DNA from: Candidatus Methylomirabilis oxygeniifera
Lineage (GTDB): Bacteria; Methylomirabilota; Methylomirabilia; Methylomirabilales; Methylomirabilaceae
Direction: 5' to 3'
Assembly: GCA_000091165.1 (NCBI GenBank)
Contig: FP565575.1
Location: 780,001-812,000, forward strand
DNA: 32,000 bases
Shown here: one piece after another, positions 1 to 32,000 of the stretch
Layout: every line of letters begins with the position of its first letter
How positions within the stretch are numbered: the first letter of the stretch is position 1
Notes under the pieces: model-generated
Database searches by the model: none
What the model saw: the letters and a program-made list of their open reading frames with translations, nothing else
Told to the model about the DNA's origin: nothing
Translations under genes and position numbers: made by a program

Positions 1-1
1 A

Positions 2-385
2 ACCTGGACCGACGGGAGTCCGGCCATTGCCATGTTTCGGGTCGGCCAAGCCTGTGAACTGCACGCGGAATTCGCCATGCATCCGTTTGTGCCCGATAAA
101 AGCCGCGAAATATCGGTAGATGTTACGGTCAATGGTCTGCTGCTGGATACCTGGGTCTTCCGCGGACCCGACAGTATCGAGTCGCGAATGCGTTGCGTGC
201 GCATTCCCGAGGAGGTCATCGGCGAGGACGGCGCAATCTGGTTGGCGTTTACCATCAAGAACTCTCGCTCACCAAAGCAGCTCGGCTTGTCGGACCTGGA
301 TCCGCGTTCGCTCGGAATCGGATTGCGTGAGGTGACGCTGCGAGCGTGGAATGCGTCCATGACCGCGAAATGTTGTGTGCATTAA
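2..385 (+). CDS. 3' end of a gene entering from the left edge; only a C-terminal beta-rich module of unknown function is visible
   Basis: The frame is open from base 2, with no stop before the track ATG at 32 (reads TWTDGSPAIAMFRVG...). It ends with ...PKQLGLSDLDPRSLGIGLREVTL, the same W-T/S-x-G start and P-x-x-L/F-G-x-x-D-x-R-x-L-G end as ORF 3366..3833. Confidence 0.5.
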   Translation, partial: TWTDGSPAIAMFRVGQACELHAEFAMHPFVPDKSREISVDVTVNGLLLDTWVFRGPDSIESRMRCVRIPEEVIGEDGAIWLAFTIKNSRSPKQLGLSDLDPRSLGIGLREVTLRAWNASMTAKCCVH

Positions 386-444
386 TTGAGTGTACAAGCA
401 CGTATGGTTTTGGCAGGGGCGAATTCTGTTTCGGAGATTGAGCG

Positions 445-1686
445 ATGACTGACCCATTGCCAGACGAGCTATCGGAAGCCGAACGGGCCCGGCGCGCCTT
501 GATCCAATGGTCTCTGGACAAGAGCCACGTGAGACTCGGTAATATGGCCCGCTGGCACAAAGGGACGACTTATCGTCGCATGCCAGACAAGACACAACTA
601 AGCGCCATGGGCATGGATGCGCTGGGCGACGGCTGGTTGCCGGCCGAACCGCTGATTACCCCGGAGACGCGCGTGCTGGCGATCGGCAGTTGCTTCGCGC
701 GATATTTTATCCTCTGGCTTGCAGAACACGGCTTCAACAAAGCGGCCCCACAGTCGCCCTACAATGCGTTGCTGCGGTTTGGCTCCGATTTTGTAAGCCC
801 CGCCGTGGTTGCTCAGCAATTCCGCTGGGCGTTCGACGAACTGGATGACAAGGACGTTCTTTGGATCGGCAAGGATAAGAATATATTTGAGGCGACCGAG
901 GAGCGGCGCCAACTGGTGCGGGATACCTTGTTAGGGACCGAGGTTCTGCTTCTCACCTTGGGGCTGTCGGAGGTCTGGTACGACCGTGTTACAGGCGAAC
1001 CCTTGTGGCGGGCGCTTACGGAGGATCAGTTCGATCCCGAGCGCCATATCTTCCGGGTAGAGACGATGGCGCAAACGCTGCATTATTTGGAGACGATCGA
1101 GCGCTTGCGCGCGCAACACGTCCCAAACATGACGATCATATATACCGTCTCGCCGATTCGTCTCGCGGCGACGTTTCGGCCGGTATCCGCGTTGACCGCT
1201 AGCAGCGCCTCGAAGGCGATTGTGCGCGCGGCCCTGGACGAATTTCTGCGCAATCACCAGGACGGCTTACACCGAAACCTGTTCTATTTTCCGAGCTACG
1301 AACTCGTGACCGAATATTTTGTCGACCCCTACGAACATGATAATCGTCACATTTCGTCTACAGTGGCGGCAGGCATCATCCGTTACTTTGTCGCACACTA
1401 CTGTTCGGCTGACATGATCGAGCGTTCCGGGCGATCTTTGAATGATCTTGAGGGTGCAGGGCAGGATCTGGAGCGGTTCATTCAACAATCAAGAATTGCT
1501 GGTACCGACCCGCGGTCTGGCGAACTACTGGCTCGCATCGCCGAATTAGAGGGTAAGGTGGTCGACCTGCAGAAAATCTGCGATGAGCGGCAGGAAGTCA
1601 TCGTGGGTCTCGATCAGGCGGCGCGGGAACGGCTGGATCTCATTCACCGTCTCGACGCCGAGGTCAAGCGGATTCAAGGGCGGTGA
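445..1686 (+). CDS. GSCFA-family protein (SGNH-like hydrolase fold, function unknown) with C-terminal coiled coil
   Basis: 413-aa ORF carrying the eponymous motif LAIGSCFARYF. The C-terminal roughly 60 aa are heptad-rich and charged (ELLARIAELEGKVVDLQKICDERQEVIVGLDQAARERLDLIHRLDAEVKRIQ). Third codon positions are GC-rich. Confidence 0.8.
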   Translation: MTDPLPDELSEAERARRALIQWSLDKSHVRLGNMARWHKGTTYRRMPDKTQLSAMGMDALGDGWLPAEPLITPETRVLAIGSCFARYFILWLAEHGFNKAAPQSPYNALLRFGSDFVSPAVVAQQFRWAFDELDDKDVLWIGKDKNIFEATEERRQLVRDTLLGTEVLLLTLGLSEVWYDRVTGEPLWRALTEDQFDPERHIFRVETMAQTLHYLETIERLRAQHVPNMTIIYTVSPIRLAATFRPVSALTASSASKAIVRAALDEFLRNHQDGLHRNLFYFPSYELVTEYFVDPYEHDNRHISSTVAAGIIRYFVAHYCSADMIERSGRSLNDLEGAGQDLERFIQQSRIAGTDPRSGELLARIAELEGKVVDLQKICDERQEVIVGLDQAARERLDLIHRLDAEVKRIQGR

Positions 1687-1689
1687 CGG

Positions 1690-1890
1690 ATGCATTCTTG
1701 GTGTGCTATGCTTATTTGCCGAATATCATTCGCGCTGGCCGGCTTCCTCGGTATGCGATGGTGGCGTGGTAACTCCCGCTCTGGCAATGATCGAGCCGGC
1801 TTTTCCATCTTTTATCAATTTTCGGCTGCTTATGTAGGTGCCATTGTGGTCATGCCCCGCAATCCATTAGAAGCGCCCGATAGAAGATGA
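1690..1890 (+). CDS. small hypothetical ORF (66 aa) filling the GSCFA / radical SAM gap; candidate small membrane protein or peptide substrate
   Basis: The ATG lies 3 nt after the upstream TGA (1684-1686), and the stop overlaps the downstream ATG as ATGA (1887-1890). It has two hydrophobic stretches. GC3 is only about 47% by my count and no clear SD is present, so coding status is uncertain. Confidence 0.25.
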   Translation: MHSWCAMLICRISFALAGFLGMRWWRGNSRSGNDRAGFSIFYQFSAAYVGAIVVMPRNPLEAPDRR

Positions 1891-3224
1891 GCCCCGAGTT
1901 CATGTCAGTCGAGTTTCCGTGGAGCGTCGCACGGGATGCGGGGGTCGACATCGCGCTCAAGAAACCGTGGCTCGTCGGATCCAACCACCACTTTCTGCGT
2001 TTCGACTTCTACCCGCTTTTGTCCCCGTCGCACCCGAGCCGGCATCTGGCCTACTTCGACCTGCCTTTGGCAGACCTGGGCGGCCAGAACCTCCGGGCGA
2101 CCTTGTCGGGGAAGGTGTTGATTGTCAGCGACGCGATCCGATCGCACGCGGTCGGCGCAGTGTGGCTCGGGTCCCTGCCCTTCGCCGGCTACTGTCGGCT
2201 GACAGTGTCTCTCTGGAGCACTGAAGGTAACGCGCCCCGACAGATCGAGGCGATCATATCGGGGCCCATGATACTGTCCAGAGACGCGGACATGCCCTTG
2301 GAACGGATCATGGTGGCCATCACCCAGCGTTGCAACCTGAGTTGCCAGATGTGCACGCGGCAACAGGGAGCCGATTTCGATCAGACCGACATCCCATCCG
2401 ATGTCCTGGCGGCGCTGCTCGATGCGGCGTCCGAGTCGGTCTACGTCGGCCTGCAGGGGTTGGGCGAACCGCTTATGCACCGCGGTCTGTCCGGAATCGT
2501 CAGATCATTTCGCGCCCGGATACCCTCCGTCGGTCGTATCGCGCTCACCACCAACGGCACGGCATTGACCCGCGACCGCTCGGCACAACTGATTGCGGAA
2601 GGGCTGAACAGCATTACCGTGTCGATGGACGGCGCGACAAAGGCGAGCTATGAAGCGCGTCGAACCGGCGCCGACTTCGATCTGGTGATCAGGAATATTG
2701 CTGCTGCCGCCTCCTGCGTCCGAACGAGCGGCCGAGACGACGTCTGGATTGCCGCCAACTACATCATGGATCCGGGCAATCTGGCCGAGGTACCAGACTT
2801 CGTGCGACTCGCGGCCTCTCTCGGCCTGTGTGCGGTAAGTTTTTTCCACGGCCGCCTATATCCCGACATGCGGCTTGCCCCGCTGGATGTGCACGAGCTT
2901 TCTAAAATTCGGGTCGAAGCCCAGCGGGTCGGCGTGGACACCGGTGTAAATGTTCGCTTCGCGCGCTCCCGATCGACGCCGCCACCGCAGTGCCCGTTCA
3001 TGAACAGCGCCTATCTGTGGCTCACCGGCGAAGTCGTCGCCTGCGATCGAATGGAACCGCCCGGTCGACCATGGCCGACCCGTATCTTTGGCAACGTCCG
3101 CGAATCGCCGCTCGCTGAGATCTGGAACCGTCCCGAGTACCGGGCGTTCCGACAGGGAGTACTTTCGGAAAACCTGCCAGACGAATGCCGCGGCTGCACC
3201 TTCTGCGACAGTGTGGTCTGTTGA
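1887..3224 (+). CDS. radical SAM / SPASM-domain enzyme with a roughly 140-aa N-terminal extension
   Basis: CX3CX2C cluster motif in ITQRCNLSCQMC and Gly-rich GLQGLGEPL. The Cys-rich C-terminus is SPASM-like (CPFMNSAYLWLTGEVVACD...GNVRESPLAEIW...CRGCTFCDSVVC). The N-terminal extension has strongly GC-rich third positions, so it is translated. Confidence 0.85.
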   Translation: MSPEFMSVEFPWSVARDAGVDIALKKPWLVGSNHHFLRFDFYPLLSPSHPSRHLAYFDLPLADLGGQNLRATLSGKVLIVSDAIRSHAVGAVWLGSLPFAGYCRLTVSLWSTEGNAPRQIEAIISGPMILSRDADMPLERIMVAITQRCNLSCQMCTRQQGADFDQTDIPSDVLAALLDAASESVYVGLQGLGEPLMHRGLSGIVRSFRARIPSVGRIALTTNGTALTRDRSAQLIAEGLNSITVSMDGATKASYEARRTGADFDLVIRNIAAAASCVRTSGRDDVWIAANYIMDPGNLAEVPDFVRLAASLGLCAVSFFHGRLYPDMRLAPLDVHELSKIRVEAQRVGVDTGVNVRFARSRSTPPPQCPFMNSAYLWLTGEVVACDRMEPPGRPWPTRIFGNVRESPLAEIWNRPEYRAFRQGVLSENLPDECRGCTFCDSVVC

Positions 3225-3365
3225 AACGTCGAGCCCGAGCACCGCGATGCTTGGGCTCGTTGACCTCGCCTTTATACCCAACCATCATGGGAAGCCTACA
3301 AACGAAAGATTGGTGGGCAGTAGCCGGTCGAGTACGTCGCAGAGCATGCGGCCGTATCCGGACCG

Positions 3366-3833
3366 GTGCTGCCCGAGCTATACCACTACAGGTTCGACGA
3401 GATTCCTGAGGAACGGCTCATCGGCTTTCACGCCTTGGAACAATGGAAGGAGGAATCGTTTCGCTGGTCCGGCCCGGTGGCGACGGTTCGTGCGAGTCTC
3501 CTGAAGGCCTCGTACGAGGTCCGGATCGATACCCGATCCCTGCGAAGGGCTCCTGTCCCGCTCTGTCTTGGTGTGTTCTTTAACCGTTACGAGCTACCCG
3601 CGTCATCCGTTCGGTTCAAAGACGGCGTCGTATCGTTTTTGATTCAACCGTCTCTGTTTGTGGACGGTCTCGGGCAAGGACTGATCCTGACCTGCAATCC
3701 CGTGCGGCCATTGGAGTTCGGGGTACCGGATCATCGCGATCTGGGTCTGCCGATCTTCTCGATCGTTTTTCAGCAAGTCGACGAGGAAATCGAGGATGGC
3801 AGCCACGCGGCAAGTCAAGAACGTCGTATGTGA
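3366..3833 (+). CDS. stand-alone copy of the recurrent beta-rich module (hypothetical protein, 155 aa)
   Basis: GTG start. Contains GFHALEQWKEESFRWSGPVATVRASL ... VFFNRYEL ... PLEFGVPDHRDLGLPIFSIVF, which aligns by eye with the C-terminus of ORF 2..385. No catalytic domain is attached. Confidence 0.5.
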   Translation: MLPELYHYRFDEIPEERLIGFHALEQWKEESFRWSGPVATVRASLLKASYEVRIDTRSLRRAPVPLCLGVFFNRYELPASSVRFKDGVVSFLIQPSLFVDGLGQGLILTCNPVRPLEFGVPDHRDLGLPIFSIVFQQVDEEIEDGSHAASQERRM

Positions 3834-4005
3834 GAGAGTAGGTTATTATAGCTAATGCTATCGCATATACGTAGCAACGATATAATCGTGATATATACGG
3901 TGGTAATGCGATAAAAACAGGTATCAATGATAAAAGGCGCAGTACGTCAGTGTCACCGAGCAACAGAGAAATTCGACTTGACTCCCTACTCCGTTTCCAA
4001 GAGAA

Positions 4006-4014
4006 TGCTATAAT
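4006..4014 (+). promoter_or_regulatory. extended -10 promoter element (TGcTATAAT)
   Basis: Exact TGnTATAAT at 4006-4014 inside the AT-rich 3840-4030 spacer, upstream of the fcl remnant and hicBA. No good -35 at correct spacing (a TTGACT lies 25 nt upstream). Confidence 0.3.
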
Positions 4015-4031
4015 ATCGGGGGGATAGGTAA

Positions 4032-4313
<282 letters not shown>

Positions 4314-4424
4314 GTGGTCTTCGGCAGCTCAACGAAGCCGCCCTGGAGCGTCTCGTTGCTGTGAGTCGCCTGGGGATGGGCGGAAGGCTGCGGCTCAGTT
4401 GAGCTTTGGTGAAGGAGAGATGGT

Positions 4425-4670
4425 ATGCTTGCCGAGTATATCGATAAGGCGATGGAACAAGCTGTGTACGAGATCATCGAGGATGAGCGAACCTACTGGG
4501 GCGAGATTCCTGGTCTTCAAGGCGTGTGGGCACGTCATGCCACCTTGGAGGGATGCCGGCGTGAACTCCGCGAGACCGTGAGCGACTGGATTGCCTTGCG
4601 TTTGAGACTGGGTCTGCCGATTCCCGTCTTGGCCGGCATTGATTTGAATCAAATAACACAAGCTGCGTGA
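4425..4670 (+). CDS. hicB: HicB-like (UPF0150) type II antitoxin, short form
   Basis: 81 aa, ...YEIIEDERTYWGEIPGLQGVWARHATLEGCRRELRETVSDWI..., typical of the HicB N-terminal fold. It directly abuts the HicA-like ORF. Confidence 0.7.
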   Translation: MLAEYIDKAMEQAVYEIIEDERTYWGEIPGLQGVWARHATLEGCRRELRETVSDWIALRLRLGLPIPVLAGIDLNQITQAA

Positions 4671-4898
4671 GTGTCGCCAATGCCCCCGTTGGCGCCCGTC
4701 TCCTGGCGCGAACTGGTGAAACGGTTTCGGGAACTCGGTTTTGAAGGGCCGTATGCCGGTGGACGGCATCCCCAAATGCGACGGGTGGATGTGACCGTGG
4801 TTATCCCAAATCAACACGAAGGCGATATCGGCGTGGGGCTCTTGCAACGCATACTCCGTCAAGCTGGAGTATCCCGAGACGAGTGGCTAGGGCAATGA
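4671..4898 (+). CDS. hicA: HicA-family mRNA interferase toxin
   Basis: 75 aa, SWRELVKRFRELGFEGPYAGGRHPQMRR...VVIPNQHEGDIGVGLLQRILRQAGVSRDEW matches the YcfA/HicA pattern (G-x-H ... IP.H..i..G.l..IL.qaG). GTG start immediately after the hicB stop (alternative ATG at 4680). Confidence 0.75.
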   Translation: MSPMPPLAPVSWRELVKRFRELGFEGPYAGGRHPQMRRVDVTVVIPNQHEGDIGVGLLQRILRQAGVSRDEWLGQ

Positions 4899-4966
4899 GC
4901 GTATTGCTCGACAACGCTGCTTCAGATGTGACCATCCCTCCGGCTGCGGTTGTCGGCGGGATCGGG

Positions 4967-5059
4967 GCCGAACGCGAGTTCGGGTTCAAGGCTGCGACGT
5001 CGTTCGAGGTGGGATTGCGAAAAACCATTGAGTGGTATAAGGGCGCTCTCCCTTCATAA
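4967..5059 (+). pseudogene. fcl: second, shorter fcl 3'-end fragment (last roughly 30 codons)
   Basis: Translates [30 protein letters not shown]. About 70% nt identity by hand alignment to 4176-4250 of the first remnant. Confidence 0.6.
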
Positions 5060-5215
5060 GTCAGACAACGCAATCATGTGGAACCGTACGATTGCGAGGG
5101 CCCGGACGAGTACAGACTCGATCCACAAAACGAAGGGATTCCTTACTCCTGGGTGCCACGGGACCGATAACGGGTCCAGGTGACCTGTTCGGTCGAGTAA
5201 GGCAGGAAATCATCC

Positions 5216-6172
5216 ATGTCAAGCGACCAACCGCTCGTAACAATCGTTCTCCCGGCTCACAACCGGAGTAATGTCCTGGCATACGCCATTCGCTCGGTCC
5301 TCTACCAGACCTATCCGAACTTCGAGCTGATCGTTGCTGGGGACGGCTGCACCGACGATACCGCGGCCGTTGTTGAAGGATTCAAGGACTCACGGATTAC
5401 CTGGCTCGACCTTCCCAAGGGGTTCGGCTATGGGTATGAAAACCGAAACCGCGCATTGGAACGCGCCAGGGGTGAGTTGATCGCCTATCAGACGCACGAT
5501 GACCTCTGGTTCCCCGACCACCTGTCGTTGCTCGTTACGACCATCCTACGAGATGAGGGTGAGGTTGTGTATTCTCTTCCGATCCATGTTCTGCAGGATG
5601 GGACGGTATTTCAGCATCCATGCGACGTGCGACTTCCCTACTATCGGGAGATGCTGCTCAACGGAGATAATCGCATCGCGAGTATCAACCTCATGCACAG
5701 GCTGAGTGTCGTACGCGACGTGGGTGGCTGGGACGGACGACTCGCACGAAACGGCGTAATGGAGTACTGGCAGCGAATGCTCAAGATGGGAAAGAAGTTC
5801 TCCTACGTCCCAGTCCCAACGGCCTTGGGCTTCTTTGCCTCTCTTCGACCTCATGCGTATCGGGATCGCGATGAGCACGAACAGCGGGCCTACTACGAGC
5901 AGATCGTGGCCGACCCCGGTTGGGTGCACAACTTTCGACAACGGATGGCGGGAGATCTGGGGCGGAGATTTATGGAGCAGGAGGCCAATCTGGCGGCGCG
6001 ACTGGCCGTAATTAACGAATTGACGACTGCCGTACGCGCCTTCGAAGTAGACCGCACGGCGTTACTGAATAGATTAGCTCAGCTTGAGAACAGTGTGCCC
6101 TTCAGGCCCTTCGAATTGTTCCGGAACGTGGCTCGGCGCCTGGCGAATAGGCGTCAGGAGACAACAGGATAG
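5216..6172 (+). CDS. family 2 glycosyltransferase with C-terminal coiled coil
   Basis: [42 protein letters not shown] and HDD (DxD-like) motifs. The C-terminal tail is heptad-like ([38 protein letters not shown]). Confidence 0.85.
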
Positions 6173-6225
6173 GCTGGAGGGATGAAGAAAGACCGGATAT
6201 TCGCCGGACTGATTGCGATCAAGCG

Positions 6226-6798
6226 ATGAACGCGAACGGTTACGGGTTCACCTTGTGGTTTACCGGCCTTTCCGGATCGGGCAAGACGACCTTGGCTCGT
6301 CTGGTGGAACGGGAATTGCTGACCAGAAAACTGAAAGTTGAAGTGCTGGATGGCGATGTGGTTCGCCAGAATCTCTCAAAGGGGTTAGGCTTCAGCAAGG
6401 AAGACCGCGATACGAATATCAGGCGGATCGGCTTTGTCTGTAACCTGCTTGGCCGTAATGGGGTCATCGCCATCGCTGCGGCTATATCGCCCTATCGCAC
6501 TGTACGCGACCAGGTCCGCGCCTCTCAAGACAGCGGCCGCTTCGTCGAGGTGTTCCTCGATTGTCCGATCGAGGCGTGTATTCAACGCGATGTCAAGTCG
6601 CTGTATCGGAAAGCCCTCACCGGCCAGGTTGAGAACTTTACCGGAGTATCCGATCCATATGAGCCTCCTGAACACCCCGAGGTTGTTCTCCACACTGACC
6701 AGGAGACCGAGGAGCAGAGTACAGCAAAGATTTTGGCGTGGTTGGAAGAGAGGGGCTATGTGCTACCCAACGTGATGACGGATGCCTCACATCAATAA
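6226..6798 (+). CDS. cysC: adenylylsulfate (APS) kinase, makes PAPS
   Basis: P-loop in [46 protein letters not shown] and AAISPYR motifs. The 190-aa length is typical of stand-alone CysC. Confidence 0.9.
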
Positions 6799-6852
6799 TG
6801 CACTATGTTTTGAAGACTCACAGAATCGCCTTAGGCAGCGAGTGGTATTCTT

Positions 6853-9072
6853 ATGATTCTAGATAAGGAAGAACTCATATTCATACATATTCCACGCACA
6901 GGTGGGACGAGCATAGAGGTAGCACTCGCCGGAAAAGACTGGTGGCTTATTGATCCAGAAACAAAGCATCTCAGCGCAAGTATGTCCAGGAAACTTGTTG
7001 GAGAGAAGAAATGGAGTCGGTACTTTAAGTTCGCAATAGTAAGGAATCCTTTCGATAGAATAATTTCAATGTATGCAACTGGTTGGTGGTGGAAGGCGGG
7101 CTCCAATTTCAATAACACCCGCCCCCCGTCACTCAGAGAGTTCGTTGAAAGGCTTTCTCTGCATCCGTCTGAAAAGTCCAACTCGAAGTTTTACTACCAG
7201 ATTTTGGATGAACAACTGAATTTTGTTGGTAGGTATGAGAGTCTGGAAGTAGATTTCCAGTACATATGCAATCGTGTCGGGTTATCGGTTAAAACGCTGC
7301 CTCACGTTGAAAGAAGAGTAAGAGAGCATTACTCCGTTTACTACGATGAGGAAACGGCTGATAGGGTTGCTCAAATATATAAAACAGATATTGCATTGTA
7401 TGGGTATAGTTTCGATAGAAGATTCAATTTTGATCCAGAGGCAATCAAAAGATTAGGGGCCGTGATCGAACAGCGGGAAGCCCTCGAGGCTGTGACGGCC
7501 GACCGTGATAGTTGGGAGGCCCGCTACCAGGGGCTTGCGACCGAAGCAGAGCGCCGACGGGAGGCGCTGGAGGCTGTGACGGCCGACCGCGATGCCTGGG
7601 AGACCCGCTACCAGGGGCTTGCGACCGAGGCAGAGCGCCGACGGGAAGCCCTCGAGGCTGTGACGGCCGACCGTGATAGTTGGGAGGCCCGCTACCAGGG
7701 GCTTGCGACCGAGGCAGAGCGCCGACGGGAGGCGCTGGAGGCTGTGGCGACACAATTGGATGCGGTGACTCAAAGGTTTTCCTCAACAATTCCGGAAGAG
7801 CCAGGGACATCGGATGAACAGGGTGCGGAAAGTCAACTTGCGCCAAAGCCCGCAGCTCCTCCCTACGCCACTGTGACCCCGGTAGGTCCCCTGGTGTCGA
7901 TTATCACGCCGTCGTATAACCAGGGCCGTTTTATCGAAGAAACCATCCTGAGTGTCCTGACCCAGGATTACCCCAACATTGAGTATATTGTCATGGATGG
8001 CGGCTCAACCGACAACACCTTGGATATCCTGAAGAAGTACGAAGGGCGGCTCACCTGGATCTCCGAGGCTGATCGGGGCCAGTCGCACGCCATCAACAAG
8101 GGCTTCCAAATGGCGAAGGGCGAGGTCCTGGCCTGGCTGAACTCCGATGACACCTACCTTCCGGGAGCGATCAGTAAAGTCGTACAACATCTCCATACCC
8201 ACCCCGAGGCGATGATGGTGTACGGGGAGGGATACCTCATCGACGAGCAGAGCCGTATCACGAGGCGGTTTCCGTATACAGAGGCGTTCAACCTGTGGAA
8301 GCTTATCTATCTGTGGGATAACATTCTTCAGCAGGCGGCTTTCTTTCGACGCCAGGTCTTCGATCGTATCGATCTGCTGGACGAGAACCTTCACTACGGA
8401 ATGGATTGGGATTTGTGGATCAGGATCGGCAAGAAGTTCCGAGTCGATTACATCCCGGAGTATCTGGGCAATCTTCGCGAATACTCGGAAGCCAAGACCT
8501 TTTCCGGGGGCACTACGCGCTTTAATGAGCTGGTATCCTTGATGAGGCGGCATGGGAATCGGCGATTCCCTCCAGGATATTTTACCTATGGCTTCGGTAC
8601 CTACAACAGACGTGTGTTTGGCCGCCTGGCGCATCAATATCCACACGCGTACCGGTTCTTATTTTCGATGCCACGCCTGTTAGGCCAGCGCGTCTGCAGC
8701 CTGATAACACGCTATCTGGTGAACCATTCCCAGGGGTACTACAGTGACGGTTGGGCCTCGCCGAAAGCCCATTTCTCGCTGGCGAATCTCGGCCAGGTGT
8801 CTTCCCTGAGACTTGAGGGCGAACTTCCCAACTTGCGGCCCGACTACCGGACCGCGATCCGCGCCAAGCTCAACGGCCGCCCCATTGGAGATCCGATTAC
8901 CGTCGTTCCGGGAAACTTTACACTGGAATGGGTCATCCCGCAGGAGATGCGATCCTCAGACGTATTTGAGGTGACACTGCTCTCAACTCGCTGGCATCGC
9001 CCCTCACTGACCGGCGCTAATGCCGATCGCCGCAGGTTAGCCTACCGAGTGACGCGGATTTCTGCCGAGTAG
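6853..9072 (+). CDS. multidomain sulfotransferase (family 2) / tandem-repeat coiled coil / GT2 glycosyltransferase / C-terminal DGW module
   Basis: N-terminal domain: PAPS 5'-PSB motif IHIPRTGGTS, RNPFDRIISMY and GRYESLEVDF. Residues about 208-300: three 28-aa repeats. GT2 domain: VSIITPSYNQGRFIEETILSVLTQDYPNIEYIVMDGGSTDNT ... LNSDD. C-terminal module: YYSDGWASPKAHFSL ... ADRRRLAYRVTRI. Confidence 0.85.
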   Translation: MILDKEELIFIHIPRTGGTSIEVALAGKDWWLIDPETKHLSASMSRKLVGEKKWSRYFKFAIVRNPFDRIISMYATGWWWKAGSNFNNTRPPSLREFVERLSLHPSEKSNSKFYYQILDEQLNFVGRYESLEVDFQYICNRVGLSVKTLPHVERRVREHYSVYYDEETADRVAQIYKTDIALYGYSFDRRFNFDPEAIKRLGAVIEQREALEAVTADRDSWEARYQGLATEAERRREALEAVTADRDAWETRYQGLATEAERRREALEAVTADRDSWEARYQGLATEAERRREALEAVATQLDAVTQRFSSTIPEEPGTSDEQGAESQLAPKPAAPPYATVTPVGPLVSIITPSYNQGRFIEETILSVLTQDYPNIEYIVMDGGSTDNTLDILKKYEGRLTWISEADRGQSHAINKGFQMAKGEVLAWLNSDDTYLPGAISKVVQHLHTHPEAMMVYGEGYLIDEQSRITRRFPYTEAFNLWKLIYLWDNILQQAAFFRRQVFDRIDLLDENLHYGMDWDLWIRIGKKFRVDYIPEYLGNLREYSEAKTFSGGTTRFNELVSLMRRHGNRRFPPGYFTYGFGTYNRRVFGRLAHQYPHAYRFLFSMPRLLGQRVCSLITRYLVNHSQGYYSDGWASPKAHFSLANLGQVSSLRLEGELPNLRPDYRTAIRAKLNGRPIGDPITVVPGNFTLEWVIPQEMRSSDVFEVTLLSTRWHRPSLTGANADRRRLAYRVTRISAE
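7474..7746 (+). repeat. in-frame tandem repeat, 84-bp unit x about 3.25 (copies at 7474, 7558, 7642, partial 7726)
   Basis: Copies 1 and 3 differ at one synonymous base (gaa/gag). Copy 2 and partial copy 4 share an alternative codon set (cgggaggcgctggag), so the latest duplication unit is 168 bp. Encodes REALEAVTADRD(S/A)WE(A/T)RYQGLATEAERR. Confidence 0.9.
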
Positions 9073-9179
9073 GCGATTGCTCACACGGCGCATTGCTATG
9101 AACGAGTCCGGAAGCAATTCGGCGGGAGACGCACGCCGCAGCACTGCGAGCGGAAACGAGCCAAAGAGAGGTGTGTGTG

Positions 9180-10439
9180 ATGACAGGGAGTCCTGTGATC
9201 TCAACCCATAATGTCGTTCGAGAACGTATGGATACTTTTATCGTCGTATGCGATAGGGACATTAAGCTACTACGACATTTCTTCTTGAGTTACGAACTCT
9301 TTTTCAGATCACCCGGAAGGATTTATCTCTTTATCTCAAGGAAAGATAAACCTCTGTTAGATCTTGTGCGAAAACCCAAGAATCTTGTGGTGTTGTACAA
9401 AGATGATGTGCCGGACTTGGGCGAAGATGATTTCCGTAATCAGATGTACTTGAAAATGATTGCGGACCGCTATGTGGAAACGGACTGGTTCTGGGTTCCA
9501 GATGCGGACTATCTTATTTGCTCTCCAATTCAAGCCTCTGACTTTATGAGGAGCAAAGTCCATGGCCCCTTGTGGTTTTATCGGAATTGGGATGGTGGTC
9601 CGCCAGAACAATCTTGGCGACAAGGATCCGAGCGGTTTTTGAGAGAAACGATCCCTTTTCTTTTCATGGATGCGGCAGAATATATTATGAATAAAAATAT
9701 ACTGGTCAATTTTAGAGAACTCCATGATCTGGACGACCTGCTGGTTCCTTCTCTAAAGACAAGTGAATTTATTGTGTATGGCGCCTTTGCCCACAGGTTG
9801 TATCACGATTACTATAAATGGATCGATCTTGACAGTGACTCACAAACAAGCTTGGCCTACAAGGTGAACCAGCGCCCACCAACGTATTGCGAACTGGATG
9901 AAGACGTCAATTTATCTTCGATGGGTAGCGCAAAGTATGCGGTTTTCTGGTCTCACTGGGATAAATCCGAGCAGAAAATGGTGGAATTTCTCATTGACGC
10001 ACAGATTCGTGAATTCGGGGAAGTGCGAGTTGAGCCCGACACTCAACCCTTATACCTTGCACTCAAAACTGGCAGCTTATCACGCGATGACTTTATTGCT
10101 ATTGGCGGAGCATATTCGGACGGTTGGGTAAAAACGGAGTCGGCGTTCCATCTTACGGTTCCTATGCCTTGCGAACTTGTACTCAAGCTTGAGGTGCCGT
10201 TGTGTTTGGCGCATAACACAACGAGGTTATCTCTTCAAGCAGACGACACGGTTCGAAATTTTACGTTCACCAAGAGACATCATATGTTGCGCATTCCCCT
10301 TAAGTCAGACATCGATAACATTGTTCGCTTGAATTTCTTCGGGGGGATAGCAGAACCTAACGGTGGGCGAAGATTGTATGCTCAACTTACCCAAATGTTT
10401 GTACAGCCGTATGGCTGGAATCCACTGCGGCGAACCTAA
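9180..10439 (+). CDS. hypothetical protein, possible GT-A-like (DxD) transferase, with C-terminal DGW module
   Basis: Long ORF in AT-richer DNA. The ATG at 9180 lies about 9 nt after AAAGAGAGG; the track GTG at 9171 is an alternative. Contains FIVVCDRD... and WFWVPDADYLI (DxD-like). C-terminus: YSDGWVKTESAFHL ... GGRRLYAQL. The catalytic assignment is weak. Confidence 0.6.
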   Translation: MTGSPVISTHNVVRERMDTFIVVCDRDIKLLRHFFLSYELFFRSPGRIYLFISRKDKPLLDLVRKPKNLVVLYKDDVPDLGEDDFRNQMYLKMIADRYVETDWFWVPDADYLICSPIQASDFMRSKVHGPLWFYRNWDGGPPEQSWRQGSERFLRETIPFLFMDAAEYIMNKNILVNFRELHDLDDLLVPSLKTSEFIVYGAFAHRLYHDYYKWIDLDSDSQTSLAYKVNQRPPTYCELDEDVNLSSMGSAKYAVFWSHWDKSEQKMVEFLIDAQIREFGEVRVEPDTQPLYLALKTGSLSRDDFIAIGGAYSDGWVKTESAFHLTVPMPCELVLKLEVPLCLAHNTTRLSLQADDTVRNFTFTKRHHMLRIPLKSDIDNIVRLNFFGGIAEPNGGRRLYAQLTQMFVQPYGWNPLRRT

Positions 10440-10451
10440 AGGATTCTAAAT

Positions 10452-13259
10452 ATGATGGCATTTTCGATAACACTTCTTTTATTTCTGTATTTCGCGATCG
10501 TTGGTTATGCGATGTTACAAGCATTTCCATCAAGGCTTAAGCCTGCGCTCAACTTACTCATTGCCCCAGCAATCGGTCTGTGCGCGACACTATTGCCGGT
10601 GTTCTACCTTAACCGGTTCGGTATGCCGGTGAAGAGTTTTTCAATATACCTTACTTTAGCTCTTCTTACATTGTCGGCACTTGTCTTATTCAACAATAGA
10701 CCGATCATAGCAAGGCGAAGAGTTGTGGTCGTTTCGGTTTTAGGTCTTCTGATATTGCTGCTGACCTCATGGCCGATGCTGTTCTACGGATTGGATTGGG
10801 TGGCCGTAGGTAATGATGATATGGCGAACTACTGCCTTGCGGCGCAACGGTTCTATCATGAGGGTTTTTTTGATAAGCCGGACATTCTACATATTAAAAA
10901 TGGGTCAAATTACTCGCAGGCATATTGGTTTATGCATGTTGCAGGCGGAGTAAGGCCAGGCAGTGAATTGATGCTTGCATGGGCATGGAGTGTCACCGGC
11001 ATTGAGGCGCCCAGAATCTTTATGTCGGTAATCTCCACATTGCATCTTTGTCTGGCTTTTGCTGTTTCGGGTCTGGCGGCAATGGCAACAAAAAGAAGAC
11101 GGGTATGGCAGATTGCATTGCTGCTATTTGCCATAAACCCACTATCGTCTTGGGGAGTGCATCAACAATTAATTGGTCAGGTTGGAGGCCTCCTGTTGCT
11201 GGTTGTGTCAATAAGCTTACTGTTTCGCGACGCCAGACAATCTACTCCCGGCACAACCATCAGAGGCTTAGTTGTGCCGGTAATGACGATTGGCGGATTG
11301 TTAATCTGGTACCCGGAAGGGTTACCCTTTTTGGGATTGAGCTGGATCATTTTCTTGATTGCAAGCGTGTTGTTTTTGAGGCGTTCCATTCGACCGATTG
11401 TGGTCTATGCCCTAATCCTTGGGGCGCTTGTGATTCTGGCGTTACCTCAATACGGTATCAGCGCCGTTAAATTCATGTTGGCTCAATCGAGATCGGTTGG
11501 AGCAGGAGTAAAAGGTGACCCGACCGGATTATTGTTTCCATATTTTTTGGTTCCAACTGGAATCGCCGCTTTCTGGGGACTTATTCCCGTTCATAGAGGT
11601 ATACCTTCTGAGCCTATAGCCTCCTCGGTTTTTATCGTGGCGCTCACACTTATGTTGTTGCTTGGAAGGCTGCTAGTCAGAGGTATAAAGGAGAAGAACC
11701 CCAGCGCTTGCGTGTTGGTCGTCATGTGCATATTGGCGTTGGCTCTTTACGGAAACATGAACGACTTCGGCTTATATAAGCTTGCCATGTATGCGCAGCC
11801 GTTCGTCATCGCTCTACTGGCATCCTCGTTTCATCAGATCACCCTCAGGCCAATGTGGGTGTTATATCTACTCCTGGTTGTCGTGCTACCCCCTCAGATA
11901 GTTAGCCAATTTTCCTATACGTACAGATCAACAGGAGAAGCACCTGGTAGCGCAGTTGAAATCCAGCACGGATCATCAAAAAAGGTGCTGAGCCAGCTTA
12001 AGACTTTCTTTGAGCGGCTTACCGTAGAATCTTCCAACAAGAACGAACAATTTGTATCGCCGGTTGATAATGTTGTTCTCGCAAAATTGATGGCATTCTA
12101 TTCTCGTGGGTTACAAATCATCTTCACCTCACGAGACTTTTTTGGAGGGATAGCCTCGTTTGCGGATACGCCGGTTCTTTATTCCGAGTATTCTAAGGAC
12201 CGGATGAGAGTCGAATCTTCTTTATATACTGGAAGGAAAATATACCTGGATGGCCAGGAAGTAAATTTCTTTGTGCCATCCGTGCTCAATTCAAGGGCGG
12301 AAGGATTTAGAACTATTGTTGCGTGCAACCAGGGAGCTATTTCGTCGCCTTGTAGTGGTGCGTTACACATTTTAGATTCTAAAGAGACGAGCCCCGTGAG
12401 CTTTATACATTCAGATATTGGCAGCCACTACTACTCGGGCAATAGAAAGAATGCTTCGTTCTTTCAGGCTGAATCGGATATATATTTTCCGGGTGTGTTT
12501 CATTCTTTTGGACGTTATGCGTTAATTCAGGCGCTCGGCGATATTGATAATGCGAGATTCGTATTTGATCTGAGCGGAACGCTTCAGAAGAAACGAGGCG
12601 CGTCGCTCGCAACTGTTACTATCAGCACCGAAAAGACCTCTGCGCCTTTCCGATTTGTTGGCAGAGGATCCGGCCGAATATATAGTGATCCCATTGATCT
12701 GAAGTCATTTGAATACCTGTTGATAGATATGAATATCGTTCCGGAGACATTTCGTAGCAAGAAAACGTTACTCAGATTTGTGTACGGTAGTGACGTATTA
12801 ATCGATATGAGACGTCTTACTCACTTTGTTCGAAAATTTGGAGTACTGGCGAATACGGAGTACCAGGCGCTGAAGCCGCCTCATGCGCTCTCCAAATTCC
12901 CCGCGAATCTCGCTGATCCTGGGCTGGAATATTCCGGCCTCTACGAAGACGGCTGGATTTCCGAACGCTCGTTTTTCGTACTCACCCCCAAGCCGGATAC
13001 TCGCTATCTGGTGATTAAGGGTATGGTGCCGCAGATTGACGCACCAGACTTTCGCAACACGCTAACGGTGAGTATTGATGGTCGGGAAGTCGTCAAACAG
13101 CCCCTTGGCCTTGGTACCTTCGAAGTCAAGGCGCCGGTCTCGGTAAACGGCCAACGTCACCGAATAGATCTTGCCTTCGACCGCTACCAGGTGCTACCTG
13201 GCGCGGATGGACGTCCGACGAGCGGTAAGGTTGCATTCATTGGTTTCACGAGGGATTGA
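10452..13259 (+). CDS. large polytopic membrane protein (about 14 TM) with soluble C-terminal half; candidate GT-C-type glycosyltransferase or glycan polymerase
   Basis: Residues 1 to about 480 form consecutive hydrophobic helices. There is an acidic loop motif after TM4 (GLDWVAVGNDDMANY), as in GT-C first-loop DxD/DD motifs. The soluble domain is about 450 aa and ends with the YEDGWISERSFFVL ... module. AAGGA sits 9 nt upstream of the ATG. Confidence 0.75.
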   Translation: MMAFSITLLLFLYFAIVGYAMLQAFPSRLKPALNLLIAPAIGLCATLLPVFYLNRFGMPVKSFSIYLTLALLTLSALVLFNNRPIIARRRVVVVSVLGLLILLLTSWPMLFYGLDWVAVGNDDMANYCLAAQRFYHEGFFDKPDILHIKNGSNYSQAYWFMHVAGGVRPGSELMLAWAWSVTGIEAPRIFMSVISTLHLCLAFAVSGLAAMATKRRRVWQIALLLFAINPLSSWGVHQQLIGQVGGLLLLVVSISLLFRDARQSTPGTTIRGLVVPVMTIGGLLIWYPEGLPFLGLSWIIFLIASVLFLRRSIRPIVVYALILGALVILALPQYGISAVKFMLAQSRSVGAGVKGDPTGLLFPYFLVPTGIAAFWGLIPVHRGIPSEPIASSVFIVALTLMLLLGRLLVRGIKEKNPSACVLVVMCILALALYGNMNDFGLYKLAMYAQPFVIALLASSFHQITLRPMWVLYLLLVVVLPPQIVSQFSYTYRSTGEAPGSAVEIQHGSSKKVLSQLKTFFERLTVESSNKNEQFVSPVDNVVLAKLMAFYSRGLQIIFTSRDFFGGIASFADTPVLYSEYSKDRMRVESSLYTGRKIYLDGQEVNFFVPSVLNSRAEGFRTIVACNQGAISSPCSGALHILDSKETSPVSFIHSDIGSHYYSGNRKNASFFQAESDIYFPGVFHSFGRYALIQALGDIDNARFVFDLSGTLQKKRGASLATVTISTEKTSAPFRFVGRGSGRIYSDPIDLKSFEYLLIDMNIVPETFRSKKTLLRFVYGSDVLIDMRRLTHFVRKFGVLANTEYQALKPPHALSKFPANLADPGLEYSGLYEDGWISERSFFVLTPKPDTRYLVIKGMVPQIDAPDFRNTLTVSIDGREVVKQPLGLGTFEVKAPVSVNGQRHRIDLAFDRYQVLPGADGRPTSGKVAFIGFTRD

Positions 13260-13260
13260 T

Positions 13261-13998
13261 ATGAACACAACCACACTTTCGAATTCTTGGCCCAAGTCGC
13301 TTCCGGTACTGAGTGAAGAGCAAGAACGGATTCGTAAAGATTTCATGAATCATTGGCTCGAAGTCTTACCAAATCGCTATGGGTTGATTGAGAAATTCAA
13401 TCACCAATATCCGCTTCGGACGTTAGCCGCTGGAGTCAGAACCCTCGAGATCGGTGCTGGTCTAGGCGCACACCTGCGTTTTGAAAATCTGGAGATACAG
13501 CGAGAATATGTCGCACTTGAATTGCAACCCGAATTGGCAAAGATTATAGATGCCTCCTATCCAGCGGTCCGTGTGGCTGTCGCGGATTGCCAGGAACAGA
13601 TTGATTTCTCAGATGGCCACTTTGATCGGATACTGGCCATTCACGTACTGGAGCACCTGCCCAACCTACCGAAAGCGCTGAACCAGATGCAGCGTTTATT
13701 GAGTCCGACTGGTTTCTTTTCCGTCGTTATTCCCTGTGAGGGTGGGCTGGCGTATAGGATGGCGCGAAATATTTCAGCCCGCCGGATTTTCGAAAAACGT
13801 TATAAGCAGAGTTATGATTGGTTCGTGGCATGCGAACATATCAACTTACCCGATGAGATTCTTTCTGAGCTGCGTTCCCGTTTCTCGATCATCCACCAAG
13901 CGTATTGGCCTCTCGGGATTCCGATTGTCAACTTCAATCTCGCTATAGGGTTAACATTGACGCATCTCACTCCTCCCAAGGCAACGAGTTGCAAATGA
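13261..13998 (+). CDS. class I SAM-dependent methyltransferase
   Basis: Motif I VRTLEIGAGLGAH and post-I/II FDRILAIHVLEHLPN...LLSPTGFFSVVIP. The ATG lies 1 nt after the upstream TGA, so the longer track ORF from 13171 is unlikely. Confidence 0.85.
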   Translation: MNTTTLSNSWPKSLPVLSEEQERIRKDFMNHWLEVLPNRYGLIEKFNHQYPLRTLAAGVRTLEIGAGLGAHLRFENLEIQREYVALELQPELAKIIDASYPAVRVAVADCQEQIDFSDGHFDRILAIHVLEHLPNLPKALNQMQRLLSPTGFFSVVIPCEGGLAYRMARNISARRIFEKRYKQSYDWFVACEHINLPDEILSELRSRFSIIHQAYWPLGIPIVNFNLAIGLTLTHLTPPKATSCK

Positions 13999-14936
13999 CC
14001 TCAGATAAGCCAGACCTCTCGGTTGTGGTGCCGGTATATAAAGAAGAGGCGAATGTCCCGCCTTTTCTCGAGCGGCTTGAGGCAGTCCTCAAGCGAATGG
14101 GGGGGTCCTATGAGATTCTCTTCTGTCTTGATCCATCTCCGGATAGGACAGAAGAGGTGATCATGCGGGCTATTGATCGTAATCCGAACATTAAGCTCCT
14201 TGTATTTTCCCGGCGATTCGGCCAGCCGGCGGCCACGATGGCAGGTCTCCTGATGTGCCATGGAGCGAGCTGCGCGGTGATTGATGTGGACTTGCAGGAT
14301 CCTCCCGAATTGATCGGCGACATGTACAAGAAGCTCCTGGATGGGTACGAGGTGGTATATGCCAAGAGACGATCGCGCAAAGGCGAGACCCTGATAAAAC
14401 GCATAGTGGCGAGAATGGGATACTGGCTGATTGCCAGGCTGAGCGACGTGGAGATCCCGCGTGATACGGGTGATTTCCGCATCATGACGCGCCGGGTGAT
14501 CGAGGAGTTGCGACGTTTGAATGAGATGCACGGGTTTCTACGTGGGCTGGTGGCATATGTGGGGTTTAGGCAGACGTTCATAGAGTACGATCGCGACGAA
14601 CGGGCTCATGGGCAGGGTAATTACAATCGCTTTGTGGGTTCGCTGAAGATCGGGCTCAACGGTCTCATTAGCTTCAGCAGCAAGCCTTTGCAGTTGATGT
14701 CCATCACCGGCGCTCTGTTCGCCGGATTCAGTTTTCTGTTGGGTGCCTGGTATGTTTTACAGAAGCTGATCGGCGTTGCGCTTACGCCCGGACTGTCCAC
14801 CACCGTACTGGTCGTCTCGTTTTTTGCAGGAATACAGCTTCTATCTCTGGGACTCATGGGAGAGTACATCGGACGGATCTACGACGAGGTCAAGCGTCGC
14901 CCGATGTTTATCATCGATCGAAAAATCAATTTCTGA
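13995..14936 (+). CDS. GT2 polyprenyl-phosphate glycosyltransferase (GtrB / ArnC / DPM1-like)
   Basis: LSVVVPVYKEEANV, VIDVDLQDPPE and RDTGDFRIM motifs, plus two C-terminal TM helices (LMSITGALFAGFSFLLGAWYVL and TTVLVVSFFAGIQLLSLGLMGEY), the classic GtrB architecture. The ATGA overlap with the methyltransferase stop suggests translational coupling. Confidence 0.85.
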   Translation: MTSDKPDLSVVVPVYKEEANVPPFLERLEAVLKRMGGSYEILFCLDPSPDRTEEVIMRAIDRNPNIKLLVFSRRFGQPAATMAGLLMCHGASCAVIDVDLQDPPELIGDMYKKLLDGYEVVYAKRRSRKGETLIKRIVARMGYWLIARLSDVEIPRDTGDFRIMTRRVIEELRRLNEMHGFLRGLVAYVGFRQTFIEYDRDERAHGQGNYNRFVGSLKIGLNGLISFSSKPLQLMSITGALFAGFSFLLGAWYVLQKLIGVALTPGLSTTVLVVSFFAGIQLLSLGLMGEYIGRIYDEVKRRPMFIIDRKINF

Positions 14937-14952
14937 GAGTGGAGATCAGCGC

Positions 14953-15909
14953 TTGCGTTACTTCGTTACAGGAGCGGCCGGCTTTATCGGGAGCAACCTG
15001 ATAGATCGATTACTTCTCGATGGCCATGAGGTAGTGGGTTACGATAATTTCTCTACTGGGCAGCCAGAGTTTCTGGCGGGGGCACAGCAGTCGACCTTTT
15101 TCAACCTCGTGTCTGGCGATACACTCGATCAGGAGTATTTGATTCGGGCAATGAAGGGCGCAGATTTTGTCGTCCATCTGGCAGCCAATGCGGATGTGCG
15201 TTTCGGTATGGACCACCCGCGTAAGGACTTAGAACACAATACGATTGCCACCTTCAATGTATTGGAAGCAATGCGCGCCAATGATATTCGCCGAATTGCC
15301 TTTTCTTCCACAGGCTCCATTTACGGTGAGCCGGACATCTTTCCTACACCCGAAGACGCACCCTTCCCCATCCAAACATCGCTCTATGGCGCGTCCAAGT
15401 TGGCCGCTGAAGGGCTGATTGCAGCTTACTGTGAAGGATTTGGTTTTCAGGGGTATATCTTTCGCTTCGTGTCCATCTTGGGCGAACGTTACACGCACGG
15501 ACATGTCTTTGACTTTTACAAGCAACTGCGCGACCATCCCGACACACTACACGTGCTGGGGAACGGCAAGCAACGCAAGTCATACCTGTACGTGCGGGAT
15601 TGTATTGACGCCATGCTTCTAGCGATCGAGCAGGCGCAAGGCAAGATCAACATTTTCAATCTGGGTACAGACGAATATTGTCAGGTGAATGATTCTATCG
15701 GCTGGATTTGCGAATACTTGGGCATTTCTCCGCACCTCATATATGCAGGCGGTGAACGCGGATGGGTGGGGGACAGCCCGTTCATCTTTCTGGACTGCTC
15801 AAGAATCAGGGCGTTAGGCTGGAGGCCACAGTTGACCATTCGTGAGGGTATTATTAGAACGTTGCAATACTTGGAACAGAATCCATCGACTCTGGAACGA
15901 CGGCACTAG
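14953..15909 (+). CDS. NAD-dependent epimerase/dehydratase (extended SDR) acting on a nucleotide sugar
   Basis: VTGAAGFIGSNL Rossmann motif at the N-terminus and catalytic YGASKLAAE. TTG at 14953 is the only start that avoids a long overlap, and GGAG lies 8 nt upstream. Confidence 0.8.
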   Translation: MRYFVTGAAGFIGSNLIDRLLLDGHEVVGYDNFSTGQPEFLAGAQQSTFFNLVSGDTLDQEYLIRAMKGADFVVHLAANADVRFGMDHPRKDLEHNTIATFNVLEAMRANDIRRIAFSSTGSIYGEPDIFPTPEDAPFPIQTSLYGASKLAAEGLIAAYCEGFGFQGYIFRFVSILGERYTHGHVFDFYKQLRDHPDTLHVLGNGKQRKSYLYVRDCIDAMLLAIEQAQGKINIFNLGTDEYCQVNDSIGWICEYLGISPHLIYAGGERGWVGDSPFIFLDCSRIRALGWRPQLTIREGIIRTLQYLEQNPSTLERRH

Positions 15910-15919
15910 ACTCGTCTCT

Positions 15920-16825
15920 ATGTCCCAATATTCGGATCAGTATCATATGACAGCGCATGGAAACTCTTTGGCTGGGAAAGCCGCTGTTATCACTGGTGCA
16001 TCACGGGGCCTGGGGGCGGACATTGCGCGCGCGTTGTGGCGGAATAGATCGAACCTTTTACTCGTCGCTAGATCACAAGATGGATTGATTAAGCTACGTG
16101 AAGAGTTGATAGCCGACGCGGAGGATGGACAGGAATTACATATCGTCGTGGCTGATCTGATGGCGGCGGATGCCGTTCCGGCAATCATCCGTGAAGCTCG
16201 TCAAGTGTGGGACAGGATTGATGTCCTTATCAATAACGCCGCGATCCTTGGGCCGATAGGTAGGGTCTGGGAAAACGATTGGCAGGAATGGCAGACGACA
16301 GTCCGCGTCAATTTATTGTCATCTATTGAACTCTGTCGCGCCTGCATCCCGTGGATGGCGGAGCGCAAATACGGTAAGATTATCAATTTGTCGGGCGGTG
16401 GAGCAACCGGCCCGCGGCCGAACTTCTCCGCATACGCAACAGCTAAGGCGGGCCTGATCAGGTTCAGTGAGACGCTTGCGATGGAAGTTCGCGACCTGAA
16501 TATTGACGTCAATTGTGTGGCGCCTGGAATGATGAATACTGCGATGACCAGGGCAGTTCTGAACGCTGGACCTGAAAAAGCCGGGGCGACAGAATATACT
16601 CAGGCAACCAGCAAGTCCGAAAGTGCCAGGCCGGATACGCATCGTGCGGCCGATCTGTGCGTTTTCCTTGCTTCCACAGCCAGCGATGGGATTACGGGAA
16701 AATTGATCAGCGCGGTATGGGATCCGTGGGAAACGCTTCCGGACCATATTGAGGACTTGAAGGACGCAGATATTTATACCCTACGCCGGATTGTGCCCAA
16801 GGATCGCGGCCAGGACTGGGGATGA
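15920..16825 (+). CDS. classical SDR-family oxidoreductase
   Basis: GKAAVITGASRGLG, NNAA and YATAKAG (YxxxK) motifs. Start at ATG 15920 (alternative 15947). Confidence 0.85.
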   Translation: MSQYSDQYHMTAHGNSLAGKAAVITGASRGLGADIARALWRNRSNLLLVARSQDGLIKLREELIADAEDGQELHIVVADLMAADAVPAIIREARQVWDRIDVLINNAAILGPIGRVWENDWQEWQTTVRVNLLSSIELCRACIPWMAERKYGKIINLSGGGATGPRPNFSAYATAKAGLIRFSETLAMEVRDLNIDVNCVAPGMMNTAMTRAVLNAGPEKAGATEYTQATSKSESARPDTHRAADLCVFLASTASDGITGKLISAVWDPWETLPDHIEDLKDADIYTLRRIVPKDRGQDWG

Positions 16826-16826
16826 G

Positions 16827-17804
16827 ATGAACGTTGCCATCGTCGGGTGTGGGTTAATCGGGCGCAAGCGCGCTATGGCTCTGACGGGTTGTCGGCTGGT
16901 CGCGTGCGCAGACGTTGTGGTGGAGCACGCAGAAGCGCTCGCCAGGACGATACCCGGGACCCAACCCATGACCGATTGGCGTGCATTGGTTGAACGGCAG
17001 GATGTGGATGCGGTCATCGTTTCTACTACCCACAATGCGCTGGCGGACATTACGCTGGCGGCTGTCTTGGCGGGCAAACACGTGCTTGTTGAGAAGCCTG
17101 CGGCGCACCATGCTGCGGAACTCGATCCTGTCATTGATGCGGCGGAACGTGCACAGATACTGGTGCGGGTCGGATTCAACCACCGGTATCATCCCGCTCT
17201 GCGTCAGGCGAAAGCACTTGCTGAGACCGGAGCGATTGGTGAACTTCTGTACGTGCGAGGGCGTTACGGGCACGGGGGGCGCCTCGGATATGAAAAGGAG
17301 TGGCGGGCTGATCCAGCCTTGTCGGGCGGTGGCGAGCTGATTGATCAGGGCGTCCATTTGGTTGACTTGGCCCGGTGGTTCTTGGGCGATTTCACAGACG
17401 TACACGGATTCGCTCAGACGTACTACTGGGATATGCCTGTCGAAGACAACGGTTTTATGCTCCTCAGGACGGCTAAGCAACAGGTTGCGATGCTGCACGC
17501 CAGTTGGACGGAATGGAAGAATCTCTTTTCGTTTGAGATATTCGGGCGTCAGGGGAAATTGGAGATTACCGGACTGGGCGGGAGCTACGGCACGGAGCGA
17601 CTGACGCATTATCGGATGCTCCCCGACATGGGACCGCCCGAGACGACGATATGGGAATATCCCAGGGCCGACACTTCCTGGGACGGCGAATTCACAGAGT
17701 TTGTGGAAGATATTCGTTGCGGACGCCAACCGGCCGCAAGTCTGGCGGACGCACGGGCCGCGTTAGACATTGTCCAACGCATCTATGCTGCATCTGGCGT
17801 ATAA
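16827..17804 (+). CDS. Gfo/Idh/MocA-family NAD(P)-dependent sugar oxidoreductase
   Basis: MNVAIVGCGLIGRKRA Rossmann start, EKP motif (VLVEKPAA) and GELLYVRG...GGGELIDQGVHLVDL. The ATG lies 1 nt after the SDR stop. Confidence 0.85.
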   Translation: MNVAIVGCGLIGRKRAMALTGCRLVACADVVVEHAEALARTIPGTQPMTDWRALVERQDVDAVIVSTTHNALADITLAAVLAGKHVLVEKPAAHHAAELDPVIDAAERAQILVRVGFNHRYHPALRQAKALAETGAIGELLYVRGRYGHGGRLGYEKEWRADPALSGGGELIDQGVHLVDLARWFLGDFTDVHGFAQTYYWDMPVEDNGFMLLRTAKQQVAMLHASWTEWKNLFSFEIFGRQGKLEITGLGGSYGTERLTHYRMLPDMGPPETTIWEYPRADTSWDGEFTEFVEDIRCGRQPAASLADARAALDIVQRIYAASGV

Positions 17805-17837
17805 CTGTAATAATAGAACGTCTGGGAGGTTTACACC

Positions 17838-18038
17838 ATGCTGAGCACTTTGAAAATGGAAGTACATTCTGCCGCAATCATTGCAGCGGTCAAGAGAATG
17901 AAGAAGGATGAGCGAGAGGCGTTTTTGGAAGACCTGTTGGCATCAACATCACCTGAGTATCTCGCAAGTATCAAAGAAGCTCGGCAACAATACAAAGCCC
18001 GAAAAGTGCGCACCCATGAAGAGGTCTTTGGCCGGTGA
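17838..18038 (+). CDS. putative type II antitoxin (family not recognised) paired with the RelE/ParE toxin
   Basis: 66 aa, GGGAGG 8 nt upstream of the ATG, stop overlapping the toxin GTG (GTGA). Assignment rests on position and size only. Confidence 0.55.
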   Translation: MLSTLKMEVHSAAIIAAVKRMKKDEREAFLEDLLASTSPEYLASIKEARQQYKARKVRTHEEVFGR

Positions 18039-18292
18039 TCTACCGGCTGGTTTACACTCAAAGGGCTGCGATAGACATTCAACGACTGGATCCGAAAACG
18101 AAGGAACGCGTGAGGAAAGCTCTGAGCCGATATCAAAGTGACCCGCTGAGCTATGCGGACAAATTGACGGATTCCAAACTCGGCTCCTACCGTTTTCGGA
18201 TAGGAGATTATAGAGTCGTCTTCGATCTCGAAGGAGATGAGATCGTAGTTTTGAGAATTGGACATCGAAGAGAGATTTACAGACGAGGGTAG
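18035..18292 (+). CDS. RelE/ParE-family type II toxin
   Basis: 85 aa with the signature LGSYRFRIGDYRVVFDLEGDEIVVLRIGHRREIY. Confidence 0.8.
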   Translation: MIYRLVYTQRAAIDIQRLDPKTKERVRKALSRYQSDPLSYADKLTDSKLGSYRFRIGDYRVVFDLEGDEIVVLRIGHRREIYRRG

Positions 18293-18330
18293 ATCCGCGT
18301 TTCGTTGCCGGTCTATGGAGTCGTGAGACT

Positions 18331-19314
18331 ATGATCATCACGCGAAGTCCGTTACGAATTTCGCTGGGTGGAGGTGGAACCGACCTGCCATCCTACTACT
18401 GCGAACACAGCGGGTTTGTGATCGCCGCCGCTATTGACAGATATGTGTATATTACGTTGCATCATACCTTCGTGCAGGAGCTGATTATCAAGTACTCCCG
18501 GATGGAGCGGGTCCGGACGATCGATGAGGTGCAGCATCCCATTATCCGTGAGGCGCTGAGGCTCACAGAGGTTGGCGCGCCGTACCTGGAAATTACGAGC
18601 ATGGCTGATATCCCGGCCGGTACCGGCCTGGGTTCTTCAGGGAGCTTTACGACGGCACTGTTGAAGGCGCTTCACGCGCTGCGAAAGAATCTTATTCACC
18701 CGCAGGAACTGGCCGAGCAGGCTTGCCATATCGAAATCGATGTCCTCGAAGAACCGGTCGGTAAGCAGGATCAATACATCGCCGCCTATGGCGGGATCAC
18801 CTGTTTCCGCTTCCTGCCCAACCATCAGGTGGAGGCGTGGCCGCTTAAGATCGATACGGATACCTTATACAATCTGGAAGACAATCTGCTGATGTTCTTT
18901 ACCGGCTATTCGCGATCCGCGTCGACAGTGCTCCAGGAGCAGGATACAAAAAGCAAGCAGAACGATAAGGAGATGATTGCGAACCTGCATTTCGTCAAGG
19001 AGCTGGGCCGGGAAAGCAAAGAGGCGCTGGAGACCGGCAAGCTGGAGCGGTTTGCCGAGCTGATGAACGTCCATTGGGAGCACAAGAAGCAACGTTCAGC
19101 CAACATGAGCAATAACCACATCGACCAGTGGTACCAGTTGGCGCGCGGCAACGGCGCGTTGGGAGGCAAGCTGATTGGAGCCGGCGGCGGCGGCTTCTTG
19201 ATCTTTTACGCGGACGACAAGGTGCGCCTCCGACGGGCGATGCGGGAAGCCGGTTTGCAGGAGGTTCGCTTCCGCTTCGACTTTGAAGGCACAAAGCTGA
19301 TCGCGCAATCATGA
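18331..19314 (+). CDS. hddA: GHMP-family D-glycero-alpha-D-manno-heptose 7-phosphate kinase
   Basis: MIITRSPLRISLGGGGTDLPSYY start typical of HddA-type GHMP kinases, GHMP motif PAGTGLGSSGS and C-terminal GAGGGGF. Context with gmhA, gmhB and the nucleotidyltransferase supports the call. Confidence 0.8.
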   Translation: MIITRSPLRISLGGGGTDLPSYYCEHSGFVIAAAIDRYVYITLHHTFVQELIIKYSRMERVRTIDEVQHPIIREALRLTEVGAPYLEITSMADIPAGTGLGSSGSFTTALLKALHALRKNLIHPQELAEQACHIEIDVLEEPVGKQDQYIAAYGGITCFRFLPNHQVEAWPLKIDTDTLYNLEDNLLMFFTGYSRSASTVLQEQDTKSKQNDKEMIANLHFVKELGRESKEALETGKLERFAELMNVHWEHKKQRSANMSNNHIDQWYQLARGNGALGGKLIGAGGGGFLIFYADDKVRLRRAMREAGLQEVRFRFDFEGTKLIAQS

Positions 19315-20027
19315 GCCCTGGGATGCTCCCGGTCGTCATTCTTGCAGGTGGCGTTGCCACACGGCTGCGGCCCCTGACAGAGACCATCCCCAAAGCCATG
19401 GTCGATGTAAACGGAGAGCCGTTTATCGCCCACCAACTGCGTTTGTTGCGTGCCAACGGGATTGAGCGGGTGATTATCTGCGCGGGATATCTGGGTGAGG
19501 TGGTTCAGGCGTATGTCGGCGATGGTGCGCGCTTTGGATTACAAGCGGCGTTCTCTTTCGATGGATCCCGCCTCTTGGGAACAGGCGGAGCCGTCAAAAA
19601 GGCGTTGCCGTTGCTGGGTGATGCCTTCTTCGTCCTATATGGCGATTCCTACTTACCCTGTGATTATCGTGCCGTGCAGACTGCATTCACGTCGAGCGGC
19701 AGATTGTCGCTCATGACAGTGTTTCGAAATGACGGTCACTGGGATACGAGCAATGTTGAGTTTGTCAATGGACGAGTTGTCGCCTATAATAAACAACATC
19801 GTACGCCAGGAATGCACTACATCGACTACGGGCTTGGGATATTTACGCACTCTGCCTTCGAGATTGTTCCAGATGGCCGATCCTATGATCTGGCTGCATT
19901 GTATCAAGATCTTCTGACAAAGGGTGAATTGGCAGCTTATGAGGTGGGCCAACGCTTTTATGAGATTGGATCGTTAGAGGGTTTAGAGGAAACCCGGCGT
20001 TACTTGGCAGAGCAACCCTGCACCTGA
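19311..20027 (+). CDS. hddC: sugar-1-phosphate nucleotidyltransferase, likely D-glycero-alpha-D-manno-heptose 1-phosphate guanylyltransferase
   Basis: VVILAGGVATRLRPLTETIPKAMV (G-x-G-t-R-l motif), VLYGDSY. ATGA overlap with hddA. Confidence 0.75.
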   Translation: MSPGMLPVVILAGGVATRLRPLTETIPKAMVDVNGEPFIAHQLRLLRANGIERVIICAGYLGEVVQAYVGDGARFGLQAAFSFDGSRLLGTGGAVKKALPLLGDAFFVLYGDSYLPCDYRAVQTAFTSSGRLSLMTVFRNDGHWDTSNVEFVNGRVVAYNKQHRTPGMHYIDYGLGIFTHSAFEIVPDGRSYDLAALYQDLLTKGELAAYEVGQRFYEIGSLEGLEETRRYLAEQPCT

Positions 20028-20041
20028 AGAAGGGGTCATGT

Positions 20042-20638
20042 ATGAGTTTTGTGCAACAGTATCTCTCAGAGGCGGGTCAGATCCTGCCGCAACTTGATAC
20101 GGACGCCATTGATCGAGTCGTGGCCTTACTGGCCGAGACCAGAGCAAGAGGCGGACGGCTGTTCATCCTGGGGGTCGGTGGAAGCGCGGCCAACGCCTCG
20201 CATGCAGTCAATGATTTTCGAAAGCTCGTCGGGTTGGAAACCTATACCCCGACAGATAATGTCTCAGAGCTAACCGCGCGCACAAACGATGAGGGATGGG
20301 CGAGCGTATTCGAGGGGTGGCTGCGTATCAGCCGGGTGCAATCGGATGATCTGGTGCTGGTGTTCTCGGTGGGAGGCGGCAACGTCGAGAACAATATCAG
20401 TCCGAATCTGGTCAGTGCGCTGCAATATGCGAAGCGTGTCGGCGCACGGGTCATAGGAGTGGTTGGGCGGGATGGCGGCTACACGGCGCAAGTCGCAGAT
20501 GCCTGCGTGATTGTCCCAACGGTCAATCCTGCTCACGTGACCCCACATACGGAAGCCTTTCAGGCCGTGATCTGGCATTTGCTGGTCTCGCATCCACAGC
20601 TCAAGGCGGCGGAAACGAAGTGGGAATCTGTTCGATGA
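20042..20638 (+). CDS. gmhA: SIS-domain sedoheptulose 7-phosphate isomerase
   Basis: GGRLFILGVGGSAANASHAVNDF and VFSVGGGN motifs. The 198-aa size is typical of GmhA. Confidence 0.8.
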   Translation: MSFVQQYLSEAGQILPQLDTDAIDRVVALLAETRARGGRLFILGVGGSAANASHAVNDFRKLVGLETYTPTDNVSELTARTNDEGWASVFEGWLRISRVQSDDLVLVFSVGGGNVENNISPNLVSALQYAKRVGARVIGVVGRDGGYTAQVADACVIVPTVNPAHVTPHTEAFQAVIWHLLVSHPQLKAAETKWESVR

Positions 20639-21198
20639 AGGAGCAATTGCGTCGAGCTGTATTCCTGGACCGCGACGGGGTTCTCAATCGTGCTATTGTG
20701 AAAAACGGAACCCCTCATCCGCCTGCCACTCTCGCGGAGTTAGAGATCGTGCCGGATGCGTCCAAGGCGCTCGAGGCTCTTAGGGCTGCGGGATTTTTGC
20801 TGATCGGTGTCACGAATCAACCCGACGTTGCGCGAGGAACACAGCGACGGGAGGTGGTAGAAGCCATCAACGCTGCGCTGCTTGCAGTGTTGCCCCTGCA
20901 GGAAATGCTGGTTTGCTACCACGACGATCAGGACGGTTGTGACTGTCGTAAGCCTCTGCCTGGCCTTTTGATTCAGGCCGCTGCCAGATATGGGATCGAT
21001 CTGCCGTTGAGCTTCATGATCGGTGATCGCTGGAAAGATGTTGAAACCGGACGTCGAGCCGGCTGTACGACCGTTCTGATAGGCTGCGGTTATGAGGAGA
21101 TGAGGCCTGACATCGCATCGGATTATACCGCGCATTCGCTTTCCGAGGCAGCAGTGCGGATTCTTAGTCGCTCCAATGCGGAGGGTGGAACCGTATGA
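20635..21198 (+). CDS. gmhB: HAD-IIIA D,D-heptose 1,7-bisphosphate phosphatase
   Basis: AVFLDRDGVLN (DxD nucleophile), GVTNQPDVARG, Zn/Cys motif CYHDDQDGCDCRKPLPG and MIGDRWKDVETG. ATG 20635 overlaps the gmhA stop (ATGA); the track start at 20620 is less likely. Confidence 0.8.
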   Translation: MKEQLRRAVFLDRDGVLNRAIVKNGTPHPPATLAELEIVPDASKALEALRAAGFLLIGVTNQPDVARGTQRREVVEAINAALLAVLPLQEMLVCYHDDQDGCDCRKPLPGLLIQAAARYGIDLPLSFMIGDRWKDVETGRRAGCTTVLIGCGYEEMRPDIASDYTAHSLSEAAVRILSRSNAEGGTV

Positions 21199-21911
21199 AA
21201 TCCGTATCCGAATTAAGGGTCAAAATATTCGCAGACGGCGCGGACAAGACCGGCATCCTGGAAATGTACCGCAACCCGCTGATCAAAGGTTTCACCACCA
21301 ATCCGACGCTGATGCGTAAAGCCGGAGTCTCGGACTATCAGGCCTTTGCGTTTGACATCCTGCGAGCTATCCCCGATCGTCCCATTTCTTTCGAGGTCTT
21401 CTCAGACGACTTCACAGAGATGGCCCGTCAGGCCCGTAAGATCGCAGGATGGGGCGAGAACGTCTATGTGAAGATCCCCGTCACAAACACCCAGGGCGAG
21501 TCGTCCGCAAAGCTGGTTTATGATCTCGCGCGAGAAGGGGTAAAACTGAACGTGACAGCGCTGACAGCGCTGGATCAGGTGCGCGAGATGAGCGCCGCTC
21601 TGGCGGGAGGACCTCCGGCTATTGTGTCGGTTTTCGCCGGACGTGTCGCGGATACCGGCAGAGACCCCGTGCCGCATATGGCGGAGGCCGTGGAGTGTGT
21701 GCGTTCGTACCGGAATATTGAATTGATCTGGGCCAGCCCACGCGAGCTGCTCAATATCATTCAAGCCGACGCCATTGGCTGTCACATCATTACTGTGACA
21801 CAAGATATTTTGAAGAAATTGCACCTCATCGGCAAGGACCTGCATGAGTACTCACTCGACACTGTCAAGATGTTTCACGATGATGCCAGGAACGTCGGCT
21901 ATACGCTGTAG
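21195..21911 (+). CDS. short-form transaldolase / fructose-6-phosphate aldolase family protein
   Basis: KIFADGAD, GFTTNPTL, Schiff-base lysine context NVYVKIPVT and SVFAGR. ATGA overlap with the gmhB stop. Confidence 0.8.
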   Translation: MKSVSELRVKIFADGADKTGILEMYRNPLIKGFTTNPTLMRKAGVSDYQAFAFDILRAIPDRPISFEVFSDDFTEMARQARKIAGWGENVYVKIPVTNTQGESSAKLVYDLAREGVKLNVTALTALDQVREMSAALAGGPPAIVSVFAGRVADTGRDPVPHMAEAVECVRSYRNIELIWASPRELLNIIQADAIGCHIITVTQDILKKLHLIGKDLHEYSLDTVKMFHDDARNVGYTL

Positions 21912-22016
21912 AACCCGGATGGTCCCGCCTGTCGGAGAAGGGACCAGCCCGGTACGAGTAGGATTTACGGAGCTACCGCAGGTGGCTCCATCGGACGCGT
22001 CACGAGGAGCACTCAC

Positions 22017-23057
22017 ATGAAGACCGCACTTATTACCGGCATTACCGGGCAGGACGGCTCGTACCTGACCGAGCTGCTGCTTGCGAAGGGCTACACGGTC
22101 CACGGGCTGATCCGGCGGGCCAGTACGTTTCATACGGAGCGGATCGAGCATCTGTACCAGGATCCGCACGACCCCGAGACCCGTGTCGTCCTGCACTATG
22201 GCGATCTCGCCGATTCCAGCCAGCTTACGAATCTCTTCTATCAGGTCCGGCCGGATGAGGTCTATCACCTGGGGGCGCAAAGCCACGTCCGCGTGAGCTT
22301 CGACATGCCGGACTACACGGGCGACATTACCGGGCTAGGCACAGTCCGGCTGCTGGAGGCGATCCGCAAGAGCGGGGTGGGGTGTCGGATCTACCAGGCC
22401 TCCAGCAGCGAGATGTTTGGGGACGCCCCCGCGCCCCAGAACGAACAGAGCGCCTTCCAGCCGCGCAGCCCCTATGCGGCCGCCAAGCTGTACGCCTACT
22501 GGATGGTGCGCAATTACCGGGAAGGGTACGGGCTCTTTGCCTGTAACGGCATTATGTTTAATCACGAGTCGCCACGGCGGGGGGAGACCTTCGTGACCCG
22601 CAAGATTACACGGGCGGTATCCGCTATCCTCGCCGGACGGCAGAAGATGCTGTTCCTGGGTAACCTTGAGGCTCGCCGCGATTGGGGGTTTGCGCCGGAG
22701 TACGTCGAGGGGATGTGGCTGATGCTCCAGCAGTCGGCGCCGTGCGACCTGGTGTTCGGGACCGGGGAGACCCATTCGGTACGGGAGTTCGTCGAGGAGG
22801 CCTTCGGCTACGTGAACTTGGACTGGCGAGACTATGTGACCGAGGACCCGCGCTACCGCCGCCCCACCGAGGTCCCGCTCCTGCTGGCCGATCCCTCCGA
22901 GGCCAAGCGACGCCTCGGGTGGCAGCCAACCGTCGCATTCCGGGACTTGGTCCGGATCATGATGGACGCCGATCTGGAGGCCGCGGGCCTACCCGCGCCA
23001 GGGCAGGGGACACACTGTCTGACCGACGGTCGACTGGCATGGCTCAGGAAGCCGTGA
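22017..23057 (+). CDS. gmd: GDP-mannose 4,6-dehydratase family enzyme (possibly a GDP-heptose 4,6-dehydratase in this context)
   Basis: [44 protein letters not shown] and NHESPRRG are canonical Gmd motifs. GAGGAG sits 7 nt upstream of the ATG. Confidence 0.9.
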
Positions 23058-23156
23058 GCGATCGCCATTCCTCTTCGGTGGGCCCAACACATCTGTCGGC
23101 ACCGGAAGCTCACCGGTATATCGGCTCGTTTCGTCACATCCGAGGCAACTGATGGA

Positions 23157-23717
23157 CTACCCCAGCACGACCTCTGTCGGTAGCACGATCTCCGGCAGCG
23201 CAAGGGGGGACAACACTTCTCCCAGCCCAATCGATCGGACCTCTCGGTACCCCATTGGGGTAGGATCTCGATAGATCGCGATCGTCCGCTGAGTCAAGGT
23301 GACGAGCCAGACCTCGGAGATGCCGGCTTGGGCGTACAGTGGCACCTTGACCTCGCGGTCCACCCCAGCAGAGGTCTCGGCCACCTCCACGACAAGCAGG
23401 ATAGCCTCTGGACCAGGATGGGCCTCGGCGTAGAAGTCGGGTTTGGGTCTCGCCAGGACCAGGTCGGGCTGAAGCTCTGAAAGGCGGCTCAACCGAATCG
23501 GATTCTGGACCCGGACGATAGCGGCCTCCCCCACTCGCTGTGAGAACAGCCGGTTCAGTCGATCGACGCAGGCGGCATGGCGACTCCCAATAGGTGTCAT
23601 CTCGATCAGCTCTCCCTCGACCAGCTCAACCCGGCTGTCCCCTGTCAGAATGCGGGACTCAGCCATCCGATGAAACTCCTCCACCGTGAAACGATGCCTC
23701 GCAAGCTGGACCGTCAT
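23157..23717 (-). CDS. Uma2-family (DUF820, PD-(D/E)xK-like) putative endonuclease
   Basis: FTVEEFHRMAE..., VELVEGELIEMTPIGSRH, LQPDLVL, LVVEVAETS and YAQAGISEVWLV match the Uma2 pattern. Confidence 0.85.
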   Translation of the reverse strand: MTVQLARHRFTVEEFHRMAESRILTGDSRVELVEGELIEMTPIGSRHAACVDRLNRLFSQRVGEAAIVRVQNPIRLSRLSELQPDLVLARPKPDFYAEAHPGPEAILLVVEVAETSAGVDREVKVPLYAQAGISEVWLVTLTQRTIAIYRDPTPMGYREVRSIGLGEVLSPLALPEIVLPTEVVLG

Positions 23718-24002
23718 GTCGCATCTCCTGCATCGACAAGATTATTCGCCTCTGTTCTTGGGTGCGAAGTTCCCCTCGTCCTTGGCCCTAGCGTATAGCA
23801 GAACCCATGCGAAGAGCAAGCTCACATTTAGGCTGGCCACTGAGATCACCGTCGGAGGCACAAAGAAGGGACGGATGAGTTCATCGATACGAAGGCAAAG
23901 CAAACATCGCAACACGCCGAGCACTTTCTTGAGGCGGTCGCGGCGTATTTTCAGGAGCGAGGAGATGACGTCCTTTTGAGAGAAGAGATCGGTGATCCAG
24001 GA

Positions 24003-24584
24003 CTAGGCGAGCGCCTCATCCACCTGAGCTTCAAACCCCACCAAGACCGACGATCGAGCTCTTTCCTCATGGCCGAAGCGCCCAATCAGACGATAACTCC
24101 CTTGCTCTAAGGCAAACACCTCTATCGTTCCCCCCTCCCAATCTACGATCCAATATTCGCCCACGCCGCATTGCTCATACAGCGCCTTTTTCTCAACATG
24201 GTCTCGTCGTCACGTCCCTGGTGAGACGACTTCCACGATCAGATCAGGCGCTTCGTGAATCTGATCCCGAATGATCGCTTGTCTGGCATGTGAGATATAG
24301 ACGATATCGGGTTGCACGACCCGCCGTGGTGTCAGGACGACATCCAACGGCGCAAGTAAGATTTCGTCCAATTGATGCATGGACACAAATTGAGCCAGCA
24401 GGCGAGCCACACGGAAAGAGATTCTCTGGTGCTGGGCAACCGGTGAAGGCGTCTTGACGAGATCTCCTTCCCATAGTTCGGTCGGCTGATTCGTCTCGGT
24501 TTTCTCAGCGAGCAGTTCGTTGTACGTCCACACTCGCTTCCTCCGTAACACCTTTGTAGCCATCCCGGGCACCTCCTCCGCCAC
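24003..24584 (-). pseudogene. second Uma2-family gene interrupted by one in-frame TGA
   Basis: The track ORF stops at TGA (24210-24212) straight after ...LIVEVVSPGT. The same frame continues RRDHVEKKALYEQCGVGEYWIVDWEGGTIEVFALEQGSYRLIG... to a TAG at 24003-24005. That continuation is the expected Uma2 C-terminal half. Confidence 0.7.
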
Positions 24585-24708
24585 TCACCAACCCTCAGCC
24601 TGCGAGAGCATGCCTGGGCGAACCGGCCAGACGCAGGTGAGGTTACTCCTCGTCTCTCTTTACCGCATAGAGGTGACGGCCGTCAAGCATGACGCCGCGC
24701 ACCCCAAC

Positions 24709-24966
24709 GTCAACGAGGCTTTCGACTACGTCAACCCCGACTGACGCGACTACGTCACCGAGGACCCACGCTACCGCCGCCCAACCGAGGTCCCGCTCCT
24801 GCCGGCCGATCCCTCCGAGGCCAAGCGACGCCTCGGGTGGTAGCCGACGGTGACCTTCCGCAACCTGGTTCGGATCATGGTGGATGCCGACCTGGAGGCT
24901 GTAGGTCGGACCGCGCCGGGGCAGGGGACGCAGTGCCTGACCGATAGTCGGCCGGCGTGGCTTCAA
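24709..24966 (+). pseudogene. gmd: decayed duplicate of the gmd 3' end (last roughly 85 codons)
   Basis: Aligns by eye with 22801-23057, including an identical 37-nt run (ggccgatccctccgaggccaagcgacgcctcgggtgg). Two in-frame stops replace sense codons: TGG to TGA in D-W-R-D, and CAG to TAG after GW. Confidence 0.75.
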
Positions 24967-25036
24967 TGGGCGAGCTTGACTTCTGCCCGGGTGGTCAGTA
25001 GACTGCCGTTGATTGTGCGGGTCTGGTTCGCGCGGC

Positions 25037-26215
25037 TTACGCGTGTTTGACCAGGGCCATCAGTATGACGCCTGACGCTGCGGCGATCAGCAGCGCGGCC
25101 AGCAGGAATTCCATCCCCAGCGCGCTGAGAAATCCCGCAGCGACTCCGCCCGCGAAACTGCCGAGGAATTGCAGAGAATGGTACGTTCCTAAGGCCGTTC
25201 CATACACGGTCTTCGGTGACGCTTTGGTAATGAGGCTGGGGAGGATCGGTTCAAGACTCGAGAAGCCGGCAAAGAACAACATGCCTGCAATCATGAGAAC
25301 CATGAGCGGATGAGCGTGAGGGCCAAGGGCGGCTTCTCGAAAGAGCAGCCATGCGCTGATTGACAGGATGATGAAGGCCGTCACACCTGCTGATTTTGCC
25401 CGACCCGTGTCGGCTGCTCGGGAGGCCCCAAACATTACGACCACGCCGACGAGGAGCATCGGACCAAGTAAGAGGTAGTAGTTATGCAGGGGCAGGTGGC
25501 GGCGAGCCAGCAAGGGAAAGTAGAAGAAGAAGCTGCTGATGAAGAACGACGTCAGGAATCCACAGAGATCCAGCTTGACGATATCGGGGATCTTGAGCAC
25601 CGAGACGACCGAGAGCCGGTCGCTGGAGATGTCGGTCGTTGTTCGCTCCCGTGGCGGCTCCTTGACGGCAATCGCGAGGTAGCCGGCTGCGAGCAGGCTC
25701 AAAAGGCCGGACAGCCAGAAGAGCGACGCGTACCCGCTCAGACTCGCGATTATCGGTCCGGCCAGGATGCCGCCGACGAAGGAAAGGCCGATGGAGGCCC
25801 CAAGAAAGGCCATGGCGGTTGCGCGGTTCTTCTCGTCGATCGAATCGGCGACCAGCGCGAATGCGGCAGAACTGACGGCGCCGGTCCCCTGGATCAGGCG
25901 GGCGGCGATCAGGGCGAAGATGTTGGGAGGTACGGCGGCCAGAATGGAGCCCACACTGTGAAGCACAAGGCCGATGAGTAAGAGCGGCTTCCGCCCAAAT
26001 CGATCCGACAGGCGGCCAAACGGGATCTGAAGCAGGGCATTGGTCAGCCCGTAGCTGCCGAAGGCAAGGCCGATCAGCGGTTTTGAGTCGGTTAATTGCT
26101 CTCCATAGAGCGTAAAGACGGGCAGCACGAGAAAGATGCCGAGCATCCGAATCGCGATGGTGATGCTCAACGTGGCGATCGTGCGCTTTTGATCCGGCGA
26201 AAAATGTGCACGCAT
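25037..26215 (-). CDS. MFS transporter
   Basis: 392 aa with about 12 hydrophobic helices and the MFS loop 2-3 motif GRLSDRFGRKPLL. Confidence 0.85.
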   Translation of the reverse strand: MRAHFSPDQKRTIATLSITIAIRMLGIFLVLPVFTLYGEQLTDSKPLIGLAFGSYGLTNALLQIPFGRLSDRFGRKPLLLIGLVLHSVGSILAAVPPNIFALIAARLIQGTGAVSSAAFALVADSIDEKNRATAMAFLGASIGLSFVGGILAGPIIASLSGYASLFWLSGLLSLLAAGYLAIAVKEPPRERTTTDISSDRLSVVSVLKIPDIVKLDLCGFLTSFFISSFFFYFPLLARRHLPLHNYYLLLGPMLLVGVVVMFGASRAADTGRAKSAGVTAFIILSISAWLLFREAALGPHAHPLMVLMIAGMLFFAGFSSLEPILPSLITKASPKTVYGTALGTYHSLQFLGSFAGGVAAGFLSALGMEFLLAALLIAAASGVILMALVKHA

Positions 26216-26331
26216 TGTGTGGAAGCTTTCTGCTGAAGGGGGACGGCCGTCTGTTCATAGCAGGTCTACAGAGGGGTGTCAATACTATCAGTGCAGGATG
26301 CCGGTATGGTTAGTGATCTGGGATCACCATT

Positions 26332-27057
26332 GTGAACATCGAGGTGGCATTCAGTCGGTTGGATCCGGCCTGCCGGTTTGCCTGCGGTCGAGCGGTAGCC
26401 GTCATCGACGTGATACGGGCGACGACGACCATCACCATGGCGCTGTACCAGGGTTGCGCCGGTGTCATTCCCGTACGAACGCTCAGCGAGGCCAGGACCG
26501 TCGCTCGGAGGCTGGGCAAAGAAGCCCTGCTTGCAGGAGAACGGGGCGCAGTAAGGGCCGCTGGCTTTGACCTCGGGAATTCTCCGGCTGAGTACGGGCG
26601 AGAGCGCGTCAAGGGTAAGACGGTTGTCCTGACGACCACGAACGGGACTCGTACATTCCAGACTGCCTCGGAGGCCCGGGCAATCATCGCCTGCTCATTC
26701 CTGAACGCGGCTGCTGCGGCACGCTGGCTCATAGGTACCGGGCTCGACATCCTCATTGTATGCGCGGGCCGACAGGGCCGTTTCTGCCTGGAAGACGTTG
26801 TGGGTAGCGGGATGTTGATCGATCGCGTACTCAACATCTCTGATAATTCGATTGAGTGCAGCGATGCCGCCTGGGCCGCCCACCAGCTTTTTTCAAACTA
26901 TCGAGGCGACCTGCTTGGGATGCTCCGAGGCTGCGAATGGGGGGGAGAGATTATTCGTAAAGGTTTTGGGGCGGACCTGGAGATCTGCGCGCAAGTCGAT
27001 CTGACCGACATCGTGCCCGTCATGCGGGCAGGCCGTCTCGTGGCGGAGCGCCCATGA
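26332..27057 (+). CDS. comB: 2-phosphosulfolactate phosphatase (ComB) family protein
   Basis: VIDVIRATTTI, ERGAVRAAGFDLGNSP and VLTTTNGTR motifs typical of the ComB family. GTG start. Confidence 0.75.
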   Translation: MNIEVAFSRLDPACRFACGRAVAVIDVIRATTTITMALYQGCAGVIPVRTLSEARTVARRLGKEALLAGERGAVRAAGFDLGNSPAEYGRERVKGKTVVLTTTNGTRTFQTASEARAIIACSFLNAAAAARWLIGTGLDILIVCAGRQGRFCLEDVVGSGMLIDRVLNISDNSIECSDAAWAAHQLFSNYRGDLLGMLRGCEWGGEIIRKGFGADLEICAQVDLTDIVPVMRAGRLVAERP

Positions 27058-27089
27058 TCGGTTCTTGAGCAGGCCAGATAGTCCGCTCC

Positions 27090-27118
27090 TTGACAGAAAC
27101 GAGGTTGGTACCTACATT
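27090..27118 (+). promoter_or_regulatory. sigma70-like promoter (TTGACA - 17 nt - TACATT)
   Basis: Perfect -35 at 27090-27095, a 17-nt spacer, and a -10 matching 4 of 6 at 27113-27118. It lies about 235 nt upstream of the CBS gene. Confidence 0.4.
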
Positions 27119-27233
27119 GAACATGAAGGCGGCGATGTGTGAGTTGTACCCCATGGAGAGGAAATAGTCCATGGGGGTGGTACGGGAAAGAGAAACGCCT
27201 GAACGTTCGAATGTGTAAGAGGTTGATGTACGT

Positions 27234-27281
27234 GTACAGCCCTTCAGGTCCTGCCGCCTACCTGAAGGGCTGTACTGTTTT
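27234..27281 (+). terminator. intrinsic-terminator-like hairpin inside the CBS-gene leader (possible attenuator or sRNA 3' end)
   Basis: Perfect 16-bp stem GTACAGCCCTTCAGGT / ACCTGAAGGGCTGTAC (27234-27249 and 27260-27275), a 10-nt loop, then TGTTTT. Confidence 0.5.
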
Positions 27282-27351
27282 GAGGCGGGGTGGTCGGAGA
27301 GGAGGGGCCGCCTCGTTCATGTTATCCGGCAGTTACAAGGAGGGATAGAAG

Positions 27352-27813
27352 ATGAAGGTGCGAGACGGTATGATGACCGATCTGGTAACGGCTTCACCAT
27401 GGGAGACCGCCGCCGAGGTCGCGCGTAAGATGCGTGACCAGAAGGTAGGGTGCGTGCTGATCGCCAACGAGGGTAAGCTGCTCGGCCTTATTACCGACCG
27501 GGAGCTCACTATCCAGTGTGTTGCCGAAGGGTGGAACCCGCAGACCACACGGATCGAGGAGATCATGATCCGGAATCCTTACACGATTGCTCCCGATTTC
27601 GAGATGGCTGAGGCCGCGCGGCTCTTTGGCCAGCGCAAGGTCAGGCGCTTCCCTGTTGTCGAGGACGGCCAGAAACTGCTTGGTATCCTGTCTGTTGCCG
27701 ATGTCGCGCCCGACTTTAAGGCGTACTTTGACGGGATCTTCCACGAGCTTGTCGAATGGCGTCATGAGGCGAAGGGCCAGCACAGCGGATGGGAGAGCAC
27801 CTGCGCGCATTAG
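27352..27813 (+). CDS. CBS-pair domain protein
   Basis: Two CBS repeats (MMTDLVTASP...VGCVLIANEGKLLGLITDREL and IMIRNPYTIAP...RRFPVVEDGQKLLGILSVADV). AGGAGG sits 8 nt upstream. Confidence 0.85.
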   Translation: MKVRDGMMTDLVTASPWETAAEVARKMRDQKVGCVLIANEGKLLGLITDRELTIQCVAEGWNPQTTRIEEIMIRNPYTIAPDFEMAEAARLFGQRKVRRFPVVEDGQKLLGILSVADVAPDFKAYFDGIFHELVEWRHEAKGQHSGWESTCAH

Positions 27814-27885
27814 GAGGTCTTCGGTGGGACAGAGGTCGGCCTCGATCGAGGAACCGTCACCGACCCTAATGGATTGGGGGGAAAG

Positions 27886-27938
27886 CAGCTATCGGCAATA
27901 GGCTGTCAGTTCAGCGTATTGCTGGTAGCTGTTTTTTT
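27886..27938 (+). terminator. rho-independent terminator of the CBS gene
   Basis: 15-bp stem CAGCTATCGGCAATA / TATTGCTGGTAGCTG with two G-U or mismatch positions, a 16-nt loop, followed by T7 (27932-27938). Confidence 0.65.
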
Positions 27939-27979
27939 GGAGGGACACCCTATACGATACGGCCGCACCACGGTACACG

Positions 27980-28068
27980 AAAACCCCCTCAATCCCCCTT
28001 TACGAAAGGGGGAGGTGGGGAAACATAGAAGTCTCCCCCCTTTTTTTGAAAGGGGGTTAGGGGGGTTT
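27980..28068. repeat. two inverted copies of a roughly 35-nt C5/G5 hairpin element (REP-like) between convergent genes
   Basis: Copy 1: AAAACCCCCTCAATCCCCCTTTACGAAAGGGGGAG (27980-28016). Copy 2, as reverse complement: AAACCCCCCTAACCCCCTTTCAAAAAAAGGGGGGAG (28033-28068). Each contains its own CCCCCTTT...AAAGGGGG stem. Confidence 0.5.
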
Positions 28069-28097
28069 GTCTGAAGCTGACGGCTGAGTACTGATGG

Positions 28098-28724
28098 CTA
28101 TTTTTTGAGGAGCCCAAGGTTGCACTGGGCATCCCGCTCTAGGAGCCGCCGCATGGTGGCGAAATCCTCCTGGGGCAGCACGTCCGGCAAGTGGTGGAGG
28201 CAGAGAGGAGTTCGGTCGGCCACGATCTTCCCTTCAATGACGTCTGCCAGATAAAAGAGATGCGCCCCGGCATCGAGGACATCTCTGACTTCGCATTCCA
28301 GGTAGCCGACAGTCCCTGACAGGATGGGGCTGCCGGTCACCCCGCGCTCAAAGGGGAGGGTTGCAAATTTATCCACGTCCCGGCCTGACCGAAAGCCGAA
28401 GTGAGTGACCAACGGCCATTGATCTTTTCCGAGCAGGTTCAGCGCAAATCGTTGGCTTTTCTCAATTAGCTCGCGGGTAAAGGTCGTCCGACCGATCCCG
28501 ACCAGAAGGCGGGGAACCTGCGGGACGATCGTCGCCGGCACCACCCAGCACACAATCTGGCCACTACATCGGTCCTGATGGGCTGCCGTTAGAACGAAGA
28601 TCTCAAAATCCAGCTTCCCGAATACTGCCGCAACGCTGTTTGCGTCCATGGGGCCTTCTTCGATCTGAGTGAGGACGGACCATGAGAGATTGTCCTGTCG
28701 CAATCCCTTATGCATCTGCATCAT
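28098..28724 (-). CDS. flavin reductase-like (FMN-binding split-barrel) protein
   Basis: FEIFVLTAAHQDRCSGQIVCWV...RFALNLL...SGRDVDKF...SPILSGTVGYLECEV pattern. The start is uncertain: 28724 overlaps the upstream gene by 17 nt, and the internal ATG at 28649 has GAAGG 5 nt upstream. Confidence 0.7.
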   Translation of the reverse strand: MMQMHKGLRQDNLSWSVLTQIEEGPMDANSVAAVFGKLDFEIFVLTAAHQDRCSGQIVCWVVPATIVPQVPRLLVGIGRTTFTRELIEKSQRFALNLLGKDQWPLVTHFGFRSGRDVDKFATLPFERGVTGSPILSGTVGYLECEVRDVLDAGAHLFYLADVIEGKIVADRTPLCLHHLPDVLPQEDFATMRRLLERDAQCNLGLLKK

Positions 28725-29424
28725 GTACGTGTACGAATGTTGCAGCGCTTGTCATCACGCCCTTCGCAATGCCGACCGCCCTCTGCGCCTCTGCGATCGT
28801 TGGTTCACCGAGCGGCAAAAGTCCCGCCTCTGCGGGATATCTCCCCCTATAGATGCTGTCGATATACACGATATCGTCCTCAGTGACGTCAATTGTGATC
28901 CTGTATTCTTCTGCCAGTACAAGCAGCCGCTCAGCGCTATGTGTTTTTTCCAGCTCCCATCCTTTGCTGAGTAACAATGCTTTTAATGCCTTCTCTATCG
29001 CTTGCTGAGCATGAAGGCATGCACCTCGATAAAACCCTCCGCGAAGCAGGTAATCGGCCATCTTCAACTCGTCCTCCGACTGCCTGAACCACTCCTTTGC
29101 CGCGTCCTTCATATACAATAATCTCCCTTCTCGTAATATCAATCCCAGAAAAGGACTGCCTTTCAAATAGTGCTCTCGAAAAGCCGAAAGAGAAGTGACA
29201 AAGGGGTCAATGGCGAATCTCTTATAGAAATCCTTGAGTTGCCCATATAGTAATCGATCAATATTTTTATCAAGCGGCTTCACGCTATCATCAAGCACAA
29301 TGAGTAAATCGAGGTCGTTTCCTATGCCTTCCCGTGCCGTAGAACCGAAGACAGTGATACAAATAGGGGAGAAGCCCTTTCTGATTGCATCAGACACCTC
29401 TTTTGCTTCTCTTAAGGTAACCAC
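28708..29424 (-). CDS. fused minimal nucleotidyltransferase (MNT) - HEPN domain protein
   Basis: N-terminal half: VFGSTAREGIGNDLDLLIVLDD (GS-x-AR ... DxD of pol-beta NTases). C-terminal half: ADYLLRGGFYRGACLHAQQAIEKALKALLLSKGWELEKTHSAERLL (HEPN helix pattern). GTG start. Confidence 0.8.
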   Translation of the reverse strand: MVTLREAKEVSDAIRKGFSPICITVFGSTAREGIGNDLDLLIVLDDSVKPLDKNIDRLLYGQLKDFYKRFAIDPFVTSLSAFREHYLKGSPFLGLILREGRLLYMKDAAKEWFRQSEDELKMADYLLRGGFYRGACLHAQQAIEKALKALLLSKGWELEKTHSAERLLVLAEEYRITIDVTEDDIVYIDSIYRGRYPAEAGLLPLGEPTIAEAQRAVGIAKGVMTSAATFVHVHDADA

Positions 29425-29689
29425 TTTTTCCAGTCAAGCTCAGCGCTGTCAGATTTGGCTCATCTCTGTCTTGGGCACGTGAATCAACTATCGGCAAATT
29501 ATACCATATCTCATTACCGGACGGCTGCAATAGGTACGGGGCGGTCGGAGCGGAAAGGCCGCCCCTTTCGGTTTATTCAGTAGTGGCAAGGAGGGACGAG
29601 ATACCGCCAAAAGGCGGAATATGGCCACGCTATCGCCGATGACACCAGTGATCCGTCGGGTTACGCTGCACTAACCCGACCTACTCATT

Positions 29690-29728
29690 GGAAAAGAAAG
29701 CGGGAGGGGATTGCTCCTCCTCCCGCTT
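29690..29728 (-). terminator. rho-independent terminator of the secreted-protein gene
   Basis: On the - strand: AAGCGGGAGG (11-nt loop/inner pairing) CCTCCCGCTT followed by TCTTTTCC. It lies about 60 nt downstream of the stop at 29791. Confidence 0.55.
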
Positions 29729-29790
29729 CACCGTGATCGAGAGAACTCATCTCTCACGGAGGCTTCAGGACATACTGAAACTTACGTCCT

Positions 29791-30849
29791 TCAGTCGTCG
29801 TCGTGGTCGGCGGCGGCGAAGAGCGCTTGAAGCACTTCGCCGTCCACTTCGCCATACTCAGTGGGGTCGGTGGCGCTGGAGTTGAATCCTCCAAAGGAGT
29901 TTTGCCGGGCCAAGAGGAACCCGACGGCGGCCTTGATCGCCTTCTTAGTCGGTTTACTATCGCTGGTCTCGGCGAGACCCATGACTATGTAGGCTGTAAC
30001 CTGCGTATCGCCTCCCCAGGAGCCATCCGGCAATTGCGCGAGAAGGAGTTGGCCCTTCCAGACATTGCGGGCGTTTCGGACCGTCGGATCGCCCTGCAGC
30101 TCGTGGGTGGCCGCAAGGAAGAGACCTTTGGACAGGTTCTCGCAGCCTGAACAATCCGGATCGACAACATCCCAGTCGGTGGCACGCGCAATGACCTGGA
30201 GCGCTTCGGCCAATGCATAGTCGCGTTGATGCACATCCATCGCAGCGCGTATATCCAGTGATGCATCCCACGCGCCGAGGTTATTTAAACCCTGGGCAAT
30301 GCGGCCGTCGATGCGGTTGTCGGCACGTACGGCGCCGGTCGGGAAGTCAGCCATCACGCAAGCGAACCACGCCTTAGCGACCTTGCGATAGTTCTTTTTG
30401 CCTGCGGGGCCGACGATGCTCCCCACCTTTCCGAGATGGGAGATGTCCGTCAGGAACGACGTGTCCACCGTGTACGGCCGATCCGTGCCTGTCGCCGGGT
30501 TTGCGTCGCAAGCAGGTGCGGCCGCGTGCTTCGCGATGAGCGCGTCTGCTGCGCGCGCTGCCGCAGCCAGGTGATCGCCGTCGTGCGTGACACGGTAGGC
30601 ATCAACGAGACCGAGCGCGGTCACGCCGAAAAGGTTAGGGCAGGAGCCGCCGCAAAGGGAAAGGCCGACGACCCACTCCCATCCTCCGTCTGGATTTTGG
30701 ATATCGACGAGGCGGTCGGCGCCGGCGTCGATTGCGGCCCGGATCGGATGAGGCGGATCTGCCACGGCGGGCGTGACCGGCGCGGCGACGAATAGCGAGA
30801 CCACCAGCACATAAAGCAGTGTAGATTTCTTCATAAGATTCCTCCTCAA
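29791..30849 (-). CDS. secreted prenyltransferase / squalene-oxidase-repeat (alpha/alpha-toroid-like) protein
   Basis: Signal peptide MKKSTLLYVLVVSLFVAAPVTPAVA. Repeated Q/N-x-x-DGGW-type motifs (IQNPDGGWEW, QLPDGSWGG, RQNSFGGF). Strong SD GAGGAGG 7 nt upstream. Confidence 0.6.
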   Translation of the reverse strand: MRRNLMKKSTLLYVLVVSLFVAAPVTPAVADPPHPIRAAIDAGADRLVDIQNPDGGWEWVVGLSLCGGSCPNLFGVTALGLVDAYRVTHDGDHLAAAARAADALIAKHAAAPACDANPATGTDRPYTVDTSFLTDISHLGKVGSIVGPAGKKNYRKVAKAWFACVMADFPTGAVRADNRIDGRIAQGLNNLGAWDASLDIRAAMDVHQRDYALAEALQVIARATDWDVVDPDCSGCENLSKGLFLAATHELQGDPTVRNARNVWKGQLLLAQLPDGSWGGDTQVTAYIVMGLAETSDSKPTKKAIKAAVGFLLARQNSFGGFNSSATDPTEYGEVDGEVLQALFAAADHDDD

Positions 30850-31784
30850 ACTCGTAAAAGGTGATAAGGACAGAAAGCTACTTCTTCCGAGCGGTAAGGG
30901 TTAAATCTTTTTTGACCCTCGACTTCGTTGTGTCATCTCATGGGCCATGATTTCCTTTCCGGCCGCGAAAGCGGGCCATCATTCGTTGAGAGTTGACGAA
31001 GCGGCTCCCGTGGGATGAAGGAGTTTTCGTAAAGAAATCCCCATAAGTGGCTCCAGTGCTCCATCATCGAGCCGAAAGTAGCGAATAATCGCGCTTTCGG
31101 CTCCGTATTATCGATATACGCCATTATGGCAACGGTCGCGGCAGTGTACAGTAGACTTATGCTTCGGTCAATACGCCAAATGGCGTATACATGAAGAAAT
31201 AAAAGCTACAATGCGATAAAACTAAGCCGGGCGTAATTATTCGATCATCTAAGGGTATATGGACAGCATATCGAACAACTATTTGTTCTTCTTGAACTTG
31301 CCGAAGGCGGATGCGCTCGCGGTTCGACGGGCTCATCATGAGCCGAATGGAGGCATCTACAGCCCGCATTAGCGATCAGTTATCAGAACCCAACCCCAGG
31401 TTGGGATGAAGTCAGTGCTTTACGGCCTACGGCACGAAGCCTTTGAGTGGGGGCAGAGCTGTCTCACGGAGGTGAACGCCCTTGTGATTACCGGGTTAGG
31501 TTGGCGAAAGGTCAATAAGAAGTCGTACCTGAACGTCTCATGCGACAGCAGGCGACCGGAGAGTACCTAGTAGCTTCATGGCAACACCTTATGCGCTGTC
31601 GGCGCACCCATGAGCATAATAAGTCTTTACGAGGCACTGCAACTCAGTGAGGCATCATTGCAAGCGACCAACGGCAGCGCGGCAATCTCACCGTTGTTGT
31701 CCTGAACTACTGTGAAATTGCTTCGGCTTCGCCTCGCAATGACGTGGACGGGGTTTTCCGGCAAAACATCGTCGATAGATATCA

Positions 31785-31813
31785 TTGACAGCGAGGGAAT
31801 GCCATCATATCAT
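31785..31813 (+). promoter_or_regulatory. sigma70-like promoter (TTGACA - 17 nt - TATCAT)
   Basis: Perfect -35 at 31785-31790, a 17-nt spacer, and a -10 matching 5 of 6 at 31808-31813. It lies about 85 nt upstream of the partial CDS. Confidence 0.45.
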
Positions 31814-31899
31814 TGCATTGTTAGCGTCAGTGAATATTCGTATAACTCTTGCTTTCGTTATTAGTAAGACTCAAGATCGCGAGAGAGAGGAAGGCCACC

Positions 31900-32000
31900 G
31901 TGAGGGCGATGGACGATCAAAAGACCACTATTAAGATCGTTCTGATAGTATGTCTCGCTGTCGCCTTATGCCTGATGCCCTGCGGCGTAGCCGGACAACA
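31900..32000 (+). CDS. 5' end of a gene for a secreted or lipoprotein-like protein, running off the right edge
   Basis: GAGGAAGG sits 6 nt before GTG 31900 (ATG at 31909). Translation (V)RAMDDQKTTIKIVLIVCLAVALCLMPCGVAGQ has a charged n-region, a hydrophobic core and a Cys-containing lipobox-like end. Too short for the ORF track. Confidence 0.4.
   Translation, partial: MRAMDDQKTTIKIVLIVCLAVALCLMPCGVAGQ

Follow-up and report, generated by a model that had tools for sequence, protein, structure and literature searches.

A beta-rich module on five proteins of a sugar-polymer gene cluster

A gene cluster that makes a sugar polymer in the methane oxidizer Methylomirabilis raises the question of whether a beta-rich segment that recurs on several of its proteins is one domain and, if so, to which family it belongs and what it might do there. 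We analyzed this question in a window of 32,000 nucleotides from Ca. Methylomirabilis oxyfera/oxygeniifera, the whole stretch of DNA considered here. The initial annotation had described the segment in two types, and all the motif strings that it quoted are found in the sequence at the places to which it had ascribed them. The features concerned are as follows (module letters are used throughout).

2..349, plus strand: type-1 module A, residues 393 to 508 of a 519-aa GT4 glycosyltransferase
1887..2291, plus strand: N-terminal extension (residues 1 to 135) of a radical SAM/SPASM protein, proposed as a sixth copy, unsupported
3417..3782, plus strand: type-1 module D, residues 18 to 139 of the stand-alone 155-aa ORF 3366..3833
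6226..6798, plus strand: adenosine phosphosulfate (APS) kinase (Pfam APS_kinase, E = 3.8e-61)
8713..9066, plus strand: type-2 module G, residues ~621 to 738 of a 739-aa protein
10095..10397, plus strand: type-2 module H, residues ~309 to 409 of a 422-aa protein
10452..12926, plus strand: body of protein I, by hydropathy and alignment hydrophobic over residues 1 to 485 and then soluble
12927..13250, plus strand: type-2 module I, residues ~826 to 933 of a 935-aa polytopic membrane protein
13995..14936, plus strand: GT2-type polyprenyl-phosphate sugar synthase resembling PgfS/ArnC (NCBIfam), two genes after I

The APS kinase supplies PAPS to the sulfotransferases of the cluster. Pfam domains place a Sulfotransfer_2 domain, a coiled coil, and a GT2 domain, in this order, before module G, while the N-terminal part of protein H had no significant family match. 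ORF 2..385 does carry a module, as had been claimed, but is not a protein in its own right: it is the C terminus of the 519-aa GT4 protein, whose complete gene was found at L001 5461..7020. In the complete protein, module A spans residues 368 to 508, and its ~25 N-terminal residues, including GFSIPEDWG, are encoded upstream of the window.

The five modules are homologous

Within the type-2 trio, blastp linked Gc to Ic (E = 1.6e-8), Hc to Ic (6.6e-6), and, over a 16-aa motif only, Gc to Hc (1e-3); phmmer against the 425 ORFs of the locus gave E values of 4e-5 to 1e-2 within the trio. By either program, A and D matched neither each other nor the G/H/I trio, and a MAFFT alignment of the five module sequences was uninformative and joined neither type 1 to type 2 nor A to D. 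Taken at face value, these results would favor the view that there is no common module, only a generic alternating pattern in unrelated beta-rich segments. We consider them to reflect a limit of sensitivity and not a sign of unrelatedness. Word-indexed homologue searches returned 3 to 13 close relatives per query, and an exhaustive HMMER search recovered an A-type family of 2395 representatives at 50% identity.

Profile-profile comparison linked all five segments at hhalign probabilities of 92 to 98%. Against a profile of 315 A-type copies, the D family reached 96.3% (117 columns aligned) and the G family 92.5% (110 columns); the single D sequence matched the A family at 93.8%, and the module A protein matched its own family at 99.9% over residues 368 to 508. 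A profile of 90 I-type copies matched G at 97.8%, H at 94.6% (101 columns), and the A family at 92.8%. Control alignments that had been reversed or column-shuffled reached at most 3.1% (1.5% for H against the I profile), and their scores did not exceed 21, compared to 39 to 73 for the real pairs. Compared directly to the A family, H stayed at the level of shuffled alignments (1.6%) and is thus linked solely through the I family. When 31 proteins from the extended locus were compared, A, D, G, H, and I alone stood out.

Bridging sequences join the two types as well. In the locus, the best non-self match of the A-family HMM was module G (E = 8.7e-4), and a G orthologue in L052, which combines a type-2 start (GYYQDGW) with a canonical type-1 end (TADTRDLGFQL), matched the same HMM at 2.3e-8. 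No Pfam model recognized the bridging modules found in L052, L016, and L012. The scores above the controls, the alignments over the full module length, the common invariant residues, the bridging sequences, and the same predicted fold (see below) make it very improbable that the segments are unrelated. The five segments are homologous and are members of a very large family. The claim of one beta-rich module recurring on proteins with differing catalytic domains therefore stands for five proteins; the sixth copy that was part of it is not supported.

Each copy proved closest to its orthologous counterpart from other phyla and not to the modules of its cluster neighbors, which indicates that each was inherited along with its own enzyme, without recent swapping or sharing in the cluster. 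On this ground, recent domain shuffling within the cluster was rejected.

Type-1 modules group with DUF7024

The module had been said to belong to no named family. This part of the initial annotation has to be revised, since homology to bona fide members places the module in the superfamily of Pfam PF22895 (DUF7024), with H placed through the I family only. When close A-type relatives were scanned, 25 of 62 passed the DUF7024 threshold, the best with E = 1e-74. The window copies themselves all fall below the Pfam gathering score of 24.4 bits. For the module A protein, the score was 15.4 bits, with E = 0.017 and a match of no more than 18 residues. No PF22895 match to D, G, H, I, or the radical SAM N terminus appeared even at E ≤ 10, and the module segments drew a blank when scanned directly against Pfam and NCBIfam.

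DUF7024 is an all-beta domain of ~140 residues that, like the modules of the window, sits C-terminally on envelope-glycan enzymes, often in tandem. Common to DUF7024 and the modules are a start of the form GW/F-S-x-P-E..G-x-W-T, a V-N-G turn, and an end of the form S-P..L-G.S.D.R.L-G. In type 1, the start reads G-F/W-x-x-x-E...W-T/S-x-G and the end S-P-x-x-L-G-x-x-D-x-R-x-L-G. As the DUF7024 core we took three elements: G, E, and W of the first hairpin; the N-G turn; and P...G..D-x-R-x-L-G, which precedes the last strand. All core residues are present in module A. In a 60-sequence alignment, three residues of D (W34, D122, and R124) occupy invariant columns, while conservation is 90% or higher at G20, E25, N73, P115, G119, L126, and G127. 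We regard A and D as ordinary but divergent DUF7024-type copies.

Copies of the A-type family occur in tandem arrays of one to six, and the module has repeatedly been fused to enzymes that make or modify cell-envelope glycans: fusion partners include Sulfatase (10), GT4 (6), GT1, DUF6311, NTP_transf_5, and ALGX (4 each), as well as GT2, PMT_2, and TMEM260-like domains. A search of the literature for DUF7024 found no paper mentioning the family, which is large, uncharacterized, and without an assigned function. When the family profile was searched against PDB sequences, no relative emerged; the only match, to the lectin LecB, was nonsignificant (E = 0.58). The recurring module is real, but it is a catalogued kind of accessory domain and no new system. 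With five copies, two subtypes, and one small stand-alone protein, the cluster is an unusually good entry point to DUF7024.

Type-2 modules form a sister branch

The first hairpin of type 2 (G-x-Y-x-D-G-W) is ~10 residues shorter than that of type 1, while the N-G turn and D-x-R followed by a hydrophobic last strand are retained. The PF22895 model matched none of 49 I-family proteins. We place G, H, and I in a divergent sister branch of DUF7024 that lacks a Pfam model.

Module I keeps D-G-W, D-G-R, and D919/R921 of the core, and Y831, E832, D833, G834, W835, D919, and R921 are invariant among the 49 family members. Module G keeps N-G and D-R-R-R-L. Module H keeps D-G-W and R-R-L and has lost the Asp of D-x-R (GGRRL), a point against the carbohydrate-binding role considered below; its orthologue in L012, which adjoins an I-family gene, retains this Asp (LDTRQL).

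A genome scan found the SG[IL]YEDGW module in at least 141 species, and species with I-family proteins include Yersinia and Bradyrhizobium. In several phyla, genes of the I family have as neighbors orthologues of the G type, with GT2 plus module (E ~1e-115). The type-2 branch thus extends DUF7024 to a widespread, unannotated family of ~950-aa membrane proteins and its partner GT2.

A sixth copy on the radical SAM protein is doubtful

Residues 1 to 135 of the radical SAM protein had been proposed as a further, highly divergent copy. Among the background matches of the locus to the A-family profile, this segment does score highest (20 to 21 over 41 columns), aligned at FPWSVARDAGVDIAL, the expected site of the first hairpin of the module. 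The corresponding hhalign probabilities were 3.9 to 9.2%, compared to 2.2% for the best shuffle, and dropped to 0.1% against the type-2 (I) profile and 0.3% against the D family; the segment also lacks the D-x-R-x-L ending. Two metagenome scans yielded no homologues of it usable for building a profile. A sixth copy is therefore quite improbable, and with it falls the argument that a redox enzyme is among the carriers of the module.

Both types are predicted to adopt a jelly-roll fold

AlphaFold2 models were built on separate alignments for the two types. Module D was modeled as a beta-sandwich with a pLDDT of 91.1 and module I, from a type-2–only alignment, as an eight-stranded structure with a pLDDT of 90.8; both models are eight-stranded sandwiches. 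They agree with the beta-sandwich or carbohydrate-binding module (CBM)–like fold that had been predicted from the sequence, the nearest solved folds being CBM35, CBM6, MiXBM, and BcsB. Both models matched CBM35 (2w47 and 4qb1/4qaw), CBM6 (2cdp, 1uxx, and 1gmm), MiXBM (7ehg), and Est2A (3u37), and the BcsB matches were to its carbohydrate-binding domains (7l2z, 9fmt, 5eiy_B, and 4hg6_B). The likeness to solved CBMs is at the level of fold class only (TM 0.4 to 0.53, identity 6 to 17%, E = 4e-4 to 5e-2). CBM6 and CBM35 are the best solved matches, with TM 0.38 to 0.53 and E = 5e-3 to 5e-2, values that indicate fold class alone and are insufficient for membership. None of the five modules matched a Pfam model of a CBM family.

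We read both as an eight-stranded beta-jelly-roll of ~120 residues. Jelly rolls have other roles too.

The fold suggests a comparison to known carbohydrate-binding systems. CBM6, CBM35, and MiXBM are of similar size (125 to 135 aa) and, like the module, are noncatalytic appendages of carbohydrate-active enzymes. However, they have no sequence relationship to it (6 to 17% identity), they sit on secreted glycoside hydrolases while the module sits on biosynthetic transferases that are mostly cytoplasmic, and no conservation of their Ca2+ and ligand sites could be demonstrated in it. The carbohydrate-binding domains of BcsB, jelly rolls of the periplasm through which a nascent polysaccharide is guided, appear in the fold lists of both models, but the likeness is at fold level only (TM ~0.4, identity 13 to 16%) and the domain context differs.

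The modules may lie on both sides of the membrane

Family-averaged hydropathy and K/R counts give protein I 14 to 15 hydrophobic segments over residues 1 to 485, with a conserved, acid-rich and K/R-poor loop of 86 aa after TM4 that contains NDDMANY (N121/D123). A soluble region of ~340 aa separates the membrane part from the module. The body had no Pfam or PDB sequence match; in the I family, 1 of 49 members had a weak GtrII match, and there was otherwise no Pfam GT-C match. From the acidic NDD loop, the number of TM segments, and the neighboring PgfS/ArnC-like synthase, we infer that protein I is GT-C–like. The synthase, with full-length NCBIfam matches to PgfS (1e-68) and ArnC (5e-44), both under the equivalog cut-offs, could feed a lipid-linked donor to a periplasmic GT-C–type reaction.

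K/R counts favor a periplasmic C terminus of protein I provided that the 11th segment, a weak one, does not span the membrane; by this crude prediction, module I is probably periplasmic. The proteins carrying A, D, G, and H have no signal peptide or TM segment and are presumably cytoplasmic. If the modules lie on both sides, one common ligand would have to occur on both faces of the membrane, a further point against the role considered below.

A role in glycan binding is favored

We consider it reasonably likely that the five modules, as copies of one ancient DUF7024-superfamily jelly-roll, act as noncatalytic carbohydrate-binding modules. Judging from the predicted fold and the fusion partners, CBM-like binding of a glycan acceptor is the most likely role, one in which the module probably keeps each enzyme on its glycan substrate. 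The module would bind the growing or finished glycan as the acceptor and concentrate it locally around the catalytic domain; tandem arrays would make binding multivalent. In this cluster, it would tether the GT4, the sulfotransferase-GT2 fusion, a probable GT-A–like protein, and the GT-C–like membrane enzyme to a sulfated glycan, with D representing the binding domain in free form. As candidate binding site we propose the invariant residues: the acidic one, Trp, Asn, and Asp-x-Arg.

Precedents exist on both sides of the membrane. The GT-C enzymes EmbC (PMC3044687) and GT136 ORF12 (residues 503 to 652; PMC11127046) bind acceptor polysaccharide through a C-terminal CBM and are likened to protein I by architecture, with a beta-rich extracytoplasmic domain placed behind a polytopic membrane transferase. 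An intracellular CBM acting on a biosynthetic intermediate is exemplified by Wzt, whose C-terminal domain, a cytoplasmic beta-sandwich, recognizes the nascent lipid-linked glycan by reading the O-antigen end (PMC9445017). The Wzt domain sits on an ATPase and the module on transferases; the Wzt_C model (PF14524) matched none of the modules in Pfam and was absent from the top 50 fold matches. If glycan binding is true, thousands of polysaccharide-synthesis enzymes could be better annotated, and the module would do in biosynthesis what CBMs are known to do on degradative enzymes.

The same distribution of modules might instead reflect protein-protein docking or oligomerization, like pairing with like in a membrane-associated multienzyme complex, where D would serve as adaptor or competitor. 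The module occurs on five proteins of a single cluster and, in one of them, is free-standing; module-bearing GT2 and I-family genes adjoin in other phyla, and edge-to-edge pairing is frequent in beta-sandwiches. However, up to six tandem copies per protein are more typical of multivalent ligand binding than of pairwise docking, module I and the other four probably lie in different compartments (periplasm and cytoplasm), CBMs are the closest folds, and the invariant E/D, W, N, and D-x-R resemble a small-ligand site more than an interface. Docking is, on balance, an unlikely explanation.

A third view starts from what the two predicted module compartments share. The membrane surface and the polyprenyl-(pyro)phosphate carrier are the sole things common to both, and a module binding either of these would hold otherwise soluble transferases to the lipid-linked acceptor, whichever face of the membrane it is on. 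The partner enzymes all act on lipid-linked or membrane-proximal substrates, and the conserved Arg and Trp are suited to binding phosphate and the interface. Yet arrays of two to six copies reach hundreds of residues past a membrane-embedded enzyme, an ill fit to a flat surface, and the fold neighbors bind soluble polysaccharides. We regard membrane or carrier binding as improbable, to about the same degree as docking.

A more far-reaching reading makes the module a reader dedicated to a single product-specific feature, such as the sulfated or methylated glycan or the lipid-pyrophosphate end of it. Cytoplasmic and periplasmic enzymes, as one assembly line, would then be addressed to the same polymer, and D would be a soluble competitor or chaperone tuning chain length or hand-over. 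This reading we hold to be possible but unlikely. As to the earlier suggestion that the modules gather the enzymes on one substrate, their inheritance with their own enzymes neither supports nor excludes a common ligand. If true, a dedicated reader would provide a functional assignment for a family of more than 2000 clusters.

As to the product of the cluster, a role in S-layer glycosylation was considered and set aside. In the S-layer of the related M. lanthanidiphila, no glycans were seen (PMC8671808), which would make lipopolysaccharide, capsule, or exopolysaccharide the likelier product.

Homology of the modules

The first 23 kb of the window (1..23000) form one polysaccharide-synthesis cluster, all on the plus strand.

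Genes of the cluster, with window coordinates
2..385, plus: C-terminus of a 519-aa GT4, bearing module A
between the GT4 end and the radical SAM gene, plus: GSCFA protein
1887..3224, plus: radical SAM/SPASM enzyme
3366..3833, plus: D, stand-alone 155-aa ORF
4425-4898, after D: inserted HicB/HicA pair
between HicB/HicA and the APS kinase gene, plus: GT2
between this GT2 and G, plus: APS kinase
6853..9072, plus: G, Sulfotransfer_2–coiled coil–GT2 fusion
9171..10439, plus: H, 422 aa, no significant family match
10452..13259, plus: I, 935-aa membrane protein
between I and the PgfS/ArnC-like GT2, plus: methyltransferase
13995-14936, plus: PgfS/ArnC-like GT2, second gene downstream of I
after the PgfS/ArnC-like GT2, plus: sugar-nucleotide and heptose genes

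The initial annotation proposed that one module recurs on at least five of these proteins, as type 1 in A and D and as type 2 at the C-termini of G, H, and I; every motif it quoted is present in the sequence. At the single-sequence level, kinship was detected in the type-2 trio alone, mainly over the first ~50 residues (blastp E values of 1.6e-8 for G and I and 6.6e-6 for H and I; a 16-residue motif only for G and H). A and D matched neither each other nor the trio. Since this comparison linked only the type-2 modules, profiles were built. An exhaustive HMMER search seeded by a four-sequence A-module profile retrieved 2395 cluster representatives at E ≤ 1e-3 (379 at E ≤ 1e-10), and the A-family profile was made from 315 domain copies taken from the 150 best relatives. 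Run as an HMM against the six-frame ORFs of the extended locus (425 in total), this profile ranked the end of G (E 8.7e-4) first and ORF D (E 4.9e-3) second among non-self matches, both covering nearly the whole model.

In hhalign comparisons, the A family matched the D family with a probability of 96.3% (117 columns), G with 92.5% (110 columns), and a nine-sequence I family with 80%. When genomes were scanned with the I-family alignment, the SG[IL]YEDGW module turned up in at least 141 species, among which are Yersinia alsatica and Bradyrhizobium diazoefficiens, and a deep I-type profile of 90 copies from these loci matched G (97.8%), H (94.6%), and the A family (92.8%). Reversed and column-shuffled controls reached at most 3.1% probability and a score of 21, compared to real scores of 39 to 73. 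Among 31 locus proteins, the type-1 profile singled out only A, D, and G, and the type-2 profile only G, H, and I. Given the profile matches, the controls, and this locus-wide specificity, the five segments are almost certainly homologous, H being tied to the rest only via I and G. Intermediate forms were also found: a G orthologue (locus L052) that starts with GYYQDGW, ends with TADTRDLGFQLKSI, and matches the A-family HMM at E 2.3e-8; an H orthologue (L012) that retains LDTRQL; and a Sulfotransfer_2 protein (L016) with a D-like “FRWSGP” module.

A suspected sixth copy, in residues 1 to 135 of the radical SAM enzyme, is unsupported: the A-family profile matched it with an hhalign probability of 9.2% or 3.9% (best shuffle 2.2%), the I-family profile with 0.1%. 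Two metagenome scans yielded no relatives of this segment from which a profile could be made.

Family assignment and predicted fold

The module had been described as not assignable to a named family, which is wrong: it is part of the DUF7024 superfamily (Pfam PF22895), and type 2 is a divergent, unannotated branch of it. When 62 full-length proteins that the A profile had retrieved were scanned, 25 passed the Pfam threshold (best E 1e-74). In the Pfam scan, the window copies fell below it (A, 15.4 versus 24.4 bits; D, G, H, and I, no match), and none of 49 I-family proteins matched DUF7024. The two types can be aligned along their whole length, type 2 missing ~10 residues of the first hairpin. 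DUF7024 is already known as an uncharacterised domain family. Across 60 aligned sequences, with D as the first, W34, D122, and R124 are invariant, and conservation is 90% or higher at G20, E25, N73, P115, G119, L126, and G127.

AlphaFold2 models of D (with the A-family alignment; pLDDT 91.1, pTM 0.81) and of I residues 790 to 935 (with type-2 sequences only; pLDDT 90.8, pTM 0.82) both show a predicted sandwich with some eight strands, and the strand order is the same in the two. In both models, strands 1 and 2 hold the conserved start motif and the D-x-R loop directly precedes the last strand. Foldseek searches of the PDB gave overlapping lists (TM 0.4 to 0.53, E 4e-4 to 5e-2) with CBM35 (2w47, 4qb1/4qaw), CBM6 (2cdp, 1uxx, 1gmm), MiXBM (7ehg), the BcsB carbohydrate-binding domain (7l2z, 9fmt, 5eiy_B), and Est2A (3u37). 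At the level of fold class, the models agree with the expected CBM-like beta-sandwich, with CBM35, CBM6, MiXBM, and BcsB nearest. Of the initial interpretation, a homologous module with a predicted CBM-like fold on five proteins stands; the sixth copy and the lack of a named family do not.

Possible function

In A-profile relatives, the ~135-residue domain is present one to six times in tandem, mostly behind a catalytic region. The partners (Sulfatase-type, 10; GT4, 6; GT1, DUF6311, NTP_transf_5, AlgX-like SGNH, and phosphodiesterase, 4 each; also GT2, PMT_2, and TMEM260-like domains) are enzymes for the assembly or decoration of envelope glycans. The best-supported reading, which we consider probable, is a CBM-like accessory domain that would bind the glycan acceptor of its enzyme. 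That the module instead docks proteins seems improbable, and we give the same low weight to binding of the membrane or a lipid carrier. This cluster, which includes a stand-alone copy, D, is a good system for assigning a function to this large DUF.

Acceptor polysaccharide is bound by C-terminal CBMs in the GT-C enzymes EmbC (PMC3044687) and GT136 ORF12 (PMC11127046). Protein I belongs to a conserved family of ~950 aa with 14 to 15 hydrophobic segments, an acid-rich loop after the fourth (NDDMANY, almost invariant), invariant R168, Q239, Q243, G246, Y287, and E289, and a soluble C-terminal region of ~450 aa ending in one or two modules (two in L012, L029, L030, L067, L071, L072, L075, L082, and L083). 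K/R counts favor a periplasmic C-terminus. The GT2 at 13995-14936, with full-length matches to PgfS (1e-68) and ArnC (5e-44), is probably a polyprenyl-phosphate sugar synthase. Protein I resembles GT-C enzymes in its membrane segments, acidic loop, and nearby PgfS/ArnC-like synthase; since its family has no Pfam or PDB match, it is from this likeness that we infer a GT-C enzyme. Protein I and this synthase would form an extracytoplasmic glycosylation system with two or three components (cf. PMC11127046).

Lacking signal peptides and TM segments, A, D, G, and H are presumably cytoplasmic. A cytoplasmic CBM has a precedent in Wzt, whose domain recognizes the terminus of the O-antigen (PMC9445017).

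Conserved neighborhood and inheritance

In other phyla, ORFs of ~400 to 430 aa that pair a GT2 with a type-2 module, and are orthologues of residues 345 to 737 of G (E ~1e-115), adjoin I-family genes (L028, L034, L039, and L052), as does one H orthologue (L012 393..). More than one module-bearing ORF lies within 4 kb in 11 of 79 loci. This combination thus recurs as a unit; in M. oxyfera, its GT2, that of G, has also acquired an N-terminal sulfotransferase and a coiled coil. Each module is nearest its own orthologue elsewhere (G and its L034 counterpart, 36% over 114 aa; I and its L005 counterpart, 74%), cluster neighbors being more distant (G and I, ~31% over 52 aa). Judging by these similarities, the modules are old and inherited together with their enzymes.

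In a Chloroflexia MAG (L016), a 457-aa minus-strand Sulfotransfer_2 enzyme beside an I-family gene has a C-terminal D-like type-1 module (…FRWSGPG…IDERYLGIALTRIEI); the sulfotransferase-module pairing thus recurs with the other module type.

Other features of the cluster

Three relatives of D (P0002-P0004, 208 to 240 aa) have an N-terminal extension of ~55 to 85 residues. In the interval from the end of the radical SAM gene to the GTG start codon of D (3225-3365), similarity to them begins at 3327, immediately past a stop codon. Upstream of 3327, a reading frame common to the radical SAM gene and D contains three in-frame stops and bears a faint likeness to the N-terminus of these relatives (AWAR*/AMARC, SWEAY/SYRAY). 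The gene for D may have decayed at its N-terminal end, with the beta-sandwich nonetheless intact.

An 84-bp tandem repeat in G (7474-7746; 3.2 copies, 89% matches) codes for units of four heptads (28 residues), REALEAVTADRDSWEARYQGLATEAERR, which separate the sulfotransferase from the GT2 domain and are reminiscent of the coiled-coil “rulers” of O-antigen chain terminators such as WbdD. Its copy number could vary among strains. The catalytic N-terminal 300 aa of H (9171-10094) have no significant family, with weak hints of Glyco_tranf_2_4 (E 0.052) and, in the L012 orthologue, DUF6492 (E 0.006).

The HicB-like (UPF0150, E 2e-30) and HicA toxin (E 2e-13) pair at 4425-4898 sits mid-cluster and is the sole content of the stretch 3834-5215. 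Upstream of the window there is another toxin-antitoxin-like pair, Polbeta/HepT (2427-3254 of WBTX01000003.1, from whose coordinates 6635 is subtracted to give those of the window). G+C falls to 0.455-0.482 over H and I (9001-13000) from 0.53-0.63 in the flanks, which suggests horizontal acquisition of this gene pair. Protein I has its nearest detected homologue, with 66% over the C-terminal 146 residues, in L005, a MAG labelled Asaia bogorensis.

What the first reader, a model, noticed from the sequence alone, without database searches (positions are those of the whole stretch)
6226..9072. Dedicated PAPS supply next to a sulfotransferase-GT2 fusion implies a sulfated cell-surface glycan
A stand-alone APS kinase (cysC) lies about 55 nt upstream of a protein whose N-terminal 195 aa carry the family 2 sulfotransferase motifs (HIPRTGGTS, RNPFDRIIS). 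That domain is covalently linked to a GT2 domain. No sulfate adenylyltransferase (sat or cysDN) is in the window, so only the PAPS-forming step is duplicated locally. Sulfated bacterial polysaccharides are comparatively uncommon. I do not recognise a sulfotransferase-GT2 single polypeptide as a characterised architecture.
Basis: partly seen in the sequence, partly recalled or inferred. Interest (0 to 1): 0.7.

Follow-up and report, generated by a model that had tools for sequence, protein, structure and literature searches.

The report
Sulfotransferase on a coiled-coil glycosyltransferase
In the methane-oxidising bacterium Candidatus Methylomirabilis oxyfera, a gene that makes the sulfate donor PAPS sits next to a modular enzyme joining a sulfotransferase to a sugar-adding domain through a long coiled coil, so the cell probably makes a sulfated surface polysaccharide, but no chemistry confirms this yet.

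Summary
cysC (6226-6798) lies 54 nt upstream of a 739-aa ORF (6853-9072) carrying Sulfotransfer_2 (aa 2-186) and GT2 (aa 349-547). No sat or cysDN is in the window.

- The two domains are separated by a ~100-aa heptad coiled coil built from 3.2 copies of a 28-aa repeat.
- The protein ends in a CBM-like beta-sandwich.
- Wzm/Wzt and a second sulfotransferase lie just upstream of the window.
- Close relatives keep cysC and the coiled-coil/GT2/CBM scaffold but carry other N-terminal heads (Sulfotransfer_1, FkbM methyltransferase, GT4).
- The sulfotransferase head is a low-GC cassette (42% vs 54-66%).

This layout matches the coiled-coil terminator/polymerase proteins of ABC-transporter-dependent glycan assembly (WbbB, Klebsiella O7 ORF6). 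The head could therefore add a chain-ending sulfate cap, although internal sulfation is about as likely.

Two caveats apply. The fusion depends on one G in a G4 run (7456-7459): with one G fewer, the region reads as two translationally coupled genes, which matches the 536-aa protein in the public record. Wzt also lacks the cap-reading CBM.

Verdict: real, and a new variant of a known kind. Moderate interest.

The parts
5216..6172 (+). GT2 glycosyltransferase (318 aa) directly upstream of cysC. Its C-terminal ~80 aa look helical or coiled-coil by eye.
   Evidence: PF00535 E=3.5e-23. The coiled-coil impression comes from reading the sequence only and was not tested.
6226..6798 (+). Stand-alone APS kinase CysC (190 aa), which makes PAPS from APS.
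   Evidence: PF01583 206 bits. NCBIfam adenylyl-sulfate kinase 266 bits against a cutoff of 244. The DNA is 80-81% conserved at the same position in M. limnetica L031 and JGI L033.
6853..9072 (+). 739-aa modular ORF: sulfotransferase head, coiled coil, Pro-rich linker, GT2, helix, CBM-like domain.
   Evidence: The exact product is called in two other assemblies.
6853..7461 (+). Sulfotransfer_2 head (aa 1-203). It is a low-GC cassette.
   Evidence: PF03567 54 bits. AF2 pLDDT 94.6. The top 50 PDB fold matches are all sulfotransferases. GC is 42% and GC3 43%, against 54-66% in the rest of the ORF. DNA matches the stand-alone ST gene in L001 at 73% but matches nothing in the syntenic loci L031 and L033.
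7456..7459 (+). G4 run at the junction. With one G fewer, a 203-aa stand-alone ST ends at a TGA that overlaps GTG 7462 (GTGA).
   Evidence: In-silico deletion. The public 536-aa protein starts at this GTG. The closest homologue, P0121, is 203 aa and ends at this position.
7462..7767 (+). Coiled coil (aa 204 to about 305).
   Evidence: 75% of a/d positions are hydrophobic against 28% elsewhere. There is a strong 3.5-residue periodicity and no Pro. NCBIfam SMC coiled-coil hits cover aa 204-321.
7474..7746 (+). Tandem repeat of 84 nt x 3.2 copies. Each unit encodes 28 aa, which is 4 heptads.
   Evidence: TRF score 462 with 89% matches. Units are listed.
7768..7887 (+). Pro/Ser/Glu-rich flexible linker (aa 306-345).
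   Evidence: Composition: 8 Pro in 48 aa.
7888..8607 (+). GT2 (GT-A) catalytic domain with an NSDD (DxD-like) motif.
   Evidence: PF00535 105.6 bits. The closest solved sequences are chondroitin synthase K4CP, SpsA and heparosan synthase.
8734..9069 (+). C-terminal CBM-like beta-sandwich (aa 628-739), preceded by a low-confidence helix at aa 586-627.
   Evidence: AF2 pLDDT is above 90 over the sandwich. Foldseek matches are the BcsB carbohydrate-binding domain, CBM6/36/4 and a lectin.
9171..10439 (+). Unknown protein (349-422 aa depending on the start chosen) with the same C-terminal 'G.Y.DGW' module.
   Evidence: The M. limnetica orthologue is 71% identical and has a weak DUF6492 hit.
10452..13259 (+). 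935-aa protein, judged multi-pass membrane protein from its sequence, with the same C-terminal module.
   Evidence: No Pfam or NCBIfam match.

Best explanation
The window comes from Candidatus Methylomirabilis oxyfera (NC10 phylum). It lies inside a large surface-glycan cluster served by a Wzm/Wzt ABC transporter.

Proposed mechanism:
- CysC converts APS, made elsewhere in the genome, into PAPS.
- The next gene encodes a modular assembly enzyme. Its GT2 domain adds sugar to a lipid-linked glycan at the cytoplasmic face of the membrane.
- Its N-terminal PAPS-dependent sulfotransferase sulfates that same glycan.
- The two catalytic modules are held apart by a ~100-residue (about 14-15 nm) heptad coiled coil that probably oligomerises.
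- A C-terminal CBM-like beta-sandwich, shared with the two downstream proteins, probably holds the glycan or the complex.

What is shown: the domain identities, the intact PAPS motifs, the coiled-coil periodicity, conserved cysC synteny, cassette-like replacement of the head, and the transporter context.

What is inferred: that the glycan is sulfated, and where the sulfate goes. By analogy with WbbB, WbdD and Klebsiella O7 ORF6, the modifying head at the far end of the coiled coil terminates the chain. I rate a terminal sulfate cap at about 0.3-0.35, and internal decoration at about the same. The statement that ST, GT2 and CysC act together on a sulfated surface glycan I rate at about 0.75.
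For: Domains.

Sulfotransferase head:
- R64, N65, P66, S72 and E129 are invariant; H12, T16, G18, T19, S20 and H39 are near-invariant.
- AF2 pLDDT is 94.6.
- The top 50 PDB fold matches are all sulfotransferases, including HS 2-O- and 6-O-sulfotransferases.
- The profile aligns RNPxDRxxS with the SULT motif RNPRDVLVS.

Coiled coil.

Transporter and second sulfotransferase: Wzm (ABC2_membrane), Wzt (ABC_tran) and a PF00685/PF13469 protein lie within 10 kb upstream of the window.

Synteny:
- M. limnetica: cysC (87% aa), then a 259-aa gene overlapping by 4 nt, then the coiled-coil/GT2 gene.
- JGI L033: cysC (81%), then an ST1 protein whose C-terminal part has weak coiled-coil-family hits and holds the repeat motif, then the ST1/coiled-coil/GT2 fusion P0005.
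- Acidobacteria L008: Wzm, cysC, a 499-aa protein with a long tandem coiled coil, GT2, then a GT2-CBM orthologue.

Head swapping: on a scaffold 72-85% identical, the heads are ST2, ST1, FkbM methyltransferase or GT4.

Cassette boundaries: GC content and DNA homology both break at about 6772 and 7461-7474.

Closest stand-alone ST: P0121 directly follows a Wzt that has a weak Wzt_C domain.

[quoted passage not shown] PAPS genes plus sulfotransferases are called a hallmark of sulfated-polysaccharide clusters (PMC11641403).
Against: - No chemical, transcript or proteomic data were available. Sulfation is inferred from sequence alone.
- The M. oxyfera Wzt is only 264 aa, so it lacks the cap-recognising CBM that accompanies every characterised terminator system.
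- Only cysC is local; sat, cysDN and cysQ are absent from the window.
- The fusion depends on one G in a G4 run, and the reference record annotates the GT2 protein without the head.
- All 71 close relatives of the head are stand-alone proteins, as are most of the 150 best representatives.
- Forty distant relatives with at least 6 kb of sequence showed no cysC, Wzm or Wzt nearby by tblastn.
- Fold matches to solved sulfotransferases have only moderate TM-scores (0.3-0.5).
- The low GC of the head shows recent acquisition, so selection for the fused state is unproven.
Confidence: 0.6

Rival explanations
1. Internal decoration. The sulfotransferase sulfates residues along the chain as the GT2 builds it, as in heparan or chondroitin sulfate synthesis. 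The coiled coil only oligomerises or scaffolds the complex, and there is no capping or ruler function.
For: Wzt is 264 aa with no CBM, so no cap-reading export checkpoint is apparent. The known sulfated bacterial capsules read here are described as sulfated polysaccharides, and rhamnose sulfation is proposed for one (PMC11641403 and PMC11766843). The cluster has a second sulfotransferase. P0266 is an ST2-GT2 fusion with no room for a coiled coil.
Against: The head-coiled coil-GT layout, with heads that swap between sulfotransferase, methyltransferase and GT4, is the pattern described for terminators (PMC11231755). A 14-15 nm spacer is an odd design for an enzyme that must act next to the polymerase active site.
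Confidence: 0.3
2. Two coupled genes rather than a fusion. The true or ancestral state is a 203-aa stand-alone sulfotransferase whose TGA overlaps the GTG start of a 536-aa coiled-coil/GT2 protein. The single ORF would then be a homopolymer sequencing error or a very recent +1 G mutation of no functional importance. The two proteins would still work in the same pathway.
For: Removing one G from 7456-7459 gives exactly this arrangement. The closest homologue is 203 aa and ends at the same position. M. limnetica has an ATGA overlap at the equivalent site. The reference record starts at GTG 7462. All close relatives of the head are stand-alone.
Against: The G4 version is identical in the window and in two further assemblies, and NCBI annotates 739 aa in the MAG. 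A four-base run is short for a consensus-level error. Orthologous scaffolds do carry covalently fused heads: P0005 ST1, P0006 methyltransferase, P0003 and P0004 GT4. The truncated reference start can be explained by a gene finder rejecting the low-GC head.
Confidence: 0.2
3. The head is a recently acquired, non-functional or untranslated remnant, and cysC serves ordinary sulfur assimilation. No sulfated glycan is made.
For: The head has foreign composition (GC3 43%). The reference annotation omits it. No sat or cysDN is nearby.
Against: The head has a full-length Pfam match starting at an ATG, with no stops or frameshifts. All invariant and near-invariant family residues are kept and the fold is confident. 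cysC is conserved at this exact position next to this scaffold in three Methylomirabilis-lineage loci and one Acidobacteria locus. A second sulfotransferase is in the cluster.
Confidence: 0.07

Closest known systems
Klebsiella pneumoniae O7 ORF6 (PMC11231755)
   Same: One polypeptide with an N-terminal non-glycosyl modifying head, an extended coiled coil and C-terminal GT2 module(s). It works in a Wzm/Wzt-dependent pathway. An extra CBM domain is also reported in its model.
   Different: Its head is a methyltransferase-kinase that adds methyl-phosphate, whereas here the head is a PAPS sulfotransferase. ORF6 has two GT2 modules, and this protein has one. The O7 Wzt is described as exporting only terminated chains, as in the CBM-bearing systems. 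Here Wzt is 264 aa. No sequence relationship was tested beyond shared Pfam families.
WbbB of K. pneumoniae O12 / Raoultella terrigena (as described in PMC11231755)
   Same: [quoted passage not shown]
   Different: The WbbB head is a beta-Kdo glycosyltransferase and its polymerase has two GT modules. Its cap is read by a Wzt CBM. No sulfate chemistry is involved.
WbdD of E. coli O9a / K. pneumoniae O3 (PMC3482155, PMC11231755)
   Same: A coiled coil whose length sets chain length, with a small-group transferase at its end. The split versions seen in M. limnetica and in L008 resemble the WbdD/WbdA separation.
   Different: In WbdD the polymerase WbdA is a separate protein, and the head is a kinase plus a methyltransferase.
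Sulfated capsule clusters of Vibrio sp. KMM 8419 and Cobetia marina KMM 1449 (PMC11641403, PMC11766843)
   Same: A glycan cluster combining PAPS-synthesis genes, sulfotransferases, glycosyltransferases and an ABC transporter. In those organisms the product is a chemically confirmed sulfated polysaccharide.
   Different: Those clusters carry cysN, cysD and cysC, and the Cobetia cluster also cysQ. They use KpsMT-type export. Their sulfotransferases are described as separate genes, and no coiled-coil fusion is reported.
Heparan sulfate 2-O- and 6-O-sulfotransferases (PDB 3f5f, 4ndz, 5t03)
   Same: They appear among the best structural matches of the head, alongside cytosolic SULTs, and show the same PAPS-binding fold.
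   Different: Only 12-16% identity. The head is a minimal 203-aa version. Those enzymes are eukaryotic Golgi enzymes acting on finished chains.

Membership tests
PAPS-dependent sulfotransferase (Pfam PF03567 Sulfotransfer_2) | Profile match above the curated threshold over the whole domain | tested here: met
   54 bits against a gathering score of 22; aa 2-186 match profile positions 5-252 of 252.
PAPS-dependent sulfotransferase (Pfam PF03567 Sulfotransfer_2) | 5'-phosphosulfate-binding loop (P-K/R-x-G-x-T/S) | tested here: met
   P14-R15-T16-G17-G18-T19-S20 is present. T16, G18, T19 and S20 are at least 90% conserved across 60 relatives.
PAPS-dependent sulfotransferase (Pfam PF03567 Sulfotransfer_2) | 3'-phosphate-binding motif (R-N-P-x-D-x-x-x-S) | tested here: met
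   R64, N65, P66 and S72 are invariant. The profile aligns this stretch with RNPRDVLVS of solved SULTs.
PAPS-dependent sulfotransferase (Pfam PF03567 Sulfotransfer_2) | Sulfotransferase fold | tested here: met
   AF2 pLDDT 94.6 and pTM 0.90. The top 50 Foldseek PDB hits are all sulfotransferases, most solved with PAP or PAPS bound, at probability 0.54-1.0 and TM 0.3-0.5.
PAPS-dependent sulfotransferase (Pfam PF03567 Sulfotransfer_2) | PAPS-dependent sulfate transfer to a carbohydrate acceptor | not testable with these tools
   Needs an enzyme assay.
APS kinase (CysC) | Profile match above curated thresholds, and a P-loop | tested here: met
   PF01583 206 bits. NF002059 266 bits against 244, and TIGR00455 229 bits against 139. 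GLSGSGKTT can be read in the sequence.
GT2 glycosyltransferase (GT-A fold) | Profile match above threshold, and a DxD-type motif | tested here: met
   PF00535 105.6 bits against 23.3. 'LNSDD' can be read in the sequence. Nearest solved sequences are the K4CP GT2 module and SpsA.
Coiled-coil terminator/polymerase proteins of ABC-transporter-dependent glycan assembly (WbbB, O7 ORF6, WbdD) | Extended coiled coil separating a modifying head from the GT module(s) or the polymerase docking site | tested here: met
   About 100 aa in one heptad register, with a/d positions 75% hydrophobic against 28% elsewhere. Built from a 28-aa tandem repeat. SMC-type hits. The oligomeric state was not modelled.
Coiled-coil terminator/polymerase proteins of ABC-transporter-dependent glycan assembly (WbbB, O7 ORF6, WbdD) | Wzm/Wzt ABC transporter in the same cluster | tested here: met
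   ABC2_membrane (275 aa) and ABC_tran genes lie about 8.5-9.5 kb upstream of the window start (L026 1-1104). Wzm homologues also occur in the related loci L007, L008, L010, L016 and L019.
Coiled-coil terminator/polymerase proteins of ABC-transporter-dependent glycan assembly (WbbB, O7 ORF6, WbdD) | Wzt carries a C-terminal carbohydrate-binding module that recognises the cap | tested here: not met
   The Wzt product is 264 aa, the size of a nucleotide-binding domain alone. By contrast, the Wzt next to the closest stand-alone ST has a weak Wzt_C hit (PF14524, E=5e-4).
Coiled-coil terminator/polymerase proteins of ABC-transporter-dependent glycan assembly (WbbB, O7 ORF6, WbdD) | The head adds a non-reducing terminal cap, and coiled-coil length sets chain length | not testable with these tools
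   Needs the glycan structure and coiled-coil length mutants.
Sulfated-polysaccharide gene cluster (PAPS genes plus sulfotransferases in a glycan cluster; PMC11641403) | [quoted passage not shown] | tested here: inconclusive
   cysC and two sulfotransferases are present. ATP sulfurylase and cysQ are absent from the window and the 10-kb upstream flank. The rest of the genome was not seen.

The most novel reading that the evidence does not exclude
The protein is a self-contained polymerase/terminator in which sulfate is the chain-ending cap. That would be a termination chemistry not reported among the characterised systems, which use methyl, methyl-phosphate, Kdo or pyruvate. The ruler would be a 28-aa (4-heptad) tandem repeat that can grow or shrink by whole units without losing register. 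Heads would be exchanged as cassettes between close relatives (ST2, ST1, FkbM methyltransferase, GT4) on a conserved coiled-coil/GT2/CBM scaffold, giving strain-specific cap chemistry. Because Wzt has no CBM, the CBM-like domains on the assembly proteins themselves might take over cap or chain recognition.
Probability: 0.3. Interest if true: 0.7.

Novelty: new variant of a known kind. Interest (0 to 1): 0.5.

Why it matters
Bacterial polysaccharide sulfotransferases are barely characterised, and confirmed sulfated bacterial glycans are few. This locus offers a compact, testable unit: PAPS supply plus a sulfotransferase tethered by a coiled coil to its partner glycosyltransferase. The organism, the nitrite-dependent methane oxidiser M. 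oxyfera, has a surface that has hardly been studied chemically.

If the head caps chains, the coiled-coil molecular-ruler paradigm would gain a new chemistry. It would also provide a natural series of head-swapped orthologues for engineering defined glycan termini. If the head only decorates chains, the fusion still pairs a sulfotransferase with its likely acceptor-building enzyme, and identifying that pairing is usually the hard step in assigning specificity.

The single-G dependence of the fusion also illustrates how domain fusions can arise from translationally coupled genes.

Tried and rejected
- Independent copies of the junction. An exact pattern allowing GGG to GGGGG in JGI metagenomes gave 0 hits. 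The genome-contig scan returned neither M. oxyfera nor any ST2+GT2 fusion. Read-level confirmation of the G4 run was therefore not possible.
- Context of 80 distant relatives of the head from metagenomes (27-38% identity). tblastn found no cysC, Wzm or Wzt near any of them, and GT2 in only two. The link to PAPS supply and ABC export therefore belongs to this scaffold's lineage, not to the whole small-ST2 family.
- The M. limnetica 259-aa gene between cysC and the coiled-coil/GT2 gene. It belongs to a widespread family of about 258 aa annotated 'hypothetical'. It has a near-invariant FARSGGT motif and invariant R130 and S138, plus a weak PF13469 hit (E=0.004). However, hhalign against the ST2 family (probability below 2%) and PDB profile searches gave nothing. 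I do not claim it is a sulfotransferase.
- Literature. No paper in the searchable library combines sulfotransferase, Wzt and coiled-coil, or sulfotransferase with ABC-dependent chain termination, or Methylomirabilis with a relevant sulfotransferase. The key bioinformatic census of terminators (Mann, Kimber, Whitfield, Glycobiology 2019) and the 2020 JBC review are not held. From memory, the census abstract says it predicted 'new chemistries'. I could not check whether sulfotransferase heads were among them.
- Promoter and terminator scans around the operon were at chance level.
- Sequence profile of the C-terminal module against the PDB found nothing. Only the fold search was informative.


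Full report
**1. What is there**

The region holds two same-strand ORFs separated by 54 nt: 6226-6798 (190 aa) and 6853-9072 (739 aa).
- The first is an APS kinase: PF01583 at 206 bits and NCBIfam adenylyl-sulfate kinase at 266 bits against a cutoff of 244.
- The second carries Sulfotransfer_2 at aa 2-186 (54 bits, gathering score 22) and GT2 families at aa 348-547 (PF00535, 105.6 bits).
- Pfam scans of all larger ORFs, and several small ones, found no ATP sulfurylase or CysD/CysN in the window.

**2. Organism and annotation**

The C-terminal 536 aa are 100% identical to CBE67989.1, 'Glycosyl transferase, family 2 (modular protein)', of Candidatus Methylomirabilis oxyfera, on a 2.75-Mb contig. 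That record starts at GTG 7462 and omits the sulfotransferase part. The full 739-aa product is annotated as KAB2960842.1 in the MAG GCA_009026205.1 and is also called in ENA ERZ24907703. Both assemblies are base-for-base identical to the window over 8.2-11.7 kb.

**3. The sulfotransferase head is intact**

All 71 relatives found by word-indexed search are stand-alone proteins of 184-310 aa.
- In a 60-sequence alignment, R64, N65, P66, S72 and E129 are invariant. H12, T16, G18, T19, S20 and H39 are at least 90% conserved. These cover the 5'-phosphosulfate loop (PRTGGTS) and the 3'-phosphate motif (RNPxDRxxS).
- The family profile aligns the 3'-phosphate motif with RNPRDVLVS of solved cytosolic sulfotransferases.
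- An AlphaFold2 model has mean pLDDT 94.6. Its 50 best PDB matches are all sulfotransferases, most solved with PAP or PAPS bound, including heparan sulfate 2-O- and 6-O-sulfotransferases. TM-scores are only 0.3-0.5 because the head is a minimal 203-aa version.

**4.

- Residues 204 to about 305 form a coiled coil. In one register, 75% of a/d positions are hydrophobic against 28% elsewhere. Hydrophobicity has a sharp 3.5-residue period and there is no proline. NCBIfam SMC coiled-coil models hit aa 204-321.
- The coiled coil is built from 3.2 copies of an 84-nt repeat. Each unit encodes 28 aa, exactly four heptads, so copy-number change would keep the register.
- A Pro-rich linker (aa 306-345) precedes the GT2 domain. 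The nearest solved sequences to the GT2 domain are the GT2 module of chondroitin synthase K4CP, SpsA and heparosan synthase.
- The last ~110 aa fold as a beta-sandwich with pLDDT above 90. It matches the BcsB carbohydrate-binding domain, CBM6/36/4 and a lectin.
- The same 'G.Y.DGW ... D.RRLAY' module ends the next two proteins, ORF 9171-10439 and the 935-aa protein at 10452-13259, which I judge from its sequence to be a membrane protein.

**5. Context**

Downstream genes in the window:
- a methyltransferase, a PgfS/ArnC-like GT2, and epimerase and reductase genes;
- a complete GDP-heptose set (GHMP kinase, nucleotidyltransferase, SIS isomerase, HAD phosphatase) with a transaldolase;
- GDP-mannose 4,6-dehydratase.

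The 10 kb upstream of the window hold Wzt (ABC_tran, 264 aa), Wzm (ABC2_membrane), rml-like genes, a GT2, a second sulfotransferase (PF00685/PF13469, 312 aa) and a GT4. This is an ABC-transporter-dependent surface-glycan cluster with two sulfotransferases and one APS kinase.

**6. Comparative evidence**

Orthologues of the coiled-coil/GT2/CBM scaffold (72-85% identical) carry different N-terminal heads:
- Sulfotransfer_1 in P0005 (828 aa);
- FkbM methyltransferase in P0006;
- GT4 in P0003 and P0004;
- none in M. limnetica P0002.

Synteny around the scaffold:
- In M. limnetica the order is cysC (87% aa), a 259-aa gene overlapping the next by 4 nt, then the scaffold, then the ORF-9171 orthologue.
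- In JGI contig L033 the order is methyltransferase, cysC (81%), a 365-aa ST1 protein, then P0005. The C-terminal part of the ST1 protein gives weak hits to coiled-coil families and holds the same repeat motif.
- At the DNA level, cysC (6200-6771) and everything from 7474 onward align at about 80-82% with both loci. The head (6851-7445) aligns with neither, but aligns at 73% with a stand-alone sulfotransferase gene in L001.
- Head GC is 42% (GC3 43%), against 66% for the linker and GC3 of 64-73% for cysC and GT2. The head is therefore a cassette dropped between conserved flanks.
- The L001 sulfotransferase directly follows a Wzt that has a weak Wzt_C domain.
- In Acidobacteria locus L008, Wzm, cysC (49%), a 499-aa protein with a ~290-aa tandem-repeat coiled coil, a GT2 and a GT2-CBM orthologue lie together.

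**7. Mechanism**

Characterised ABC-transporter-dependent systems place a chain-terminating enzyme at the far end of a coiled-coil ruler. That enzyme is either on the same polypeptide as the polymerising GTs (WbbB, Klebsiella O7 ORF6) or on a partner protein (WbdD) (PMC11231755). The M. oxyfera protein has this layout with a sulfotransferase as its head.

I conclude with about 0.75 confidence that CysC, the head and the GT2 act on one glycan that becomes sulfated. Where the sulfate goes is open. A terminal cap (about 0.3-0.35) fits the architecture and the head swapping. Internal decoration (about 0.3) fits the CBM-less 264-aa Wzt.

**8. The fusion hangs on one base**

The junction reads ...TTA GGG GCC GTG ATC..., with a G4 run at 7456-7459. 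Removing one G gives a 203-aa sulfotransferase ending KRLGP. Its TGA stop then overlaps GTG 7462 as GTGA.
- That product has the same length as the closest homologue, P0121, which ends RLSG at this position.
- The start codon is the one used in the reference record.
- The overlap is of the same kind as the ATGA overlap in M. limnetica.

The ancestral state was almost certainly two translationally coupled genes. The present single ORF is identical in all three assemblies and has precedents in fused orthologues, so I rate it real at about 0.8. Raw reads or a junction peptide are needed to settle it. The functional inference survives either way.

**9. How unusual it is**

An exhaustive profile search found 65,439 cluster representatives of this small sulfotransferase family at E up to 0.001. 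Nearly all of the best 150 are stand-alone proteins of about 200 aa. Two of those 150 are independent ST2+GT2 fusions: P0266 (ST2 then GT2, no coiled coil) and P0309 (GT2 ... ST2). P0005 is an ST1 fusion on the same scaffold.

The architecture is therefore rare but not unique. I found no characterised example and no paper linking sulfotransferases to coiled-coil termination. I could not read the 2019 terminator census.

**10. Verdict**

It is best filed as a new variant of the coiled-coil modular assembly enzymes, with a sulfotransferase head, and not as a categorically new system. Interest is moderate (0.5). It would rise if sulfate proves to be a chain-ending cap.

Noticed in passing
window 7456-7459: A G4 homopolymer sits exactly at the domain junction. 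With one G fewer, the 739-aa ORF becomes a 203-aa gene plus a 536-aa gene with a GTGA stop/start overlap.
   Followed up: partly
window 8734-9069, 10086-10436, 12912-13256: Three consecutive proteins end in the same ~110-aa CBM-like beta-sandwich, with motifs 'G.Y.DGW' and 'D.RRLAY'. By eye, the GT4 upstream of the window (L026 8382-9941) has a similar-looking tail ('EDWGTWTDG ... RSLGIGL').
   Followed up: partly
window 5216-6172: The GT2 upstream of cysC has a C-terminal ~80 aa that look like a coiled coil. It could pair with the coiled coil of the 739-aa protein.
   Followed up: no
window 10452-13259 and 13905-14936: A 935-aa protein that looks like a multi-pass membrane protein, with no family match, lies near a PgfS/ArnC-like polyprenyl-phosphate glycosyltransferase (231 bits to PgfS, below the cutoff). 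The pairing resembles systems that add side-chain sugars on the periplasmic side.
   Followed up: no
window 18331-23057: GHMP kinase, nucleotidyltransferase, SIS isomerase, HAD phosphatase and transaldolase genes are followed by GDP-mannose 4,6-dehydratase. This set looks like a GDP-heptose (possibly 6-deoxyheptose) pathway.
   Followed up: no
L031 9225-10004 (M. limnetica) and L007 8859-9689: A widespread uncharacterised ~258-aa family occupies the slot between cysC and the scaffold. It has a near-invariant FARSGGT motif and invariant R130 and S138, which are sulfotransferase-like. Profile and PDB comparisons were not significant.
   Followed up: yes
L033 1436-2533: A stand-alone Sulfotransfer_1 protein carries, in its C-terminal part, the same 'EAERRREALEAV' repeat motif as the neighbouring fusion protein. 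This suggests mixed coiled-coil bundles.
   Followed up: partly
window 9001-14000: This stretch has low GC (46-50%) compared with 53-64% in the flanking 1-kb windows. Together with the low-GC head, it suggests a mosaic, laterally acquired middle of the cluster.
   Followed up: partly
window 26332-27057: ComB-type 2-phosphosulfolactate phosphatase (PF04029, E=1e-69), another sulfur-compound enzyme. It is outside the glycan genes.
   Followed up: no
window 4425-4670, 23157-23717, 24210-24584, 28708-29424; L026 5348-6175: Toxin-antitoxin or defence-type genes are scattered through the cluster: UPF0150/HicA, two Uma2 genes, HEPN with Pol-beta nucleotidyltransferase, and HepT-like.
   Followed up: no
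window 30850-32000: The last ~1.15 kb of the window has no ORF longer than 90 aa in any frame.
   Followed up: no

Follow-up and report, generated by a model that had tools for sequence, protein, structure and literature searches.

The window analysed here, 32,000 nucleotides from the genome of the methane-oxidising bacterium Candidatus Methylomirabilis oxyfera (M. oxyfera), contains on its forward strand a 739-aa ORF (6853..9072) in which Pfam and an AF2 model place a Sulfotransfer_2 domain, a coiled-coil stalk, a disordered linker, a GT2 glycosyltransferase of the GT-A fold, a group of basic helices and a beta-sandwich. Copies of a 28-aa unit, encoded by a near-perfect 84-bp tandem array, make up most of the 112-residue helical stalk. 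By analogy with characterized polysaccharide systems, we give about even chances to the reading that this stalk is an oligomeric coiled-coil ruler, which would space a capping sulfotransferase from the GT2 and would have been built by a recent expansion of its unit.

The array was detected by TRF at 7474-7746 (3.2 copies, 89% matches, no indels, score 462), and the only other TRF match in the 32 kb is weak. It lies in frame with the ORF (offset 0) and comprises 3.25 copies of the 84-bp unit on the forward strand, that is, the three full copies and the partial one that had been described in an earlier note on this DNA. Copies 1 (7474..7557) and 3 (7642..7725) are of a derived type with a GAAGCCCTCGAG head and the motif DRDSWE, whereas copy 2 (7558..7641) is of the ancestral type found in relatives, with a GAGGCGCTGGAG head and DRDAWE. 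The encoded unit reads REALEAVTADRD(S/A)WE(A/T)RYQGLATEAERR. Differences between copies amount to 1-9 nt and are synonymous for the most part. Copies 1 and 3 indeed differ by a single synonymous base (GAA/GAG), and going from copy 1 to copy 2, 9 bases change, corresponding to five synonymous sites and two replaced codons (Ser->Ala, Ala->Thr). The codon set shared by copy 2 and partial copy 4 (7726..7746) was confirmed as well, the 21 nt of the latter repeating the start of copy 2 without a mismatch. Beyond partial copy 4 follows a unique helix end that is kept in relatives; over 84 nt counted from 7726, only 7 mismatches separate it from the homologous region of locus L004.

The earlier note had also proposed a recent duplication of a 168-bp double unit. 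Identity at an offset of 168 is 104/105, in agreement with this proposal, but a single simple tandem duplication was rejected, the stretch of period 168 measuring 273 bp and not the expected 336 bp. A second event is therefore needed, which could be a deletion, a truncation from the left by the fusion, or gene conversion. The distance to the orthologous units of two related loci (L098 and L002) is 15 nt for copy 2 and 15-19 nt for copies 1 and 3. Since the M. oxyfera copies are only 1-9 nt from each other and at least 15 nt from these orthologous units, the array appears to be recent and lineage specific. None of the relatives examined has a DNA tandem array in its stalk, and the sequence comparison thus indicates a young in-frame expansion present in M. 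oxyfera only. The high GC content of the repeats was considered as a mark of foreign DNA and discarded: it results from their Ala/Arg/Glu-rich composition, relatives have orthologous units, and the foreign part of the gene is the low-GC sulfotransferase.

In the AF2 model of the 739-aa protein (mean pLDDT 89), DSSP assigns one continuous helix to aa 195-306 (7435..7770, forward strand; pLDDT 82-87), and its 112 residues would extend over about 16.6 nm as a coiled coil. The 28-aa unit corresponds to exactly four heptads and the register is unbroken through all copies, so that gain or loss of a unit leaves the helix in register. Positions a are occupied by L, R, Y and A and positions d by V, W, L and R, and 18 of the 27 core positions are strongly hydrophobic. 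A weak match to SMC coiled coils was obtained at aa 204-321, and a protein search with the stalk only (aa 196-330) gave no match at E ≤ 0.001. The helix-prone, coiled-coil character expected from the unit is thus borne out by the heptads and by the model; disorder, which would have spoken against it, is modelled in the linker after the stalk. This linker (aa 306-342; 7768..7878, forward strand) is rich in Pro, Ala, Ser and Glu, and with pLDDT <50 at 305-316 and 318-342 about 40 residues of the interval between stalk and GT2 are modelled as disordered. The repeats had been described as sitting exactly between the sulfotransferase and the GT2; they do lie between both, but they do not abut the GT2, from which the linker separates them. 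In the model, an extended predicted coiled coil lies between the terminator-like module and the GT end of the protein.

The sulfotransferase domain (aa 1-203; 6853..7461, forward strand; PF03567, aa 2-186, E 3e-14) has a GC content of 43-46%. Like the standalone PF03567 enzymes of polysaccharide clusters, it carries all PAPS-binding motifs, PRTGGTS and RNPFDRIIS being invariant when it is aligned with standalone homologues of 203 aa, and it shares 70% identity with the standalone 203-aa protein P0122. In that alignment P0122 ends in ...AIERLSG at the point where the M. oxyfera enzyme reads ...AIKRLG and, in contrast to the standalone enzymes, runs on into the stalk without a stop codon. The GC profile shows a sharp step at the junction, which falls exactly at a unit boundary. 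All 71 homologues retrieved through a word index are standalone proteins, extended proteins are few among the best 150 homologues, and the fusion of sulfotransferase and stalk was found in one organism only among >16,000 homologues of the domain, no Methylomirabilis relative having it. These sequence features indicate that a complete, low-GC, standalone-type enzyme was acquired recently and that its natural C-terminus became the point of fusion. A fusion unique to one organism may be very young. Extended relatives nevertheless occur elsewhere. P0193 (55% identity) consists of the enzyme, a charged helical tail and a hydrophobic end, and its gene (locus L100) directly follows wzm and a 470-aa wzt with the PF14524 Wzt_C domain, which is the canonical layout for a capped glycan. 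P0258 combines Sulfotransfer_2, a helix and a GT2, and likewise adjoins wzm/wzt.

The GT2 domain (7888..8502, forward strand) matches PF00535, PF10111 and PF13641, the Glycos_transf_2 hit covering aa 349-491 (E 3e-30). Sequence and fold matches in the PDB include K4CP chondroitin polymerase, the O-polysaccharide fucosyltransferase WrtF, heparosan synthase and SpsA; the best neighbours thus comprise polymerases (K4CP, heparosan synthase) and the O-polysaccharide enzyme WrtF, and also GTs that add single residues. Judged from their sequences, both enzyme domains look intact. The GT-A domain is followed by basic, aromatic-rich helices (aa 553-625; 8509..8727, forward strand; net charge +9), possibly a membrane-interface region according to the model. 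This region holds no transmembrane segment and a membrane anchor was not found in the protein. The C-terminal beta-sandwich (aa 627-739; 8731..9069, forward strand; pLDDT 91-98) resembles a carbohydrate-binding module and opens with G-Y-Y-S-D-G-W. Its Foldseek matches (the carbohydrate-binding domain of BcsB, CBM6, CBM36, CBM35 and EclA) are all marginal (E ~1e-3). In the 2010 genome the gene is annotated solely as a 536-aa product with GTG 7462 as its start codon, and no convincing Shine-Dalgarno sequence was seen before this codon.

Close relatives keep the GT2 module (72-85% identity) and exchange the N-terminal one. A Sulfotransfer_1 domain (P0005) or a GT4 (P0003, P0004) precedes a coiled coil and the conserved GT2 in some of them, while at loci L099 and L002 a translationally coupled gene for a methyltransferase or a sulfotransferase-like protein comes first and is followed by coiled coil plus GT2. 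P0006 and P0014 have the GT2 fused directly, with no intervening coiled coil, to a methyltransferase and an epimerase, respectively, and the GT2 occurs alone in P0008 and in hundreds of homologues of ~410 aa. What varies most is the length of the stalk. The number of 28-aa units among close relatives is 0, 1, 1, 1, 2 and 3, in contrast to the invariant repeat number that would have argued against a variable ruler, and single-unit relatives have helical segments of about 78-85 residues. P0002-P0005 and P0007 share a conserved N-terminal part of the stalk (VERIL...LHAEAERR, ~36 aa) that the M. oxyfera protein lacks. A search of genome contigs for related loci, which returned neither M. oxyfera nor M. 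limnetica, yielded distant GT2 relatives and the MAG with the epimerase fusion and no further stalk-bearing loci.

The gene belongs to a surface-glycan cluster. Immediately upstream is an APS kinase gene (6226..6798, forward strand; PF01583, E 4e-61), whose product would supply PAPS for sulfation; such a gene also adjoins the homologous gene at L001, L002, L100 and L101. Downstream are two conserved genes (9171..13259, forward strand) for a 422-aa protein and a 935-aa polytopic membrane protein. Both proteins lack any Pfam or NCBIfam match, and both end in a G-Y-x-D-G-W beta-sandwich like that of the 739-aa protein (BLASTP E 0.004, 6e-7 and 0.002). At L002, L098 and L099 the homologue is followed by genes of 413-418 aa and 900-933 aa, matched by size only. 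Heptose and deoxysugar genes and genes for methyltransferases and GTs are also found downstream. A wzm gene (275 aa, ABC2_membrane) and a wzt gene (ABC_tran) belong to the same cluster and contig, ~16.4 kb upstream of the gene and ~9.5 kb upstream of the window start (L006 1-1104). The local Wzt has 264 aa and PF00005 only, which leaves no room for a C-terminal CBM; the CBM-like beta-sandwich is found on the GT2 protein and its two neighbours and not on Wzt.

The precedent invoked in the earlier note, a coiled-coil ruler between terminating and polymerising modules, has its examples in WbdD, WbbB and K. pneumoniae O7 ORF6 (PMC11231755). WbdD and WbbB have been established as rulers by experiment, and coiled-coil proteins bearing a terminator are described as 'a characteristic marker' of the ABC-transporter-dependent strategy of chain-length control (PMC11231755). 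By analogy, the stalk of M. oxyfera would oligomerise as a coiled coil and hold the chain-capping sulfotransferase roughly 17 nm from a membrane-proximal GT2, in the mode of WbbB and O7 ORF6 in ABC-transporter-dependent assembly. Sulfation, and hence termination, would then be limited to lipid-linked chains of about the length of the stalk, each unit would shift the modal length by ~4 nm, and ongoing copy-number change in populations would be possible. In this scheme the sulfotransferase is a putative chain cap and the GT2 a putative polymerase; the sulfotransferase might instead decorate internal residues.

The order of the modules is that of O7 ORF6 and of WbbB of K. pneumoniae O12 and Raoultella: an N-terminal modifying or terminating enzyme, a long coiled coil and C-terminal GT(s), with wzm/wzt in the cluster; O7 ORF6 likewise has GT2 modules and a CBM-like fold. 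Unlike these proteins, that of M. oxyfera has one GT module instead of two, ~40 flexible residues between stalk and GT, a Wzt without a cap-reading CBM and a stalk that is partly a near-perfect DNA tandem array, and its terminator chemistry would be sulfation, not Kdo or methyl-phosphate. WbdD of E. coli O9a and K. pneumoniae O3 embodies the same concept, in which a coiled coil carries the terminator at its far end and determines chain length through its own; it is a kinase-methyltransferase with a C-terminal coiled-coil ruler and a membrane anchor (PMC11231755). Its polymerase, WbdA, is made as a protein of its own that binds in at the base of the stalk, whereas the GT of M. oxyfera is fused, and the catalytic families differ. 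The sulfotransferase relative P0193, next to wzm and a wzt with CBM, has a WbdD-like layout. A PDB-wide phmmer search returned generic GT2 matches and no WbbB or WbdD chain, so that the relationship is one of analogy and not of homology.

The ruler reading of this layout of terminator, coiled coil and GT, an established marker, is partly supported. The layout, the helix, the presence of wzm/wzt and of the adjacent APS kinase gene, the exchange of N-terminal modules, the terminator-type layouts of sulfotransferase relatives and the unit counts of relatives favour the ruler reading, while the Wzt, the linker and the GT number do not. Every terminated system characterised so far has a C-terminal CBM on its Wzt (PMC11231755). 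The disordered residues between stalk and GT2 would blur a rigid ruler, and together with the single GT module they weaken this picture. A literature search combining sulfotransferase, coiled coil, O-antigen and ABC transporter found nothing, a census of terminator chemistries lying outside its scope.

It is possible, although we consider it somewhat unlikely, that the stalk is a scaffold or oligomerisation device that tethers co-operating enzymes, sulfate being a decoration, the expansion neutral and chain length set elsewhere, for example by the stoichiometry of transporter to synthesis as in K. pneumoniae O2a. A Wzt without CBM is what O2a-type systems have, which couple export to extension and read no cap; the flexible linker and the direct GT2 fusions of P0006 and P0014 point the same way, and the coiled-coil protein has also been described as a scaffold for complex assembly (PMC11231755). 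However, the N-terminal modules exchanged among relatives have chemistries typical of terminators, the closest extended sulfotransferase relative stands in the canonical arrangement of wzm, wzt-CBM and terminator, and a rigid helix of 112 residues far exceeds the need of a tether. Were the stalk no more than a tether, the gene would be an ordinary recent fusion with a young internal duplication. Compensatory re-lengthening, which appears quite unlikely, would make the array a scar: the incoming sulfotransferase would have deleted the ~36-aa part of the stalk, and duplications would have been selected or tolerated because they restored its length. The confinement of the expansion to the M. oxyfera lineage, the absence here of the VERIL segment and the position and sharpness of the junction agree with this, and the helix would measure ~56 aa with one unit and ~84 aa with two, equal to the 78-85 aa of P0003/P0004. 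With three units it measures 112 aa and exceeds the length of relatives by one unit, and the order of fusion and duplications is not decidable from one genome. Since re-lengthening presupposes that length matters, it fits the ruler idea rather than opposing it.

That the gene is an accidental chimera seems very unlikely. The acquired sulfotransferase would have lost its stop codon, the real product being the 536-aa coiled coil plus GT2 from GTG 7462, the only one annotated originally, or the locus would be decaying. The uniqueness of the fusion among the domain homologues, its absence from Methylomirabilis relatives, a GC step that marks a very recent junction and the separate, translationally coupled modifying enzyme upstream in relatives could be explained in this way. 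It is harder to reconcile with a frame that is intact over 2.2 kb, with the conservation of all catalytic motifs in both domains, with relatives in which other N-terminal modules are fused (P0003-P0006), with the sulfotransferase-helix-GT2 fusion of P0258 and with the lack of a convincing Shine-Dalgarno sequence ahead of the GTG. Still less credible, and highly improbable in our view, is an assembly artefact in which the copy number of the 168-bp-periodic array was collapsed or expanded. The 105 bp that differ at one base at offset 168 are hard to resolve by short reads, and the gene is not complete in any short-read (Logan) contig. However, the complete genome of 2010 agrees in sequence with a later MAG, and the copies are anchored in their order by 8-9 diagnostic differences in copy 2.

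The ruler reading must be distinguished from the idea that the array is still at work. All three M. oxyfera records encode the same protein with 3.25 copies of the unit, the 2010 record from the internal GTG and the MAG record KAB2960842.1 as the identical 739-aa protein. At the DNA level the gene in the window is the same as in two MAG records, with 0 differences in 11,686 bp. No copy-number variation was seen in M. oxyfera among these records, which, being identical in DNA, are not independent with respect to such polymorphism. Scans of metagenome contigs revealed no further M. oxyfera strains: a degenerate pattern of the unit DNA gave 0 matches and also missed the motif-bearing JGI-sourced contig L001, and an exact 20-mer of the unit gave 7 matches, all of them chance matches of 20-24 nt without protein similarity. 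Of the recombinogenic, length-variable repeats that had been proposed, the near-identical units stand, three in-frame 84-bp units 1-9 nt apart being able to recombine or slip; for variability within M. oxyfera these non-independent records give no support, and between species the unit number is 0-3. The stalks of relatives are not DNA tandem arrays, so that the term recombinogenic holds for M. oxyfera only.

We therefore regard it as unlikely that the stalk is a still-operating heritable length dial, in which recombination of 84 or 168 bp would shift the length of a sulfate-capped glycan in steps of ~4 nm. If it is, a contingency-type mechanism would act on a cytoplasmic biosynthetic ruler and not on a surface protein, and the ruler model would be testable with natural alleles of 0, 1, 2 or 3 units. 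In the injectisome needle ruler YscP and in repeat-bearing surface fibrils, length changes in whole-repeat steps by recombination of near-identical units; those are proteins of a secretion apparatus or of the surface. To our knowledge, no case is known in which a near-perfect DNA tandem array encodes a ruler of glycan chain length, and a literature search combining WbdD, coiled coil and tandem repeat returned nothing relevant.

If the stalk is a ruler, the coiled-coil terminator strategy would extend to the deep-branching phylum NC10 and to sulfate capping, and the locus would show how rulers evolve, by phase-preserving duplication of four heptads and by swapping of terminator cassettes around a constant GT2. 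The close relatives, which vary in N-terminal module and in unit number (0, 1, 2 and 3), constitute a natural series for relating stalk to glycan length. For Methylomirabilis, the finding points to an undescribed sulfated surface glycan containing heptose or deoxysugars; no glycans were seen on the S-layer protein of a sister species (PMC8671808). Finally, 5216..6172 on the forward strand encodes a second GT2 (Pfam; 318 aa), whose C-terminal ~70 aa form a helical tail and which could, speculatively, be a partner of the 739-aa protein.

A single strong tandem array occupies positions 7474-7746 of the window (Tandem Repeats Finder: period 84, 3.2 copies, no indels, score 462), in frame with a 739-codon ORF on the + strand (6853-9072). 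Copies 1 and 3 are one synonymous base apart; copy 2 departs from copy 1 at nine bases (five synonymous, four within two replaced codons, S to A and A to T), and the 21-nt partial copy 4 reproduces the head of copy 2 with no mismatch. These results bear out the array as the earlier note described it, in copy count, frame and copy differences. That note also proposed the duplication of a 168-bp double unit. The identity at offset 168 (104 of 105 positions) agrees with this proposal, but the stretch covers just 273 bp, so the A-B-A-b order did not arise from a single 168-bp tandem duplication alone, and an additional deletion, left truncation or gene conversion is required. The window contains a second, weak tandem repeat at 24723-24771 (period 24, 2 copies, 76% matches, score 56).

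The 28-aa unit corresponds to exactly four heptads, the register runs on from each copy into the next, and, with a = L, R, Y, A and d = V, W, L, R, strongly hydrophobic residues fill 18 of the array's 27 core positions. Adding or removing a unit thus keeps the coiled coil in phase while shifting its length by ∼4.1 nm. In an AlphaFold2 model of the protein (60 homologues as input, mean pLDDT 89), a confident sulfotransferase fold (Pfam Sulfotransfer_2, aa 2-186) is followed by one helix at aa 195-306 (pLDDT 82-87), the stalk, which would span ∼16.6 nm. A segment with pLDDT <50 (aa 305-342) separates it from the GT-A domain (Pfam GT2, aa 349-491), beyond which lie four basic helices (553-625) and a beta-sandwich. 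The upstream GT2 gene (5216-6172, 318 aa) encodes a C-terminal helical tail as well (∼70 aa), which may pair with the stalk as a coiled coil.

The GT2 and beta-sandwich module is found at 72-85% identity in a handful of Methylomirabilis-like sequences, and the part preceding it varies. It consists of a Sulfotransfer_1-like domain and stalk in P0005, a GT4 domain and stalk in P0003 and P0004, the stalk alone in P0002 of M. limnetica (where a translationally coupled upstream gene, with an ATGA overlap, gives a weak sulfotransferase PAPS-loop match), and a short stalk in P0007, downstream of a coupled methyltransferase gene. An FkbM methyltransferase (P0006) or an epimerase (P0014) is fused directly, without a stalk, and nothing precedes GT2 in P0008 and in hundreds of homologues of ∼410 aa. 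Across the stalk-bearing relatives and the window, the helical segment measures ∼50 to >110 residues, and full REALEAVTxDRDxWE units number none in P0007, one each in P0003 (with a divergent head, QQALDAVT), P0004 and P0005, two in P0002 and three in the window. The window copies are 1-9 nt apart among themselves and at least 15 nt from every orthologous unit, and none of the relatives' genes carries a detectable DNA tandem array; the near-perfect array is therefore a young, M. oxyfera-specific expansion. The codon set and the DRDAWE of the relatives occur in copy 2 and the partial copy; copies 1 and 3 represent the derived type.

The ∼203-aa standalone homologues of the sulfotransferase (best 70% identity) terminate in ...AIERLSG, and the 739-aa protein reads ...AIKRLGAVIEQ at the matching place, then enters the first repeat. 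A complete foreign sulfotransferase gene has therefore been linked, at its natural C-terminal end, to the beginning of a repeat unit. The 71 homologues from the word index all stand alone, and the fusion to the stalk is recent and unique to the M. oxyfera protein, which lacks the conserved ∼36-aa stalk start of its relatives (VERIL...LHAEAERR). The GC content is 43-46% in the sulfotransferase part, 63-67% in the repeats and ∼55% in GT2. There are two low-GC islands (43-46%; 6853-7460 and 9171-10439) in a cluster of otherwise 54-59% GC, which suggests that the sulfotransferase and a 422-aa ORF were acquired horizontally in recent times. The 739-aa protein matches proteins of Candidatus Methylomirabilis oxyfera (phylum NC10) at 100% identity; it is called at its full 739 aa in one MAG record and at only 536 aa in the 2010 genome (start GTG 7462, 'GT2 (modular protein)'). 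The window and the MAG are identical base for base across 11.7 kb, so the M. oxyfera assemblies at hand are not independent samples.

An exhaustive HMMER search returned 16,254 homologues of the sulfotransferase domain, and the best 150 are mostly standalone enzymes of ∼180-220 aa. Among extended forms, P0193 (55% identity) has the domain order of WbdD, the enzyme being followed by a charged, helical tail of ∼100 aa and then a hydrophobic C-terminus; P0196 carries a ∼240-aa Q/L/E-rich coiled coil, and P0258 a short helix and a GT2. The P0193 gene (327 aa) directly follows wzm and a 470-aa wzt with a Wzt_C carbohydrate-binding module (locus L100, 5759-8976), with an APS kinase gene close by. 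Such a layout is canonical for a 'capped glycan', and P0193 is a candidate WbdD-like sulfate terminator. Its tail shows a loosely repeated REWAE/RQWAK motif, and its contig is an unrelated metagenomic one. The P0258 gene adjoins wzm and a 250-aa wzt without a CBM, near PAPS-synthesis genes, and this locus parallels that of M. oxyfera.

In M. oxyfera, an APS kinase gene lies directly upstream of the 739-aa gene, as one also adjoins the relatives' loci L001, L002, L100 and L101 (the last that of P0258). A Wzm-type ABC2_membrane gene (275 aa) and a 264-aa ABC ATPase gene (wzt), whose product has no Wzt_C, are located ∼9.5 kb upstream of the window start (contig stretch L006, 1-1104), divergent from the remaining cluster, which also holds a second sulfotransferase (Sulfotransfer_1/3, 312 aa), a 519-aa GT4 and rhamnose-pathway genes. 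Downstream of the 739-aa gene are a methyltransferase, a further GT2, sugar dehydratases/reductases, a GDP-heptose-type gene set and a GMD-like dehydratase. The glycan cluster is thus of the ABC-transporter type. Since no glycans were detectable on the S-layer protein of M. lanthanidiphila, a sister species (PMC8671808), the product is more likely to be an LPS O-antigen or another polymer.

An extended coiled coil within the terminator-bearing protein marks out this assembly strategy (Kelly et al. 2024, PMC11231755), and for WbdD (E. coli O9a / K. pneumoniae O3) and WbbB (O12) experiments have established that the coiled coil is a ruler (PMC11231755). K. pneumoniae O7 ORF6 has, in this order, a methyltransferase-kinase, a coiled coil and two GT2 modules, and it includes a CBM-like fold (PMC11231755). 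The M. oxyfera protein matches these in architecture but not by descent, as its sequence resembles neither WbbB nor WbdD. The repeat is real and recent, and it encodes an extension of the coiled coil that preserves the phase and lies between the sulfotransferase, a probable capping enzyme, and a glycosyltransferase. We consider it likeliest, at about even odds, that the stalk acts as a spacer or ruler like those of WbbB and O7 ORF6; the main rival is that it is a plain scaffold, and a variant explanation is that the fusion shortened the stalk and the duplications lengthened it again. That the array still gives rise to heritable differences in glycan length, as the earlier note put forward, seems unlikely. 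If the stalk is a ruler, the use of sulfate, the occurrence in phylum NC10 and the partial origin of the ruler in a DNA tandem array would be new, although sulfotransferase terminators may already be listed in the 2019 census of Mann et al.

All characterised terminated systems possess a Wzt CBM (PMC11231755). M. oxyfera differs in this respect, and has instead a CBM-like fold on the 739-aa protein and the next two products. A ∼100-aa beta-sandwich beginning G-Y-(S/E)-D-G-W ends the 739-aa protein (8731-9069), the 422-aa product (10107-10439) and a 935-aa polytopic membrane protein (12936-13259); the two neighbours have no Pfam or NCBIfam match. The three domains resemble each other in BLASTP (E 6e-7, 0.004 and 0.002), and the modelled fold lies near the carbohydrate-binding modules BcsB, CBM6/35/36 and EclA in Foldseek, with marginal E-values. 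Speculatively, this fold may replace the Wzt CBM in M. oxyfera.

A gene set at 18331-23057 resembles GDP-heptose synthesis (GHMP kinase, nucleotidyltransferase, SIS isomerase, HAD phosphatase) and further comprises a transaldolase/FSA-like gene and a homologue of GDP-mannose-4,6-dehydratase, hinting that the glycan contains heptose or 6-deoxyheptose. At its upstream edge (445-3224), the cluster encodes a GSCFA-family protein and a radical-SAM/SPASM protein, and the M. limnetica locus also has a SPASM gene (L002, 6351-6878). Finally, toxin-antitoxin-type pairs (HicB/HicA; nucleotidyltransferase with HEPN or HepT) occur within or next to the glycan clusters of M. oxyfera (window ∼4425-4900 and 28708-29424; L006 5348-6175) and of several relatives (L004 330-1243; L005 364-1135).

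Follow-up and report, generated by a model that had tools for sequence, protein, structure and literature searches.

A transaldolase-containing, probable sugar-nucleotide gene cassette of many phyla in Candidatus Methylomirabilis oxygeniifera

Five genes encoding a kinase, a nucleotidyltransferase, an isomerase, a phosphatase and a transaldolase form the core of an uncharacterised cassette that occurs in more than ten phyla and is not a local oddity of Candidatus Methylomirabilis oxygeniifera. In the window, that is, the whole stretch of DNA analysed (32,000 nucleotides, positions 780,001 to 812,000 of contig FP565575.1), this core (18331-21911) and three upstream genes (14953-17804) probably constitute one horizontally mobile unit for making a sugar nucleotide, with the neighbouring gmd gene separate from it. 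Gene families, gene coupling, synteny across phyla and gene fusions are observed directly; substrates, the carbon number of the sugar and the nucleotide base are inferred.

A coupled five-gene core

ORF and family profile checks recover the six ORFs of an earlier sequence-only reading at the same coordinates and in the same families:

18331-19314, forward strand: GHMP kinase of the HddA/WcbL clade, predicted anomeric sugar-phosphate kinase (PF00288 and PF08544)
19311-20027, forward strand: sugar-1-phosphate nucleotidyltransferase (NTP-transferase; PF00483), alternative start at 19323
20042-20638, forward strand: SIS-domain ketose/aldose phosphate isomerase, remote GmhA relative (PF13580)
20620/20635-21198, forward strand: GmhB-type HAD-IIIA sugar bisphosphate phosphatase (TIGR01656)
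21195-21911, forward strand: transaldolase (TAL) of the TIGR02134 type
21912-22016, forward strand: spacer between transaldolase and gmd, with two hairpins and the GAGGAG ribosome-binding site of gmd
22017-23057, forward strand: Gmd, canonical GDP-mannose 4,6-dehydratase (TIGR01472)

The cassette genes are joined by ATGA overlaps and short gaps. All three reported overlaps (19311, 20635, 21195) are seen in the sequence; gene callers run on the same DNA start the nucleotidyltransferase at ATG 19323, which gives an 8-nt gap instead of the 4-nt overlap. The five genes from kinase to transaldolase were rightly described as one translationally coupled unit that follows the logic of the GHMP-type heptose route, with which it has in common the combination of isomerase, anomeric kinase, distal phosphatase and nucleotidyltransferase. 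Within the window, the GC content of the glycan island is below that of its flanks, and gmd falls on the flank side.

The kinase scores 166 bits against the HddA model (cut-off 600), and its nearest solved relatives are heptose-7-phosphate kinases, the closest structures being WcbL (4usk/4usm, 157-158 bits, the best PDB matches) and HddA. For the nucleotidyltransferase, MurU scores above HddC both among NCBIfam models (125 against 80, with an HddC cut-off of 300) and among PDB structures (107 bits for MurU 4y7t against 69 bits for HddC 5xhw). The SIS protein reaches 55 bits with the gmhA model TIGR00441 (cut-off 209) and 47 bits with B. pseudomallei GmhA, where a His, an Asp, a Glu and a His of the query align with what we take to be the metal and catalytic positions of GmhA. 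The HAD protein exceeds the cut-off of TIGR01656 (115 bits, cut-off 84) and stays below that of the GmhB model PRK08942 (101, cut-off 178); its translation contains the motifs DRDG, TNQ, CxH...CxCRKP and GDR, including the GmhB Zn-loop. With the four proteins far under the curated equivalog cut-offs and the nucleotidyltransferase nearer MurU, their identification as a complete GDP-heptose set (hddA, hddC, gmhA, gmhB) was premature. Judged by family scores, neither heptose nor GDP is established for the product, and with a nucleotidyltransferase that resembles MurU more than HddC, GDP is unproven as the base.

The transaldolase scores 341 bits against TIGR02134 (cut-off 282). Its D14, E67, K93 and T121 align with the catalytic D6, E60, K86 and T110 of T. 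acidophilum TAL, its phosphate-binding S145/R150 and S181/R183 with S130/R135 and S167/R169, and its F147 with F132, a position that holds Phe in transaldolases and Tyr in F6P aldolases. By this alignment the catalytic residues are intact and the enzyme is of the Phe type.

Conservation across genomes

A scan for the transaldolase family gave more than 592 genomic matches. Kinase, NTP-transferase, SIS, HAD and TAL genes lie at fixed offsets of -2850, -1850, -1150, -540 and 0 in Acidobacteriota, Chloroflexota, Planctomycetota, Elusimicrobia, Gamma-, Alpha- and Deltaproteobacteria, Leptospiraceae and others. Because dozens of unrelated genomes keep the identical order with constant spacing, this arrangement is far beyond chance. 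In a census of 54 evaluable loci, the transaldolase gene neighbours a SIS gene in 51, a HAD gene in 41, a kinase gene in 40 and an NTP-transferase gene in 30, with at least one partner in 52; the transaldolase itself is 61-81% identical across phyla. Gene fusions join the same partners: HAD-TAL in P0063, P0092, P0121, P0123, P0140 and P0150, TAL-SIS within a shuffled cassette copy (P0129), and SIS-HAD in eight loci. The ATGA overlap, the synteny and the fusions bear out the suggestion that the transaldolase is functionally tied to the sugar operon. Its coupling had been taken for a non-standard feature of one genome; the enzyme is instead the best-conserved member of a widespread cassette.

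Probable tailoring and transfer genes

Upstream of the core, the window holds the following features:

10452-13259, forward strand: membrane protein of 935 aa, for which a hydropathy scan predicts 12 TM helices and a soluble domain of about 450 aa
13995-14936, forward strand: GT2 polyprenyl-phosphate glycosyltransferase of the ArnC/PgfS/GtrB type (PgfS/ArnC models)
14953-15909, forward strand: GalE-like NDP-sugar epimerase, probable tailoring enzyme of the cassette
15920-16825, forward strand: classical SDR oxidoreductase (adh_short), probable tailoring enzyme of the cassette
16827-17804, forward strand: Gfo/Idh/MocA sugar oxidoreductase (Pfam), probable tailoring enzyme of the cassette
17838-18292, forward strand: inserted toxin-antitoxin pair, a 66-aa antitoxin and an 85-aa ParE-family toxin (called genes, PF05016)

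The epimerase scores 281 bits against A. fulgidus GalE-1 (3ehe) and carries the motifs SSTGSIYG and YGASK; the dehydratase motif TDE is absent from its sequence. It occurs in 19 of the 54 loci (63-72% identity), as does the SDR, and the Gfo/Idh/MocA protein in 21, at about -3.8 kb. The nearest PDB structures of the latter are levoglucosan, inositol and C-glycoside 3-dehydrogenases and the sugar 3-ketoreductase KijD10. These three genes had been put forward as reductase or epimerase candidates for a 6-deoxyheptose route; their co-travel in many genomes upholds them as tailoring enzymes of the pathway of the five core genes, though not of that route. Among the loci, 27 carry an NDP-sugar dehydrogenase of one homology cluster and 10 a DegT aminotransferase. 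In Rhizobium jaguaris an unbroken array of 11 genes reads GT2, GtrA, epimerase, NDP-sugar dehydrogenase, SDR, Gfo, kinase, NTP-transferase, SIS, HAD and TAL, and Lawsonia plasmid 3 bears the whole set minus GtrA under generic PGAP names. The dehydrogenase gene lies directly 5' of the SDR gene in most relatives; this window has none. In this genome alone the cassette is interrupted by the toxin-antitoxin insertion; the cassettes of Rhizobium and Lawsonia have no such pair at the corresponding place. Because the dehydrogenase is missing and the toxin-antitoxin pair inserted, the window cassette may be a reduced variant.

An ArnC/PgfS-type glycosyltransferase is a frequent companion of the cassette, and the GT2 of the window likely consumes its sugar nucleotide. 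This protein is 70-76% identical to its counterparts in four loci (L019, L031, L053, L077) and in R. jaguaris; in L019 and R. jaguaris only a GtrA gene separates its gene from the epimerase gene downstream. The set recalls the Gtr/Arn/Pgf systems of lipid-carrier glycosylation, which comprise a GtrB/ArnC/PgfS-type GT2, a GtrA flippase and a GT-C transferase: the window GT2 fits the models (PgfS 232 bits, ArnC 150 bits) and has two C-terminal TM helices by hydropathy scan, GtrA lies beside the GT2 in cassette relatives, and a 12-TM protein lies upstream in the window. The GT2 scores, however, do not reach the equivalog cut-offs, the window yielded no GtrA, and the 12-TM protein belongs to no recognisable family. 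The latter gave no Pfam or NCBIfam match and is not conserved with the cassette among relatives; its candidacy as a GT-C-type transferase for the lipid-linked sugar is the weakest link in our model.

Gmd and the fcl remnants

Gmd and the GDP-heptose 4,6-dehydratases (7us5, DmhA, WcbK) are members of one extended-SDR dehydratase superfamily. Gmd nevertheless passes the Gmd equivalog cut-off (TIGR01472, 492 bits, cut-off 415) and scores 390-440 bits against true GDP-mannose dehydratases in the PDB (Arabidopsis MUR1 439, E. coli 406, human 393), as opposed to 124 bits against the C. jejuni GDP-heptose enzyme 7us5. Its GC3 is 0.82, compared with 0.55-0.71 for the cassette genes. A gmd gene is near the cassette in 7 of 54 loci only; the sole gmd-linked locus examined (L022) has a full-length fcl directly after gmd, and the cassette of the closest relative (L006) has no gmd nearby. 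The distance from the transaldolase stop (21911) to the gmd ATG (22017) is 105 nt, as reported; this spacer has a fold energy of -44.6 kcal/mol (z = -2.0) and no U tract, and the terminator scan made no call in it. Judged by scores, composition and linkage, Gmd is an ordinary GDP-mannose dehydratase outside the cassette, and its assignment to GDP-heptose and a 6-deoxyheptose route finds no support.

The fcl fragments noted before are real and consist of two 3'-end remnants:

4074-4313, forward strand: 3'-terminal remnant of fcl (GDP-L-fucose synthase), matching NF047922 positions 246-304 of 308 (49.5 bits)
4883-5059, forward strand: second, shorter fcl 3'-end copy, in which ...AEREFGFKA...GLRKTIEWYK parallels the first remnant

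A HicB/HicA-like pair (4425-4898) lies upstream of the second remnant.

Which sugar does the cassette make?

The GDP-octose pathway of lincomycin and celesticetin (LmbR, LmbN, LmbP, LmbK, LmbO) has five enzyme classes in common with the cassette, a likeness of classes alone. Because it is, to our knowledge, the only characterised pathway that combines this enzyme set with a transaldolase, we tentatively favour a non-central ketose phosphate over S7P as precursor, by analogy most likely octulose-8-phosphate from ribose-5-phosphate (C8). The lincomycin pathway continues with LmbM, LmbL, LmbZ and LmbS, and the parallel extends to tailoring by epimerase, dehydrogenase and oxidoreductase, with an aminotransferase in some cassette relatives. 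Unlike it, the cassette belongs to polysaccharide and envelope loci of many non-actinomycete phyla rather than to an antibiotic cluster, includes a further, classical SDR, and in the window lacks dehydrogenase and aminotransferase. LmbR itself forms octulose-8-phosphate from F6P or S7P and ribose-5-phosphate (PMC5854111), and the lmb sugar genes encode a phosphatase, dehydrogenase, epimerase, isomerase, oxidoreductase, kinase, guanylyltransferase, aminotransferase and transaldolase (PMC4351081).

The sequence of the transaldolase also permits erythrose-4-phosphate as acceptor, which would yield S7P. Heptoses are frequent in bacterial glycans and linear octoses, as far as we know, almost unknown; even so, a plain S7P or heptose precursor seems rather unlikely. 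Less credible still is the full scheme first proposed, in which the transaldolase boosts S7P for a GDP-heptose operon, Gmd acts on GDP-heptose to give 6-deoxyheptose, and SDR-type genes supply the reductase or epimerase. The enzyme classes do fit GmhA, HddA, GmhB and HddC, the SIS isomerase, GHMP anomeric kinase, HAD-IIIA phosphatase and nucleotidyltransferase chemistry is that of the GDP-heptose pathway, and the heptose-kinase structures, the Zn-loop and the reduction of fcl to remnants in the window agree with it. Against it stand the low equivalog scores, the MurU-like nucleotidyltransferase, the conservation and occasional fusion of the transaldolase, and a Gmd that is canonical, compositionally distinct, rarely linked, followed by its own fcl in L022 and missing beside the L006 cassette. 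Moreover, S7P already belongs to central metabolism, including the Calvin cycle, and a private supply of it is disfavoured as the transaldolase's role in comparison with a committed ketose-phosphate precursor, possibly C8. The canonical GDP-heptose route runs from S7P through only four enzymes, none of them a transaldolase (PMC10680097), and known heptose clusters likewise manage with four enzymes and no transaldolase.

Relatives of the transaldolase occupy quite different glycan contexts, beside a KdsB-like cytidylyltransferase and a 2-hydroxyacid dehydrogenase, within a phage structural module with glycosyltransferases, or beside a class-IV aminotransferase and an amine oxidase, and because of this the family appears versatile. 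An unusual acceptor could then lead to another sugar (a nonose, or a branched or keto sugar) through co-opted heptose- or octose-style steps; we consider this very unlikely, as it has neither precedent nor direct support and the SIS, kinase and HAD proteins all fall in heptose/octose-type clades. Least probable by far is a housekeeping pentose-phosphate enzyme placed beside a glycan operon by accident. The plain transaldolase annotation of TIGR02134 would suit it, as would the standalone members in Firmicutes (48-50% identical, in Staphylococcus and Lactobacillus, where they presumably serve ordinary pentose-phosphate chemistry), but it is contradicted by SIS adjacency across many phyla, the ATGA overlap with the neighbouring gene, independent HAD-TAL and TAL-SIS fusions and the island-like composition of the gene.

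Proposed pathway

In the cassette pathway that we prefer, the transaldolase is proposed as the first committed enzyme: it would move a C3 unit from F6P or S7P to an aldose phosphate, giving a ketose phosphate that the SIS enzyme would isomerise to an aldose phosphate. The GHMP kinase would add a phosphate at C1, the GmhB-type phosphatase would take off the distal one, and the nucleotidyltransferase would form the NDP-sugar, to be remodelled by the GalE-like epimerase, the SDR and the Gfo oxidoreductase. The ArnC/PgfS-type GT2 would then probably load the product on polyprenyl phosphate, and from this carrier an envelope polymer would be decorated. In this scheme the cassette would supply the cell envelope with a sugar of seven or eight carbons in activated form.

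The gene set and its setting

Gene calls and family models bear out both the coordinates and the family assignments that a sequence-only reading had given to six open reading frames:

18331-19314, GHMP kinase (family search)
19311-20027, nucleotidyltransferase (family search)
20042-20638, SIS protein (SIS_2 domain)
20635-21198, HAD-IIIA hydrolase (family search)
21195-21911, transaldolase (TIGR02134, 341 bits against a cut-off of 282)
22017-23057, Gmd (TIGR01472, 492 bits against a cut-off of 415)

Read directly, the junctions contain all three of the described ATGA overlaps (19311, 20635 and 21195) as well as the 105-nt spacer ahead of gmd, and the SIS gene is preceded by a 14-nt gap. On identical public contigs the gene callers place the transferase start at ATG 19323 and not at 19311, which makes the first of these overlaps optional. 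A Methylomirabilis oxyfera assembly contig and GCA_009026205.1 both carry the transaldolase protein in identical form.

The window is a glycan island, which carries GT2 glycosyltransferases, an APS kinase, a sulfotransferase-GT2 fusion, a methyltransferase and a radical SAM/SPASM protein. Its GC content is 45-58% across about 9-22 kb compared to 56-64% in the flanks. The APS kinase gene is followed by the 739-aa fusion of a sulfotransferase (PF03567) and a GT2 domain (together 6226-9072), which suggests that the island also makes a sulfated glycan. A ParE-type toxin-antitoxin pair (17838-18292; 66-aa antitoxin and 85-aa ParE-family toxin) is inserted between the Gfo and kinase genes and splits the cassette, with a terminator-like hairpin at 18223-18245. 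Downstream lie several genes for Uma2-family putative nucleases and a HEPN/nucleotidyltransferase gene (23157-23717, about 24000-24600, and 28708-29424). Together with the HicAB-like and ParE pairs, these render the region unusually rich in toxin-antitoxin-like modules. Two open reading frames, 9171-10439 (422 aa) and 3366-3833 (155 aa), gave no Pfam match, and the former no NCBIfam match either.

A widespread cassette built around a transaldolase

Homologues of the transaldolase with 61-81% identity are spread over many phyla. When one genome per species was scanned with a pattern, at least 592 confirmed relatives emerged, and the window proteins were compared by tblastn with the best 80 of these loci. 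Across these 80, the kinase, transferase, SIS, HAD and transaldolase genes keep nearly fixed offsets. Partners were counted in the 54 loci among them that have at least 4 kb on both sides.

Partners of the transaldolase gene in the 54 loci flanked by at least 4 kb on either side, among the best 80 of at least 592
SIS: 51/54
HAD: 41/54
Kinase: 40/54
Transferase: 30/54
SIS, HAD, kinase and transferase all together: 25/54
Any one or more of these four: 52/54
Gfo: 21/54
Epimerase (at least 55% identical): 19/54
SDR: 19/54

The transaldolase is the heart of a widespread cassette: it is conserved more strongly than the other members, is linked to SIS and has been fused repeatedly. Fusions of HAD and transaldolase are seen in at least six distinct proteins, transaldolase and SIS are fused within a shuffled copy of the cassette, and SIS-HAD fusions occur in eight loci. 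The coupling of the transaldolase to the four-gene unit, proposed earlier from the overlapping junction, is borne out by this conserved synteny, SIS in 51 of the 54 loci included, and by the fusions. The same holds for the proposal that the upstream epimerase, SDR and Gfo genes (14953-17804) encode tailoring enzymes of the pathway, as they travel with the cassette in 19, 19 and 21 of the 54 loci, respectively. All-against-all clustering of open reading frames adds a nucleotide-sugar dehydrogenase gene between those of the epimerase and the SDR (27 of 83 loci; absent from the window) and a DegT aminotransferase (10 of 83).

The cleanest full version is found at about 962-975 kb on plasmid pRCCGE525c of Rhizobium jaguaris CCGE525, where 11 contiguous same-strand genes (positions 3200-12714 of locus L087) form an unbroken GT2-GtrA-epimerase-dehydrogenase-SDR-Gfo-kinase-transferase-SIS-HAD-transaldolase array. 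Its proteins are 46-73% identical to their window counterparts, where one exists. Plasmid 3 of Lawsonia intracellularis carries the same set minus GtrA, under generic PGAP names. In the nearest relative, a Methylomirabilales MAG (L006, 6501-9441), the epimerase and Gfo genes are fragments of about 100 aa, and transferase and SIS are apparently fused in a single 441-aa frame. One locus labelled Enterobacteriaceae (L043) looked doubtful, with overlapping frames crowding both strands. The O-antigen region of Coxiella differs from the cassette in having the PfkB/HldE-like CBU0678 instead of the GHMP set.

Transaldolases of this family also occur in other surroundings, and the high-GC representatives from a search of 1.84 billion proteins, none of them bearing a name, sit in other kinds of cluster. 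In L090 (8786-9469) and also L091, the same-family protein P0270 lies in a phage structural module (terminase, portal, capsid, tail), its gene placed between those of a GT2 and a GT7C glycosyltransferase with a methyltransferase gene near. This setting hints at phage-encoded glycan synthesis using a transaldolase. A different transaldolase-containing sugar cluster, L089 (3306-10714), combines P0237 with a KdsB-like cytidylyltransferase, a 2-hydroxyacid dehydrogenase, two SDRs, a Gfo oxidoreductase, a fatty-acid hydroxylase and an LPG_synthase_TM protein. In L092 (1408-8327), the transaldolase P0153 is accompanied by a short GHMP kinase, an NTP-transferase and a SIS protein, and by a class-IV aminotransferase, an aldehyde dehydrogenase and an amine oxidase; this could represent a version of the pathway of the natural-product type.

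How well do the GDP-heptose labels fit?

The sequence-only reading had taken the four genes upstream of the transaldolase for a complete GDP-heptose operon. It assigned the enzyme classes correctly, but all four proteins fall short of the curated equivalog cut-offs, and the transferase is nearer to MurU than to HddC. On the GmhA model TIGR00441 the SIS protein scores 55 bits against a cut-off of 209. GmhA structures match it at 47 bits, and what we take for the metal and catalytic positions of GmhA are paired in the alignment with a His, an Asp, a Glu and a His of the SIS protein. It counts as a homologue of GmhA, yet by the curated threshold it is not predicted to be an equivalog. The kinase obtains 166 bits against 600 on the HddA model NF049969, with the heptose-7-P kinases WcbL and HddA as its nearest solved structures (139-158 bits). 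The HAD protein passes the HAD-IIIA/histidinol-phosphatase domain model (115 bits against 84) and contains the GmhB Zn-loop CxH..CxCRKP; it stays under the GmhB cut-offs (101 against 178 and 57 against 250 bits). The transferase does not qualify as an HddC-type guanylyltransferase: it reaches 80 bits on NF049965, for which the cut-off is 300, its top model is MurU (125 bits), and among PDB structures the uridylyltransferase MurU scores 107 bits compared to 69 bits for HddC. Isomerase, anomeric kinase, distal phosphatase and nucleotidyltransferase therefore make up a well-supported pathway logic, while for the window cassette the name 'GDP-heptose', that is, the identity of both sugar and nucleotide, is unproven.

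What does the transaldolase make?

Aligned with the transaldolase of T. acidophilum, the window protein keeps all catalytic and phosphate-binding residues (D14, E67, K93, T121, F147, R150, S181, R183), and at the position by which transaldolases and F6P aldolases can be told apart it has Phe, not Tyr. These residues show what is, at the sequence level, a true transaldolase.

The earlier proposal gave this enzyme the role of a private S7P supply. S7P is a central metabolite. Four enzymes starting from S7P suffice in characterised GDP-heptose clusters (PMC10680097). A private supply therefore leaves unexplained why the transaldolase is better conserved than any other member, linked to SIS and fused again and again. 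The cassette does not conform to a four-enzyme route from S7P: it has an integral fifth member, the transaldolase, which is conserved and in some cases fused.

To our knowledge, the lincosamide sugar pathway is the sole characterised pathway that has this enzyme set together with a transaldolase. The lmb sugar enzymes of lincomycin and celesticetin biosynthesis include one (PMC4351081). LmbR joins F6P or S7P with ribose-5-P to octulose-8-P (PMC5854111), which is isomerised by LmbN and carried on to GDP-octose by LmbP, LmbK and LmbO; tailoring follows by an epimerase, a dehydrogenase, an oxidoreductase and an aminotransferase (PMC4351081). In the window, a transaldolase, SIS isomerase, GHMP kinase, HAD phosphatase and nucleotidyltransferase are contiguous at 18331-21911, a likeness at the level of enzyme class. 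Of the Lmb-type tailoring enzymes it holds an epimerase and a Gfo oxidoreductase, whereas the NDP-sugar dehydrogenase and the DegT aminotransferase are confined to relatives. LmbL and LmbZ presumably belong to the same protein families as the dehydrogenase and oxidoreductase tailoring enzymes of the cassette. Overall the cassette, its versions in relatives included, matches the Lmb list class for class, with one SDR extra. A homology search from the most natural-product-like transaldolase relative did not find LmbR among its matches.

The class-for-class match favours as precursor a ketose phosphate that is made by the transaldolase and lies outside central metabolism; building it would be the committed step. 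That the precursor is a C8 sugar, a reading drawn from composition and precedent and not from sequence orthology, has in our estimate somewhat less than an even chance. Plain S7P/heptose as the precursor is less likely, and other sugars take the remainder. More tentatively than for the C8 precursor itself, we propose a widespread, unrecognised pathway in which a dedicated transaldolase would form octulose-8-phosphate or another non-central ketose phosphate that is converted to an NDP-activated, remodelled C8 envelope sugar, and of which the lincosamide octose genes would be a specialised offshoot.

Gmd, a neighbor that is probably not a member

A further proposal was that Gmd acts on GDP-heptose and opens a route to 6-deoxyheptose. 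Several observations oppose it. The protein passes its equivalog model, and among solved structures the true Gmd enzymes come nearest, with scores of 439, 406 and 393 bits for the GDP-mannose dehydratases of Arabidopsis, E. coli and human. It is much farther from the heptose dehydratase compared, the C. jejuni GDP-heptose 4,6-dehydratase 7us5, with 124 bits against about 400 for the Gmd enzymes. On these scores it is best predicted to be a canonical GDP-mannose dehydratase. The GC3 of gmd is 0.82, equal to or above that of the flanking core genes, compared to 0.55-0.71 in the cassette genes, and a structured spacer leads up to a separate ribosome-binding site for gmd. No intrinsic terminator was found between the transaldolase gene and gmd, where hairpins lack a U tract. 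Only 7 of the 54 loci have gmd within 10 kb, and tblastn finds none near the cassette of the nearest relative (L006). In L022 (Thermoanaerobaculia), the sole gmd-linked locus examined, gmd is directly followed by a full-length Fcl (305 bits), which marks the pair as an independent GDP-fucose module. The 6-deoxyheptose route is also without support because it is doubtful that the transferase yields a GDP-sugar at all.

The fcl fragments in the window are real: 4074-4313 corresponds to positions 246-304 of the 308-position Fcl model, and a second copy of the 3' end lies at 4883-5059. These two remnants flank a HicB/HicA-like toxin-antitoxin pair (4425-4898), and it looks as if the insertion of this pair duplicated or disrupted the fcl end. 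The missing partner may reside elsewhere in the genome. The epimerase at 14953 was ruled out as a dehydratase or fcl substitute, since it is GalE-like and the dehydratase motif is absent.

Fate of the sugar

The product likely takes a lipid-carrier route to an envelope polymer. The GT2 encoded at 13995-14936 scores 232 bits against 500 on the PgfS model and 150 against 529 on that of ArnC, and has two predicted C-terminal TM helices, a pair typical of polyprenyl-phosphate glycosyltransferases. In about ten loci the cassette comes with close homologues of this GT2, which have GtrA next to them in L019 and in Rhizobium jaguaris; GtrA was not found in the window. Other cassette loci have an LPG_synthase_TM protein or a Bac_transf initiating transferase. 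An upstream 12-TM protein of 935 aa is a candidate final transferase. As a conserved member of the cassette it was ruled out, with no tblastn match in any related locus.

Implications

The observation that started this analysis is confirmed, and its interpretation was partly right: correct on coupling and tailoring genes, wrong on Gmd. For Methylomirabilis this corrects a tempting but unsupported 6-deoxyheptose prediction. No description of the cassette was found in the literature searched, nor is there one in the only two papers there that bring LmbR, transaldolase and octose together.

We know of no sugar-nucleotide pathway started by a transaldolase that has been characterised outside lincosamide antibiotic biosynthesis. 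If the chemistry of the cassette is similar, a class of higher-carbon envelope sugars has been overlooked in hundreds of species, and the cassette would point to where the lincosamide octose genes evolved from. Nine genes now labelled generically by annotation pipelines would gain names. With two cultured hosts, Rhizobium jaguaris, which may be genetically tractable, and Lawsonia intracellularis, the question can be put to the test. Should the C8 reading be true, the sugar would decorate the envelopes of Methylomirabilis, Acidobacteriota, Rhizobium, Lawsonia, relatives of Coxiella and Legionella, and others, and a lincosamine-like deoxy or amino octose would be possible in those relatives that have both the dehydrogenase and the aminotransferase.
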